From: Leucoraja ocellata
Taxonomy: Eukaryota
DNA length: 64,000 nt
Direction: 5' to 3'
Assembly: GCA_036785375.1 (NCBI GenBank)
Contig: JAWMAR010000388.1
Span: 186,001 to 250,000 of the forward strand
Part shown: positions 1 to 64,000 of the stretch, piece by piece
How positions within the stretch are numbered: the first letter of the stretch is position 1
Layout of the letters: every line of letters starts with the position of its first letter
Translations under genes and position numbers: made by a program
The notes under the pieces: model-generated
Databases searched by the model: none
What the model was told of the DNA's origin: nothing
What the model saw: the letters and a program-made list of their open reading frames with translations, nothing else

Positions 1-866
1 GACGGACTGCATCCTCGGGTTCTGAAAGTTTTAGCTTTAGAGATTGTGGAGGCATTGATAGTGATATTTCAGGAATCACTAGAGTCAGGAATAGTTCCAG
101 ATGATTGGAAAATTGCCAATATTACCCCGATGCACATGAAGGAAGCAAAGCAGTGTTTGGTAAGATTTTAGAGTCCATTATAAAGGATCAGTTTACAGAC
201 TTTGAAGTTTACGATAAAATAGGCCGGTCAGCATGGCTTTGTGAAGGGGAGATCTTGCTTGACAAATTTGCTTAAAGTCTTTGAAGAAGTATATAGCAGG
301 ACAGACAAAGGAGAGTCAATAGATATTATTGTCTTAGATTTCCAGAAAGCCTTTGATAAAGTGCCACACGTGAGGCTGCTACTGAGAGACCACAATATCA
401 AAGGGCACACACTTGCATGTCTAGGAGGTTGGAGGGATGGCAGAAGACAAAGAGTGGCAATAAAGGGGGCTTTTTCAGGTTGGCTGATAGAAACTTACAA
501 AATTCTTAAGGGGTTGGACAGGCTAGATGCAGGAAGATTGTTTCCGATGTTGGGGAAGTCCAGAACAAGGGGTCACAGTTTAAGGATAAGGGGGAAATCT
601 TTTAGGACCGAGATGAGGAAAACATTTTTCACACAGAGAGTGGTGAATCTGTGAAATTCTCTGCCACAGAAGGTAGTTGAGGCCAGTTCGTTGGCTATAT
701 TTAAGAGGGAGTTAGATGTGGCCCTTGTGGCTAAAGGGATCGGGGGTATGGAGAGAAGGCAGGTACAGGATACTGAGTTGGATGATCAGCCATGATCATA
801 TTGAATGGCGGTGCAGGCTCGAAGGGCCGAATGGCCTACTCCTGCACCTATTTTCTATGTTTCTAA
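1..866 (+). mobile_element. CR1 LINE fragments: degraded RT piece (1-~485) joined to a younger CR1 3' end
   Basis: ORF 241-654 has GRSCLTNL and LDFQKAFDKVPH, then jumps to the C-terminal LIETYKILKGLDRLD. The 3' UTR ends in the TTCTATGT tail seen in other copies. Confidence 0.9.
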
Positions 867-984
867 TCACAATGAATGGCGGTGCTGGCCCGAATGGCCT
901 ACTCCTGCACCGATGTTTCTATGTTTCTACGTCTAATCATGTGAAACAATGCTGATTTTAACTTAACCGAGACATGGATTTGTG

Positions 985-1525
985 AATGAAGGAACTGCAG
1001 GTTCTGGTTTACATCAGCAATAAATCCTGGAGTAATGCAGTGGGACAGGCAGCATCTCCGGACAGAACAAATTGGAGAAGTTTCGGGCCCAGACCCTTCT
1101 TAGATCTGATAGTCAGGGGAAGGGACAGTTTAGAGATATGGAAGGGAAAGGTGTGAAAACTGCATATCAAAGCAAACGATGCTAAGGGAATGTAGAATGG
1201 TTAATTGTTGGCTGAGGGGAAGCTGACAAGAAAGCATACACTCAGTGAAATTAACCAGGACAGTGAAACGTCGGAGAACTAGGATGGGGAGGGACAGAGT
1301 GAGATGAAACGCAAGCGTTACTTGAAGTTTGTGAAATCAATAATTACAACTGCTGGGGTGTAAGCTGCCTGAGCGAAATATGAGGCTCTGTTCCTCCAAT
1401 GTGCGTTGGGCCTCACTCTGACTGTAGAGGGGCCCAGGACAGAGCTCCATGTGGGGGGGGGGTTAAAGTGTTTAGCAACCAGGAGATCACGTAGGCCATA
1501 GTGGATTGGTGTAGCTGTTGTAAAA
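985..1525 (-). mobile_element. Penelope-like element 3' fragment (GIY-YIG C-terminus plus pseudo-LTR)
   Basis: Reverse complement resembles 36800-37215 (…AKHFN…, CTCTACAGTCAGAGTGAGGCCC, CAGCTTACACCCCAGC) and has a degenerate AAGAAGGGTCT…CCCGAAAC motif. Confidence 0.75.
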
Positions 1526-1712
1526 CACATTGCTTCGCTGCTATCGACATTTTGACACGTTCACTTGTGGCAACGTAGAACAGTACAACATGGGAACAAG
1601 CGCGTCGGCCATTAATATCCTTGCCGAAAATGGCGCCACGTAAGACTCATCGTTTCTGTTTGTACGTGTGTTATAACTCTCCCTTCCTCACATATCTAGA
1701 TGCTACTGTCAT

Positions 1713-2732
1713 CAGTGATGTGCGGTGAGGTCAATGGCTGGGGAGGCACTGGCTAGTATCAGTGGCCCGGCCCTCCCTGTATTGATCAACGCGTCTCCCC
1801 AAGGAGAGAGAGGGGTGGAGCCGNNNNNNNNNNNNNNNNNNNNNNNNNNNNNNNNNNNNNNNNNNNNNNNNNNNNNNNNNNNNNNNNNNNNNNNNNNNNN
1901 NNNNNNNNNNNNNNNNNNNNNNNNNNNNNNNNNNNNNNNNNNNNNNNNNNNNNNNNNNNNNNNNNNNACGTTATAACCCGCAGCCGTCCCATTCTAACCG
2001 CCGCCGAACCCCTCTCTCACTGCATCATTGCAACCTTCTTCACAGCGGCCGAGTGATGTCTCGGCTCTGACAATTCGAGGGATCTAACTAGTAACAACAC
2101 AGAGCAGCCCCGGGCACTGCACTCCCCGACTGCTGAAGCTAACTAACGTGGAGGGAGGGTGAGGTAGCGTCTATTACGTGGGCTGAGATAAGGTAATTGA
2201 CGCTCGTTTTCCTTCACTGGGCTCAAGACACGCCCCCTTGTGAGGCAGATGTGATCGCTGCCTCCCCTTGAGCTTTTACACTGCAGTTTAATGTGAGACC
2301 AGCGAGCATAAATTTAACATCTTTACATGTGAAATATGTAACTGGACTATGGAAGGCGAGGACATGTAATGAAGGGGTTTACACACTTTACTTTGGTGAA
2401 TTACATAAAGATAGTATCAGGCACTCGCTTATTGCCCGCGCTCCATGCAGTTTCTGAGGGGTTGCGCAATCAGAGGGGAGGCTCAGCTCACCGCTGCCTC
2501 ACCTCTCATGTCTCCCTGTATTTGCAGCAGAGCTGCGAAAAATGTGGCGATTTTGACTATAAAACATGATTAGATTCATATAGAAATTACATTTATAACA
2601 GATCAGTGGGAAAATCTTTATATTCATTGTATTTTATTAATATTTTTCTATACTTTTCTGAACAGCTATTTTCATTGGGAGTATGACAGGTGAGGCTCTG
2701 CCTGCCCTGCCTCCCCTGACCGCACGTCCCTG
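1713..2732. mobile_element. Non-autonomous hAT-type DNA transposon (contains an N gap)
   Basis: TIRs CAGTGATGTGCGGTGAGG / CCTGACCGCACGTCCCTG. Perfect 8-bp TSD ACTGTCAT at 1705-1712 and 2733-2740; 8-bp TSDs with CAG ends are typical of hAT. Confidence 0.85.
1824..1967. other. Assembly gap (N run)
   Basis: Run of n. Confidence 1.
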
Positions 2733-3979
2733 ACTGTCATACCTACGTCCACTGATACCCAAGGCAGCTACCAGTCTCAACTATGTGCGCAAAACTTTGT
2801 CCCGCATATCTTCTTGAAACATTGGCCCACTAAACAGATAGTCATTTGCAGTCCAAGCTGTTGCTTATTCCACAATCGTCCTTGCTAAAATTGCAAAGAG
2901 CTTATGGGAATCTGTTGTGTTTATATTGCCTAATATTTCGCTAGATTCTGATCAGGGAAGCAATTTTAAAGCTCGGAGTGGCTGTGGGGATATTTAGGAC
3001 ATTGACACTCTCGAAAGTACATATTGCGACCCAATCTGAAATGATTCAATTTTCAATCTTGAAATATAAACGTTTTGCAGTTAAATCTATGGACGTTAAA
3101 TAAAGCGGCATGTTTGGGTCAGTCCAAGTGTCCTTTGGTCAAGATGAAAGGTGCTGAGTTCAAATGGTTTCAATCGTCTTGCAAATGGACATTGTGGAAC
3201 AGCAGCCTGCTCTCCAGAAGTAGTGTTGCATACTTGCAATGCCCTCACACAAACGCCACGTTATTCTCTGCCATCGTATTGGTGGGAAGTCCTCTTTGCA
3301 CAAAATAAAATCTGATAATCCTGTCCGGGAAATCTCAGGTCACTTTACCATTGATGCCAGTTGCCAGAAAAGAATCCCTCTGGTCAGTTGCAAAAACACA
3401 TTGAGGAACATTGTCTTTTGTGTTTATTTTAGATGTGAGCACAGCTGGAGGCGACCGACGCATTGGTGTAAATAATCTCAGAAATAGAAGTCCCAGATTA
3501 GAACACTGATAGACAGAAACAGCATCTAATTGTCCCTACCAACGCAGTAGAGAATTAGGCCGTGCGTGATGCAAATCTTCAACCGATTCAAAAGCATGGT
3601 GAATGTTTCAGATAGTTTTCTGCGCATCATTTGATAATATAATGGAGATTATATCCACGTTCACTTGAGGTAAAGAAATCCAGAACTCGTAGTTTGTGCA
3701 AACATTCGGAAAGCTGGAATGGGGAGAGGGAAGTTCCTTGACACAGTACTCTCTCGATACAAACTCACTCTTTTATTAAACTTCTCCCCACGTCTCCCAG
3801 AACTGTCAATACCCGAATGTCAATGTGAAGGAAACCATGTTCTGTCTGAAAGGCTGAGGATAATGTGAGGCGGGTGATTTGTATCAACATGTAATATGTG
3901 TATTCAGTTATCGATGGAAGTAAAGTAGCCTGAAGCTGACCCATGATGATCCTGGCCTGGTCGTGGGTGATGAGGCAAA

Positions 3980-5170
3980 GAAACATTGAAACATAGACAA
4001 TAGGTGCAGAACTAGGGCATTTGGCCTTTCGAGTCAGCACCACCATTCAACATGATTGTGGCTGATCATCCACAATCAGTAACCCGTCCCTGCTTCTTCC
4101 CCATATCCCTTGATTCTGTTAGCCATTGGGGCTAAATCTAACTCTCTCTTGAAAACATCCAACAAATATTAGCCTCCATTGCCTTCTGTGGCAGAGAAGT
4201 CCACAGATTCACAATTCTCTGGGTGAAAAAGGTTTTCCTCATCTCAGTAATAAATAGCCTACACCCTATTCATAAACTGTGACCCCTGGTTCTGGACTCC
4301 CCAAACAAGGGGAACATTTTTTCTGCATCTAGCCTCTCCAATCCCTTTAGAATTGTACATGTTTCTACAAGATGCCCTCTCATCCTTCTAAATTCCAGTG
4401 AATACAAGCCAGTCAACCCATTCCTTCATCATATGTCAGTCCCGCCATCCTGGGAATCAACCTGGGGAAACCTACACTGCACGCCCTCAATAGCAAGAAT
4501 GTCCTTCCTCCAATTAGGAGACTAAAACTGCACACAATACTCCAGGTGCTACCTCACTAGGGCTCTGTACAACTGCAGTAGGACCTCCTTGCTCCTAATC
4601 TCAAATCCTCTCGCAATGAAGGCCGACATGCCATTCGCTTTCTTCACTGCCTGCTGTACCTGCATGCTTACTTTCAGTGACTGATGTACAAGCACATCCA
4701 GGTCTCGTTGCACCTCCCCTTTTCTTAATCTGCCTTTGTGATTATGACACCAAAGTGGATAACCTCACATTTATCCACATTATGCTGCATCTGCCCATCA
4801 CCCAACACATCCAAGTCACCCTGCAGACTCATAGCATCCTCCTCTCAGTTCACTCTGCCACCTATCTTTGTCATCCATAAACTTGGAGATGTTACATTTA
4901 ATTCCCATCGTCTAATTCGTTAATATATATTGTAATTAACTGGGGTCCCAGTACTGCCTGGCAGCAACCCACTACTCCCTCCCTGCCATTCTAAAAAGGA
5001 CCCGTCAATTCCTACTCTTTACTTTCTGCCAACCAGGTCTCTATCCGTGTCAATACCCTACCCCCAATAACCTGTGCTCTAATTCTGCACACTAATCTCT
5101 TGCATAGGGCCTTTTTGAAAGTCCAGATACACTACATCCACTGGCTCTCCCTTATGCATTCTACTTGTTA
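3980..5170 (-). mobile_element. Degraded CR1 LINE, RT to 3' end
   Basis: Reverse complement matches the CR1 at 16500-17729, with many stops and indels. Confidence 0.9.
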
Positions 5171-5603
5171 TGCCCCTGTCCCACTTAGGAAACCTGAACA
5201 GAAACCTCTGGAGACCTTGCGTACCCACCCAAGGTTTCCGTGTGGTTCCCGGAGGTTTTTGTCAGTCTCCCTAATGGTCAAAAGTGGTTTCCGCTTCTTT
5301 TATGTTCCGGCGATTATTTTAAAAAATTCAAAACCGACCGTGACTAAAAATAGGTTGCCGTTTTAAAAATCGGTAATTTTTTAGTTGAAGCCGGTTGCGA
5401 TGCTAGTTGAAGATGGTTGCCGGCGGTTGCAGGTAGTGGAAGGTAAGACCTTTTTTTCACCCAGTTTTATTCCACCAGGGAGGTCTTACCTTCCACAACC
5501 TGCAACCTCCGGCAACCACCTTCAACTAGCATCGCAACCGGCTTCGACTAAAAAATTTCCGATTTTTAAAACGGCAACCTATTTTTAGTCACGGCTGGTT
5601 TTT
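5171..5603. mobile_element. Truncated palindromic MITE (CCTGTCCCAC terminus family)
   Basis: Starts GCCCCTGTCCCAC, like the TIR of 44817-45130. Internal inverted arms ~5330-5450 and ~5481-5602 with a ~30-nt loop. Confidence 0.7.
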
Positions 5604-5900
5604 TACAGCTAAGGTTAAATGATTAAATGGACGGATTCTATAGGTACAAAGAAATTGACTTTTGACTGAACTGTCATCAATGATTTTTGGATAGACAATT
5701 TGTAACTTTCACGGCGGCAGAAACATGGCGACACTTTGTGCACTGCCTAGATGAGGTCTGCTGTGCGATTTTGCTAGATTGTATGCAAACATAAAGAATA
5801 TCATTGTACATAGGTGCAAGTGGCAATTAAGTATAATTGAATAATTGAACCATTGATTTTGTTGCATTGCGGTGCATTAATTTGCTAAAATAAAGTAAAA

Positions 5901-6302
5901 TTTAGAAGATTGAGGGGGATCTTATAGAAATGTACAAAATTCTTAAGCGGTTGGACAGACTAGATGCAGGAAGATTGTTCCCGATGTTGGGGCAGTCCAG
6001 AACAAGGGGTCACAGTTTAAGGATAAGGGGGAAATCTTTTAAGACCGAGATGAGAAAAACATTTTTCACACAGAGAGTGGTGAATCTCTGGAATTCTCTG
6101 ACACAGAAGGTAGTTGAGGCCAGTTTATTGGCTATATTTAAGACGGAGTTAGATGTGGCCCTTGTGGCTAAAGGGATCAGGGGGTATGGAGAGAAGGCAG
6201 GTACAGGATACTGAGTTGGATGATCAGCCATGATCATATTGAATGGCAGTGCAGGTTCGAAGGGCCGAATGGCCTACTCCACCTATTTTCTATGTTTCTA
6301 TG
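5901..6302 (+). mobile_element. 5'-truncated young CR1 3' end
   Basis: ORF 5930-6214 is nearly identical to the C-terminus of 16067-17629; TTTCTATG tail. Confidence 0.92.
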
Positions 6303-7337
6303 AAATATACAATAGGCGGGGGACACATGGATTGCATCATTGGTCGATTTGTAAATCGTCTGTGTGCTCTGGCTAAAGAACATGGAATCCAGACCCCACT
6401 GATCATCCCAGATATGTTTTACATTTTCACACATGCCTACATTATATCACCCAGTGACCTTCACGCAGATGCGTTCACTTCATGTACTCGGCTTCAGTGT
6501 GCAAAGGGAAACAATGTGGACACCTGTGGCCTTCGCTAAACTGGAAGATAATGAACATCCATTCAGTATTTTACTCTGTTTTATTCAGGTCACTATCTGT
6601 GTGGTGTGTGATTCACAATTACCTTATATCTCTGTGTCAGATAATCTCTAAACAGATTCCATACAGAATGTAAGAAACATTGATGCCCACTGTAAACATG
6701 AAAGGCAACCCAATCAAACACATTAACCGGGATATACATGATCAGAATTGATACTCCTGACAGTTTCACCAAAATGATGCAGCATGTAACCAATAAGATT
6801 AGTAGCTGGAAGTTTGCGAGATCTGTTGCTAGGTAGATTTTTATTTTGTTAGTTGTTATTCACCATCAGAGTTTTCAGTGTTTGAGCAGCAGAATGAAAG
6901 TGCCTCATTAATTTAGCAGCACAGTCGACACAGGTGTTTCCTTTCAGTTACATGGTGAGCTCTTGCCCATCATTCACAATGAAATGTTTTGTCTTCGGCC
7001 ACAGAAAATGTAGAAGATATATTCTGATTCGGCAGAATCTTAAATCCATTCATTCCTAATACTATTAGTCATTTTATCATTTATTCAATGCGCATTCTTA
7101 CGATAATAAGGACTATCTCTGCAGAGCCACATAAACACAAACAATTAGAGGGCAGTGTGAGGTGTTAATAAAGTTAATTTAATTTTCCCCACTTTGATGT
7201 AATGGACATGTAGTCTTGTAGAAGAAATGGGGAAGATGATCGATATGTTACCAAATTTAAATGAATTTGATATTACCTGGGCAGACAAAAGGTTACAGAT
7301 AAATTGCATGTGGGCCGTTCGATCACAGATTACAAGT

Positions 7338-7557
7338 TAGAAACTTAGAAATTAGGTGCAGGAGTAGGCCATTCGGCCCTTCAAGCCAGTACCACCATTC
7401 AATATGATCATTGCAGATCATCCAAAATCAGTACCAGCATTTTCTCCATATCCCTAGAATTTGTTAGCGCTAAGAGCTAAATCTAACTTTCTCTTGAAAA
7501 CATCCAGTGACTTGACCTCCACTGCCTCCTCTGGCAGAGAATCCCACAGATTCACAC
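7338..7557 (-). mobile_element. Old CR1 3' end; the same copy resumes at 21130
   Basis: Ends at …CACAGATTCACAC and resumes ACTCTCTAGGTGAAAA at 21130. Uninterrupted in duplicate copy 2 (24295-24325). Confidence 0.8.
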
Positions 7558-8430
7558 CTCTGATGAACAAAGAAATGGCAGATGAGTTGAACAGGTACTT
7601 TAGATCTGTCTTTACTAAGGAGGACACAAACAATCTTACTGATATAGTAGTGGCCAGAGGATCTGGGGTGATGGAGGAACTGAAGGAAATCCACATTAGG
7701 CAGGAAATGGTGTTGGGTAGACTGATGGGACTGAAGGCTGATAACTCCCCAGGGCCCGATGGTCTGCATCCCAGGGTACTTAAGGAAGTGGCTCTAGAAA
7801 TCGTAGATGCATTGGTGATAATTTTCAAATGTTCTTTAGACTCACGATCAGTTTCTGTTAATTGGAGGGTAGCTAATGTTATCCCATTTTTTAAGAAAAG
7901 CGGGAGAGAGAAAATAGGGAATTATTGACCAGTTAGCCTGACATCGGTGGTGGGGAAGATGCTGGAGTCAATTATAAAAGATGAGATAGCCGAACATTTG
8001 GATAGCAGTAACAGGATCGGTCCGAGTCAGCATGGATTTATGAAGGGGCAATCATGCTTGACAGATCTTCTGGAATTTTTTGAAGATGTAACTCGGAAAA
8101 TGGACAAGGGAGAGCCAGTGGATGTAGTGTACCTGAACTTTCAGAAAGCATTTGATAAGGTCCCACATAGGGAGATTAGTGGGCAAAATTAGGGCACATG
8201 GTATTGGGGGTAGAGTGCTGACATGGATAGAGAAATGGTTGGCAGAGAGGAAACAAAGAGTAGGGATTAACGGGGTCCCTTTCAGAATGGCAGGCAGTGA
8301 CTAGTGGGGTACCGCAAGGCTCGGTGCTGGGACCGCAGCTACTTACAATATACATCAATGATTTGGATGAAGGGATTCAAAGTAACATTAGCAAATTTCC
8401 AGATGACACAACGATGGGTGGCAGTGTGAA
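7558..8430 (+). mobile_element. CR1 LINE, 5' half of a copy split by the 8431-20241 insertion
   Basis: ORFs 7461-7928 and 7947-8192 (SPGPDGLHPRVLKE, QHGF). Breaks at GGCAGTGTGAA. Confidence 0.9.
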
Positions 8431-8929
8431 CCAAAGATACTAGAGGAGCAAGATAGACCACTCCTACGAAATCCAATGGGCTGACGTGTGGTACGGATCG
8501 GAACATCACGGAACGTCACTTCTGCCATTTTAGGAATAAGACCCCGATCCCCGTTCTGCCTCTCGCAGTTTAATCCACATCAGTCCATTGGATTTTGTAG
8601 TTTATCTTGGTCTCTTAGCCTTCCATGTTAGACCATTATTATCTTTGTTGATAATAAATAAGGTGCTCCTTTAAAAACAAAAATTAAAAAGGGAAACTGC
8701 GTATAAAATGAGCAACAATGCTCAATGAAAGCTCTCTGGACCATATGAATTCTATGATCTTTTGTTTAATCAGTGTTGTGGGGGAACGGTATGTGTGTGT
8801 TTCTGTGTGTGAGTGGCAAGATAGAGATAATATATTTCAAAGTTCCTCATGGACCAGAAGCAACTTTGATTTAAAGCAACTCATGATGTACATGAGCCAT
8901 TCTCATGAAGTACATAAGCCATAAAGACA

Positions 8930-9405
8930 ATTATATTCGCCTTTATATTTTTATATAAGATATAAGGAACATAAGCCATAAGCCAATATATTTGCCTATA
9001 TTTATATATTATAAACACATATATTATATACATGATACACAGATATATAAATGTGATATTGATGTATATAATTATATAAAACACATACATAATTCTCTAG
9101 TTTCTTATATATATATAAACACATTATATATATATATATATAATGAATATATGTTTATATATATATAAAGAAACTCGAGAAATATGTATGTGTGTGTTAT
9201 ATATTTATATACATATATATCACACATATATGCATCATATATATATACATATACATCACACATATATGCGCATCATATATATATATATATATGATGTGTG
9301 TATATATATGTGATGTATATGTATGTAAATATGATTCGTATATGTGTGATATATATGTATTTAAATATATAACACACACATATGTATGTTTCTCGAGTTT
9401 CTTTC
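8930..9405. repeat. (TA)n-rich low-complexity / microsatellite region
   Basis: Degenerate TA/TG/CA runs with a short flanking inverted repeat (AAGAAACTCGAGAAA / TTTCTCGAGTTTCTT). Confidence 0.9.
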
Positions 9406-11340
9406 TTGTGATCTAATTTTGTTGAACTTTTTTTTCATTCATTCAACCTCTCTGAAATCCTATCATTGTGAATAAAATAGTAAGATTAAACGAGAACTTA
9501 CCAGTTCGAAGTTTGATCTGTATTTTATGAGGAGTAACGTTGAGGGAATACATGAAGAACCCGCCAGTACGCATGCGTGTCATTGTTCAAAGCAGCAGTG
9601 TGAATCACAGATACCTGTAATGACTTAAGCATAGTAAGATTAGAGAAAAAGATACCAGTCGTGTTTATGATCAAGGGTGGGAGCGGAGGGCATGTATTCC
9701 CTCAACGTTACTCCTCATAAAATACAGATCAAACTTCGAACTGGTAAGTTCTCGTTTAATCTTACTATTTTACTTCGGAGTCACGTGCGTGACTACATGA
9801 AGATTTCAAAGCTCTGTGATTCAAGCCGTGGAACGAGTCCATCATCAAGTCTGCCTTGGTTATGGGGAGAATAGTGATAACATATTAAACATCAATATGA
9901 TATATATAAATAACCATAAAGTTAATAATAATTGATAGCCCCCGTTTTTTGGGGTATATTATGGTACAGAAACTTAACAATGTTTCTGAAAATTTCCTGT
10001 TTCCATTATTGGTTTGTTATAATCTTTAGAATGTTCTTTCCGATGGCCATCCTGCAGTCCTGAGGATTTTATCCATAGGAAAACCTCCAATTTAAATGCT
10101 GCCGACGTTGCTGCAGCCTGCTCGAGTGAGATTTTAACCAAGTTAGTGTGTACACCAACTTTGGTCAATACTATGTTAGCCATTTAGCTGGCCTGGCCTG
10201 TTATTCTTTAATGAGGCTGTCTGTAGTTGATGAGAAGTTCCTCTTCTGTGCCACTGATGGTCTTGGTTTGTTCCATGTATATTTGTAGATGTCTCACAAC
10301 AGTCAATCATCTGTAGGGTAGGCTCTAAAAATGTTATTTTAAGGCCTGCTCACCCCTGTCTGTTTAGTTCCCTAATTCCTGAATATAGAAGTGTAAGTTG
10401 CCAGGTGAACTGGTCTAGTTATCCAGCCTTAATTTGGTAGGGACTGAGTCCTTAGTGCCGTGACCTAAGCCATCAGCATGACAGTTTTGTAAAATGTCAA
10501 AAAACTGTAATGACAGCGCTGTGGCTGGAGCCCAGTTCTTTAACAACGTTAAGACGATGCTGATGTCCCATATTTGGGAATACCTGGTCTTTGGGGAATT
10601 CCCATAAAAGTGTCCCCCATAAGCTGTTGTCTTGCCATAGGTAAGTAGATGGACCACTTCTGGCACAGTTGATGTCACTAATACTAAGCGCCTGTAGGTT
10701 AACAAAGCTGCCAAACAGGCTGGATGATGTATTATGGTTGCAACACATCTCCAATTAGTTTATGTATTTTAGACATTGTCTTTAGGTTGATTGTCTGTGG
10801 CCCGCTGTGATCATGTCCATTGCTCTGGCCGTCAGTCCCAGATGTAATAGTGGCGCTTTCAGACTCTACGATTTATGCGATTTATATGTTCATGGCACGG
10901 GTGGTTTTCCCCATACTTCATCGTCTGTTTAGGATGGTGCTGCATGGTTCTAATCTCATTTCCAGTACCACCGAGAACCATGGTTGGGTAGGTCAGTGGG
11001 GTACTATTAAAACACCCCTACTGATGAGGTTGCCAAATTGTGTTGGCCAGATTGTTACATGATGTAGATTCCCTTTCACCCATGTGCTACCACAGTTGAT
11101 ATGTGCTACCACAGTAGTATTGTTAATTTATAATCTAATAACCTGTTTAACATATTCCAGAGCAACATGACTTTAGGCCATGAAAAAACACCCAACATTT
11201 CCAGGTAGTTATGCCCAGTGTTAGTAATAATGATGCTTCCTGTGTATTCCATCTTCCTCCACAGCTGGAGATGGAATTGGTAACACACCATCCTAGTGCA
11301 TAGCATGCATATGTAGGACCATAGACTGGTGAGGCAGTCA

Positions 11341-12074
11341 TACCCCACATCCATATAAACGGGACTGAGGTGGAGCGCATCTCCAGCTTTAAATTCCTCG
11401 GAGTACATATCTCGGAGGACTTGTCCTGGTCCCTCAACACCTCCAAGCTGATCAAGAAGGCACAGCAGCGCCTTTACTTCCTGAGGAGGCTCAGGAAAGC
11501 CCACCTGTCCCCCCAGATCCTGACCAACTTTTACTGCTGTACCATAGAGAGTATCCTGACCACCTGCTTCACGGTATGGTACAGCAGCTGCACTGCTGCG
11601 GACAGGAAGGCACTACAACGGGTGGTGAAAACCGCGCAGCACATCATCGGTGCCCTGCTCCCTGCCATGGATGCCCTCCACCGAAAACGGTGTCTGAGAT
11701 GGGCTGGGAAGATCATCAAGGACCCCTCACACCCCAACCATGGACTGTTTGCCCTCCTCCCATCAGGGAGGCGGTACAGGAGCCTCAGGTCACGTACTAG
11801 TAGGATGAGGAAAAGCTTCTACAACAACACAATCACACTGCTGAACTCGGAGTCCCGACGATAGATTTCTCTGGTCCCTCTGTCCCCTTTGTTTAATCAT
11901 TCTGTATTTCCTGATTATCCTGTATCTTCCCTCTTTCTATTTTTTTTGTTTTTTCTTGATGTACAACTACTACGGACTGACGCAAAACTGCATTTCGTGT
12001 ACTCATACTTGTATTTGTGCGAAGGCATTAAAGCTGAATTGAATTGAATTGAATTGAATAGAATTGAATTGAAT
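11341..12074 (+). mobile_element. 5'-truncated Rex1/Babar LINE nested in the DIRS element
   Basis: ORF 11370-11864 (FKFLGVHISEDLSW…KAQQRLYFLRRL…[10 protein letters not shown]); (TGAAT)n tail. Confidence 0.92.
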
Positions 12075-12825
12075 GGTTGCTGACAATGATAGGATTGGAG
12101 CAATGCCCAATGTTATCTTTCCACCATTTAGTTCCAATATGGCTTCTGTATGGCTTCATCATTCTATCGAAATGATCATCATTAATTTTAAGAGCTCATA
12201 TTTTGGCCCTCTGTAAATCTTTATAATGTAAGGGTCTGAATTATGTGGCTGGAACCCATATTCCCAGTACCACCTGTTGCCAAAATTCTTGCTACCAGTC
12301 TGATGGATGGTTTATCCCCATGTCAATGATTTTGCTGTATGCCTTTATTAAGGTTGTAACCTCTGTTGGCAAAGTTACTGACATGAGGAACTGAGTTATT
12401 GGTGAACCCCAAATAATCCCTTTAGTTTGAAGGCTTTAATTTTGATTTAATTGGATGGATAATGAATCCTAGTTTCCAAATAATTGTTAAAGGGCTGTTA
12501 CCGTTTGTTCAGCCCTTCTTAAGTTTCCGCACAATTAGTATGTCATCCAAAGAAGCCATTACCATTGTGTGGCTGGTTGTTATATTTTGTAAATAACCTA
12601 GGTGCTAATGTAAACACATTAGGTAGTGCTCTATACTGCTAGAGCTGAGCCATCCAATTAGATAAAATAACGTCCGTGGTCACCTGTTATGGGTACTGAA
12701 AATAGTAAGCATCCTTTGAATCAATGCTTGCCATTTTCGTTCTTAAAACGAATATACTTAACAATAGAAAAGGTTTCCGTTCTTAACGAATATATCGTAT
12801 TATTAATTTTATTTATTTATTTATT

Positions 12826-12923
12826 TTTAATATATGGTCCCTAGATAAGGGACATATCAGTTATTTAAACTGATAAGAACCCAGATATTATGCTTGATCT
12901 TGACCAAAAAGCCGAGATCTGAT
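12826..12923 (-). pseudogene. RNU2: 3'-truncated U2 snRNA retro-pseudogene
   Basis: Reverse complement ATCAGATCTCGGCTTTTTGGTCAAGATCAAGCATAATATCTGGGTTCTTATCAGTTTAAATAACTGATATGTCCCTTATCTAGGGACCATATATTAAA matches U2 nt ~1-97. It stops before the Sm site and is followed by an A-rich tail. Confidence 0.88.
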
Positions 12924-14129
12924 CTATGTTTGATGCGTCAAGCGCCATATCCTATTTTGTTAGGAAAGGAATGCGTAGATAATAATTCTTCCCTTACAAT
13001 GCAGCTAAAACCCATCCGTTGCTGATGTCCAGTGTCTGTATCCCATATGACATATTTGGTAATTGGTGATTATGTCTGGATACGAGTAGATCGGCATCTG
13101 GTGTTCCATATTGTGTAGAAACATCAGCAAATACTATAGCCCAATATCCATTTGGTGTTCTCCTCCAAATTCCTCTCTCGATATATCAGCTGGACTAGAA
13201 GATTATGTGTTATAAAATTCTATTGTGTATCCCCGGATACTGTTTAAGATATGAGTGTCAAAAAATTATTTATTCGATGTCTTCTCGCACCAACCTCCTT
13301 TCTTCCTCTGGTTTTACTGTTGTCATCTGGATCCCCGAGGCCGTGTGTTGTGGGTGTACACATCTTCAGATATAGGGGCGATACCTTTGAGGATGATGTT
13401 TGGACGTTTAGATGAGCTCCAATTTGGCTTCATTGTCCAATTCCTTGACCTTCTAGATTGGTCACCTCCAAATAAAAAAATTTTGCTCGGAGGTTTCGGG
13501 TTTACACAGGCCCGTGTCAATCCCGGTTGGATGTAACCAGATGCATAAATTGATTAGTTTAGTACACTCAGGGATTTACAATCCCCAGTGGCAAGTGACC
13601 GCTATGGTGTCAGCTAATGTTTTCCCCTGCAGTAGATAGAAAACATATGGTCTATGCTGGTTTCTAACCTGGTTTGTAGATCTTTCCCAGTTAGCTTTAC
13701 TCACAGCTGTACTGTTATTCCCCCTGAAACATAGACAGACATTCCCATGTGACTTCCCAGGTGGGAATGGAATTTGTCAGTAAATTTTTGGACTGCTAAA
13801 TCCTTCAGTCACAACATAAGTATTCCTGTATTTCTATCAGGAAAAGACCAATAATGCACTCTATGTACTTTGTGACTTAGAAAAAGCATCTCTTACATCT
13901 GTTTACCTGTCCAGGGTTTGCCCTAGACTTGACCCCAGCACTCTTCGGACAAAAGAGTCTACTGGAGGGAGAGAAGCATGATTATAGCCCTAAGAAAAGG
14001 TGCTGTATCCTTCTCCCTAAGTCTGTCTTTTCCTCCAGCACTTCCCTGTAATAGTAGAAGTGAGATACAGCCCTGTATAAGGTGCTGCTATGGGACTTAC
14101 CCACTCAAGGATTTGTTCTTCTTTTTTGG

Positions 14130-14600
14130 ACCTGCATCGCTGCAAACGCGGTATGTTCTCGCAGGTGCATGTCCCGCAGTGTCAACGCGTTGCAGTGCTC
14201 ACGGGCACTGAGTCCCCTGTAGTGCCGTTGGCCTGCAGTGCTCCAAAGCGCGGTGCAGTGCTCACGGCACTGAGCCGCCCGTAGTACCGTTAGCCTGCAG
14301 TGCTCCAACGCGGTTCAGTCCTCTCGGGGAGCTGGCCGCTCGCAACCGCAGGTATGGTGGTTTTGACACGGTGCAGTGCTCTGCACTGTGCCGCTCCTTT
14401 CCCACGTGGGCCTGCGGTGCTCCAACGCGGTTGAGTCCTCTAGGGGAGCTGGCCGCTCGCAACCGCAGGTATGGTGGTTTTAACGCGGTGCAGTGCTCCC
14501 CACTGTGCCGCTGCTTCCCCCTTGGGCCTGCTGTGCTCCAACGCGGTGCAGTCCTCTCGGGGAACTGGCCGCTCGCGACGCAGGCCCAGCAGCTCCAACG
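14130..14600. repeat. GC-rich tandem repeats (~120-bp period with shorter subunits) in the 5' region of the DIRS element
   Basis: 14290-14409 closely resembles 14410-14529; recurring GTGCTCCAACGCGG. Confidence 0.8.
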
Positions 14601-15452
14601 CGTACCCGGTGCTCACGGGCAACGACCGCTCGCTGCTATTTTTATTTCTCAGCCCCACGGACCCATGTAGCGCTCCTTACCCTGTAGGTCCTTGGGCTTT
14701 TCCGAATCGTCAGATTGACGGCTCCCGAGTGCTCCATCGGTTGTCGGCGACCCGTACCCTTGCTGGAGCTGAAGTCGCACCGGCTCCCGCCAAGGGAGAT
14801 TGTCGTGCCACCGGCCATTGCTGGCTGCCTGCTCCTATATAGCAGCTCTCCCCCGCCAGCTTTCCACAGCCTTCCTGTAAACAAAGGTAAGTACAAAAGA
14901 AACAAAGTTCTCTTACCTACTGTTGCAGGTTCCAAACCTGCCGTTTGGGAGGAACGTCCTTCCTTCCCCCAATGACTCGTTGCAATGCGTGTAGCAATAA
15001 TGATACGCATGCGTACTGGCGGGGTCTTCATGTAGTCACTCACGTGACTCCGAAGTAAAATATAAATGAACACATGCCAAGATATTTTTTCATTCTATAT
15101 TAGTAAAGTAATATAGTGTATACATACCTACATTGATGCAGAAGTGCGAGCATTAGACATGAAAACTGTGCATTGCTACCATAGTTTAGTTTTTAATTTA
15201 ACATATATTTGAGGGAAATTTACATATATTTGAGGGAAATGAGTTACCCTATTTCCTGGCAATGAAGACGCACCACCATTTGAGTTGCTAAATTTTGAAA
15301 AAAGGATGGCGGGACAGGATCGAGGGTTTGGTTTAGTCCAGGGGTCCGCAGCCTTTTTTGCACAGGGGCCAGGACCCTCCAGGACTAGTTGCAGTTCCCA
15401 GGTCACCTGCGAGCCCCGGGTCTAGCTGCAGTTCCCAGGTCACCTGCGAGCC

Positions 15453-17729
15453 TTCTGTGAGTTCTTCATTAGGATGGAGAGTGACATTGTTAATTCAGAA
15501 ACAATGGTTTTGAACTTAAAGAAAGGTAACTTTGAGGGTATGAGACGTGAATTGGCCAAGATTGACTGGCAATTAATTCTAAAAGGGTTGACGGTGGATA
15601 TGCAATGGAAGGCATTTAAAGACTGCATGGATGAACTACAAAAATTGTTCATCCCAGTTTGGCAAAAGAATAAATCAGGGAAGGTAGTGCATCCATGGAT
15701 AACAAGGGAAATCAGGGATAGTATCAAAGCAAAGGATGATGCGTACAAACTAGCCAGAAAAAGCAGCATACCGGAGGACTGGGAGAAATTCAGAGACCAG
15801 CAGAGGAGGACGAAGGGCTTAATTAGAAAAGGAAAAATGGATTATGAAAGAAAACTGGCAGTGAACATAAAATCTGACTGCAAAAGTTTTTATAGATATG
15901 TGAAAAGAAAGAGATTAGTTAAAACAAATGTAGGTCCCTTGCAGTCAGAAACAGGTGAGTTGATCATGGGGAACCAGGATATGGCGGACCAATTGAATAA
16001 CTACTTTGGTTCCGTCTTCACTAAGGAAGACATAAATGATCTGCAGAGGCCCGCGGGTCAAAGGAGGTGGAGGAATTGAGTGAAATCCAGGTTAGTCGGG
16101 AAGTGGTGTTGGGTAAATTGAATGGATTAAAGGCCGATAAATCCCCAGGGCCAGATAGGCTGCATCCCAGAGTACTTAAGGAAGTAGCTCCAGAAATAGT
16201 GGATGCATTAGTAATAATCTTTCAAAACTCCTTAGATTCTGGAGTAGTTCCAGAGGATTGGCGGGTAGCAAACGTAACCCCACTTTTTAAGAAGGGAGGG
16301 AGAGAGAAAACGGGGAATTACAGACCAGTTAGCCTAACATCGGTAGTGGGGAAACTGCTAGAGTCAGTTATTAAAGATGGGATAGCAGCACATTTGGAAA
16401 GTGGTGAAATCATTGGACAAAGTCAGCATGGATTTACGAAAGGTAAATCATGTCTGACGAATCTTATAGAATTTTTCGAGGATGTAACTAGTAGCGTGGA
16501 TAGGGGAGAACCAGTGGATGTGGTGTATCTGGACTTCCAGAAGGCTTTCGACAAGGTCCCACATAAGAGATTAGTATACAAACTTAAAGCACATGGCATT
16601 GGGGGTTCAGTATTGATGTGGATAGAGAACTGGCTGGCAAACAGGAAGCAAAGAGTAGGAGTAAACGGGTCCTTTTCACAATGGCAGGCAGTGACTAGTG
16701 GGGTACCGCAAGGCTCAGTACTGGGACCCCAGCTATTTACAATATATATTAATGATCTGGATGAGGGAATTGAAGGCAATATCTCCAAGTTTGCGGATGA
16801 CACTAAGCTGGGGGGCAGTGTTAGGTGTGAGGAGGATGCTAGGAGACTGCAAGGTGACTTGGATAGGCTGGGTGAGTGGGCAAATGTTTGGCAGATGCAG
16901 TTTAATGTGGATAAATGTGAGGTTATCCATTTTGGTGGCAGAAACGGGAAAGCAGATTATTATCTAAACGGTGGCCGATTGGGAAAGGGGGAGATGCAGC
17001 GAGACCTGGGTGTCATGGTACACCAGTCATTGAAGGTAGGCATGCAGGTGCAGCAGGCAGTAAAGAAAGCGAATGGCATGTTGGCTTTCATAGCAAGAGG
17101 ATTTGAGTATAGGAGCAGGGAGGTTCTACTGCAGTTGTATAGGGTCTTGGTGAGACCACACCTGGAGTATTGCGTGCAGTTTTGGTCTCCAAATCTGAGG
17201 AAGGACATTATTGCCATAGAGGGAGTGCAGAGAAGGTTCACCAGACTGATTCCTGGGATGTCAGGACTGTCTTATGAAGAAAGACTGGATAGACTTGGTT
17301 TATACTCTCTAGAGTTTAGGAGATTGAGAGGGGATCTTATAGAAACTTACAAAATTCTTAAGGGGTTGGACAGGCTAGATGCAGGAAGATTGTTTCCGAT
17401 GTTGGGGAAGTCCAGGACAAGGGGTCACAGCTTAAGGATATGGGGGAAATCCTTTAAAACCGAGATGAGGAGAACTTTTTTCACACAGAGAGTGGTGAAT
17501 CTCTGGAACTCTCTGCCACAGAGGGTAGTTGAGGCCAGTTCATTGGCTATATTTAAGAGGGAGTTAGATGTGGCCCTTGTGGCCAAGGGGATCAGAGGGT
17601 ATGGAGAAAAGGCAGGTACGGGATACTGAGTTGGATGATCAGCCATGATCATATTAAATGGCGGTGCAGGCTCGAAGTAGCCCGAATGGCCTACTCCTGC
17701 ACCTAATTTCTATGTTTCTATGTTTCTAT
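15453..17729 (+). mobile_element. Young 5'-truncated CR1 LINE
   Basis: ORFs 15474-16079 and 16067-17629; (TTTCTATG)n tail; short TSD GAGCC at 15448-15452 and 17730-17734. Confidence 0.95.
16067..17629 (+). CDS. CR1 ORF2 reverse transcriptase domain (open to the native stop, 5' truncated)
   Basis: KSPGPD, NYRPVSLTS, QHGF, GVPQGSVLGP and FADD motifs. Confidence 0.85.
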   Translation: MEELSEIQVSREVVLGKLNGLKADKSPGPDRLHPRVLKEVAPEIVDALVIIFQNSLDSGVVPEDWRVANVTPLFKKGGREKTGNYRPVSLTSVVGKLLESVIKDGIAAHLESGEIIGQSQHGFTKGKSCLTNLIEFFEDVTSSVDRGEPVDVVYLDFQKAFDKVPHKRLVYKLKAHGIGGSVLMWIENWLANRKQRVGVNGSFSQWQAVTSGVPQGSVLGPQLFTIYINDLDEGIEGNISKFADDTKLGGSVRCEEDARRLQGDLDRLGEWANVWQMQFNVDKCEVIHFGGRNGKADYYLNGGRLGKGEMQRDLGVMVHQSLKVGMQVQQAVKKANGMLAFIARGFEYRSREVLLQLYRVLVRPHLEYCVQFWSPNLRKDIIAIEGVQRRFTRLIPGMSGLSYEERLDRLGLYSLEFRRLRGDLIETYKILKGLDRLDAGRLFPMLGKSRTRGHSLRIWGKSFKTEMRRTFFTQRVVNLWNSLPQRVVEASSLAIFKRELDVALVAKGIRGYGEKAGTGY

Positions 17730-18820
17730 GAGCCCTGGGTCTAGCTGCAGTTCCCAGGTCACCTGCGAGCCCCGGGTCTAGCTGCAGTTCCCAGGTCACC
17801 TGCGAGCCCCGGGTCTAGCTGCGGTTCCACTGTCCGGGCCCGGCAGCCACCCGAACTCTGAGTGAATTTTTAAATGTGAATATCTCATAACTAAACATTT
17901 GTGGGTTAGCAGTATATTGCATCAAGCCACTCAATTTTAAATCATTCTACAACAAAATTCATAAACAAGGATAACACTTTTTATTTCTGTCATTAATGGT
18001 AAGATTTACATAATTTATTGTTTTATGTGTGAGATATACAGAGTGTTCAGAACAAAGACGGCAGTTCTTTGACAAGTACTCCATAGTTCGCTGTAGGAGA
18101 TCTTATCAACGAGTATTCTGGACCCACTGTCAACATCTGAAATTACAGTAACATATCATATAGAATTAACATAAGAACAAATCTGATTATAACTACATAA
18201 CTGCAGAATGGATGATATGTCACTTAAATGCAATTGTTTTCAGGGGTGGGGAGAGACATGTATATTGAAGATGCATTTTTCCTCTAGTAGGTCAATTTAT
18301 GCCTACTGAATAAAGTCTGTATTCATGCCTATATTCTGTTGTGCTGAAGCAAAGCAAGAATTTCATTGTCCTATCTGGGATGACATGACAATAAACTCTC
18401 TTGGCTTGATTTGACTTGATTTAACTTAAATGTAGAAGAGCTTACAATACCATGCCTGCCTTACGACAAGAACAAAACCAAAAATGTACAGCAGTGTAAA
18501 AATTGATACCCTTATTATTGTTTAATATGAACTGCAGATGCTGGAAAATCGAAGGTAGACAAAAATGCTGGAGAAATTCTTATGGAGCTAGAGCATTTTT
18601 GTCTACCTTTGTTATTGTGCTAAGTCTATATCTATAAAAGAAGACTTTCTAATAACTTGCTCATGTACCAAAAAATGTCTTATATAATATAATACATTGT
18701 CAGGATCATAAGAATAGAATGATATATGTTACGGTCATCATACATTGGGAAGGAAATTAAGGCGTTAATGTGTGTTCCTCGTGGCTTGTCGTTGTTCCCT
18801 ACAACACCATTTATCATGTA

Positions 18821-19556
18821 CCAGACTGTGGGACCCGTTGGGTCCCAGCATCACACGGGAGGGCCGGTCACCAACGCAATATTCCACATCTCCACCAATT
18901 CCAATACTGCTCGCCAGTGGGGGGGTGGGGGGGGGGCTGTCTGTTGCGCTAGTATGTTAGGTGTTGCGGGCCGAAGGCACTGGTTTCCAGAGGGCTAGTA
19001 TAGACATTGTGGGCCGTATGGATGCTTGAGCAGGCATCCAACTGTTGCAACGATTTTAAAAGCCAAGCCAAGGCAAACAATTGGGCTGCAGACACCCGAC
19101 AACCAAAATTCATTTTGTGAACACAAACTTGTCAAAAAGGCGAGGCAAACAATTGGGCTGCAGACACACGACAACCAAAATTCATTTTGCGAACACAAAC
19201 TTGTTAAAAAAGGCTGCAGCCACTTTAAAGTCGCATCGAGGGGACTCACCGTGGAGTAGACGTGTGTTCAGTGTTATTCGCAGCTCAGAGAGCCGTGACC
19301 ATCTCGCTTCCTGGTCTGGCAGAGACTGAATGAGGCACGACACGCCAGCGGGGGCAGCAGAGAGAATGGGGAATTTTGTAAAAACATTAATATCTCTCTC
19401 ATTTTTCATCGACGGAAAAAATCCTCCGCACTCATATGGCAGAGCGGGGCTCTGAGCGAGGTGGCCAAAAATGACGGCCGTAGGTGGCGGCGTTCTCTCA
19501 GAAATCGCAGCACAGTTGGCCAAAAGCGGTCAAGATCAGAGATTTAGTAATATAGA
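18821..19556 (-). mobile_element. Non-autonomous Helitron
   Basis: Minus strand starts A|TC and ends CTGG|T (CTRR). Subterminal hairpin GGGACCC-GTT-GGGTCCC (18830-18846). No TSD; the flanks rejoin as CCATTTATCATGTA|TTTT, a unit of the adjacent repeat. Confidence 0.8.
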
Positions 19557-20241
19557 TTTTAAACACCATTGATCCGTGTACATTGTGTATATTTAACCAT
19601 TTATCATGTATTTTGAACACCATTAATCCGTGTACGTTGTGTATATTTAACCATTTATCCTGTATTTTAAACACTATTTCAAACCTGCTTAAACACAAGC
19701 CGATTCGGGATCTCCGCGGCTAGGAGGTCCCGAATTGGCCGCCTCCTACTGGAGACCGGGGCTTCATGATGTTGTAGGCCGCGGGCCGGCGATCGGAGCT
19801 TTTCTCCGGTGAGGGATCCTAGACTCCGCGAGAAAAAGTGCACGCTGCCCCCGCGACTAGAAGCTCCACACACCACGGCTTCAGGGTGTTATAGTCTGCG
19901 GGCCAGCGATCAGAGCAATTCTTCTGGTGACCCCCGGCTCCGCGATCTGAGCTATAGGAAGAGATCGGCCTCAAGACAGAAAGTTATAATTTTTTTCTTA
20001 CCTTTTGTCTTTAGTGGGGAATCTGAAGAAAGACTGCTAAAATGTGCTCGAATCGCTTACATTTACTATAGCAGAACAGCTCGCTACGCTGGTAGATGTG
20101 GACGCCATGATAGAAGCCCATTTAAATAAAACGCTCATATATATGATTCTCAAAATGGCGTGCAAAAAATTACCCATGAGCCTATGACCGTACTACAGCT
20201 TTTTCGTCGAGTGGTTTATCTTGCTCCTCTATAATCTTTGG

Positions 20242-21129
20242 TGTGAACTGTGAGGAGGATGCTATGACAATGCAAGGTGACTTGGACAGGTTGGGTGAGT
20301 GGGCAGATGCATGGCAGATTAAGTTTAAAGTGGATAAATGTGAGGTTATTCACTTTGGTAGCAAAAACAGGAAGGCAGATTACTATCTAAATGGCGTCAA
20401 GTTGGGAAAAGGGGAAGTACAATGGGATCGGGGGTCTTTGTACATCAGCCTATGAAAGTAAGCATGCAGGTACAGCAGGCAGTGAAGAAAACAAATGGCA
20501 TGTTGGCCTTAATAACAAGAGGAATCGAATATTGGAGCAAAGAGGTCCTTCTGCAGTTGTACAGAGCCCTAGTGAGACCACACATGGAGCATTGTGTGCA
20601 GTTTTGGTCCCCTAATTTGAGGAATGACATTCTTGCTATTGAGGGAGTGCAACGTAGGTTTACAAGGTAATTCCTGGGATGGCGAGATTGTCATATGCTG
20701 AGAGAATGGAGCAGCTGGGCTTGTACACTCTGGAGTTTAGAAGGATGAGAAGATATCTCATTGAAACATATAAGATTGTTAAGGTTTTGGACACGCTAAA
20801 GGCAGGAAACATGTTCCTGATGTTGGGGGAGTCCGGAGTCCAGGGGCCACAGTTTAAGAATGAGTAAGCCATTTAGAACGGAGACGAGGAAACACTTTTT
20901 CTCACAGAGAGTGGTGAGTCTGTGGAATTCTCTGCCTCAGAGCGCGGTGGAGGCGGGTTCTCTGGATGCTTTCAAGAGAGAGGGCTCTTAAAAATAGCGG
21001 AGTCAGGGGATATGGGGAGAAGGCAGGAACGGGGTAATGATTGGGGATGATCAGCCATGATCACTTTGAATGGCGGTGCTGGCTCGAAGGGCTGAATGGC
21101 CTACTGCACCTATTGTCTATTGTCTATTG
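20242..21129 (+). mobile_element. CR1 LINE, 3' half of the copy starting at 7558
   Basis: Resumes TGTGAACTGTGAGGAGGATGC; (ATTGTCT)n tail. Confidence 0.9.
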
Positions 21130-22255
21130 ACTCTCTAGGTGAAAACGTTTTTCCTCATCTCATTCCTAAATGGCCTATCCCTGAATCTTAAACAGTGAGC
21201 CTGGTTTTGGACTCCCCCAACATCGGGACCATCATGCTTGCATCTACCCTGTCCAATGCTCTAATAATTTATGTTTGTATAAGATGCCCTCTCATCCTAC
21301 TAAATTCCAGCAAATTCAAGTCCAATCTACGCATTCTTTCATCATACGTCAGTCCTGTCATCCCAGGAATTAACCTGGTGAACCTACGCTGCACTCACTC
21401 AATAGCAATAATGTCCTTCCTCAAATTAGGGGATCTAAATGGCACACAATACTCCAGGTGCGGTCTCACCAGGGCTCTGTACAACTGCAGTAGAACCTCT
21501 AAACTCAAATCATCTCACTATGAAGACCAACATGCTATTTGCTTTCTTCACTGTTTACTGTACCTGCATGCTCACTTTCAGCACAGCCAGGTCTCGTTGC
21601 ACCTCCCCTTCTCATAATCTTGACGCCATTCAGGTAATAATCTGCCTTCTTGTTTGTGCCACCAAAGTGGATAACCTCACATTAATCCACATTATACAGC
21701 ACTGCCATGCTTCTTCCCACTCAACTAACCTATACGTCACCCCGCAGTCTCATAGAATCTTCCTCGCAGCCCACACTGCCACCCAGCATTGTGTCACCTG
21801 CAAACTTATTGTTACATTTCATTCCATCGTCTAAAGCGTTAATATATATTGTGAACAATGGGGGTCCTTGCAGCGATCCTTGCGGCACCCCACTAGTCAC
21901 GGCCTGCCAGTAGATCCCCGCTCCCATAGTTTTTCCGGGGAGATTGTTTGTGTCGTCCTTAGTGAAGACAAAACTGAAGTACTCGTTTAACTGGTCTGCC
22001 ATTTCATGTTTCTCATTATAAATTCACCTGTTTCTGACTGTAACGGACCTATATTTGCCTTCACTAATCTCTTCCTCTTCACATATCTTAAAAGGTTTTT
22101 ACAGTCAGTTATTAAATTCTCTGCAAGCTTTCTTTCATGCTCTATTTCCCCCCCCCCCCCCCCCCCCACCCTTTTGTCCTCCTCTGTTGAATTCTAAATG
22201 TCTCCCAGTCCTCCGGTTTGCTGCTTTCTCTGGCCAATTTCTATGCCTCTATTAG
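21130..22255 (-). mobile_element. Old CR1, continuation of 7338-7557, with an internal deletion near 21910
   Basis: Antisense ORFs ([11 protein letters not shown]; [19 protein letters not shown]). Confidence 0.85.
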
Positions 22256-22404
22256 ATTAACACGATCTTCATGATCTACATTTTCAATGACCTGAGAATA
22301 TTTTCGGGTGTAGAGTGAGCAGTTTAAGAGAAGCATCCATGAGAAATAATGGAAATAGCCCCTTTGGGTATTTATCCTTGTGAATATATTTAATTGTAAT
22401 TTTT

Positions 22405-22670
22405 GAGATGCCGCATGGATACAGGCCCTTGTGCCTAACGAGTCCATGGCGAACATCGACCTGCCGTTCACACTAGTGTATTGTTATCCCACTTTCTCAT
22501 CCACATCGAACATATAAAAGGCAATAATACACAGCCCATTGCTGTGATCCAGATCCGTATATATCTTTGGGATGAGGTAGGAAACCGGAACCCCCGGAGA
22601 AAATCTACACGGTTGCAACCTCCACACATACAGCTCCCGAGGTAAGGATCGAACCTGGATCTGTGCAACT
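22405..22670 (-). mobile_element. tRNA-derived SINE, degraded
   Basis: Minus strand has a B-box-like GGTTCGATCC and a CCGGTTTCCTACC core similar to 44757-45375. Confidence 0.6.
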
Positions 22671-23019
22671 GTGTGGCAGTGTGCAGATTAGGACATGAGC
22701 AGGAGCATCACACTAAATACACACTCCGTGCGTTTCATAACGAATTGAGGGATCTCATCTCCACATCCAACCAATGCTGCATTTGTCCCAGTGCATTTCA
22801 TGGGAGAGAGTCAAGTAAACTTTGTCATTGGGCCTCGTCAAGGGTTACCCTCCCCTATAATATTTGTCCGAAAAACAGTTGCGAGGGCTTTGCTCAGAAT
22901 ATTAGTAGTACATCCCCCTGCTCTTGTAGAATTGGAACGAACAAGGTTTATGGAGATAACCATGTATTTACTAGAGGTGTCATTGCCCGCGGAGTGACTC
23001 CAGCGGATATACCGATAAT

Positions 23020-24487
23020 GCTTAGCTGTGATTAAATGGTTAAATCAAAGACGGATTCTATCGGTGCAAAGAAATTGACTTTTGACTGACGTCCCATCGA
23101 TGTCTGTTCAATAGACATTTTGTAACATTCTCGGTGCCAGAAACATGGTGACACATTGTGCACTACCTAGATGAGGTCTGCTGTGCGATTTTATTAGACT
23201 GTATGCAAACATAAAGAATATCACGGCTTCAGTGTGCAAAGGGAAACAATGTGGACACCTCTGGCCTTCGCTAAACTGGAAGATAATGAACATCCATTTG
23301 GTATTTTGCTCATTTTTACTCAGGTCACTAACTGTGTGGTGTGTGACTAACAATCATACCCACTATATGAACTACCTGATAACCCTGTGTCAGATCATCT
23401 CTAAACAGATTCCATACAGAATCCAAGACACATTGATGCCCACTGTAAACGTGAAAGCTAATCCCAACCAAACACAGTAGCTGGGATTTACATGATCACA
23501 ATGGATACTCATGACAATTTAATCGAAATGATGCAGCATGTAACCAATACGATTGGTAGCTGGAAGCTTGCGAGATATAGATTGCGAGGTAGTTTTTTAT
23601 ATTTTGTTAGTTGTTATTCACCATCAGAATTTTTATTGTTTGAGCAACACACTGAAAGTGCCTGATTAATTTAGCAGCACGGCCGACAAAGGTGTTTCCT
23701 TTCAGTTACATGGTGGGCTCTTACCGATCATTCATCATTTCGCCACAGAAAATGTAGAAGAGGGGGGATATTCTGATTCAGCAGAATCTGAAATGCATTC
23801 CTTTCTTATGCTATTAATCATTTTATCATTTATTCAATGCGCATTCTTATGATAATAAGGACTATCTCTGAAGAGCCACATAAACACAAACAATTAGAGG
23901 GAAGTGTGAGGCATTAATAAAGTTAATTTAGTTTTCCCCACTGTGGACATGTAGTCTTGGAGAAGACACGGGGAACCTGATCGATACGGCAGCGAGTTAA
24001 AATGGATTTGATATAACATAGGAGGACAAAAGGTTAACAGATAGATCGCATGAGTGGGCCGTTCGATCTCAGATTACTCGTTAGAAAAATAGAAAATAGG
24101 TGCAGGAGTAGGCCATTCGGCCCTTCGAGCCAGCACCGCCACTCAATACGATCATGGCTGATCATCCAAAATCAGTACCCCGTTCCTGCTTTCTCCCCAT
24201 ATCCATTGAGTCCGTTAGCCCTAAGAGATAAATCTAACTCTATTGAAAACGTCCAGTGAATTGGCCTCCACTGCCTTCTGTGGCAGAGAATTCCACAGAT
24301 TCACATCTCTCTGGGTGAAAAAGGTTTTCCTCATCTCAGTCCGAAATGGCCTATCCCTTAAAATCTTAAACTGTGACCCCTAGTTCTGGACACCCCCAAC
24401 ATCGGGACATTATGCGTGCACCTACCCTGTCCAATGCTCTAAGAATTTTATATGTTTCTACATGATATCCTCTCATCCTTCTAAATC
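23020..24487 (+). repeat. Segmental (tandem) duplication, copy 2
   Basis: Aligns to 5606-7557 plus 21130-21305. It lacks the counterpart of 5804-6488. Confidence 0.85.
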
Positions 24488-26965
24488 CGGTAGTCGGCGC
24501 GACTCTCGTCAGCAGCGGCCTCTGCAGCCCGTCCGCGTTTTTATTATTTTTGTCTATGTTTCTGTGTAGTTTTTGTTATTTTTTGTTGGGGTGTGTGTGT
24601 GTGGGGGAGTGGGGGTGGGGTGGGAGGGAGGGGGAAACTTTTAAATCTCTCCCTGCTCGGGAGACCCGACCTTTTCTTGTCGGGTCTCCGTTGTCATTGG
24701 GGCTGCAACGAGGTGCGGCCTCCAACAGGAGAAGACCGGGGACTCTGGTGCCGACGACTCACCGTCACCGTCGCGGGGCTGGCCGAGTCCGGATCGGGTG
24801 GAGCGGTGGAGGAGCACTGCTACTGCTGCGTCCCGGCCTCCGGAGATTCGGAGGCTTCAACTGCAGGTCTGGTGGACGGCGGCACCGGGAGCCCGCGGGT
24901 CCCTGGAGGGAGACCGCTTTTCAGGGCTCTTGCAACGGCGACTTCTCCCGCCCAAGTTGCGGGGTCGAAGAGCTCCTGGAGCGGGGCCTGACATCACCGC
25001 CCCGAGCGGCTTGGAATGGACGTGTGACTCTGCGAGCGCACGCCGGGGGCTCTAACACCAAGACCCGGTGTGCGACCTTGCATCACCCGGCGTGGCTTTA
25101 ATGGCCGCGGGACAATCGCCATCGCCAGCCGGGGGCTTTGACTCTGACATCGGGGGGGGGGGGGGAGAGTGCAGTGGAGAGATAAGTTTTTTGGCCTTCC
25201 ATCACAGCGATGTGATGGATGTTTATGTAAATTATGTTGCGTCTTGGGTCTATTTGTAATGTTTGTAATGTATGGCTGCAGAAACGGCATTTCGTTTGGA
25301 CCTCAAGGGGTCCAAATGACAATTAAATTGAATCTTGTATCTTGTATTACAGTGAATACAAGTCCAGTTGACCCCTTCTTTCATCATACGTCAGTTCCGC
25401 CATCCCGGGATTTAACCTGGTGAACCTACGCTGCACTCCCTCAATGGCATGAATGTCATTCCTCAAATTAGGAGACGGTCTCACCAGGGCTCTGTACAAC
25501 TGCAGTTGGACCTCCTTGCTCCTAAACGCAAATCCTTTCGCTATGAAGGCCAACATGCCATTTGCTTTCTTTACTGCCTGCTGTACCTGCATGCTTACTT
25601 TCAGTGACTGATGTACAAGCACACCCGGGTCTCATTGCACCTCCCATTCTCCTAATCTGACACCATTCCGATAATAACCTGCCTTCCTGTTCTTGCCACC
25701 AAAGTGGATAACCTCACATTTATCCACATTATGCTGCATCTGCCATGCTTCTGCCCACTCACCCAACCTGTACAAGATGCTATAAGCCCAGTAGCCACAT
25801 AACATCTTCCTTGCATCCCACACTGCCATCTAGCTTTGTATCACCCACAAATTTAGAGAGGTTACATTTAATTCCCTCGTCTAAATCGTTGATATATATT
25901 GAAAACAATCAGGGTCCCAGCACCGAGCCTTTCGTCACCCCACTAGTCACTGCCTGTCATTCTGAAAACGACCCGTTAATTGCTACTCTTTGCTTCCTGT
26001 CCACCAACCAGTTCTCTATCCATGTCAATACTCTACCCCCAATACCATGTGCTCTAATTTTGCACACTAATCTCTTTTGTTGGACTTTGTCAAAGTCTTT
26101 CTGTAAGTCCAGATACAACACATCCTCTGGCTCTCCCTTATCCATTCTATCTGTTACATCCTCAAAAAATTCTAAAATATTAGTAAAGCATGGTTTCCCC
26201 CATGCTGACTTTGACTGATCCCGTCATTGCTTTCCACATGCGCTGCTATAACATCTTTAATATTCGACTCCAGCATCTTCCCCACTACCGATGTAAGGCT
26301 AACTGGTCTGTAATTCCCTGTTTATTCTCTCTCCTCCTTTCTTAAAAAGTAGAGTTTCATTGGCTACTCTCCAGTCCACAGGAACTAATCCAGAGTCGAG
26401 AGAACAATGAAAAATGATCACTAATACATCCTAGGGTCACCTTCTTGAGGAGTCTAGGACGCAGACCATCAGGCCCTGGGGATTTATCTGCCTTCAGTCC
26501 CAACAGTTTACCTAACACCATTTTCTGACTAATGTGGATTCCCTTCAGATGCTCCCTCCCACTAGATCCTCGGTCCCCTAGTATTTCTGGGAGATTGTTT
26601 GTGCCTTCCTTAGTGAGGACAGAATCAAAGTACTCATTTAACTGCTATGCGATTTATTTTTTTCCCCATTATATATTCACCTGTCATTGACTGTAGGGGA
26701 CCTGCATTCGCTAATCTATTTCTTTTTACATCCCTAAATAAATGTTGACAGTCAGTTATTATATTTCCAGCATTCTTTCTTTCATGCTCTTCCCCCCCTT
26801 AATTAACCCCTTTGTCCTCCTCTGTTGGAGTTCCAAATTTCTCCCAGCCCCCTGATTTGCCGCTTCTTCTGGCCAATTTATATGCCTCTACTTTGGATTT
26901 AACCTTATCATTGTCTTCCCTCCTCAGCCACGGTTAAGCCGCCTTCCCAGTTTTATTCTTTTGGC
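24080..26965 (-). mobile_element. Old CR1 (paralog of the 7338/21130 copy), interrupted by 24488-25347; continues at ~31385-31965
   Basis: Antisense ORFs 25347-25622, 25957-26145, 31385-31642 and 31621-31842. Confidence 0.85.
24488..25347 (+). mobile_element. Non-autonomous GC-rich retroposon with a Rex1-type 3' tail
   Basis: Interrupts a CR1 and has no coding capacity. Ends GCATTTCGTT-hairpin-AATGACAATTAAATTGAATC, like the Rex1 end at 49628-49706. Confidence 0.7.
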
Positions 26966-29900
26966 AGTTCAGGATTAGTCTGGCATCAGTTTGACGAGGA
27001 GGTCGACAAGGTGCTAGAAGCAACTGTGAAGGGAGACGTGGACGGAAGGCTGTGGGCGATGACGACAATCATCATCAGCCTAGTTGTGGAAAGGTTTGGA
27101 GCAGTGGAGAAGAAACCGGCCAGAACACCTTTCGCCATGAACCAACGAGCAACAAAGATCCACAAGATCCAGCAGGAGCTGAAGTCCCTCAAGAAGCAGA
27201 ATAAAGAGGCCAGTGAAGAGCAACGTCCCCCCTTGGCTGAGCTGTGAACTATCCTGAGGAAGAAGCTGATGACCCTCCGTAGAGCTGAGTGGCACCGAAG
27301 ACGCCGGTAGGAAAGAGCCAGGAAGCGAGGAGCATCCTTCATAGCCAACCCCTTCGGCTCCACCAAACAACTACTCGGGCAGAAGCGCAGTGGGAGTTTG
27401 GCTTGCTCTAAGGAGATCGACCGGCACATCCAGACGACCTACAGTGACCCCGTCAGGCAGCAGGAGCTGGGCCAGTGCAACATCCTGATAAAACCACCTC
27501 CACCCATCAAGGTGTTTGATAGTAGGGAGCCACTCCTGAAAGAGGTCCAGGACATTGTGAAGAGAGCAAGAGCTGGCTCAGCCCCTGGCCTGAGCAGAGT
27601 TCCCTACAGGGTCTACAAGAACTGCCCCTTGTTACTGAAACGGCTGTGGAAGATCCTGAAAGTTATCTGGAGGAGAGGGAAAGTGGCGCAGCAGTAGCGA
27701 TTCGCTGAAGGAGTCTGGATCCCAAAGGAAGAAGATTCCAAGAAGATCGATCAGTTCAGGATCATCTCCTTGCTAAGTGTTGAAGGCAAGATCTTCTTCA
27801 GCATAGTGGCGAGGTGGCTGACCAACTTCCTCTTCAGCAATGGCTACATCGACAGCTCAGTGCAAAAGGGAGGCTTGTCTGGAGTGCCGGGGTGTCTGGA
27901 GCACACGGGAGTGGTGACCCAGCTCATCAGAGAAGCCAGGGAGAACAAGGGAGACCTGACTGTGCTCTGGCTTGACCTGGCCAACTCCGACGGCTCCATC
28001 TCGCACAAGCTGATCAAGACAGTCATGGCCAAGCATCACGTGCCCCGTGGGCCAAGTGGCAGATCTCATCCTGGACTATTACAACCAGTTCAGCATGAGA
28101 GTCTCATCAGGGTCAGTAACATCAGTGGCACAGACTGGAGGTTGGGATCATCACAGGCTGTACCATCTCTGTGATCCTTGTTGCCTTGGCGATGAACATG
28201 ATGGTCAAGTCTGCTGAGCCAGAGTGCCGGGGCCCTCGGACCAAGTCAGGAATGCGCCAACCACCAATCAGAGCCTTCATGGACGACCTGACTGTCACCA
28301 CTGAGTCAGTGCCAGGAGGCAGGTGGATCCTGCAGGGGTTGGAGAAGTTGATTGGATGGGCAAGGATGAGGTTTAAGCCAGGAATATCAAGGTGACTGGT
28401 GCTGAAGAAGGGCAAAGTCATGGACAGGTTCCGCTTCAGAACCGAAGGGTCACCAATCCCAACTGTCTCCCAAAGGCCAGTGAAGAGTCTTGGCAAGGTG
28501 TTTAACAACAGCCTGAAGGATACAGCATCTGTCCAGGCAACCTGTCAGGAGCTGGAGAGTTGGTTGAGAGCAGTGGACCGGTCGGGGCTTCCCGGAAAGT
28601 TCAAGGCATGGATTTACCGGCATGGTTTCCTGCCAAGGATACTCTGGCCACTGCTTGTCTACAAAGTCCCAATATCCATCGTAGAGAGATTGGAGAGGAA
28701 AGTCAGCAGCTTTCTCAGAAGGTGGCTGGGACTATTAGACAATATCAGCATAATCCAGTGTTGGTAGTAGTAGTTGAGAGACAATTATTTTTCTCATCTG
28801 AAAGGTGAAACAATTTATATGGCGGTAAAGAATAGCTAGATTACAGCTGAGTTTTTTAGTAATCGTCTCACTATGTTTCGTAAATGAAAGCGTTGGATCG
28901 AGCCAAACACCAAGATATTTGAAGTTCAATACTTGTTCTAATGGTGATCCTTCAATAAATGATATAGTCAAATCTACAGAATTACCAAGGCCTTGTCTGA
29001 TACCAAATAACATACTGCATGATTTATTTTTATTTAAAATTAATTTGTTAAATAATAGCCATTTCTGAACAGAAGTAAGATCTAATTGAAGGGATCTTTC
29101 AATGTCTGATTTGTTAGTACTAGATGTATATAGCACTGCATCATCGGCATATAGTTGTGTTTGACAATCAGAACAGATATTAGGGAGGTCGTTTATGAAA
29201 ATAAAGAAAAGGAGTGGTCCCAAGGACGAACCTTGCGGGACCCCCTTCTCAACAATTAAGAAATTGGATTGACTTCCATTAAAGGTGACACATTGGCGTC
29301 TGTTATGAAGGTACGAGTTAAACCACAGTAGATTGTTTTGAGAAAGACCAATAGAGTAAAGTTTATCAAGCAGTAGATAGTGGTCAACAACATCAAAGGC
29401 CTTGGTTAAATCAAGAAAGATGGCACCGGTGAGTTACCATCCTCAGAAGCAGTGAACACATCGCTGGTGAGTTTTAACAGAGCTGTAGTTGTGGAGTGAT
29501 TAGGTCTGAACCCAGACTGGCATGGAGATAGAATGTTGAAAGTTGAGACATAATGTGAAAGCTGGTTGAACACTAGTTTCTCAAGGATTTTAGCCACCGA
29601 GTTGATAATTGAGATGGGGCGGTAATTGTTAATATCGTGTGGTTCGCCTCCCTTATGCAGTGGAGTAACATTAGCACACTTCCATGCGGAAGGGAGGGTA
29701 TAAGTTGAGAAAGACTAATTAAACAGGTCGCATAGTGGGTACATTAGAATATTAGCTCCTATCTTAGTTAATTTAGGCTCAATACCAGCTGGACCAGCTC
29801 CACAATCATCCTTTAATTCATTAATAGCATGTTGAACGTCAACAGGTTTTATTTTTTGAAAAGAAAAAGAGCTTCTACATGTAGAGGTAGCTGGAAAGTC

Positions 29901-30955
29901 ACATATAATAGATGAGTCAAATACAGTAGAGCTACATACAGTGGAGAAGTGCTGGTTGAAAGCATTGGATATAACAGCAGGGTCCTGAATGATGTCAGTT
30001 GGATTGAGGCAGCAGGGAGCCTGGACAAGGTGGGAGCAGGCCATGGACCGAAAAGTCACATGGACTGAGCTCTGGCAGGCTGAACCACAGCGCATCAAGT
30101 TCCTGGTCCAGGCAGTGTATGATGTCCTGCCCAGCCCATCGAACCTCTTCATCTGGGGCAAAGCGGAATCTCCAGATTGCCCGCAATGCTCAGGCAAGGG
30201 GACGTTGGAACACATCCTGAGCTGTTGCCCAAAGGCTCTTGGGCAGGGCCGGTACACATGGCATCATGACCAGGTTCTTAAACCATTTGCAGAAGCCATC
30301 AGCATGGGAATCAGCAGCTGTAGACGAGAATGGCCCACCACCCAGATGATCACCTCCGTGAAGGCCGGAGTGCAGCTGCCAAGAACCACAGCAGCTAGGA
30401 ATCCGTCAGGAATCCTGGCGACTGCGCAGGACTGGCAGCTTTCCGTAGACCTGGTGAAACAGCTGAGGTTCCCACGGCACATTGCCTGAGGCCAGATATC
30501 CTCCTGGTCTCAGTGACGACCAAAAACATTGTCTTGTTGGAACTGACAGTGCCGTGGGAGGACCATCTGGAGGAGGCCCACGAGAGGAAGATGGCCAAGT
30601 ATGAAGAGCTGGTCATAGACTGCCGCAAGCAGGGCTGGAAGGCAAGGTGTATGCCCATCGAGGTTGGCTGCAGAGGTTTTGCAGGGCAATCGCTCTACAG
30701 AGCCTTGAGTGCAATGGGCATCAACGGAGTGGTGAGGAGAAGGGCCATCAAGAACACCACAGAGGCAGCGGAGAAAGCCTCGAGATGGCTGGATCAGGAG
30801 AGAAGGTCCATGGGGAGGAGCGAATGCCACCTGAACACAAGTCGTGGTCTGATCAACCACAGCTGGGTCGCCTGGGTGAGAGTGTCTGATGTTGAAAGAC
30901 CTGAAACTCCCAATGACCCCAGGTTACATCACTGATGATGTGTTCAGGAGCATCT
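26966..30955 (+). mobile_element. Hero/NeSL-type non-LTR retrotransposon (RT plus restriction-like endonuclease), 5'-truncated and interrupted
   Basis: QKGGLSGVPGCLEH, LDLAN, FMDDL, a CCHC knuckle (CPQC…LEHILSCC), RPDI and ELTVPWE…K motifs; several stops and frameshifts. Confidence 0.85.
28732..29995 (-). mobile_element. Internal RT fragment of an L2/Crack (RSg-1-like) LINE inside the Hero element
   Basis: AT-rich. ORFs carry QSGFRPNHST, GPLLFFIFINDL, YADD, FKYLGVWLD and LDYAD. Neither terminus is present. Confidence 0.8.
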
Positions 30956-30977
30956 ACCGATGTATTTGTATCAATCG

Positions 30978-31383
30978 CCATGGAGCGCAGGAGGATGATG
31001 AGGGGAGATCTTATAGAGGTGTACAAAATCATGGGGGGAAAAGATCGGGAAGATGCCCCGAGACTTGTGCCCAGAGTGAAGGAATCGAGGACCAGAGGAC
31101 ATAGGTTCAAGGTGAAAGGGAAAAGATTTAACAGGAATCCGAGAGATCACGTTTTCACACCAAGGGTGGTGGGTGTATGGAACAAGCTGCCAGAGGAGGT
31201 AGTTGAGGTTGGGACTATCCCATTGTTTAAAAGACAGTTAGATACATTGATATGACATGGATTGGAGGGATATTGACCAAGCGCAGGTAAGTGGGACTAG
31301 TATAGTTGGGACATTGTTGGTTGATGTGGGCAAGTTGGGCCGAAGGGCCCGTTTCCACACTGTAGTACACTATGACTCTGTGA
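30978..31383 (+). mobile_element. CR1 3' fragment (another subfamily)
   Basis: ERRRMMRGDLIEVYKIM…RVVGVWNKLPEEVV. Confidence 0.85.
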
Positions 31384-32539
31384 CTTATCTAAGTTTATCT
31401 AAGCGGTCTTTAAATCTTCGCCATTGCATCTCCACTGTCAACCCTTTAAGTAAAATGTGCCTCTCTCTCCTAGCCAGTTCCCGTCTCATACCTTCAAAGT
31501 CTTTATTCAAGTTCAGGAGCCTAGTCTCTGAATTAACCGTGTCACTCTCCATTCTAATGTGGAATTCCACCATATTATGGTCACAGTTGACCGAGCGGCT
31601 TTGCACAACAAGATCGCTAACTATTCTGTCCTCGTTACACAATAGCCAGACTGCCCTCTAGTCGGTTCCTCTACATATTGGTTTAAAAACCCATCCCGTA
31701 TACATTCCTGGAAATCCTCCTCAGCACTGTTACCAATTTGGTTGGCCCAATCTACCGGTAAATTAAAGTCACTCATGATAACCGCTGTATCTTTGCTGCA
31801 TGCATCACTAATTTCCTGCTTGATGCTATCCCCAACCTCCATCTTGCTGTTGGGGGTCTGTATCCCACTCCAACAAACGTTTTCTGCCCTTGGCTATTTC
31901 ACTGTTCAACACATACTGATTTTACAACATTCAAACTAATGTCTCTCCTTCCTATTGCATTATTGCTTATTGACGTTCAACTTCATCATGAATGATCGTC
32001 CAAAATGTTACGTTTTCCCTGCCACATCTGTGTCTCACTTAATTTTATTAGCCTCAGAACTCGCCGTTAAAGCTGAATTTTTTTTTAAATGAATGTCATT
32101 TCATATTTATTCTGATCCCATTTGATTTCACCTTTCCCCCACATATGATGTGGCTGGAGTCCAACACTCCACCGCTAACAAAGAGCAGGAGCTAACTGAA
32201 CGGAAGCACCTGTGGATTATTTAGAGAAATGAATGTACTGATTCCAGCCCGATGCACAGAGCTGCTGACTGCAAACTAACAACTCCAAGATCTGCCCAGC
32301 AACACATGTCTCGTACCCTCAACTGGTAATAATATTTGGAAGAATCGGACACATGATGATCAGCAATGATTGGGTTGAAGGCTGAACCAGTTTTAAGGGC
32401 CTAATGGCCCACCTTGCTCCAATCGTTAATGTTCATGTCCAGTCATGATCCGTTACTATAATATGTTTCAGTGTACAACACTGTTGTTCATGAAATCGCA
32501 ATTACAAATATTTCTCTGGAGCATGTCCCATGCGCAATA

Positions 32540-32992
32540 ACAATAGACAATAGACAATAGGTGCAGGAGTGGGCCATTCGGCCCTTCGAGCCAGCACCGC
32601 CATTCAATGTGATCATGGCTGATCATCCCCAATCAGTACCACGTTTCTGCCTTCTCCCCATATCCCCTGACTGCGCTATCTTTAAGAGCCCTATCTAGTT
32701 CTCTCTTGAAAGTATCCAGAGAACCTGCCTCCACTGCCCTCTGAGGCAGAGAATTCCACAGACTCACCACTCTCTGTGTGAAAAAGTGTTTCCTAATCTC
32801 CGTTCTAAATGGCTTACTCCTTATTCTTAAACTGTGGCCCCTGGTTCTGGACTCCCCCAACATCGGGAACATGTTTCCTCCATTTAGCGTACCCAAACCC
32901 TGAATAACCTTATATGTTTCAATAAGATCCACTCTCATCTTCTAAACTCCAGAGTTTACAAGCCAGATGTTCCATTCTCTCAGCATATGATA
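32540..32992 (-). mobile_element. CR1 3' fragment
   Basis: ORF 32633-32938; (ATTGTCT)n tail on the minus strand. Confidence 0.9.
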
Positions 32993-33423
32993 AACAGCAA
33001 AACATGGTAAAAATGATGTGTCAGAGAGTTTAAATATGAATAAACGATGATAATTCACCTTGACAATGTCAAATACTTTCAGAATCTGGCAGAACGTAGT
33101 GAGGCTTGACTGGCTTTACGTCTACAGAGAGTGTTACTGACATGGAGAAATTAAATAGAACAACGGACATTCACCAGGAAATCTCTGTGACTGAACTCTG
33201 CTTTCAGGATCTCCCTGTCTCCATCACAAAATGTAGACTACGCACAGACGTCCATTAATACCCGCTGACTCTCAGTTACTTTGACTGCATCCTTCCAATC
33301 TGCCCCTTGTAAGGACACCATCCCTTACTCTCGATTTCTCCGTCTCAGCTACTTCTACTTCTACGATAACATTTTTCACCCAACGACATGCGAAACCTTC
33401 CTTTAATTTCAGTAGCCGTGGTT

Positions 33424-34530
33424 TATTGAATTGAATCCTTTATTTGTCATTCAGACCTTTCGGCCTGAACGAAATGTTGTTGCCTGCAGCCATACATGTA
33501 ATAATAACAACACACAATAAACACAAATTAATATGCACCACAGTGAGTTCACCAAGCACCTCCTCACTGTGATGGAGACAAAAGTCTTAGAGTTACTGTC
33601 TCTTCCCTCCTCTTCTCCCTCTGCGCTGAGGCGATACCCCACCGGGCGATGGTAAGTCAGTCCCACGGTTCAAGCTCCGCGGCCCGGGGGCGGTCGAAGC
33701 TGCCGCCTTCCAGTCCAGCGGACGCAGCTGTTGCCACGGGAGCTCCGGAAAACAGGCATCAACCTGTGACCCGCGAGCTCCCGACGATGTCGTCCACTGA
33801 CCCGCGGCTGAGCCCCGGATTCAGGTCACCGCCGCCAGAACGCTGCCTCAGCCACCGGAGCACCGTCTCCACCCCGCACCGGGCTGCCCCCACGGGAGCG
33901 CCTTCCAGCCCCGCACCGGGTTGCCCCCACGGGAGCACCTTCCAGCCGGGAGCCGGGCTGCCCCCACGGAGCGCCTTCCAGCCGGGAGCCGGGCTGCCCC
34001 CACGGGAGCGCCTTCCAGCCGGGAGCCGGGCTGCCCCCACGGGAGCGCCTTCCAACCGGGAGCCGGGCCGCCCACACCGGAGCACCTTCCAGCCGGGACC
34101 CAGGCCGCCCTCACAGGAGCGCCTTCCAGCCGGTAGCTGCGCCGCCCGCACGGGAGTGTCTCAGCCCCGCGCCGTCCGCCCTCACCGGAGCGCCGAGTCG
34201 TGCCGCTGCCCGAACGCCGCCGCAGCTCGAACACGGCCAGCCTCGCTGGTTCTACCTCTGGATCCTCGAGGTTGGTCACAGGTTGGAGGCCGCCAGCTCC
34301 GCCATTAGGCCTCAGCTCAGGCGGGGGAAGAGAAGGGGGATACGACAAAAAAGTCGCATTCCCCCGAAGGGAGAAACAGAAAGCCCTGTTTCACCCCCCC
34401 CCCCCCACACACATAACACCACCTAATAACCAAAAATGTAACTGAACTAGACAAAAAAACAACACAAAAAAGTAAAAACAGACAGACTGCAGGCGAGCCG
34501 CAGCCGTTTCACAGCACCGCCACTTCTGGA
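33424..34530 (-). mobile_element. Non-autonomous GC-rich retroposon with a Rex1-type tail and an internal 37-bp minisatellite, inserted in a decayed Penelope element
   Basis: Minus-strand 3' end CATTTCGTTCAGGCCGAAAGGTCTGAATGACAAATAAAGG(ATTCA)n. About 7 copies of CCGGGCTGCCCCCACGGGAGCGCCTTCCAGCCGGGAG at ~33880-34135. Confidence 0.7.
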
Positions 34531-35999
34531 AGTGGTGGATTACACCTCCATCCATATCTTCCCTGTGTCTCGCAGTTCTGCTCTCGCTCGCCCTTCCTCA
34601 GACGGAACAAGGATAATGTTCCTCTGGACCTCGCTTTTCACCACACCAGCCTGCACATATAATATATAATTCTCCGACATTTCCAATATCTTCAACGTGA
34701 TCTCATCTCCAGTCGCGTCCAGTCACAGGAAGTGTCATGACAGCAGTCAGGGTTACCGTCGAGAAATACTGAAACAGTGGGAGATGGTGGAAGGTTGCTT
34801 CTCGGACTGGAGGTCTGTGACTAGTGGTGTGCCTCAGGGTTGGGTGCTGGGCCCGTTACTGTTTGTCATCTACATAAATGATTTGGATGAGAACATACAG
34901 GGCAAGATTAGCAAGTTTGCTGATGATACAAAAGTGGGTGGTTTTGCAGAAAGTGAAGATGGTTGTGAAAGATTACACAGAGGGTGATGGGTGTATGGAA
35001 CGAGCTGCCAGAGGAGGTAGATGAGGCTGGGACTATCCCATCGTTTAAGAAACAGTTGGACAGGTACATGGATAGCACAGGTTTGGAGGGTTATGGACCA
35101 AACGCAGGCAAACATAGAAACATAGAAAATAGGTGCAGGAGTAGGCCATTCGGCCCTTCGAGCCTGCACCACCATTCAATATGATCAAGGCTGATCATCC
35201 AAATCAATATCCCATACCTGCCTTCTCTCCATATCCCCTGATCCCTTTAGCCACAAGGGCCACATCTAACTCCCTCTTAAATCTAGCCAATGAACTGGCC
35301 TCAACTACCTTCTGTGGCAAGTGGGACAAGTGTAGCTGGGACATTGTTGGTCAGTGTGGTCAAGTTGGGCCGAAGGGCCTGTTTCCACACTGTATCACTC
35401 TATGTTTCTCTGTCTCTATCTTTCCGTTTCCGCCCCTTCCGTTTTCCAGAGAGACCACATTGTTCGCAGTTGCTTGGTCTGCTCATCTCTCCCCACCGAA
35501 ACCGCTCCATTCCCAAGCATTTCCCCTACATCCACATGGAATGTAACGCCTGGCCCGACAGCTCCTGTTTCACTTCCACCAGCCACACAGGCCGTCGTCC
35601 CAGTTCAGACTGAGATTCACATCTACCTCTGCAGATCATGTGTGCAGCATTTGTTTCCCGAGATGCTCATTCGTGTACATTGGTGAGACCAAGAGTACAC
35701 CAGGCAACCGTTTTGATGACCATTATGCTCTCTCTGTAAAGTTCACAGTCAGTTAAGCTCTGTTTCCCATTCCCACACCGAGCATCTTCCATTGTCAATC
35801 TTGGCCTCACACACAGTGGAGAGCAGCACCCGATGATGATCCGCTTGGATATCTTTCAATGGAACAGTATAAACACCGATTTCTCCAATTTAGAATCATA
35901 GCACCCTGCACACGCTCTCTTCCTCATTCTTGTGCCCATATTTTACTCCCCAGCCCCCAGCTCTCGTCACCTTCGTCATTTAAATTTTAAAAAACTACC

Positions 36000-37215
36000 T
36001 GCGCTACATGAACGACTGCATCGGTGCCACCTCCTGCACCAATGCAGAACTAACTGACCATTAACGTCACAACCAAATTTACATCCTGCACTGAAATTCA
36101 CTTGGACCATCCCCGACATCTCCATGTCGTTTCCAGATCTGACCGTCACCATCACAGGAGACAGGCTATCGACTGACATCTATGACAAACCCACTGACTC
36201 TCATTGCTATCCAGATTCTTCCCAGCGTGTTTCCTGTCAAGACTCTCTGCCTACTCCCAATTCCTCCTCCTACGCCGCATCTGCGCCCATGATGAAGTGT
36301 TCCATACCAGGTCATCCGAGATGTCCTCATTCTTCAGGGAATGGGGATCCCCTCTTCCATTATAGATGAGGCTCTCACTAGGATCTTGTCAACATCCTGC
36401 AGCTCCGTTCTTGCTCTCCCTTCCCCCATTCGTAACAAGGACAGATTCCTCCTTGTCCTCGGCTTCCACCCCATCAGCTGCCGCATATAGCACATAATCC
36501 TCCAACATTTTCGCCATCTCCAACAGGATCCTACTACTAGCCACATCTTCCCATCTCTACCCCTTTCTGCTTTCCGCAGAGACAGCTCCCATCGCAAATC
36601 CTTTGCCAACTCCTCCCTTCCCATCCAGGTACTTTTCCCTGCAACACCTGTCCCTATACCTCCCCATCAACTCCATCCAAGGACCCCAGCAGTTTTGTCA
36701 GGTGAGGCAGAGTTTCACTCACCTCCTTCAACCTCATCTACTGTATCCGCTGTTCCAGGTGTGGATTCTTGTATATCGGCGAGACCAAGCGTAGGTTCGG
36801 CGATCATTTTGAAGAACACCTCCGCTCAGTCCGCCTAAACTTACTTGATCTCCCGGTTGATCAACACTTTAACTCACCCTCCATTCCCACACTGACCTTT
36901 CTGTCCTGGGCCTCCTCCATTGTCAGAGTGAGGCCCAGTGCAAATTGGAGGAACATATGATGCTTGGACAGCTTACACCCCAGCGGTATGAACATTGACT
37001 TCTCTAACATCAAGCAGCTCTTGCTTTTCCTCTCTGGCCATTCCCTTCCCCTTCCCAGTTCTCCCACCGGTCTTGCTGGCTCCAACTACATTTTAACTCT
37101 GTACCGCCCACTCCCCTGACATCAGTCTGAAGAAGCCCGAAACGTCACCCATTCCTTCTCTCAAGAGATTCTGCCTGTCCCACTGAATTACTCCAGCATT
37201 TTGTGTCTATCTTCC
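36000..37215 (+). mobile_element. Penelope-like element (RT C-terminus plus GIY-YIG endonuclease), degraded
   Basis: FPDLTVTITGDRLSTDIYDKPTDSH; YIGETKRRFGDHFEEHLRSV; pLTR end TCTGAAGAAGCCCGAAACGTC. Confidence 0.85.
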
Positions 37216-37389
37216 ACCTATTGTTTGCCAAACTTTTTCCTGCCGCACCCACTCTTTTCCAGTTTTCTCCCCACCCCGACGCAATTACTCAGAAGAAAGC
37301 ATCCCGTTAGGACACGTCATCTGTCCAGCCCCTCCATAGACGTTCATTGGCTCGCTGAAATGCTACATCAGTTTGTGTATTGCTTGAAA

Positions 37390-37905
37390 AGAGGAGATTC
37401 TTGCTATTGAGGGAGTGCAGCGTAGGTTCACGAGGTTAATTCCCGGGATGGCGGGACTGTTGAACGAATGGAGTGACTGGGCTTGTATACTCTGGAATTT
37501 AGAAGGATAAGAGGGATCTTATTGAGACATATAAGATTATTAAGAGATTGGACACGCTAGAGGCAGGAAACATGTTCCCGATGTTGGGGGAGTCCAGAAC
37601 CAGGGGCCACAGTTTAAGAATAAGGGGTAGGCCATTTAGAACGGAGATGAGAAAAAGCTTACCCACCCAGAGAGTTGTGAATCTGTGGAATTCTCTGCCT
37701 CAAAAGTCAGTGGAGGCCAATTCTCTGGATGCTTTCCAGAAAGAGTTAGATAGAGCTCTTAAAGATAGCGGAGTCATGGGGATATGGGGAGAAGGCATGA
37801 ACGGGGCACTAATTGTGGATGATCAGCCATAATCACAGTGAATGGCGGTGCTGGCTTAAAGGGCCGAATGGTCTACTCCTGCACCTAATGTCTATTGTCT
37901 ATTGT
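37390..37905 (+). mobile_element. CR1 3' fragment
   Basis: ORF 37548-37832; ATTGTCT tail. Confidence 0.9.
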
Positions 37906-39829
37906 CAATCGAGAAACACTGCAGAAAGATGCTGACCCATCATTCATGGTCGCTTCGCTCTTCCATAATATCACGGTGGATGCCGTCTAAGAATCCCCAT
38001 CACCTTTCCGCTCATTACACGTACTCCTTGCCTTATTTGATTTTTTTTAAACTCCACCAGCATCCAATTGAAATATTGTCAATATATTCATATCCATTGT
38101 TTTCGGGAATAGAGAATTCCAAAGTGCCACGACTCCTTGTCACAAATTACTTTTAGTCACCAATTGCATTGGCTACCCCTTATTCTGAATCCATGCTCCT
38201 TAGTCCTGAACACCACTGTAGAAAAAATAATCTCAACAGCTAGCCCATCAACCCAAGTCAGAATATTAACAATAGTAAGGTCATCTCTAAGTCTTTGAAA
38301 TGTTATGCAGTGGCCTCTTTCTGTTTATTGGCCTCTTTCTGTTTATCTGCCACATCATTTTGTCATGCAAGAATCAGCTTAGTGAACCTTGCACTACCAT
38401 CCTTACAATAGTCCCAAGCATTGTATTTCGGTATTAGAGATGTCTTCAGACATGATCTCATTAGAAACCTATAAAACGTCCCATCATCCGTATCCTTCCT
38501 CCAGCCATCTGCCAATCGATATCCTCACCTGCACTCTCCCTAACCCTAACCCTATCCCGAACCATAGCGGTAGGAATATTGATCTTCCTTATTTCCTCTA
38601 ACCGTTGCAATCCATCAGTCCCCTTCCTCACCCACCCAGTCATCCTACTAGTTTCACTGTCATCCTGCTTAGTTTTATGGCTTGTATGCACTTGTTATCA
38701 CCTTTTCCACAGCCAACAAGAGGCCATTGTGGGCTCCACCATTCCTTGATCGTTGGGCTGGCTTTGATTTGTTCTTTTCGTAACTTCATTAACTTGTTAT
38801 TTGTACCCCTACATGCCTCTAGTTTCCCCCCCTCCCTTGATGTTTAAGCCAAAAAAGTAAGAATGTTATCCAATATTAGTATATCTACTATTGCCCCTCT
38901 CCTCTGACTCTCAGTCTGAAGAAGAAGGGTCTGGAGCCGAAAGTCACAGATTCGTTTTCGCCGGAGATGCGACCTGAGCCCCCGAGTTACTCCGCCATTT
39001 GTGTCTATCCTCTTTGTAAACCAGTAATTGCAGATCCTCCCTACACATTTCCTCCACTTATCACTTCCCAGGCTTTATCCGGTCCCCACCTCTATTCACC
39101 AGTTAATGGAGGAAATAATCTCAGCAGGAACCACAAACTGCTTATTTATCCCACTTCAATACAAGCTTCATTCCATTAGCCTCCCAAGACGGCTGCTGCA
39201 CCTCCGGTTAATATTTTGTGTGTCATAATCTGGTTGCTCAGAAATGTTTGCGCCACAAAATTTTGAAGGTATACCTCACTGAAATAATATTGTCAGTACT
39301 TGCTTTCCTTCTTCATTTCCAATATGATGTCTTCAATGTTTCATAAAGCATCGTCCAATTTGGTACCCATTGTACACATCACACTGCAGGTTCTTTGTGT
39401 TAGCCTGACACTTCTCACCGGAACACTGTGTGTGCTGTCAAAAGGCCTAAACACGGCAACCATTTATTGAAGTTATTAATATGCATTGTAAACAATTGAC
39501 ATATCATCACTGATCTATGCAAGTACCTCATCCAAAAACAAACCAGGACACACATTCCATCTTCAAAGACTCACCACAACTTTGTCAAATACCGTTGCTT
39601 TTTCAAAAAATGATAAACAATCTGTTAGAAGCGCTTATGAACCCTAAGCATCCGGATATTATCTGCTTAATCATGGCATTCAATATCTCCCCTCTGATAG
39701 ATGTTCGACTATTTGACATTTTTCGTGCTCATTTCTGGCTCTCCTCCTTCTTAATCGTAGTCACTTTTGCAATTTTAACTCAATTAGAGTTTTTCCGCCA
39801 TGTTACATCATTTGTAAATGTTATTTACA

Positions 39830-42800
39830 TTTACAATCCCGGAGGCCCGGGACCGTTGGAGAGTGTGGAGGAGGGTCAGGGCGGTGAGTACTTAAATCGG
39901 GCGCGGGGCTTTATTTCACAGAGGCCCGGGACCGTTGGAGAGTGTGGAGGAGGGTCAGGGCTTTTACCAAAATCCGTAACGTTCCACACTCCATAGGGAG
40001 GGTTCTGGTGGAAGCCACTGATTGGTGGAAGCAGACTAGGGGAAGCAGCTAATTGGGTGCAACCTCAGGTTAGCATTTGTGCTTTCTGGTTAAAGGTACA
40101 GTGCTTTAGTAAAGGTACAGTGAGCCAAGGGTACAGTGGGCTAAAGGTACAGTGCTTTAGTAAAGGTACAGTGAGCCAAGGGTACAGTGAGCGAAGGGTA
40201 CAGTGCTTTAGTAAAGGTACAGTGAGCCAAGGGTGCAGTGGGTTAAAGGTACAGTGCTTTAGTAAAGGTACAGTGAGCCAAGGGTACAGTGGGCTAAAGG
40301 TACAGTGCTTTTTGTTTATATAATAAAGGTGCAGTTTAAAGGTCAAGAGGGAGCAGCTGTTGTGAGTCAGATACCTGCTGATTCCTCCCAGCAGTTTCTA
40401 TTGTATTATACTGGTATCGGATCCAGGGTAAGGCGGGAGAATGACAGCCAGATCAGTGTACTGTTCTGGATGTCAGATGTGGGAGGTCATGGTGTCGGAT
40501 GGCCCTCCAGATGTCCACATCTGCACCAGGTGCAGAGAGATGGGGCTCCTAAGGGACCGTATTAGGATCCTGGAGCAGCAGCTCGATGACCTCTGTCTGA
40601 TCAGGGAGAGTGAGGAGGTCATAGAGGGGAGTTATAGGGAGGTGGTCACTCCAAAACCACGGGAGAGAGACATGTGGGTCACACTAAGGAAGTGCAAGGG
40701 GCAGAGGCAGGAACGAGTGAGTACTCCAATGTCGGTACACCTCGCAAATAAGTACTCCTGTTTGAGTACAGATGGGGGTGACAGCCTACCCGGGGGTAGC
40801 GACAGCGGACGGGCCTCCAGCACAGAGACCAGCCCTGTTGCTCTGAAAGGTAGGGAAAAAAAGAGGGCAATAGTAATTGGGGACTCTATTGTTAGGGGGT
40901 CGGATAGGCGATTCTGTGGACGCAGTCGGGAGACCAGGATGGTGGTCTGCCTCCCTGGTGCCAAGGTCTCGGACGTGTCTCAACGCATCCAAGATATCCT
41001 GAAATCAGAGAGAGAGGAGCCTGAGGTCGTGGTACATATAGGTACCAATGACATAGGTAAAAAAAGGGAAGAGGTCCTGAAGGGAGGATTTAGGGATTTT
41101 TGAGGAGAGTTAAGGAAAAGGACCAAAAAGGTAACAATCTCAGGATTACTGCCTGTACCATGCGACAGTGAGAGTAGGAATGGAGCGAGGTGGAGGATAA
41201 ATGCGTGGCTGAAAGACTGGTGCAGAGGGCAGGGATTCAAGTTTCTGGATCATTGGGACTTCTTTTGGGGAAGGTGGGACCTGTACAGAAAGGATGGGTT
41301 GCACTTGAACCCGAGGGGGACCAATATCCTGGCGGGGAAATTTGCAAAGGCTACTGGGGATAAGTCTCCAGGTCCTGACAGGATATTCCCTAGGACATTG
41401 AGGGAAGTTAGTGTAGAAATAGCCGGGGCTATGACAGAAATATTTCAAATGTCATTAGAAACGGGAATAGTCCCCGAGGATTGGCGTACTGCGCATGTTG
41501 TTCCATTGTTTAAAAAGGGTTCTAAGAGTAAACCTAGCAATTATAGACATGTTAGTTTGACATCAGTGGTGGGCAAATTAATGGAAAAGATACTTAGAGA
41601 TAATATATATAAGCATCTGGATAAACAGGGTCTGATTAGGAACAGTCAACATGGATTTGTGCCTGGAAGGTCATGTTTGACTAATCTTCTTGAATTTTTT
41701 GAAGAGGTTACTAGGGAAATTGACGAGGGTAAAGCAGTGGATGATGTCTATATGGACTTTAGTAAGGCTTTTGACAAGGTTCCTCATGGAAGGTTGGTTA
41801 AGAAGGTTCAACTGTTGGGTATAAATGCAGGAATAGCAAGATGGATTCAACAGTGGCTGAATGGGAGAAGCCAGAGGGTAATGGTGGATGGCTGTTTATC
41901 GGGTTGGAGGCAAGTGACTGGTGGGGTGCCTCAGGGATCTGTGTTGGGTCCTTTGTTGTTTGTCATGTACATCAATGATCTGGATGAAGGTGTGGTAAAT
42001 TGGATTAGTAAGTATGCAGATGATACCAAGATAGGGGGTGTTGTGGATAATGAAGAGGATTTCCAAAGTCTACAGAGTGATTTAGGCCATTTGGAAAAAT
42101 GGGCTGAAAGATGGCAGATGGAGTATAATGCTGATAAATGTGAGGTGCTACACCTTGGCAGGACAAATCAAAATAGGACGTGCATGGTAAATGGTAGGGA
42201 ATTGAAGAATACAGTTGAACAGAGGGATCTGGGTATAACCGTGCATAGTTCCTTGAAGGTGGAATCTCATATAGATAAGGTGGTAAAGAAAGCTTTTGGT
42301 ATGCTAGTATTTATAAATCAGAGCATTGAGTATAGAAGTTGGGATGTAATGTTAAAATTGTACAAGGCATTTGTGAGGCCAATTCTGGAGTATGGTGTAC
42401 AATTTTAGTCGCCTAATTATAGGAAGGATGTCAACAAAATAGAGAGAGTACAGAGGAGATTTACTAGAATGTTGCCTGGGTTTCAGCAACTCAGTTACAG
42501 AAATAGGTTGAATAAGTTAGGTCTCTATTCTCTGGAGCGCAGAAGGTTAAGGGGGGACCTGATAGAGGTCTTTAAAATGATGAGAGGGATAGACAGAGTT
42601 GATCTGGACAAGCTTTTCCCTTTGAGAATAGGGAAGATTCAAACAAGAGGACATGACTTCAGAATTAAGGGACAGAAGTTTAGGGGTAACATGAGGGGGA
42701 ACTTCTTTACTCAGAGAGTGGTAGCTGTGTGGAATGAGCTTCCAGTGGAAGTGGTGGAGGCAGGTTCGTTGGTATCATTTAAAAATAAATTGGATAGGCA

Positions 42801-42932
42801 TATGGATGAGAAGGGAATGGAGGGTTATGGTATGAGTGCAGGCAGGTGGGACTAAGGGAAAAAAGTTGTTCGGCACGGACTTGTAGGGCCGAGATGGCCT
42901 GTTTCCGTGCTGTAATTGTTATATTGTTATTT
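39830..42932 (+). mobile_element. CR1 LINE with 5' UTR and ORF1 (Zn finger, leucine zipper, SGNH esterase) but lacking the endonuclease
   Basis: ORF1 from 40441: CSGC…HICTRC, GDS, GTND, DGLH. Jumps at ~41357 directly to RT DKSPGPD. Stops at 41101 and 42406. Confidence 0.88.
40089..40310. repeat. 51-bp tandem repeat (~4.3 copies) in the CR1 5' UTR
   Basis: TAAAGGTACAGTGCTTTAGTAAAGGTACAGTGAGCCAAGGG recurs with period 51. Confidence 0.9.
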
Positions 42933-43882
42933 TCTAATATATTATAATCCATACTCTCTCTTTGTCTACATCTACTTATTTCTAACTCTCACATTCAAGT
43001 CATTGGGTCCAGGTGACTTGTCGATGTCTAGCGCATTATTTTACTACATTTTCTCTGGTGATTCAGCGTACTTTCATAAGTTCAGATATTCATGAATCAT
43101 AGCAGCATAATTGTATCATTCGGCCTGTCGAGTCTACTCTGCCATTCAATCGCCACTGACTTATCTTTCTCTCTCGTACCCATTCTGCTGCCTTTCCGCC
43201 AAAGCCCTTGACTCCCTAACTAAACACAAATCTGCCAATCTCCACTTTAAAACAGAACCATATAACTTGGCCTTCACGGCTGCCCGTGGCAATGAATTCC
43301 ACAGATTCACCGCTGATTAAATAAATTCATCATTTCCTTTCTAAGTCTATGTACTTTTACACTGAGGCTGTGCTCTCTTGTCCTAGACTTTCCAATGAGT
43401 GGAAACATCCTCTCCACATCAACCCTCCTCGGGCCTTTCAATCTCAATCAGTCGCAATAAGGTCTCACCACATCCTTTTAAAGTCCAGCGTGCATCGGCC
43501 TAGCGCTGTCAAACGCTCATCAAAGGTTACCCCAATCGTCCCCGGGATCATTATTCTAAGCCTCATCGGATCCCTCTCCAAGTCCAGCTTATCCCTCCTC
43601 AGATACTGTATGGGCCCAAACTCGGCTCAACATTTTCCATATCCTTGTTGGCCAATTCTACCAACCTGTCCAGTTCATCTGCAGGCTCCCTGCTTCCTCT
43701 ACACTACCTGTCCCTCTACCTATGTTCATATCATCTGCTAACATGGCCACAAAGTCAAGTGCTTTGAGATTTTCTGCATCTATAAGCTTAGATAATTTAC
43801 GGTGATGTTAAAATAGATGCAAGATGCAGTATTTCCATCATTGCAGGTTTCCATCTTTCTTTTAACAGAGAACCAAAGTGAT

Positions 43883-44018
43883 TAACCAGTCTAAAGAAGG
43901 GTTTCCGCCTGAAACGTTGCCTATTTCCTTCGCTCCATAGATGCTACCTCACCCGCTGAGTTTCTCCAGCACTTTTGTCTACCTTCAATTCTCCAGCATC
44001 TGCAGTCTCTTCTTGAAC
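43883..44018 (+). mobile_element. ~135-bp Penelope-pLTR-derived mini-element with a degenerate hammerhead-like core
   Basis: 11-bp TSD ACCAAAGTGAT at 43872-43882 and 44019-44029; similar to 62191-62325. Confidence 0.75.
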
Positions 44019-44756
44019 ACCAAAGTGATGAGATCAGTTGATAATGTTTATTCAGAATTTTCAAATACTTGTATTTTTTGTATATTTGTTGCACAAAAAG
44101 TGGCGCAGCCCAGATCCGGTAGTGGAACTGAGAAAATATGTGACCTTAACCCAACTTGCCAACACGGATAACTTTATTCTGGACTGCTACAGTCTCTGTA
44201 GGATTAATTCAGTTTTTAGTGAAGTCTGAAATAAATATAGATGCGCCCTCGTGCTTTAGAGTCAGCAGCAATTTGGGGTGTAATTATTGTTGACATAGTG
44301 CAGCATATGAAGTGGATAGGTGCTTGAAACACATTGTGTAATGCACCGGAAGTATTTAGACAGGCATATGGATATGCAGAGAGTGGCGGGATGTGAATCA
44401 TTTGCACGTAGGTGAGATTGGTTTATCTTGGCATTATATTTTGTAGAGAGATTGTGAATTGAAAGGCATGTAACTACAGTACATTTCTATGGGCTATATA
44501 GTGTCTTTGCAAGACTATTGTGGAGTGAGTACAGAAGGCTGAGGCAGATTGTGATTTAAGCAAATACAGACGTTGGGCTCGACAGATGGATACGTGTTTC
44601 AATATAAAGTATGGAAACGTAAGGCCTAACGTGACATAGAATTGTGCTTCAGAACATGGTACTATAGTTAATTTATTTTTTTAGTTTAGTGATTCAAAAT
44701 ATCATATAAATAAATACAGCCCATAAACAATGACGTTGCCTATTATAGTAGATATA

Positions 44757-45375
44757 GGGGCGGCACAGTGGCATATGGGGTGACAGGCTGGCACAGTGGT
44801 AGAGATGCTGCCTTAAGGGCCTGTCCCACGAGTATGCGACAGCATGCGGCAAGCGTGACCAATTCGGAAGCGGGGGCCACGCGGAGGTCGAGTGATCCCG
44901 TACGCCATCAAAACGCTGCGTACCGCGTCGAGACGCTGCGCAGTCCGTCGAGGCGGTGCACGGAATTTTTGGACAGTGTCAGTTTTCCGGAGCCCCGCGC
45001 GATGTCGGGACTCACAACTCCATACGGCTCCAGTGATCAAAGTGGGACCGACCCCGCGTGGCCATACGGCTCAAGCGACCATGTTAGGTCGCGCTTGCCG
45101 CATGCAGTCGCATGCTCGTGGGACAGGCCCTTAACAGCACCAGAAACAACGTTTCGATCCTTACTGGAGGCTGTCTGTACGGTGTATGTCCCTTCTCCAT
45201 GTGACCTCGTGCGTTTTCACCGGGTGCTCCGGTTTCCTCCCACACTCCAAAGACGTATAGGTTTGTTGGTTAATCGCCTTTGGAAACAAATGTAGATAGT
45301 CCCTAGTGTGTTGGATAGTGCTAGTGTATGGGCACCACTGGTCGGCGTGGGCGCGGTGGTCCAAGGGCTCATTGT
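44757..45375 (+). mobile_element. tRNA-derived SINE interrupted by a MITE
   Basis: A-box-like TGGCACAGTGG, B-box-like GTTTCGATCC and core CTCCGGTTTCCTCCCACACTCCAAAGACGT. Confidence 0.7.
44817..45130. mobile_element. MITE flanked by TTAA (Kolobok- or Harbinger-type)
   Basis: Imperfect ~45-bp TIRs GGGCCTGTCCCACGAGTATGCGAC… / …GTCGCATGCTCGTGGGACAGGCCC, with TTAA on both sides. Confidence 0.85.
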
Positions 45376-45514
45376 GAAAAGAGCGGTCCTTGTTCCCCAT
45401 GATCATTATTTCCTTTTTATGTCTAGTGAGTTTAATGAATATGGAGGCTGGGTCTAACATGGTTTATGCGGGGCAAAGACAAGCTTAGGTAATACAAGAA
45501 GTTGGACAATATAC

Positions 45515-46205
45515 CGTCGTATTTATTATTTTTAGTGTGTTTTGAAATTTGTGCTAATGTTCTCTGGTTTGTTTTATGTGGGGGGTGAGGAAGGGGATCG
45601 GGGGAAAGTTTTGTTCCTTGCAGGAGATGCGATTGTTTTCCGGGTCATATCTCCGGTCGCTCTGCGGCCTAACATCATGGAGCTGGCTGCCTTGCTCAGG
45701 ACTGACTTTGAGCCCCACCGCGGGGCGTGGACTTACATCGAAGCTGATTCCTTGCCTGGGATCGACGCTCCAACCGCGGCCTGCGGACTTTAACATCAAA
45801 GAGCTCGCAATCTCGGGAGAGACCGACGTCGGGAAGCTCCAACAACACAGAAGGTTTGACCAGCCTCGACCCGGGGGTCAGATCGCCCGGCGCGGGGAGC
45901 TGAGATCCCCCCGATGCAGGAGCTTGATCGCCCTGACGCGTAGGGACCGCCGCTGGCTACGGGAGTCAAGATCAACGGAAGTTCAAGGCCCCCGACCGCC
46001 GGAGAACAAAGAAGGGAAGAGGTTGAACTTTTTTTCGCCTTCCATCACAGTGAGGAATGGGGAGGAGTCACTGGTGGATGTTCATGTTAAAATGTATTTT
46101 GTGTGTTCTGTTGCTTTTTATTGGTATGACTGGATGGCAAATCAAATTCCTCGTATGTTGTAAAACATACTTGGCTAATACAGTATAATTCTGATTATGA
46201 TATTG
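45515..46205 (+). mobile_element. Non-autonomous GC-rich retroposon related in architecture to 24488-25347
   Basis: T-rich/G-run 5' part, GC-rich core, CCATCACAGTGA hairpin and a short-repeat tail. Confidence 0.55.
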
Positions 46206-46779
46206 TGAGATTAAATAAACAACAACGGGTAAAATGCATGTTGCCGCTGATTGTGGTGAATACAGAAAACAGACTAAATATATATAAACAGGTGCAGAGA
46301 TTTATTGAATATTGGCTGTAACGGGACCTTAGGAAGGCAATGTTTGTGGCGAACATTAAGCCCAATTAAACTGATCTGCCTGTCCTGATCCATATCCATA
46401 TCCATTCTGGTTAACCTGTACTCTCTACACTTCACTGTACCTACAATGAGCCTCTTAAACACCGCTATCATATCCACCCACACCACCATCATGCGTTCCT
46501 GCTCCGTACCACACTCCGTGTAAAATACTTGCCTTTCCCATCTGCATTAAACGTTCCCCCTCACACCTTATAGCTACGTCTTCTGGTGTTGGACATTTCC
46601 ATCCTTGAAAATGACACTGACTGTCTACCCTATCAATGACTCTCATCATTGTATATACTTCTATCAAGTCTCCCACGAACCTCCGACATTCCATAGAAAA
46701 CAATCCATGGATATCCACTCTCTCCCTGTGGCTGATCCAGGCAGCATTCTGGTTAACCTGTTTTGTACCCTCTCCAAAA

Positions 46780-49706
46780 GGCAAGCCAGCTCGGCCCACC
46801 AGAAGCACCAACAGACGGCGACGCGTACGAAAACACCGCCGGGGACGCAGAGGTGGGTTAAAGGCCAGGTTAGAGCTAGCCCCACACAGGGCAGCGATTC
46901 CTAGCCTTTTCCTCGCCAACGTGCACTCACTGGCAAACAAAATGAATGAACTCCGGCTAAGGATCACCTCCCACAACCGGATCAAGGACTGCAACATCCT
47001 GATTTTCACGGAAACTTGGCTCAACACTGACGTTCCTGACAGCGCCATCCAGCTATCGGGGCGTCATTTACTCCGAGCGGACAGGACATCAGACTCTGGT
47101 AAGACCAGAGGTGGGGGTCTGTGCATTTATGTAAACAAAGCATGATGCACGGACTCCACCATCATCGAGAGTCACTGCTCAGCTAACCTTGAGTTCCTCT
47201 TGGTTAGATGCAGACCGTTCTATCTGCCCAGAGAGTTCACCTCCACTGTTGTGACTGCAGCCTATATCCCTCCTGACGCTAATGCCAAGCTTGCAATGAA
47301 AGAGCTGCATACTGCCATTAGCAATCAACAGACTCACAACCCCGAGGCAGCCTTCATTGTTGCGGGTGACTTCAATCACTCTAACCTGAAGACTGTACTC
47401 CCCAAATTCCACCAACATGTATCCTTCCCCACTAGAGTAGACAAGACACTGGACAAAGTCTACACCAACATGGCTGAAGCTTACAAAGCCATCCCCCTCC
47501 CCCACCTTGGTCAGTCTGATCACGTCTCATTGTTCCTGCTCCCTAAGTACTCCCCACTCATCAGACGGGTTAAACCAACTGTGAGGACAGTTAAAGTCTG
47601 GTCAAAGGAAGCGGACTTCACACTTCAGCAGTGTTTTGGAAACACTGACTGGAAGGCGTTTGCAGCCCAGGCCACCCTTGACTCCCACACGGACATTGAT
47701 TCCTACACATCCTCTGTTCTGGACTTTATAAACTCCACCATCAATAGTGTCACCTCCCTCAAACAGGTGACCATATACCCGAATCAGTAGCCATGGATGA
47801 ACAGCGAGGTCAGGCTACTGCTGAAAGCACGGGACACCGCTTTCAGGTCAGGCGATGCTCGAGCCTACAGTTCATCCAGGGCTAACCTGAAGAAGGGCAT
47901 CAGGAAGGCCAAGCACTGCCATAAGCTCAGGATTGAGGAGCACTTCTACAACAACTCCGACCCCCGACGCAAGTGGCAAGGCATCCAGGCCATCACGGAC
48001 TACAGACCCTCCAACATCACCCCCACATCCAGCGACGCCTCCTTCCTTGAGGAGCTTAATCACTTCTATGGCCGCTTCGACAGGGACAATCTAGAGACAG
48101 CCATCAAGGCTGTGCTACCTGCCGATCACCAACCGCTCACACTCACCCCCTACGACGTGTACGTGGCACTGAGTAGGACTAATGCACGTAAGGCTGCTGG
48201 CCCTGACGGCATCCCCGGGCGCGTGCTCAGGGCCTGTGCTGCGCAGCTGACAGACGTCTGGACTGACATCTTCAACCTGTCGCTTGCCCAAGCAGTTGTC
48301 CCCACTTGCCTTAAAACCACCTCCATCGTGCCAGTGCCAAAACACTCCACTGCGGCAAGCCTCAACGACTTCCGCCCAGTTGCACTTACCCCCATCATCA
48401 CCAAGTGCTTCGAGAGGCTGGTCCTGGCACACCTCAAAAGCTGCCTACCCCCCACACTGGATCCCTATCAGTTTGCCTACCGCAAGAACAGGAGTACGGA
48501 GGATGCCATCTCAACGGCACTTCACTCCGCCATCTCCCACCTCGACAACAGAGCCACTTACGTAAGAATGCTGTTCATCGATTACAGCTTAGCATTCAAC
48601 ACCATTATACCATCAAAACTGATCACCAAACTTGGTAACCTGGGCATCGACCCCTCCCTCTGCAACTGGATACTGGACTTTCTAACCAACAGACCCCAGC
48701 CTGTGAGGTTAGACAAGCACACCTCTTCAACCCTCACCCTGAACACCGGCGTTCCACAGGGCTGTGTGCTGAGCCCCCTCCTCTACTCCCTCTTCACCTA
48801 TGACTGCACACCTGTACATGGTACTAACACCATCATCAAGTATGCAGATGATACAACGGTGATTGGCCTCATCAGCAACAACGATGAGCTGGCCTACAGG
48901 GAGGAGGTCCAGCACTTAGCAGCATGGTGCGCTTACAACAACCTGGCCCTTAACTCCAAGAAGACCAAGGAGCTCATTGTAGACTTCAGGAAGTCCAGAG
49001 GCGGCACGCACACCCCCATCCACATTAACGGGACGGAGGTGGAACGTGTTTCTAGCTTCAGGTTCCTGGGAGTCAACATCTCCGATGACCTCTCTTGGAC
49101 CCACAATACCTCTACTCTGATCAAGGAGGCTCACCAGCGTCTCTTCTTCCTGAGGAGACTGAAGAAGGTCCATCTGTCTCCTCAGATCCTGGTGAACTTC
49201 TACCGCTGCACCATCGAGAGCATCCTTACCAACTGCATCACAGTATGGTATGGCAACTGCTCTGTCTCCGACCGGAAGGCATTGCAGAGGGTGGTGAAAA
49301 TTGCCCAACGCATCACCGGTTCCTCGCTCCCCTCCATTGAGTCTGTCCAAAGCAAGCGCTGTCTGCGGAGGGTGCTCAGCATCGCCAAGGACTGCTCTCA
49401 CCCCAACCATGGACTGTTTACCCTCCTACCATCTGGGAGGCGCTATAGGTCTCTCCGTTGCCGAACCAGCAGGTCGAGGAACAGCTTCTTTCCGGCGGCT
49501 GTCACTCTACTCAACAACGTACCTCGGTGACTGCCAATCACCACCCCCCCCCCCCCCCCCCCCCCCGGACACTTATTATTATTTATTCAAATCGTTTGCT
49601 ATGTCGCTCTCCCAGGGAGATGCTAAATGCATTTCGTTGTCTCTGTACTGTACACTGACAATGACAATTAAAATTGAATCTGAATCTGAATCTGAATCTG
49701 AATCTA
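46780..49706 (+). mobile_element. Near full-length Rex1/Babar LINE (APE endonuclease plus RT) with two in-frame stops
   Basis: ORFs 46636-47145 (FTETWL), 47200-47790 (GDFN, SDH) and 47797-49530 (YADD) are in one frame; (TGAATC)n tail. Confidence 0.93.
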
Positions 49707-50189
49707 ATTTCTTCCCTTTAATGGGGCGATCGGATCTGTACTCGATACTCCAATTGCTGCCTCATCAAACTCATATAGAACTGCATCATGTTTATGACCC
49801 TTATGCTCAACACCCCTAGCAATGAACGCAAGTATACCATACATCCACTTTACCATCTACATGTGCTGCCAAATGCAGTGAGCTATGAACTTGGACTCCA
49901 AGATCCCTCAGCACATCAATTTTCTTCAGAATCTAGCAACTTATTGTATAAAACAGCCTATCATTGATGATCATTGAATGGTGGCGACTTCACGTGAATT
50001 AAAATGGATTTAAGTTGGTAAGCGAGGATCAAATGTGAGGGAAGTGCCTTTTCTGATTTAAATGGAAACTGATTATAATATGTTCACTGTGGAGGAATGA
50101 TGTGTTGTTTCCAAGACCATATGTAATAACAAAAGGGATTGAAGCATCTTTTATATACAGAGCCAAGCCAAATGTTATTAAGTAACTAA

Positions 50190-53100
50190 GAAGAGACATT
50201 GAGGGTATGAGTCGGGATTGGCTGGGATAGACGGGCAAATTATACTTAAAGTGTTGATGGTGGAGATGCAATTCCAAATATTTAAGGACTGCATGGATGA
50301 ACTCCAAAATGTGTTCATCCCCGGCTAGAGAAATAAATAATATGGGGAAGGCGGCTCAACGTGACTAACGAGGGAAATCAAGGATAGTGTTAAATCCAAG
50401 GAAGAGGTTATATAAATTGGCCAGAGGATTGGGAGAAATGTAGAACTCAACAGGGGACAAAAAAAGGGTTAATTAAGGCGGGAAAGGAGAGTATGAAAGA
50501 ACGCTTGCATGGAATATCAAAGCTGACTGCAATAGCTTCTTTAGATATGTAAAAAGGAAAAGATCAGTGAAGAAAATATAGGTCATTTACAATCAGAGAC
50601 AGGTGAATTTCTAATGGAAAGCAAGGAAATGGCAGAACAGTTAAACAAGTACTTTGGTTCAGTATTTACTAAGGAAGACACAAACAATCTCCCAGAAATA
50701 CTAGGGGACTGAGGATTTAGTGGGAGGGAGGAACTGAAGGGAACCCACGTTAGCCAGGAAATGGTGTTATGTAAACTGTTGGAACTGAAGGCAGATAAAT
50801 CCACAGGGCCTGATGGTCTGCATCCCAGAGTACTCAAGCAGGTGGCCCTAGAAATTGTGAATGCATTGGTGATCAGCTTCCAATATTCTCCCGACTGGAT
50901 CCATTCCTGTGTACTGGAGGGTAGCCATTGTAACTCCACTTTTTAAGAAAGGAGGGAGAGAGAAAACGGGGAATTATAGACGTTAGCCTGACATCAGTAG
51001 TGGGGAAGATGCTGGAGTCGATTATTAAAGATGTTATAGCAGCGCATTTGGAAAGCAGTGACAGGATTGGTCAAAGTCCACATGGCTTTATGAAGGGAGA
51101 TCATGCTTGACTAATCTTCTGGAATTTTTTGAGGATAAGAGAGAGCCAGTGCATGTGGTGTATCTGGACTTTCAAAAAACCTTTCACAAGGTTCCACGCA
51201 AGAGATTAGTGTGCAAAATTAGATCACATGGTATTGGGGGAAGGGTATTGATATGGATAGAGAACTGGTTGGTAGACAAGAAGCAAAGAGTAGGCATTAA
51301 CTGGTCCTTTTCAGAATGCCAGGCAGTGACAAATGATGTGCGGCAAGGGTCGGTGCTGGGACCCCAGTTATTTACAATATTTATTAACGATTTAGACGAG
51401 GGAATTAAATATGTAATTTCCAAGGTAAGTCTATGGATGAGACAAAGCTGGATGGTGAAATTTTAAGAGTACAGAATCTGTATGTCCCTGTTCGGTTGAA
51501 AGGAAATCGTAAAAATTGTAAAGAGCCATGGTTTTCAAGGGAAATTGGACACTTGGTTCGGAAAAAGAGGGAGATCTACAATAATTATAGGCAGCATGGA
51601 GTAAATGAGGTGCTTGAGGAGTATAAAGAATGTAAAAAGAATCTTAAGAAAGAAATTAGAAAAGCTAAAAGAAGATATGAGGTTGCTTTGGCAAGTAAGG
51701 TAAAAGTAAATCCGAAGGGTTTCTACCGCTATATTAATAGCAAAAGGATAACGAGGGATAAAATTGGTCCATTAGAGAGTCAGAGTGGACAACTATCTGC
51801 AGAGCCAAAAGAGATGGGGGAGATATTGAACAGTTTCTTTTCTTCGGTATTCACCAAGGAGAAGGATATTGAATTATGTGAGGTAAGGGAAACAAGTAGA
51901 CTAGCTATGGAAACTATGAGATTCAAAGAAGAGGAAGTCCTGACACTTTTGAGAAATATAAAAGTAGATAAGTATCCAGGTCCGGACAGGATATTCCCAA
52001 GGACATTGAGGGAAGTTAGTGTAGAAATAGCAGGAGCTATGGCAGAAATATTTCAAGTGTCATTAGAAACGGGAATAGTGCCGGGGGATTGGAGTACTGC
52101 GCATGTTGTTCCATTGTTTAAAAAGGGGTCTAAGAGTAAACCTAGCAATTATAGACCTGTTAGTTTGACGTCAGTGGTGGGCAAATTAATGGAAAGAATA
52201 CTTAGAGATAATATATATAAGCATCTGGATAAACAGGGTCTGATTAGGAACAGTCAACATGGATTTGTGCCTGGAAGGTCTTGTTTAACTAATCTTCTTG
52301 AATTTTTTGAAGATGTTACACGGGAAATTGATGAGGGTAACGCAGTGGATGTTGTGTATATGGACTTCAGTAAGGCCTTTGACAAGGTTCCTCATGGAAG
52401 GTTGGTTAAGAAGGTTCAATGGTTGGGTATTAATGGTGTAGCAAGATGGATTCAACAGTGGCTGAATGGGAGATGCCAGAGAGTAATTGTGGATGGTTGT
52501 TTGTCAGGTTGGAGGCCAGTGACAAGTGGGGTGCCACAGGGATCTGTGTTGGGTCCACTGTTGTTTGTCATGTACATCAATAATCTGGATGATGGTGTGG
52601 TAAATTGGATTAGTAAGTATGCAGATGATACTAAGATAGGTGGGGTTGCGGGTAATGAAGTAGAGTTTCAAAGTCTACAGAGAGATTTATGCCAGTTGGA
52701 AGAGTGGGCTGAAAGATGGCAGATGGAGTTTAATGCTGATAAGTGTGAGGTGCTACATCTTGGCAGGACAAATCAAAATAGGACGTACATGGTAAATGGT
52801 AGGGAATTGAAGAATGTAGGTGAACAGAGGGATCTGGGAATAACTGTGCACAGTTCCCTGAAAGTGGAATCTCATGTAGATAGAGTGGTAAAGAAAGCTT
52901 TTGGTGTGCTGGCCTTTATAAATCAGAGCATTGAGTATAGAAGTTGGGATGTAATGTTAAAATTGTACAAGGCATTGGTGAGGCCAATTCTGGAGTATGG
53001 TGTACAATTTTGGTCGCCTAATTATAGGAAGGATGTCAACAAAATAGAGAGGGTACAGAGGAGATTTACTAGAATGTTGCCTGGGTTTCAGCAACTAAGT

Positions 53101-54352
53101 TACAGAGAAAGGTTGAACAAGTTAAGGCTTTATTCTTTGGAGCGCAGAAGGTTAAGGGGGGACTTGATAGAGGTTTTTAAAATGATGAGAGGGATAGACA
53201 GAGTTGACGTGGAAAAGCTTTTCCCACTGAAAGTAGGGAAGATTCAAACAAGGGGACATGACATGAGAATTAAGGGACTGAAGTTTAGGGGTAACATGAG
53301 GGGGAACTTCTTTACTCAGAGAGTGGTAGCTGTGTGGAATGAGCTTCCAGTGAAGGTGGTGGAGGCAGGTTCGTTTTTATCATTTAAAAATAAATTGGAT
53401 AGTTATATGGATGGGAAGGGAATGGAGGGTTATGGTCTGAGCGCAGGTATATGGGACTAGGGGAGATTATGTGTTCGGCACGGACTAGAAGGGTCGAGAT
53501 GGCCTGTTTCCGTGCTGTAATTGTTATATGGTTTATATTATATGGTTTATATGGCAATGGGGGCTGCGATGAGGATGTTATGAGGCTGCAAGGTGACTTA
53601 AAATAAGACAGATGCATGGCAGATGCAGTATAATGGGGATACATGTGAGGTTATCCACTTTATTGGCAAGAACAGGAAGGTAGTTTATTATCTGAATGCT
53701 GTCAGATTTGGAAAAGGGGAGGTGCAACGAGACCTAGGTGTGTTTGTACATCAGTCACTGAATAAGCATGCAGGTACAGCAGGCAGTGAAGAAAGCGAAT
53801 GGCATGTTGGCCTTCATTGTGAGAGGATTTGAGTTTCGGAGCAAGGAGGTCCTTCTGGCAGTTGTACAGGGCCCAGGTGAGACCACACCTGGAGTATTGT
53901 GTGCAATTTTGGTCTCCAAATTTCAGGAAGGACATTATTGCTATTGAGGGAGTGCAGCATAGGTTCACCAGGATAATTCCCGGGATGGCGGGACTGAGAG
54001 GCTAGATGCAGGAACAATGTTCCCGACGTTGGGGGAGTCCAGAACCAGGGGTCACAGTTTAAGAATAAGGGATAGGCCATGTAGGACTGAAATGAGGATT
54101 AAAAAATTCACCCAGAGAGTTATGAATCTGTGGAAATCTTTGCCACAGAAGGCAGCGGAGGCCAATTCACTGGATCTTTTCAAGACGGAGTTAGATTTAG
54201 CTCTTAGGACATGGAATCAAGGGATATGGGGAAACAGAAGGAATGGGGTACTGAATTTAAATGATCAGCCATGATTATGTTGAATGGTCCCTGTTCGAAG
54301 GGCCAAATGACCTACTCCTGCACATATTTTTCTATGTTTCCTCTATGTTTCT
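50190..54352 (+). mobile_element. Old CR1 (~50190-51452 and ~53557-54352) interrupted by a younger CR1
   Basis: Degraded RT before 51452; resumes GGGGGCTGCGATGAGGATG at ~53560. Confidence 0.8.
51455..53550 (+). mobile_element. Young 5'-truncated CR1 with an open ORF2 remainder (ORF 51433-53460); same subfamily as 39830-42932
   Basis: Uninterrupted ~665 codons with YADD; near-identical to 41357-42932. Confidence 0.93.
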
Positions 54353-54458
54353 AACACATGACGCGTCAAGTATCAAGAATGTATAATTTTCATAAGTGCC
54401 GAGAGTGGTACAAATAAATTCTTACTTGGGCCTGGACGTACATGGCAGTGGATCGTGC

Positions 54459-54879
54459 NNNNNNNNNNNNNNNNNNNNNNNNNNNNNNNNNNNNNNNNNN
54501 NNNNNNNNNNNNNNNNNNNNNNNNNNNNNNNNNNNNNNNNNNNNNNNNNNNNNNNNNNNNNNNNNNNNNNNNNNNNNNNNNNNNNNNNNNNNNNNNNNNN
54601 NNNNNNNNNNNNNNNNNNNNNNNNNNNNNNNNNNNNNNNNNNNNNNNNNNNNNNNNNNNNNNNNNNNNNNNNNNNNNNNNNNNNNNNNNNNNNNNNNNNN
54701 NNNNNNNNNNNNNNNNNNNNNNNNNNNNNNNNNNNNNNNNNNNNNNNNNNNNNNNNNNNNNNNNNNNNNNNNNNNNNNNNNNNNNNNNNNNNNNNNNNNN
54801 NNNNNNNNNNNNNNNNNNNNNNNNNNNNNNNNNNNNNNNNNNNNNNNNNNNNNNNNNNNNNNNNNNNNNNNNNNNNNNN
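54459..54879. other. Assembly gap (N run)
   Basis: Run of n. Confidence 1.
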
Positions 54880-55497
54880 ACAGTGGAGGTGTGGAAAGCA
54901 CTCGATTCCTCCATTGACCTCGCTTGCTTAGACATTTCTTCAAGTGGAGATTCAAGTGGACAGCAAAATATTCTGGTGAACCTGTAATATAAATGCACCA
55001 TTTTATTTGAACAAGATATGATAAAATAGACTCCCTCGGAGAATCCAGTTGATTCGCGCCAACTGCCAATATTGTTAAAACATATAATCGCAGTCGAGAA
55101 TGATATCTTCATTGCCTTGTTTGTGTTGATCTAAAAATGGCTGGAAACAGAGATGAGCTGATTTAAATAAACAGTGATTTCAACAGCCCCAGACCCAGGT
55201 TCGTTTACTGAAGGACAGAAACAGAAGCAATGTTTCCCCAGAGGCGGAAAACAGATAAAGTGAGAAAGAAATGCAAATCTCTGAACAGATTACACCAGAG
55301 ACATTTATTTTAAATTGTCAATGTTCTCTCCTGTAAAAATAAAGTTGAAGTGCATATGGATGATGTTAGTCAATAATATATCTACAAAGCTAGGTTTACT
55401 GAGAACATGTATCATATCTCTTTATTTACCAACAATGGCTGGGATTAATAACATTCTCTGCATACATATGAATGCCACACGTGACAAATTCACAGAT

Positions 55498-57667
55498 GCA
55501 AGTCAAGTCAAGTCAAGTCAAGTTTATTTGTCACATACACATACGAGATGTGCAGTGAAATGAAAGTGGCAATGCTCGCGGACTTTTATGCAAAAGACAG
55601 ACAACAAAACAACCAAACAAATTATAAACACAATCATAACACACATATTCTTTTACATAATAAATAATGGAAGGAAAAACGTTCTGTAGAGTTAGTCCCT
55701 GGTGAGATAGGCGTTTACAGTCCGAATTGCCTCTGGGAAGAAACTCCTTCTCAACCTCTCCGTTCTCACCGCATGGCAACGGAGGCGTTTGCCTGACCGT
55801 AGCAGCTGGAACAGTCCGTTGCAGGGGTGGAAGGGGTCTCCCATGATTTTATTTGCTCTGGAGTTGCACCTCCTGTTGTATAGTTCCTGCAGGGGGGCGA
55901 GTGAAGTTCCCATAGTGCGTTCGGCCGAACGCACTGCTCTCTGCAGAGCCTTCTTGTCCTTGGCAGAGCAATTCCCAAACCAGATGGTAATGTTCCCGCA
56001 CAAGATGCTTTCCACCGCCGCTGCATAGAAGCACTGGAGGATCCTCGGAGACACTCTGAATTTCCTCAATTGCCTGAGGTGGTAAAGGCGCTGCCTTGCC
56101 TTACTCACGAGTGCTGAGGCGTGTGATGCCCATGTCATATCCTCGGAGATGTGGACTCCCAGATATTTAAAACAGTTCACCCTATCCACAGGATCCCCAT
56201 TTATCCTCAATGGAGTGTACGTCCTCGGATGATGTGCCCTCCTAAAGTCCATGATCAGCTCCTTCGTTTTTTTGATGTTCAAGAGGAGGCTGTTATCCTG
56301 GCATCAGAGTGCTAGATCAGCCACCTTCTCGTCGTTGTCTGAGATCAGGCCCACCACCACAGTGTCATCAGCAAACTTAATTATTGAATTGGAGCTGAAC
56401 CTAGCCACACAGTCATGTGTGTACAGGGAGTACAATAGGGGGCTGAGGACGCAACCCTGGGGCGATCCTGTGCTCAGGGTGAGGGACTCCGATGTATTCC
56501 CTCCCATCTTGACTACCTGGGGCCTGGCGGTGAGAAAGTCCAGGACCCAGGCACACAGGGAGGTGTTGAACCCCAATTCCATTAGCATCCCGGCCAGTCT
56601 GGTGGGGACTATCGTGTTGAAGGCTGAACTGTAGTCTATGAACAGCATCCTCACGTAGCCCCCCTTCTGGCTGTCCAGATGGGAGAGAGCGGTGTGCAAG
56701 ACCTGGGAGACCGCATCGTCCGTGGACCTGTTCGGACGGTATGCAAACTGCAACGGGTCCATGTTCCGAGGGAGGAAGGCGCAGATGTGATTCTTCACCA
56801 GCCTCTCAAAGCATTTCATGACTACCGAGGTAAGGGCCACCGGACGGTAGTCATTCAGGCAGGCTGGGGAGGCATTTTTTGGTACCGGTACAATGATGGA
56901 TTTTTTGAAGCAGTCAGGGACCACGGACTTGTCCAGGGAGAGGTTGAATAATGTAGTGAGCACTGGAGCTAGCTACGTAGCACAGGACTTGAGTACTCGC
57001 CCCGAGATGCCATCGGGGCCTGCAGCTTTTCTCGTGTTCACCCGTGTCAGAGCCCTCCTCACGTCATGCTCGGACTGCGAGAATGTGTGCACATTCCTCC
57101 CTTCAGCCTCGTTAGCCAGCCCGCTGGCGGTATTGTCGATAGTCGGCAGACCTGGAGTGGTGTTGCCCCTCTCGAAACGAGTGTAGAAGGAGTTCAGGTC
57201 GTCAGCTAGGGAGGTGCCGGCACATGCGGATGAGGGAGCGGTGCTTCGGTAGTTGGTTACAATCCGTAACCCCTGCCACAGGCTTCTGGTGTCCTGCTGC
57301 TCCATCTGTAACTCCATCTTGTCCCTGTACCTTCTCTTTGCGTCCTTCACCGCCCTTCGCAGTCGGTAGGACTCTGCCTTGTAGACGTCCATGTTTCCTG
57401 ATGTCAGGCCCGAGTTGTAGGCAGCAGAGCGAGCATTCAGGGCCACACGAACAGATCTGTCTACCCAGGGTTTTTGGTTCGGAAAGGTGCTTACCCTTAC
57501 CGTGGGGACGATGTTGTCGGTTACTGTTGCGATGAAGTCCGTGACTGCTTCCGCGAACTCACTGACGTCACTGGAACTTGCTTCGAACATATTCCAGTCG
57601 ACATCACTCAGTGCATCTTGCAGCATGGCCTCTGACTGGTCGGACCACCGCTTTACGTCCCTCGTCT
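55498..57667 (-). mobile_element. 5'-truncated Rex1/Babar LINE
   Basis: ORFs 56973-57626, 56304-56963 (FADD) and 55692-56282; (TTGAC)n tail. Confidence 0.92.
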
Positions 57668-58110
57668 CATAGTGCAGTTATGGCAATTTGATTCACCCAA
57701 TCTATATGTAGATTGAAGTCACCCATTATAACTGTTTTACCTTTGTTGCAGGCATTTCTAATTTCCTGTCTGATGCCATCCCCAACTCCACTACTACTGT
57801 TAGGTGGCCTGTACACAACTCCCACTAGCGTTTTCTGCCCCTTAGTGTTTCGCAGCTCTACCCATATAATTCCACATCCTCCCAGCAAATGTCCTTCCTT
57901 TCTATTGCATTAATCTCCTCTCTAACCAGCAACGCTACCCCGCCTCCTTTTCCTTTCTGTCTATCCCTCCTGAATATTGAATATCCCTGGATGTTCAGCT
58001 CCCAGCCTTGGTCACCCTGGAGCCATGTCTCTGTGATCCCAACTATATCATAGTCATTAATAGCTATCCGCACATTCAACTCATCCACCTTATTACGAAT
58101 GCTCCTTGCT
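57668..58110 (-). mobile_element. CR1 endonuclease-domain fragment
   Basis: GITETWL…GGGVALL; VYRPP…MGDFN. Confidence 0.85.
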
Positions 58111-58189
58111 GATACAGATGCACAAGAGGTTAATAAAACAGCGTGCTTTTCCGCCCCTTACACAATATAAGCAAAATATAAGCAATATA

Positions 58190-58815
58190 TAGCAAAAGGA
58201 ATTGAGTATAGGAGCAGGGAGGTTCTACTTCAGTTGTACAGGGTCTTGCTGAGACCACACCTGGAGTATTGCGTACAGTTTTGGTCTCCTAATCTGAGGA
58301 AAGACATTCTTGCCATAGAGGGAATACAGAGAAGGTTCACCAGACTGATTCCTGGGATGTCAGGACTCATATGAAGAAAGACTGGATAGACTTGGCTTGT
58401 ACTCGCTAGAATTTAGAAGATTGAGCGGGGATCTTATAGAAAATTACAAGATTCTTAAGGGGTTGGACAAGCTAGATGCAGGAAGATTGTTCCCGATGTT
58501 GGGGAAGTTCCGAACAAGTGGTCACAGTTTAAGGATAAGGGGGAACTCTTAGGACTGAGATGAGGAAAACCTTTTTCACACAGAGAGTGGTCAATCTCTG
58601 GAATTCTCTGCCACAGAAGGTAGTTGACGCCAGTTCATTGGCTATATTTAAGAGGGAGTTAGATGTGGTCCTTATGGCTAAATGTATCAGGGGATATGGA
58701 GAGAAGGCAGGTACAGGATACCGAGTTGGATGATCAGCCATGATCATATTGAATGGCGGTGCAGGCTCGAAGGGCCGAATGGCCTACTCCTGCACCTATT
58801 CTCTATGTTTCTATG
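58190..58815 (+). mobile_element. CR1 3' fragment ending ~210 bp upstream of the IgH ATG
   Basis: Matches 17090-17729; TTCTATG tail. Confidence 0.9.
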
Positions 58816-59024
58816 TGTCTAATAGATGCGATAGCGTGAGTCCATGTTGCTGTTGAGTTGGGAGCCGTGTTTCAGCTCCGCCCGCTGCACCACTCGGTTT
58901 ACAAGTCCCGCCCACTTTTGCCGGGTATTTAATTCTCTCTAAGAGGGGCCGAAATCCAACTTCCTTGCAGTTGGTTTGTTGCGAGGTTCTGTACAGAAAC
59001 AACAGGGTCACACTTCCCAGCGGG
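58816..59024 (+). promoter_or_regulatory. Putative IgH V promoter / 5' UTR
   Basis: Two CCGCCC boxes (~58878, ~58907), TATA-like TATTTAA at 58926-58932 and an Ets-like ACTTCC. No octamer. Assigned by position only. Confidence 0.5.
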
Positions 59025-59070
59025 ATGATGTCGGCGGTTTCACTGAGTTTGTTCCTGGCGTTAATTGTCC
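59025..59070 (+). CDS. IGHV: IgH leader (signal peptide) exon, MMSAVSLSLFLALIV
   Basis: Hydrophobic 15 codons plus 1 nt, then a GTGAGT donor. A 173-bp intron leads to TTGCAG at 59243. Spliced product is …[13 protein letters not shown]. Confidence 0.88.
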
Positions 59071-59243
59071 GTGAGTGATGTTGGACAAATTCCCCACGCA
59101 AGTTTCCCAGTGGTGTATCCACTACACCATTCCCCTTCTACCCACTCTAGAACCGTCCCAATTATTTCCTCTTGATAATTAGAGTCGGGGATCAATGGTC
59201 AATATTTTATCCTCGCCATTCATGCCTTGTTTTTAACTTGCAG

Positions 59244-59569
59244 GTGTCCATTCCGATATCGTTCTAACCCAGCCCAAGACAGAGACGGCCACTCCTGGAG
59301 GCTCCATCACACTGACCTGTAAAGTTAACGGGTTCAGTGTTGGCAGCAGCTGGATGACTTTGGTCCGTCAGGTCCCCGGGCAGGGGCTGGAGTGGCTGCT
59401 TACCTACTACGGTTCTACTTACACCAAGTACTTCCCTCCGGGGATAGAGAGCCGATTTACTCCGTCCAAAGACTATACGAATAATATCTTCATCGTGACG
59501 GCCAACAGCCTGAAGATCGAAGACACGGCTGTCTATTACTGTGCGAGGGCCCAATGGAACTATATTGTA
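59244..59569 (+). CDS. IGHV: IgH variable exon (IgM-like VH) with a germline-fused D-like extension
   Basis: Open frame [108 protein letters not shown]. Both conserved Cys are present. Isotype is inferred from the leader and framework only. Confidence 0.93.
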
Positions 59570-59597
59570 CACAGCGGTTCCTACCAATACAAAAACA
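59570..59597 (+). promoter_or_regulatory. 12-RSS (CACAGCG-12 bp-ACAAAAACA)
   Basis: Heptamer 59570-59576, spacer GTTCCTACCAAT, nonamer 59589-59597. Confidence 0.9.
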
Positions 59598-59924
59598 TCC
59601 ACAACCCATAATACGGTGGTCTGGGCCAGTATATGATATTTTGAATTCAATATTTCATACAACAAGAGCATAAACATGTCCAGGAATATTTTCGCACATT
59701 TTGTTGTATAGGTAACTTGAAGTAATTTGTATTTTATATGTAGATAATTCTTATCACATTTCACTGCCCTGTTTAATACACGGAGCCGTGGTGTCTGATT
59801 ATTGTTGGAAATGATTTATTTAACGCATTCATTGTTTTCAAAGAGCAATAAGTCATTCGCTTTCGATGTGAAATACGAATAATTACAGGAATTTTTTTTT
59901 TTTTTGCCTACCTTGTGCAGATCA

Positions 59925-59963
59925 TGTTATTGTGCGAGGAAGCCCATAGAATGTAACACTGTG
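59925..59963 (-). promoter_or_regulatory. 23-RSS of JH (TGTTATTGT-23 bp-CACTGTG)
   Basis: Perfect heptamer at 59957-59963. The nonamer has 2 mismatches to GGTTTTTGT. The spacer is exactly 23 nt. Confidence 0.85.
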
Positions 59964-60013
59964 TTACTATCTTGACGACTGGGGAGGAGGCACCATGTTG
60001 ACGGTAACCAACG
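59964..60013 (+). CDS. IGHJ: IgH joining segment, YYLDDWGGGTMLTVTN
   Basis: WGxGT motif and phase-1 donor G|GTAAG at 60014. Confidence 0.92.
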
Positions 60014-61767
60014 GTAAGAAACTTCATCCTATTCAGTATCTAGATGCATCCAGTTGTTATTTTACTCGATATTTCCAATAATTATATTAAATTGTTCCTC
60101 TACATTAATTACCCATTCATTGCAATGTTGGATCGATGTTGCTTTAAAATGTTATGTGATTCCGCTGCAAGATTCACGATTTAAACTTGCCTTGTGTGCT
60201 ATGACTTTCGATCCTATGACTATGAAACGGATTCGGTTTAAGTTCCTAATTACTGGGAAAATGAGCATCAATTTGCTTTCACTAGGCTTTCTAATTGTTT
60301 GAGATTGTTGTGGTCCTTGATCTGCGATGCATCGAACTGTATTTTCTGATCAACAGCAGGTACTTTGTCTCAGTGTGTTTCTTCTCAGCGCATATGAAAC
60401 AAACGACACAAACGGATAAATCCTGGGTGTAAAATGTTCAAGTTTTTAAGGTGTATGTATTAATTGGTGAATCACCTTGCCAACTTTAATCCAATCGCTA
60501 ACAAAACTTACATGGAAGAAGTAAAATGTTCTTGCAGCAAAACACAGACAGCAAGGTTCAGCGTCAGTTATATATCTTGAAGTACAATGAATAGGGAGGA
60601 ACTGTGGATGCTGATTTATGTTGCCGATGGACACAAAGCTGGAGTAACTCTGCTTCTCCCGCTGAGAGGAACTAGCGTGACGGAGGAACTGAATGTAATT
60701 CACATTATATGGAAATGTTATCTATGTAATCCACGTGTATTGTGTTATTCCTCGTTATTTCAACAATGATTGGCTCGGTGGTCAATGGAACAATGAATTT
60801 CGGTGGTCTTTGGACAGAGATATTTGGATTTTTGTGAAGAGTTTCAGCAAATTTGTGTTAAGCGATTGATCCCATCGGCGGTATGATTCAGCCGGTCATT
60901 GTGGGAGACGATATTTGGTGCGCAATTGGACGTGTTTGTACGTTCCATTCGATTGGCAGCGACCGGGTATTACTGTTGTATGAAGTGTCCGATTCGGTTA
61001 TTTCAATAAACGCAAAGAAGATATATGTTTAAAAATAAAAATAACAAGAAATTACTAGAAATCATAAATAGGAAGAGTAAATGTTGCAAACACCTAGAGG
61101 GTCACGCAGCCTGTGGCGAAAGACACATCCCATAGAGGGGAGCCGAATGACAGCTGGTAGCGCCAGAGACACGACTTCGTTCCCGAAATCAGGTGCAGAC
61201 TAAGAACTGTGCGTTCTCCCTGTGGTTTGTTACTGGTTCTCTGCTTTCCTCCCACAACCCAAAAGAGTGCAGGTTTGCAGGTTAATTGACCCGGGTGATT
61301 GACCCGGGTGGGTCGGGGTGCGATAACGTGGAACTTGTGTGTCGCCGTGGATTTGGTTGGCAGAAGGATCTATTTCTATGCTATATCTCTAATCAAAACT
61401 GAATTCGCCACGGTTTATTCTCCCAACGATAGTCGACCTGGCAAATGCTTGCTTTCCTCTTTCCACAAATGCTGCCTAACCCAATGACCCATTTCTCTGT
61501 TTTATGTCAAAGATCACGAGTTTTCCCATTTGGAAAATGCGTTGAATGTAAAACGGGGAGATGCAGTTCTTGAATAATTTGTAATCCGTGGATTTATTAG
61601 AAAGCGAATTTGAATTCGTGTTTGTCTATGGATCCAAATGTCATTTAAACACAATGTTCCTCCACTGAATTGCTAATGAAAAATGTCCGTTTTACGAATA
61701 GTTGCGGTAAAAAAAATGAGAAATTGGGAAAAATGGAATTATGGAAATGGAACTTTCTCTGCTAATT

Positions 61768-61897
61768 TAGACAATAGGTGCAGGAGTAGAGGCCATTCGG
61801 TCCTTCGAGCTAACACCGCCATTTAATGTGATGGCTGATCTTCCCCAATCAGTCCCCTTTCCTGCCTTCTCCCCATATCCCCTGACTGCGCTATCTT
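61768..61897 (-). mobile_element. Short CR1 3'-end fragment in the J-C intron
   Basis: GACAATAGGTGCAGGAGTAG…CCATATCCCCTGACT. Confidence 0.8.
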
Positions 61898-62190
61898 AAT
61901 TTTAATTACAAAACAGGGTATCCCATTAATCATTGAACAGAGTGCGAATTGAAATCCATGGCTTAAAGGAGGGTTTGAGTGGCGTTCAAATTTACATTTG
62001 CATTTATTTAATTAAGACATTGATTTAGCAACATTGTGCATTTTCACTATTCTAAGTAAACTTCCTCTATATGAATGAAATCCTTTTCCTGTTAAAGTCA
62101 CGAAGCAAACTCAGATATGTTTTAATAGATTGCAGGTTATAATTTATAATTGGTATTTTTTATATTCGTTTCCTATCGGACAGCGATACA

Positions 62191-62325
62191 CACCCGTCTG
62201 AAGAAGGGTTTCGGCCCGAAACGTTGCCCTTTTCCTTCGCTCCGTAAATGTTGCTGCACCCGCTGAGTTTCTCCAGCTTTTTTGTGTACCTTCGATTTTC
62301 CAGCATCTGCAGTTCCTTCTTGAAC
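62191..62325 (+). mobile_element. ~135-bp Penelope-pLTR-derived mini-element with a hammerhead-like core
   Basis: CTGAAGA-A-GGGT(TTCG)GCCC-GAAAC at 62198-62222. TSD ACAG[C/T]GATACA at 62180-62190 and 62326-62336. Confidence 0.75.
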
Positions 62326-63289
62326 ACAGTGATACAATGTTAATCATTCGTTCTTCCGTGCCGATCACATTGTAAACGTAAACTCGTTTTAAAGATGCTG
62401 GAAACTGAACTGAATTGCATCATTAATTTTAATTGATTATTATTGATTTCATTGAGGCAATGATGCACACAGACAAACATTTGAAACATGTGCCAATTTA
62501 TTTAATTACGAAGTATTAACATGTTCTTACAATTTATATGCTACATTTAGTTTCCAAATGTTGTGGTACATAACCTTTACTAATTCAGATATTATATTGA
62601 GGGAGTTCTTTTTAATCCTTACCAATGCAATCTCATACATGTTTTTAATCTGGTATGAATGTAATGTTCTTGCCGGCTGGTTTGCTTTTTGGAATGTCCT
62701 TGCAATTACGGTCGACATAGAAATGATCGGTATATTTTCGTGAGTGATGGGACAACAAAATACAGTTAAAAAGTAACATTTGAAGTGTGTTATTTGTCGC
62801 TACCATTTCAATCCCATCCACCCCCTTAGTTGGTTTCGTTCGATGGACACATTTAAGGCCAAATTACACGAACAAGATTGTGATTGTTTATTTTTTGTCT
62901 TCTCCCAAATTATGTTCGGGACCCGATGTGGAAAACCATAGCCATCCTTCCATTGTTTCTGATTTTATCGGATAATCTCTGAACCATTTATGACAAAAAC
63001 TCTTCCCTCTTCCTTCAAATCAAAAGTTTAGCCACGGGCACTCTCAGTGGCCCAAGCGAAACCTACCAAAATTATTTAATTTTAATTAAATAAATGCATA
63101 TGTAATTTTGAACGTCAGTCAAACCCTCGTTTGAACCATTGATTTCAATTCCCACTCTGTTCACGGATTAGTGGGATAACTGTTCGATTCAAATAGCAGA
63201 GAAAATGTTGTTTCCAACATTGCACATCATTTCACCAATTTCCATTTAGCTGGGTACACGGGACAACCCCTGACACAAACTGGCCGATT

Positions 63290-63712
63290 CCCCGAACTCT
63301 TCCTCCTGTACCCATGCAGAACTCATCGACTTCATTGTCTACAAACTTTGACCGTACGATCAAATTCCCCGGGTCTATCCCCGACACATACCTCCCCTTT
63401 GTTGATCTCACCGTCTCCATCGCAGGAGATAGACTATCGACTGACGTAAATGACAAATCTACGGACTCCCACAGCTATCAGGACTGCACCTCTTCCAACC
63501 TTGCCTCCTGCAAAGATTCTATGGTCTATTCCCAAATTCATCCATCTCCGTGCAACTGCTCCCAAGATGAGTTGTTCCATTCCAGGATATCCGAGGTCCT
63601 CATTCTTTAGGGAGCGGGTATTCTCCACTTTTACAATAGACGAGACTCTCACACGTGTCTACACTGTATCCCGTAGATCCGCCCTTGCTCCATCATCCCC
63701 AGTCGCAACAAG
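63290..63712 (+). mobile_element. Decayed Penelope-like RT fragment
   Basis: LPFVDLTVSIAGDRLSTDVNDKSTDSHSY, similar to 36124-36369. Confidence 0.75.
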
Positions 63713-64000
63713 GAGTTTGGTGAGATTGTAACACATACGCCAACGTTAGTTATAGCCATTGAACATTCCTGAGAAATGCTGGGAATTTTACAGTAATTAA
63801 TACTGGAGGCCTATCGATATATTTCCAACTCGAAATTGTGCGTACATTTGGCAGTAACTGCCAGATATTGGCACCCAAGACGTTTTCAGCCAATGTTTTC
63901 CAAGGTGGGATCAAGGCGGAATGATTAACTAATAGTGTGTGATACACGGGTGAAGTTGCATGAAATAGACAAGAGAGAGAGAGAGAGGTTAACATTCATG

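Follow-up and report, generated by a model that had tools for sequence, protein, structure and literature searches.

The element located at 8432-20240 of the window (the whole 64-kb stretch of Leucoraja ocellata DNA analyzed here) is probably an internally deleted, non-autonomous transposon of the P superfamily, which splits a CR1 LINE and whose nested insertions were probably acquired in place. The insertion is real and ordinary, being a relic of a known kind of DNA transposon without coding capacity of its own. Nested insertions at its present site likely enlarged it from ~3 kb to 11.8 kb. Its superfamily had been considered unassignable in the initial annotation; the 8-bp target site duplication (TSD), the CA...TG ends and the relic of a P-lineage THAP domain lead us to classify it as a P-superfamily derivative.

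Element ends and target site duplication

Twelve symmetric end positions were tested and four of them showed a flanking repeat, of 2, 4, 6, and 8 bp. The longest is GTGTGAAC, which is identical at 8424-8431 and 20241-20248 (plus strand), and therefore the element was delimited as 8432-20240 (11,809 bp) with CAAAG...CTTTG ends; this parse was picked as the longest repeat, on a single copy of the element. A clean 6-bp TSD with CCAAAG ends, as annotated previously, is not the longest repeat: the 6-bp parse, as well as the 4-bp one, is spurious because the target starts with GT and finishes with AC, which is palindromic, and the superfamily puzzle arose because the TSD was parsed as 6 bp.

The left terminal inverted repeat (TIR; 8432-8470, plus strand), which is the 3' end relative to the P gene, starts with CAAAG and has a 32-bp core with weaker similarity up to ~39 bp. 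The right TIR (20202-20240, minus strand), corresponding to the 5' end of the P element, was identified by BLAST, motif search and its ungapped match to the left TIR. The matching TIRs reported at both ends were confirmed: 29 of the 32 terminal bases are identical without gaps, and BLAST aligned the pair with 88% identity over 42 columns. Furthermore, a 23-nt TIR motif shows two matches in the window compared to none in 100 shuffles, with no matches in prokaryotic genome contigs, and the TIR alignment reaches a score of 53, whereas the best of up to 20,000 random 40-mers taken from the window scored 21. The CA...TG ends follow the terminal rule of the P superfamily. No exact 10-mers, nor 12-mers with one mismatch, were common to both ends as subterminal inverted repeats beyond the TIR; decay could mask such repeats. 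When the window was scanned for pairs of TIRs flanked by 8-bp TSDs, 29 candidates emerged, of which only 8432-20240 was DNA-transposon-like, the remaining ones resembling CR1-pair, TA-tract, DIRS-end or chance matches.

The CR1 element split by the insertion

The 5' half of the host CR1 LINE (7565-8423, plus strand) is decayed and spans from the RT region to the insertion. It was delimited by blastn, with 76-79% identity to four other CR1 copies, and by tblastn with an intact CR1 ORF, which revealed stops and frameshifts. The 3' half (20249-21127, plus strand) was identified by in-register blastn and by trees. The uninterrupted CR1 at 15971-17721 aligns in register with both flanks (78.0 and 76.9%), as do three further CR1 copies at the junction. 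The two flanks are collinear parts of a single CR1, as the rejoining of the outer flanks had indicated in the initial annotation. Separate trees for each half, in which no close relative spans the junction, place both halves within one 100/100 clade and outside the 41k/52k family, an agreement at the level of the clade rather than the subfamily. Within this clade their placement differs: the left half is unresolved beside the nested CR1 and the right half groups with four other copies at 85/90.

Nested insertions

The presence of a DIRS, a CR1 and a Helitron inside the element was corroborated: together they account for 8.6 kb, leaving ~3.1-3.2 kb, in agreement with the residue first described (~3 kb once they are removed). 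Each of these large nested elements has its own insertion signature and splits a recognizable unit. The DIRS-type retrotransposon (9473-15062, minus strand) shows inverted termini and an internal complementary region (9691-9803), which matches the termini at 82 of 82 and 37 of 38 positions. Its coding frames are decayed and Pfam found no families in any of the three minus-strand frames, so the DIRS label is based on this structure and on what we take, by eye, to be RT/YR-like motifs. Two sequences are found within the DIRS: a 3' fragment from another type of LINE, with a (TGAAT)n tail (11325-12074, plus strand), presumably of Rex/L2-type, which contains a 179-aa ORF with PF09004 and matches 49003-49489, within an RT ORF, at 75%; and a U2 snRNA-derived sequence (12811-12923, minus strand; Rfam RF00004, 67.9 bits).

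The nested CR1 (15453-17729, plus strand) is 5'-truncated, has a 529-aa open RT frame (PF00078, E=7e-34) and a 5-bp TSD, GAGCC, lies in a 37-bp tandem array, and matches four other copies in the window at 91-94%. The non-autonomous Helitron (18821-19556, minus strand), called with criteria taken from excerpts of PMC8969392, shows a 5' TC, a 3' CTGG and a subterminal hairpin, is located between A and T, and splits a 54-bp tandem repeat in intron 1 of the transposase relic described below. The same intron holds a dispersed-repeat fragment with a local fold-back (18519-18616, plus strand), recognized by its hairpin and by two similar copies, one near 44.0 kb (87%) and the other near 62.3 kb (94%).

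Mismatches are fewer between the DIRS internal complementary region and its termini (1/120) than between the TIRs (3/32; Fisher p=0.03), which suggests that the DIRS arrived after the P element, although this is weak dating, as P TIRs can be natively imperfect and gene conversion could homogenize close inverted repeats. Imperfection of 6-8 mismatches is given for the TIRs of Anopheles P3/P4 in excerpts of the published work. The same dating points weakly against the movement of all 11.8 kb as one unit.

THAP exon relics and the transposase lineage

Contrary to the initial statement that the cargo had no recognizable transposase, two THAP exons were found within the intervals listed there as cargo. 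The exon 1 relic (20002-20108, minus strand) has an ATG at 20108, one stop and a phase-2 GT donor; it shows 56% identity to P0005, the Priapulus protein XP_014671368 (alignment A1), and an E-value of 5e-4 in tblastn with XP_032889417. The exon 2 relic (18043-18136, minus strand) has a TTTCAG acceptor and three stops in 32 codons, and tblastn in the window gave identities of 66-78% to its closest matches with E-values down to 7e-12, those to skate and Priapulus proteins being 72-78%. The THAP match covers 32 + 36 codons. P0005 shows 72% identity over exon 2 and the same first seven residues of exon 1, and several matches have the same R-C junction as their starting point, which fits an intron common to them. 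Using exon 2 as query, phmmer gave 16 matches, 14 of them with Pfam THAP. No Pfam THAP was detected in either of the two exon pieces alone, a word-seeded homologue search with exon 2 gave no candidates, and a PDB sequence search with exon 2 gave chance matches only. The segment 18155-18015 was also considered as a last exon in another frame, with a nuclease-like tail, and was dropped when the overlapping frame matched THAP.

The exon relics are tied to the P catalytic domain through relatives rather than through the window itself. P0005 carries PF12017, runs into the P-transposase HTH and overlaps P0022 with 59 of 68 identical residues; P0022, in which the P RNase H and GBD domains are present, aligns with the Drosophila P transposase 6P5A at an E-value of 3e-43. 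The skate protein XP_055522325 shows the same THAP and the beginning of the P HTH stretch. A similar N-terminus and an exon 2 with 62-78% identity are found in XP_032889417 (Amblyraja), XP_055500197, XP_055522325 and XP_055488319 (Leucoraja), and the Priapulus XP_014671368; the likeness of these skate and Priapulus models is one of protein sequence, and databases name them THAP/52-kDa-repressor-like or TRIM-like, not transposons. Furthermore, the Leucoraja model P0015 matches intron DNA at 18298-18230, the gene-model match reaches upstream DNA too, and the identical protein has three accessions on three Leucoraja contigs.

The ~1.36 kb net between 20240 and 18043 belongs to the element itself and comprises its 5' end, exon 1, the intron and exon 2. 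At 18043, a putative deletion breakpoint, the similarity to THAP ends sharply. A tblastn with 123 P proteins and a profile found only the two THAP exons, with the rest being low-complexity or chance matches outside the element; the catalytic region (RNase H and GTP-binding) was absent from the residual interior and no 3' transposase remnant was found beside the left TIR. The missing catalytic domain is as expected of a deleted copy, and therefore the element was filed as non-autonomous. Two origins had been offered initially: the deleted element with later nested insertions is the better supported, while Pack-like cargo is refuted for the right ~1.36 kb net.

The rest of the interior contains three segments: 8628-9472, which contains a palindrome of 216 bp (9177-9392) as well as a TA-rich tract, and 15063-15452, which finishes in the 37-bp tandem repeats, neither with a P-transposase match; and 17730-18042, with the rest of the 37-bp array and further DNA up to the edge of THAP homology. 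The stretch from 18042 to 8628, 1.54 kb net, showed no donor within the window and no P-transposase match.

Proposed history of the element

Judging from its relatives, the autonomous ancestor would have contained THAP exon 1, an intron of ~1 kb, exon 2, the HTH and the RNase H/GTP-binding region. The sequence from just past the THAP CxxH motif (18043) through the catalytic region has been lost, perhaps by gap repair. Internal deletions by gap repair are part of Drosophila P biology. P transposase supplied in trans by another copy would then have bound the ends and excised the ~3-kb unit, joining them to a GT....AC site in the RT region of the CR1 with an 8-nt stagger; the duplication is observed, and the enzyme is proposed from excerpts of PMC7776569. 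Finally, the Helitron, the younger CR1, the small repeat fragment and the DIRS (holding the LINE fragment and U2) landed inside; the nesting is observed, and their arrival would have followed that of the element at this site.

The left fold-back unit and alternative origins

The left end forms a 196-bp fold-back unit (8432-8627), the inner arm of which (8576-8627) repeats the left end in inverted and decayed form. The arms 8464-8488 and 8576-8600 are complementary at 22 of 25 positions, and the folding z is -5.3, a value that none of 200 shuffles equalled. The resemblance of the inner arm to the left end extends over ~50 nt and includes a 25-nt stretch absent from the right end, and no such arm was found at the right end. 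The MITE-like unit described at this end is a real fold-back; the outermost ~18 nt of its inner arm match the TIR poorly, with 6 nt missing.

Since the left fold-back is real, a hybrid-end origin for the ~1.5-kb interior has to be weighed, and we consider it unlikely, although it is the leading alternative. According to it, a truncated P 5' end (20240-18043) and the outer end of a 196-bp P-MITE (8432-8627) would have mobilized the intervening ~1.5 kb of host DNA, perhaps at a time when some of the nested elements were already present. The extent of the left-end copy and the halt of THAP homology at 18043, followed by DNA without P-transposase match up to 8628, speak for such a composite. Paired ends from two nearby elements are known for P. 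Excerpts of published work also document them for Ac/Ds, and describe P-MITEs with 8-bp TSDs in Anopheles. However, besides the poor fit of the inner arm to the TIR, inverted duplication is common in this interior, with two other local fold-backs at 9177-9392 and 18545-18616, and copies of Galileo, of the P superfamily, duplicate their own ends in inverted orientation according to excerpts of PMC3573991. The window showed neither a donor locus nor a second copy.

A THAP-bearing hAT element instead of a P element is very unlikely. Several matches are named "52 kDa repressor...-like", a protein which we take to be THAP12, hAT-derived. hAT elements also make 8-bp TSDs, as found here, and a GT..AC target preference is indicated for Hermes and hobo in excerpts of PMC2577343. 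However, none of the 16 phmmer matches has a hAT domain and the closest ones of sufficient length run into the P HTH stretch, a decision which concerns nearest neighbours only; moreover, the TIR of 32-39 bp compares with 10-25 bp for hAT and 27-32 bp for P.

Highly improbable is the initial annotation taken literally, an unclassified superfamily with CCAAAG ends, a 6-bp TSD and non-transposon cargo: the 6-bp parse formally fits the sequence, but it is shorter than the longest of the four nested parses, leaves two extra matching positions to chance and ignores the P-lineage THAP exons. Polinton/Maverick elements, which have a 6-bp TSD and are described in excerpts as 15-40 kb long with TIRs of hundreds of bases and their own protein set, were rejected, as the TIR is below 40 bp and the ORFs listed for 7000-21500 include none of these proteins. 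An assembly artefact fusing unrelated repeats is the least credible, for although repeats make up nearly the whole window and two N gaps are present (1824-1967 and 54459-54879), both gaps lie outside the element, which contains no N, has an exact TSD and a CR1 in register, and holds nested elements that split recognizable units.

Comparison with known P elements

P elements make 8-bp TSDs and favour a palindromic GTCCGGAC core, according to excerpts of PMC7776569 and PMC2577343; excerpts of PMC12973397 and PMC4455052 contained no table of TSDs. Drosophila melanogaster P also has an N-terminal THAP in a spliced gene, a ~31-bp TIR, an 8-bp TSD, a GT....AC target core and asymmetric subterminal ends, and the relatives of the relics match 6P5A. 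In contrast, the catalytic region is gone here, no 11-bp internal inverted repeats were found, the ATR/WAT flanks of the 14-bp target motif are unmatched at this one site, and the element is four times longer because of nesting. Internally deleted copies of the zebrafish P-like element (THAP9/Pdre) are likewise non-autonomous vertebrate P derivatives with TIRs and an 8-bp TSD, although excerpts of PMC7776569 give them 13-bp TIRs and 12-bp subterminal repeats, whereas here the TIR is 32-39 bp without a common subterminal repeat. Anopheles gambiae P elements and P-MITEs, as described in excerpts, share mismatched TIRs of 27-32 bp, the 8-bp TSD and MITE derivatives, but the 196-bp unit is known here from a single site and not as a free MITE family. 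Non-autonomous Galileo copies also show inverted duplication of end sequence; however, excerpts of PMC3573991 give Galileo a TSD of 7 bp and TIRs with a mean length of hundreds of bases, while here the duplicated arm is found at one end and is separated from its partner by 87 bp.

Biological meaning

No paper on P elements in skates was found among literature listings and abstract openings, in part accessible, with Repbase, Dfam and most subscription journals outside this search; a first description is not claimed. For annotation, the locus illustrates that an 8-bp P/hAT TSD looks like one of 6 or 4 bp when its GT....AC target is palindromic, and that a misparsed TSD can hint at a new superfamily where none exists. 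It is also a tidy record of nested transposition, and the TIR sequence, tied here to a P-type THAP gene, provides a probe for an autonomous partner. A wider reading, which we regard as doubtful, is that a P lineage common to skates, hagfish, pipefish and a priapulid, possibly through horizontal transfer, forms hybrid-end composites in a cartilaginous fish and donates THAP exons to host genes (e.g., a TRIM); taken jointly, a truncated P 5' end and a P-MITE end would carry host DNA and retroelements as a unit of up to 11.8 kb. If the composite origin were true, this locus would exemplify the mobilization of host DNA by P ends in a vertebrate.

Element ends, target-site duplication and host CR1

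Matching terminal inverted repeats (TIRs), as proposed in the initial annotation, are found at both ends: 29 of the first 32 left-end bases agree with the right end in reverse complement, and BLAST aligns the pair with 88% identity over 42 columns. For a 23-nt TIR motif, the window has two matches and 100 shuffles have none. Flanking repeats were detected at four of the 12 symmetric end positions tested, with lengths of 2, 4 (GTGA), 6 (TGTGAA) and 8 bp (GTGTGAAC). These parses are nested because the target starts with GT and ends with AC, so that outer target bases can be counted as TIR, and all four lead to an identical empty site. The clean 6-bp target-site duplication (TSD) with CCAAAG ends reported at first is one of these parses; the longest gives an 11,809-bp element (8432-20240), with ends CAAAG...CTTTG and no N inside, and by this longest parse at a single copy the TSD is probably 8 bp. 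In Table 1 of PMC2577343, P (ATRGTCCGGACWAT), Hermes and hobo all have 8-bp TSDs with GT....AC cores, so the junction points to P or hAT rather than to an unknown 6-bp superfamily.

When aligned to the unbroken CR1 at 15971-17721, the two outer flanks keep its register (78.0% and 76.9%), as they do with other CR1 copies, which confirms that they rejoin into a continuous CR1. Separate trees place both halves in one 100/100 clade, and both show 80-83% identity to an identical reference set; this subfamily check is valid at family level only, because the junction is not crossed by any close member of the subfamily.

THAP transposase relic

The interior, previously described as cargo with no recognisable transposase, contains two THAP exons on the minus strand. 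Exon 1 starts with an ATG at 20108 and ends after 107 nt in a GT donor, and exon 2 follows a TTTCAG acceptor at 18137 in matching phase. Pfam gave no match in either exon piece alone and a word-seeded protein search found nothing; a full phmmer scan of exon 2 against 1.84 billion proteins gave 16 matches: 14 carry Pfam THAP, none carries a hAT domain, and of the other two one appears THAP-like and one is unrelated. Over 32 codons, exon 2 shows 78% identity to Amblyraja XP_032889417 and to Leucoraja XP_055500197, and 72% to Priapulus caudatus XP_014671368 (P0005). Judged by the best matches, the host would be skate-like. Exon 1 is alignable to the proteins matched by exon 2 and has its first seven residues in common with P0005, which continues into the P-transposase HTH (PF12017). 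P0005 overlaps the database protein P0022 with 59 of 68 residues identical, and P0022 shows P RNase H and GTP-binding domains and matches Drosophila P transposase 6P5A (E=3e-43). Furthermore, P0015, a Leucoraja model on three contigs, aligns with translated intron DNA (18298-18230) and gives a weak match upstream of the exon 1 ATG. These exon, intron and upstream matches show the right-hand 1.36 kb, not counting insertions, to be the 5' end of the element itself. THAP homology ends at 18043, directly past the CxxH motif, and no catalytic remnant was found in the interior with 123 P proteins and their profile; the element is non-autonomous.

In Leucoraja erinacea, P-lineage THAP and linker sequences are also found within larger models, P0009/P0019/P0029 (XP_055522325, XP_055522324) and P0020 (XP_055500197), joined to a TRIM-like B-box/coiled-coil or to another long coiled-coil-like protein; in the cluster member P0030 the TRIM part is combined with another N-terminus. 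Such joined models could be fusions of host and transposase sequence, or artefacts of annotation. P0005 and P0020 are identical at 136 of 199 residues (68%), linker beyond the THAP included, and close relatives are also found in hagfish and pipefish. This identity is high for a priapulid-vertebrate pair and is a hint of either horizontal transfer or contamination; no paper naming Priapulus was among the literature matches listed.

Left fold-back

The left end was proposed to be a MITE-like unit with a decayed inner TIR. The region 8432-8627 folds far more strongly than its shuffles (z = -5.3), and its inner arm (8576-8627) is a copy of the left end, including 25 nt absent from the right end; the TIR part of the proposal holds less well, as the outermost ~18 nt of the arm match poorly and 6 nt are missing. 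The fold-back could be a MITE built from a pair of 3' ends, or the end of the family may contain an inverted duplication like the one reported for Galileo (PMC3573991). A composite, with host DNA taken up between the 5' end of a P element and the end of a MITE, is improbable but conceivable, since ~1.54 kb net, from 18042 to 8628, is unassigned. Two more local fold-backs are present in the interior; one of them, at 9177-9392, is a 216-bp TA-rich palindrome with 108-nt arms, 85% complementary, with no spacer and with non-repetitive outer arms.

Nested elements

A DIRS-type element occupies 9473-15062 (minus strand), with an internal complementary region (9691-9803) that agrees with the termini in 82/82 and 37/38 bases, in the layout described in PMC8969392 and PMC7192593. 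Its coding frames are heavily decayed (Pfam matched 0 of 3), yet 119 of 120 bases agree between the internal region and the termini, which suggests recent movement in trans as a non-autonomous element, or conversion. Inside it lie a LINE 3' fragment (11325-12074) and a U2 snRNA-derived sequence (12811-12923, minus strand; Rfam 67.9 bits). A nested CR1 (15453-17729), with a 529-aa RT frame and a 5-bp TSD, lies inside a 37-bp tandem array. Intron 1 has a 54-bp repeat that is interrupted by a 736-bp Helitron (18821-19556), which begins with TC, ends with CTGG, has a hairpin and lies between A and T. A dispersed-repeat fragment of ~98 bp (18519-18616) is SINE-like and ends in its own inverted copy, with further copies near 43958-44019 and 62265-62315. 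Without the three large insertions the element measures 3,201 bp, in agreement with the ~3 kb first estimated, and 3,103 bp without the ~98-bp fragment as well.

Remainder of the window

A LINE ORF with RT (41104-42405, plus strand) shows an N-terminal weak match to GDSL lipase/esterase (PF13472, E=3e-6, below cut-off), and a related copy is located at 51409-53457. The segments 50196-51409 and 53564-53996 are probably another CR1, broken by a LINE with a 683-aa RT-bearing frame near the RT position at which the host CR1 is split. GC-rich tandem arrays of 37-bp and 51-bp units are found at 33853-34156 and 40091-40311, and the sequence has gaps of N at 1824-1967 and at 54459-54879. A scan of 22 long ORFs outside the element revealed no recognisable host gene.

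Order of events and classification

The internal deletion of the element presumably originated by gap repair. The ends, the duplication, the split in the CR1, the THAP relic, the missing catalytic region and the nesting are directly observed. Beyond them, a P transposase acting in trans would have mobilised the element, cutting at the TIRs and integrating with an 8-nt stagger, as PMC7776569 describes for P transposase. The element would then have grown in place through nested insertions, an order inferred from parsimony and weak clocks: the DIRS ends depart from their template at 1 of 120 bases and the two TIRs from each other at 3 of 32 (p=0.03), and the nested CR1 is nearly intact (at most 93.5% identical to other copies), the host CR1 broken (at most 88.6%). 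Against this order, P TIRs may be imperfect from the outset (PMC1562414), the DIRS ends could have been homogenised by conversion, and subterminal inverted repeats were looked for in the element and not found.

The superfamily, at first considered unassignable, is narrowed to P or hAT by the 8-bp GT....AC junction, and the THAP relic inside is of the P lineage. hAT would suit the TSD, but neither the TIR length nor the protein lineage, as judged by nearest neighbours, agrees with it. Among P-superfamily features, the TSD, TIR and THAP lineage are present, whereas there is no catalytic domain and no subterminal repeat could be detected. No description of skate P elements was found in the literature matches, with Repbase and Dfam outside this search. 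The element is a real, ordinary nested transposon which functions in the manner of, and on the features tested is grouped with, non-autonomous P-superfamily elements such as the deleted zebrafish copies.

What the first reader, a model, noticed from the sequence alone, without database searches (positions are those of the whole stretch)
59025..60018. Germline pre-joined IgH cluster: V(D)D already fused, one step from JH
Seen: after YYCAR the V exon runs on for 21 nt (GCCCAATGGAACTATATTGTA) and ends in a 12-spacer RSS. About 330 bp later is one JH with a 23-RSS, and no RSS-flanked D lies between. Established: chondrichthyan IgH clusters are V-23/12-D1-23/12-D2-12/23-J, and germline-joined clusters occur in sharks and skates. 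Inference: V-D1-D2 was joined by RAG activity in the germline, so part of CDR3 (AQWNYIV) is inherited and only one junction diversifies. The leader, frame, splice sites and 12/23 pairing look intact. The palindrome GGGCCC at the V end could be P nucleotides.
Basis: partly seen in the sequence, partly recalled or inferred. Interest (0 to 1): 0.75.

Follow-up and report, generated by a model that had tools for sequence, protein, structure and literature searches.

The report
Inherited half-assembled antibody gene, re-cut scar
A cartilaginous-fish IgM gene whose V piece is already fused up to the last cutting signal before J, in four genomic copies, is a known kind of inherited pre-assembled antibody gene, but its junction has lost the normal D2 end and holds about 12 unassignable bases, which likely records an extra cut-and-reseal by the antibody recombinase in germ cells.

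Summary
Observation confirmed. This is an intact IgM cluster (leader, V, 12-RSS, 23-RSS-J, four Cmu exons just beyond the window). Its 12-RSS and spacer DNA are the D2 3' signal of unjoined paralogs. Of 40 IgM clusters found in this genome, 20 are open and 13 are VDD-J. The same 22-nt junction stands in four copies up to 1.6% apart, so it is inherited, not somatic. Germline VDD-J clusters are in print for horn shark and little skate, and this scan noted a V-DDJ cluster in another genome.

The V end is trimmed by 3 nt, so GGGCCC is not P. The junction does not parse as forward D1+D2, unlike the five other VDD junction types. All 24 open D2s end in TGG; this junction ends in TTGTA, and 12-13 nt match no segment. 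Two parses tie (p about 0.04 each): a D2 5' part with an open-and-shut re-cut at the RSS (favoured), or inverted D2/D1 at a hybrid-type joint. Six other altered RSS borders occur in paralogs, one giving a D-less V-23/12-J heavy-chain cluster. Expression was not testable. Variant of a known kind.

The parts
59025..59070 (+). Leader exon (15 codons + 1 nt), GT donor at 59071
   Evidence: alignment with paralogs
59244..59547 (+). VH exon, V-templated part; 3' end trimmed by 3 nt relative to open V ends. Leu at the usual FR2 Trp position; no cluster translated has Trp there (Leu in 38 of 39, Met in 1), so it is not a defect of this copy
   Evidence: (Pfam V-set)
59548..59569 (+). 22-nt inherited junction; identical in 4 copies; 12-13 nt match no D or V end; last 9 nt read either as D2 positions 1-7 (one C>T) plus 2 added nt, or as inverted D2 5' end plus inverted D1 5' end
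59570..59597 (+). 12-spacer RSS = the D2 3' RSS of open clusters, heptamer intact
59598..59924 (+). D2-J intervening DNA, 97% identical to open group A clusters
59925..59963 (-). 23-spacer RSS of JH
59964..60013 (+). JH; two extra T at the heptamer border, shared only with the 3 sister copies and the L005/L006/L008 joined clusters (7 of 37 J borders)
60014..64000 (+). J-Cmu1 intron; Cmu1 starts about 18 bp beyond the window end, followed by Cmu2-4, secretory tail and TM exon (G000:C388:250,018-257,765)

Best explanation
This is an IgM cluster in which V is fused, in four inherited copies, to the DNA in front of the D2 3' signal; RAG acting in the germ line likely made the join with about 12 untemplated (TdT-type) bases and likely also cut and resealed the D2 3' signal border (open-and-shut joint), so B cells would need only one 12/23 step to J. 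Shown: configuration, origin of the RSS, four diverged copies, trimmed V end, loss of the D2 3' end, open Cmu exons. Inferred: RAG and TdT as the agents; that the last 9 nt are D2 positions 1-7 plus 2 added bases after loss of 5; whether D1 contributed (3 nt at most) or was skipped by V-23 x D2-5'-12 joining; somatic completion to J and expression.
For: Configuration and homology. Inheritance: exact junction in 4 places of contig C388 and nowhere else; copies differ 0.1-1.6% over 1.8 kb and form one clade on the V side (96/94). Altered border: 24 of 24 open D2 end in TGG; 9 of 9 other VDD-J keep a D2-like end. Forward parse: a 7-nt exact run to D2 carrying the C>T seen in the L005-type junction (12/2000 shuffles, 8/2000 random); that lineage shares the J-border TT with the window's copies. 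The heptamer is intact and only the coding side is changed, as expected of open-and-shut joints (recalled; their existence as RAG products in PMC3906580). Other clusters show border indels with intact RSS (L037 D2 5' -3, L040 J -3, L036 D2 -4, J +TT): 7 border events in all against a rough 0.4-1.5 expected. Other VDD junction types leave only 0-3 nt unassigned.
Against: The D2 variant was inferred after the fact from one sister junction; no open cluster carries it (0 of 24). The two-segment forward score is only p about 0.04 (86/2000). The inverted parse explains the last 9 nt without mismatch and scores equally. The intron tree does not resolve the window's clade as sister to L005/6/8, and the V tree separates them. 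Lee et al. found little TdT trace in germline light-chain joins (PMC2193156). Border events were picked by eye and the expectation is rough.
Confidence: 0.55

Rival explanations
1. Inversion route: the D1-D2 block was inverted and the 5' coding end of D1 was joined to the D2 3' RSS. This could happen by V-23 x D2-3'-12 inversion followed by re-cleavage of the signal joint (pseudo-hybrid joint, 12/23-compliant) or by a 12/12 hybrid joint. The gene would be V-N-invD2-invD1-RSS.
For: The last 5 nt are the exact reverse complement of the group A D1 5' end, flush with the heptamer, and the 4 nt before fit the D2 5' end: 3/1200 shuffles and 4/1200 random as a single test; 61/1500 and 59/1500 over 16 models. 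L045 shows a D1 5' RSS joined directly to a trimmed J, and L044 has a D2 stretch that also reads as inverted. A germline hybrid-joint inversion is reported for horn shark (PMC2193153).
Against: Needs three recombination events or a 12/12 violation. Pseudo-hybrid joints usually show N bases and deletion on the RSS side too (PMC1820826); here the heptamer is intact and flush. No intermediate found: all 36 D2 3' RSS hits are open D2 or VDD joins. The C>T shared with the L005 type would be a coincidence. The same inverted model reached 17/250 in a junction that is clearly forward (L010).
Confidence: 0.25
2. An ordinary V-D1-D2 germline join whose junction was later scrambled by mutation or non-RAG break repair before the copies duplicated.
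For: Single substitutions occur in other inherited junctions (L005, L007, L010, L013). CDR-coding DNA may be under diversifying selection.
Against: It needs many changes in 22 nt while the flanks differ 2-3% from open clusters and the four copies are identical there. No templated source was found in the open clusters: the longest match is 8 nt, reached or exceeded by 1224 of 2000 shuffles.
Confidence: 0.15
3. A somatic B-cell rearrangement captured in the assembly, an assembly artefact, or a native V end with a 12-RSS.
For: The long N-like stretch resembles somatic joins. The six clusters on C388 lie in mirror order, which could be two haplotypes joined head to head.
Against: L001 and L004 lie in the same orientation 146 kb apart, differ 1.63% and share the junction, which one lymphocyte event cannot give. 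21 of 21 open V end in a 23-RSS. A contig of another public DNA run (X5) holds the V end plus 15 of the 22 junction bases (below the tool's 31-base bridging rule, and it may be the assembly's own sample).
Confidence: 0.05

Closest known systems
Partially germline-joined IgH clusters of horn shark and little skate (VDD-J, VD-D-J, VDJ; Kokubu et al. 1988 as described in Lewis & Wu 2000, PMC2193153; reviews PMC5192425, PMC4279169)
   Same: V-D1-D2-J-C cluster; V fused, one 12/23 step left; open clusters coexist; here 20 of 40 clusters are joined in some way
   Different: The junction is not a forward D1+D2 product, lacks the D2 3' end and holds 12-13 unassignable nt. Kokubu 1988 itself could not be read, so I cannot say whether its junctions show the same.
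Germline-joined NS4 light chains of nurse shark (Lee et al. 2000, PMC2193156)
   Same: Recent, repeated, independent germline joins nested among very similar open genes; trimmed ends
   Different: Those are complete VJ joins with P bases and little TdT trace; this is a heavy-chain intermediate with a long N-like stretch and no P at the V end
Germline hybrid joint in horn shark IgH (inversion between D1 and D2; PMC2193153) and somatic open-and-shut, hybrid and pseudo-hybrid joints (PMC3906580, PMC1820826)
   Same: An RSS kept intact beside a changed or foreign coding end
   Different: Here the border is the D2 3' RSS of a joined cluster; germline open-and-shut scars were not found in my searches
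Somatic VDD-J intermediates in nurse shark lymphocytes (Malecek et al. 2008, PMC2435157)
   Same: Same configuration, a frequent intermediate in thymocytes and B cells
   Different: Here it is fixed in several diverged genomic copies

Membership tests
Chondrichthyan IgM cluster | One V, one J and four Cmu exons with secretory tail and TM exon in one cluster | tested here: met
   four C1-set exons; best named PDB matches of the last exon are IgM constant chains
Partially germline-joined IgH cluster (VD-J / VDD-J configuration) | V 23-RSS, both D1 RSS, D2 5' RSS and the DNA between them are gone; D2 3' 12-RSS and J 23-RSS remain | tested here: met
Partially germline-joined IgH cluster (VD-J / VDD-J configuration) | Closely related unjoined clusters exist and the joined state is derived | tested here: met
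   20 of 40 clusters open; joined clusters nest among open ones in both V groups
Partially germline-joined IgH cluster (VD-J / VDD-J configuration) | The join is inherited: present in diverged genomic copies | tested here: met
   Four copies 0.1-1.6% apart with one junction
Partially germline-joined IgH cluster (VD-J / VDD-J configuration) | Direct presence in sperm or non-lymphoid DNA of known tissue | not testable with these tools
   Runs are coded without tissue; one contig holds 15 of 22 junction bases
Partially germline-joined IgH cluster (VD-J / VDD-J configuration) | Completes rearrangement to J and is expressed | tested here: inconclusive
   0, 1 and 0 reads in three RNA runs sampled at 1-5%; 16 of 48 trim combinations are in frame without a stop
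Ordinary V-D1-D2 coding-joint product | Forward D1 then D2 remnants, D2 3' end intact at the heptamer | tested here: not met
   Flush forward model 1162/1200 shuffles; the other five junction types fit it (0/250 shuffles in four, 26/250 in the short L010). Not filed here.
Ordinary V-D1-D2 coding-joint product | P nucleotides at an untrimmed V end | tested here: not met
   V trimmed by 3 nt against all 21 open V ends
Open-and-shut joint | RSS intact, own coding end trimmed or extended | tested here: inconclusive
   RSS intact and border changed; that the neighbour is its own D2 rests on a 7-nt run to an inferred variant
Hybrid or pseudo-hybrid joint | RSS joined to another segment's coding end | tested here: inconclusive
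   5/5 match to inverted D1 5' end; family-wise p about 0.04; no intermediate

The most novel reading that the evidence does not exclude
Germ-line RAG in this fish works together with TdT and leaves the whole range of non-standard products as heritable genes: this cluster is an inherited V-invD2-invD1 gene built through inversion and a hybrid-type joint, and a paralog (G000:C1356) is a D-less heavy-chain cluster that rearranges V to J like a light chain. Germline RAG errors would then be an ongoing source of new antibody locus architectures.
Probability: 0.25. Interest if true: 0.7.

Novelty: new variant of a known kind. Interest (0 to 1): 0.4.

Why it matters
The configuration itself is textbook for sharks and skates. 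What adds value is that this genome holds 20 open and 20 joined, very similar clusters, so junctions can be read base by base. An earlier paper said this was not possible for horn shark heavy chains (PMC2193156). The window's junction suggests TdT activity and repeated RAG cutting in germ cells, and the paralogs make RSS swapping and D loss by germline RAG, proposed by Lewis and Wu, directly testable in one species.

Tried and rejected
P nucleotides at GGGCCC: rejected, V end trimmed. Native V end with a 12-RSS: rejected. FR2 Trp-to-Leu as a pseudogene mark: rejected, general in the family. Templated insertion from the excised DNA or other open clusters: no support. Signal-joint or inverted intermediates: none among 36 D2 3' RSS hits (compared). 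Expression: no RNA holder listed; three RNA runs gave 0, 1 and 0 reads, no test. Contigs of runs X1, X3, X4 and X8 do not cover the junction; contigs show presence only, so this is not counted. The J-intron tree did not resolve group A lineages. My first J regex failed (redone). The state script mislabelled L018 as V-DD-J; one search shows it open, corrected from then on. Kokubu 1988 not held; Hinds-Frey 1993 (PMC2191167) is held only as about 10,000 characters and gave no hits. No other Ig exon was found elsewhere in the window. IgW clusters and pseudogenes too diverged for the J pattern were not surveyed, so 40 is a lower bound. No supplementary files were opened; those of PMC2435157 list somatic junctions that could bear on inverted-D use.

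Full report
Observation. The window shows a leader exon (59025-59070), a V exon from 59244, a 22-nt stretch after the V-templated bases (59548-59569), a 12-RSS (59570-59597), 327 bp of spacer DNA, a 23-RSS and one JH (59964-60013), with canonical splice sites. The V frame is open (Pfam V-set). Just beyond the window lie four C1-set exons, a secretory tail and a TM exon, all open. The best named PDB matches of the last exon are IgM constant chains. It is an IgM cluster of a cartilaginous fish; I did not determine the species.

The family in this genome. A DNA search and a J pattern gave 40 clusters, all fetched. The count is a lower bound. Their states are 20 open (V-23/12-D1-22/12-D2-12/23-J), 13 VDD-J, 4 VD-D-J, 1 VDDJ, 1 VD-DJ and 1 with V, a 12-RSS and J but no D (L018 was mislabelled by the script and is open). 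The window's 12-RSS and the DNA up to J are the D2 3' RSS and D2-J interval, 97% identical to open group A clusters. All 21 open V segments end 17 nt after the start of YYC in a 23-RSS, so the extension is not a native V end. Joined clusters nest among open ones in both V groups. The 13 VDD-J clusters fall into six junction types.

Inheritance. The exact junction occurs four times, all on contig C388. The copies differ by 0.11-1.63% over 1.8 kb of D-J and intron DNA and form one clade on the V side (96/94). The six clusters on C388 lie in mirror order, which may be an inverted duplication or two haplotypes joined head to head. Even so, L001 and L004 are same-strand paralogs 146 kb apart and 1.63% diverged, so the join predates a duplication. 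Three copies look intact in the parts examined; L002 has CAC for the V acceptor CAG. Cmu1-4 are open in all four, and the TM exon was seen in two (the stretches fetched for the other two gave no TM match). A contig of run X5 carries the V end plus 15 junction bases with the L002/L003 base at 59505, and a contig of run X3 carries the V-D1 join of L044. The X5 piece is short of the tool's bridging rule and may come from the assembly's own sample.

The V is trimmed by 3 nt, which excludes P nucleotides there (rule in PMC2193153). All 24 open D2 end in TGG, and the 9 other VDD-J clusters keep a D2-like end (ATGG, AAGG or ATGA); the window's type ends in TTGTA. A forward D1+D2 model fits the other five types (0/250 shuffles in four, 26/250 in the 10-nt L010; 0-3 nt left unassigned). 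It does not fit this one (flush 1162/1200, free 764/1200).

Two parses of the last 9 nt compete. (a) Forward: D2 positions 1-7 with a C>T at position 5, then loss of 5 nt and gain of 2. The same C>T is in the L005/6/8 junction, and those clusters share with the window's copies two extra T at the J border (7 of 37 J borders). The 7-nt run is reached by 12/2000 shuffles, the two-segment score by 86/2000. The variant was inferred after the fact and is in 0 of 24 open D2. (b) Inverted: D2 5' end (4 nt) then D1 5' end (5 nt) reversed and flush with the heptamer; 3/1200 shuffles alone, 61/1500 over 16 models. The parses use the same bases, so one is a coincidence. In both, 12-13 nt remain unassigned and have no templated source in the eight group A clusters with an open D2 that I compared.

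Mechanism. I favour (a). It needs one or two standard joins plus one open-and-shut event, and it leaves the heptamer intact. Route (b) needs three events or a 12/12 pairing; pseudo-hybrid joints usually damage the RSS side too (PMC1820826, passages), and none of 36 D2 3' RSS hits is an intermediate. Paralogs show that altered borders are a pattern. L037 lacks 3 nt at the D2 5' border, L040 lacks 3 nt at the J border, L036 lacks 4 nt of D2, seven J carry an extra TT, L044 has a changed D2 5' border, and L045 has the D1 5' RSS joined to a J trimmed by 5 nt. With the window's type that is 7 events. Background is 36 gap patterns in 1128 bp of intersegment DNA, which gives roughly 0.4-1.5 expected (my estimate); Poisson P for 7 or more is at most 0.001, and for 5 or more at most 0.02. 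The events were picked by eye. RAG and TdT as agents are inferred. Completion to J obeys 12/23, and 16 of 48 trim combinations are in frame without a stop. Expression could not be tested.

What is known. Lewis and Wu 2000 (PMC2193153; parts 1-2 of 3 read) state that horn shark and little skate clusters occur as VDD-J, VDJ or VD1-D2J in the germ line, and describe one germline hybrid-joint inversion between D1 and D2. Reviews say the same (PMC5192425, PMC4279169, PMC8355894; passages). Lee et al. 2000 (PMC2193156; passages and section 17) show RAG-type germline joins in nurse shark light chains with little TdT trace, and note that heavy-chain joined junctions were too varied to dissect. Malecek et al. 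2008 (PMC2435157; passages) show VDD-J as a common somatic intermediate. Open-and-shut joints are named in PMC3906580 (passages). Kokubu 1988 was not held. Searches (listings only, apart from the papers named) showed no title or abstract start on germline open-and-shut scars, N-rich germline heavy-chain joins or D-less IgH clusters in cartilaginous fish. The library lacks most subscription papers, including the primary skate papers, so this is weak. A look-up by sequence found nothing.

Verdict. Real, inherited and apparently intact; a member of the known partially joined class by configuration, but not an ordinary V-D1-D2 product. Germline partial join about 0.95; open-and-shut reading 0.55, inversion 0.25, later scrambling 0.15, somatic or artefact 0.05. 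New variant of a known kind; interest 0.4.

Noticed in passing
L045 = G000:C1356:249,300-251,200 (minus strand); constant exons in L049/L050: IgM cluster with open V (23-RSS), the D1 5' 12-RSS joined directly to a J trimmed by 5 nt, no D left, and open V frame, Cmu1-4, tail and TM. Best read as a germline hybrid joint between the D1 5' RSS and the J RSS, giving a D-less heavy-chain cluster that would join V to J in one step. Total trimming of both D is the alternative.
   Followed up: partly
L044 = G000:C353:2,380,900-2,382,700: VD-DJ cluster; the bases after the intact D2 5' RSS do not start like D2, and 6 of them match an inverted group B D2. Its V-D1 join also stands in a contig of run X3.
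   Followed up: partly
L037 (C1544), L040 (C1824), L036 (C10), and J of L001-L006, L008: Small deletions or insertions at or next to RSS borders with the RSS intact; candidate germline open-and-shut scars.
   Followed up: partly
L022 vs L010/L011; L021 vs L007/L009: A VD-D-J cluster shares its V-D1 junction exactly (L022) or with one difference (L021) with a VDD-J type, which suggests stepwise joining over separate generations.
   Followed up: no
L021 = G000:C546:1,153,523-1,156,998: The V-D1 join creates a new CACAGTG with a 12-spacer and a nonamer-like sequence right at the V end, overlapping the D1 22-RSS. Its V has the CDR2 closest to the window's.
   Followed up: no
G000:C388, clusters at 25, 245, 391, 1527, 1841 and 2033 kb: Six VDD-J clusters in mirror order and opposite strands: a 2-Mb inverted duplication or two haplotypes joined head to head. 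All six clusters found on this contig are pre-joined.
   Followed up: partly
L002 = G000:C388:1,841 kb: V exon splice acceptor reads CAC; this copy is likely a pseudogene.
   Followed up: no
All clusters: The FR2 Trp usual in VH domains (recalled) is Leu in 38 and Met in 1 of the 39 V translated.
   Followed up: no
L043 = G000:C1868:71,000-71,430: One fully joined VDJ cluster; the V frame is open and the junction reads in frame into J.
   Followed up: no
window 45558-46160 (+): A 201-codon open stretch flagged by a loose motif scan, not Ig-like.
   Followed up: no
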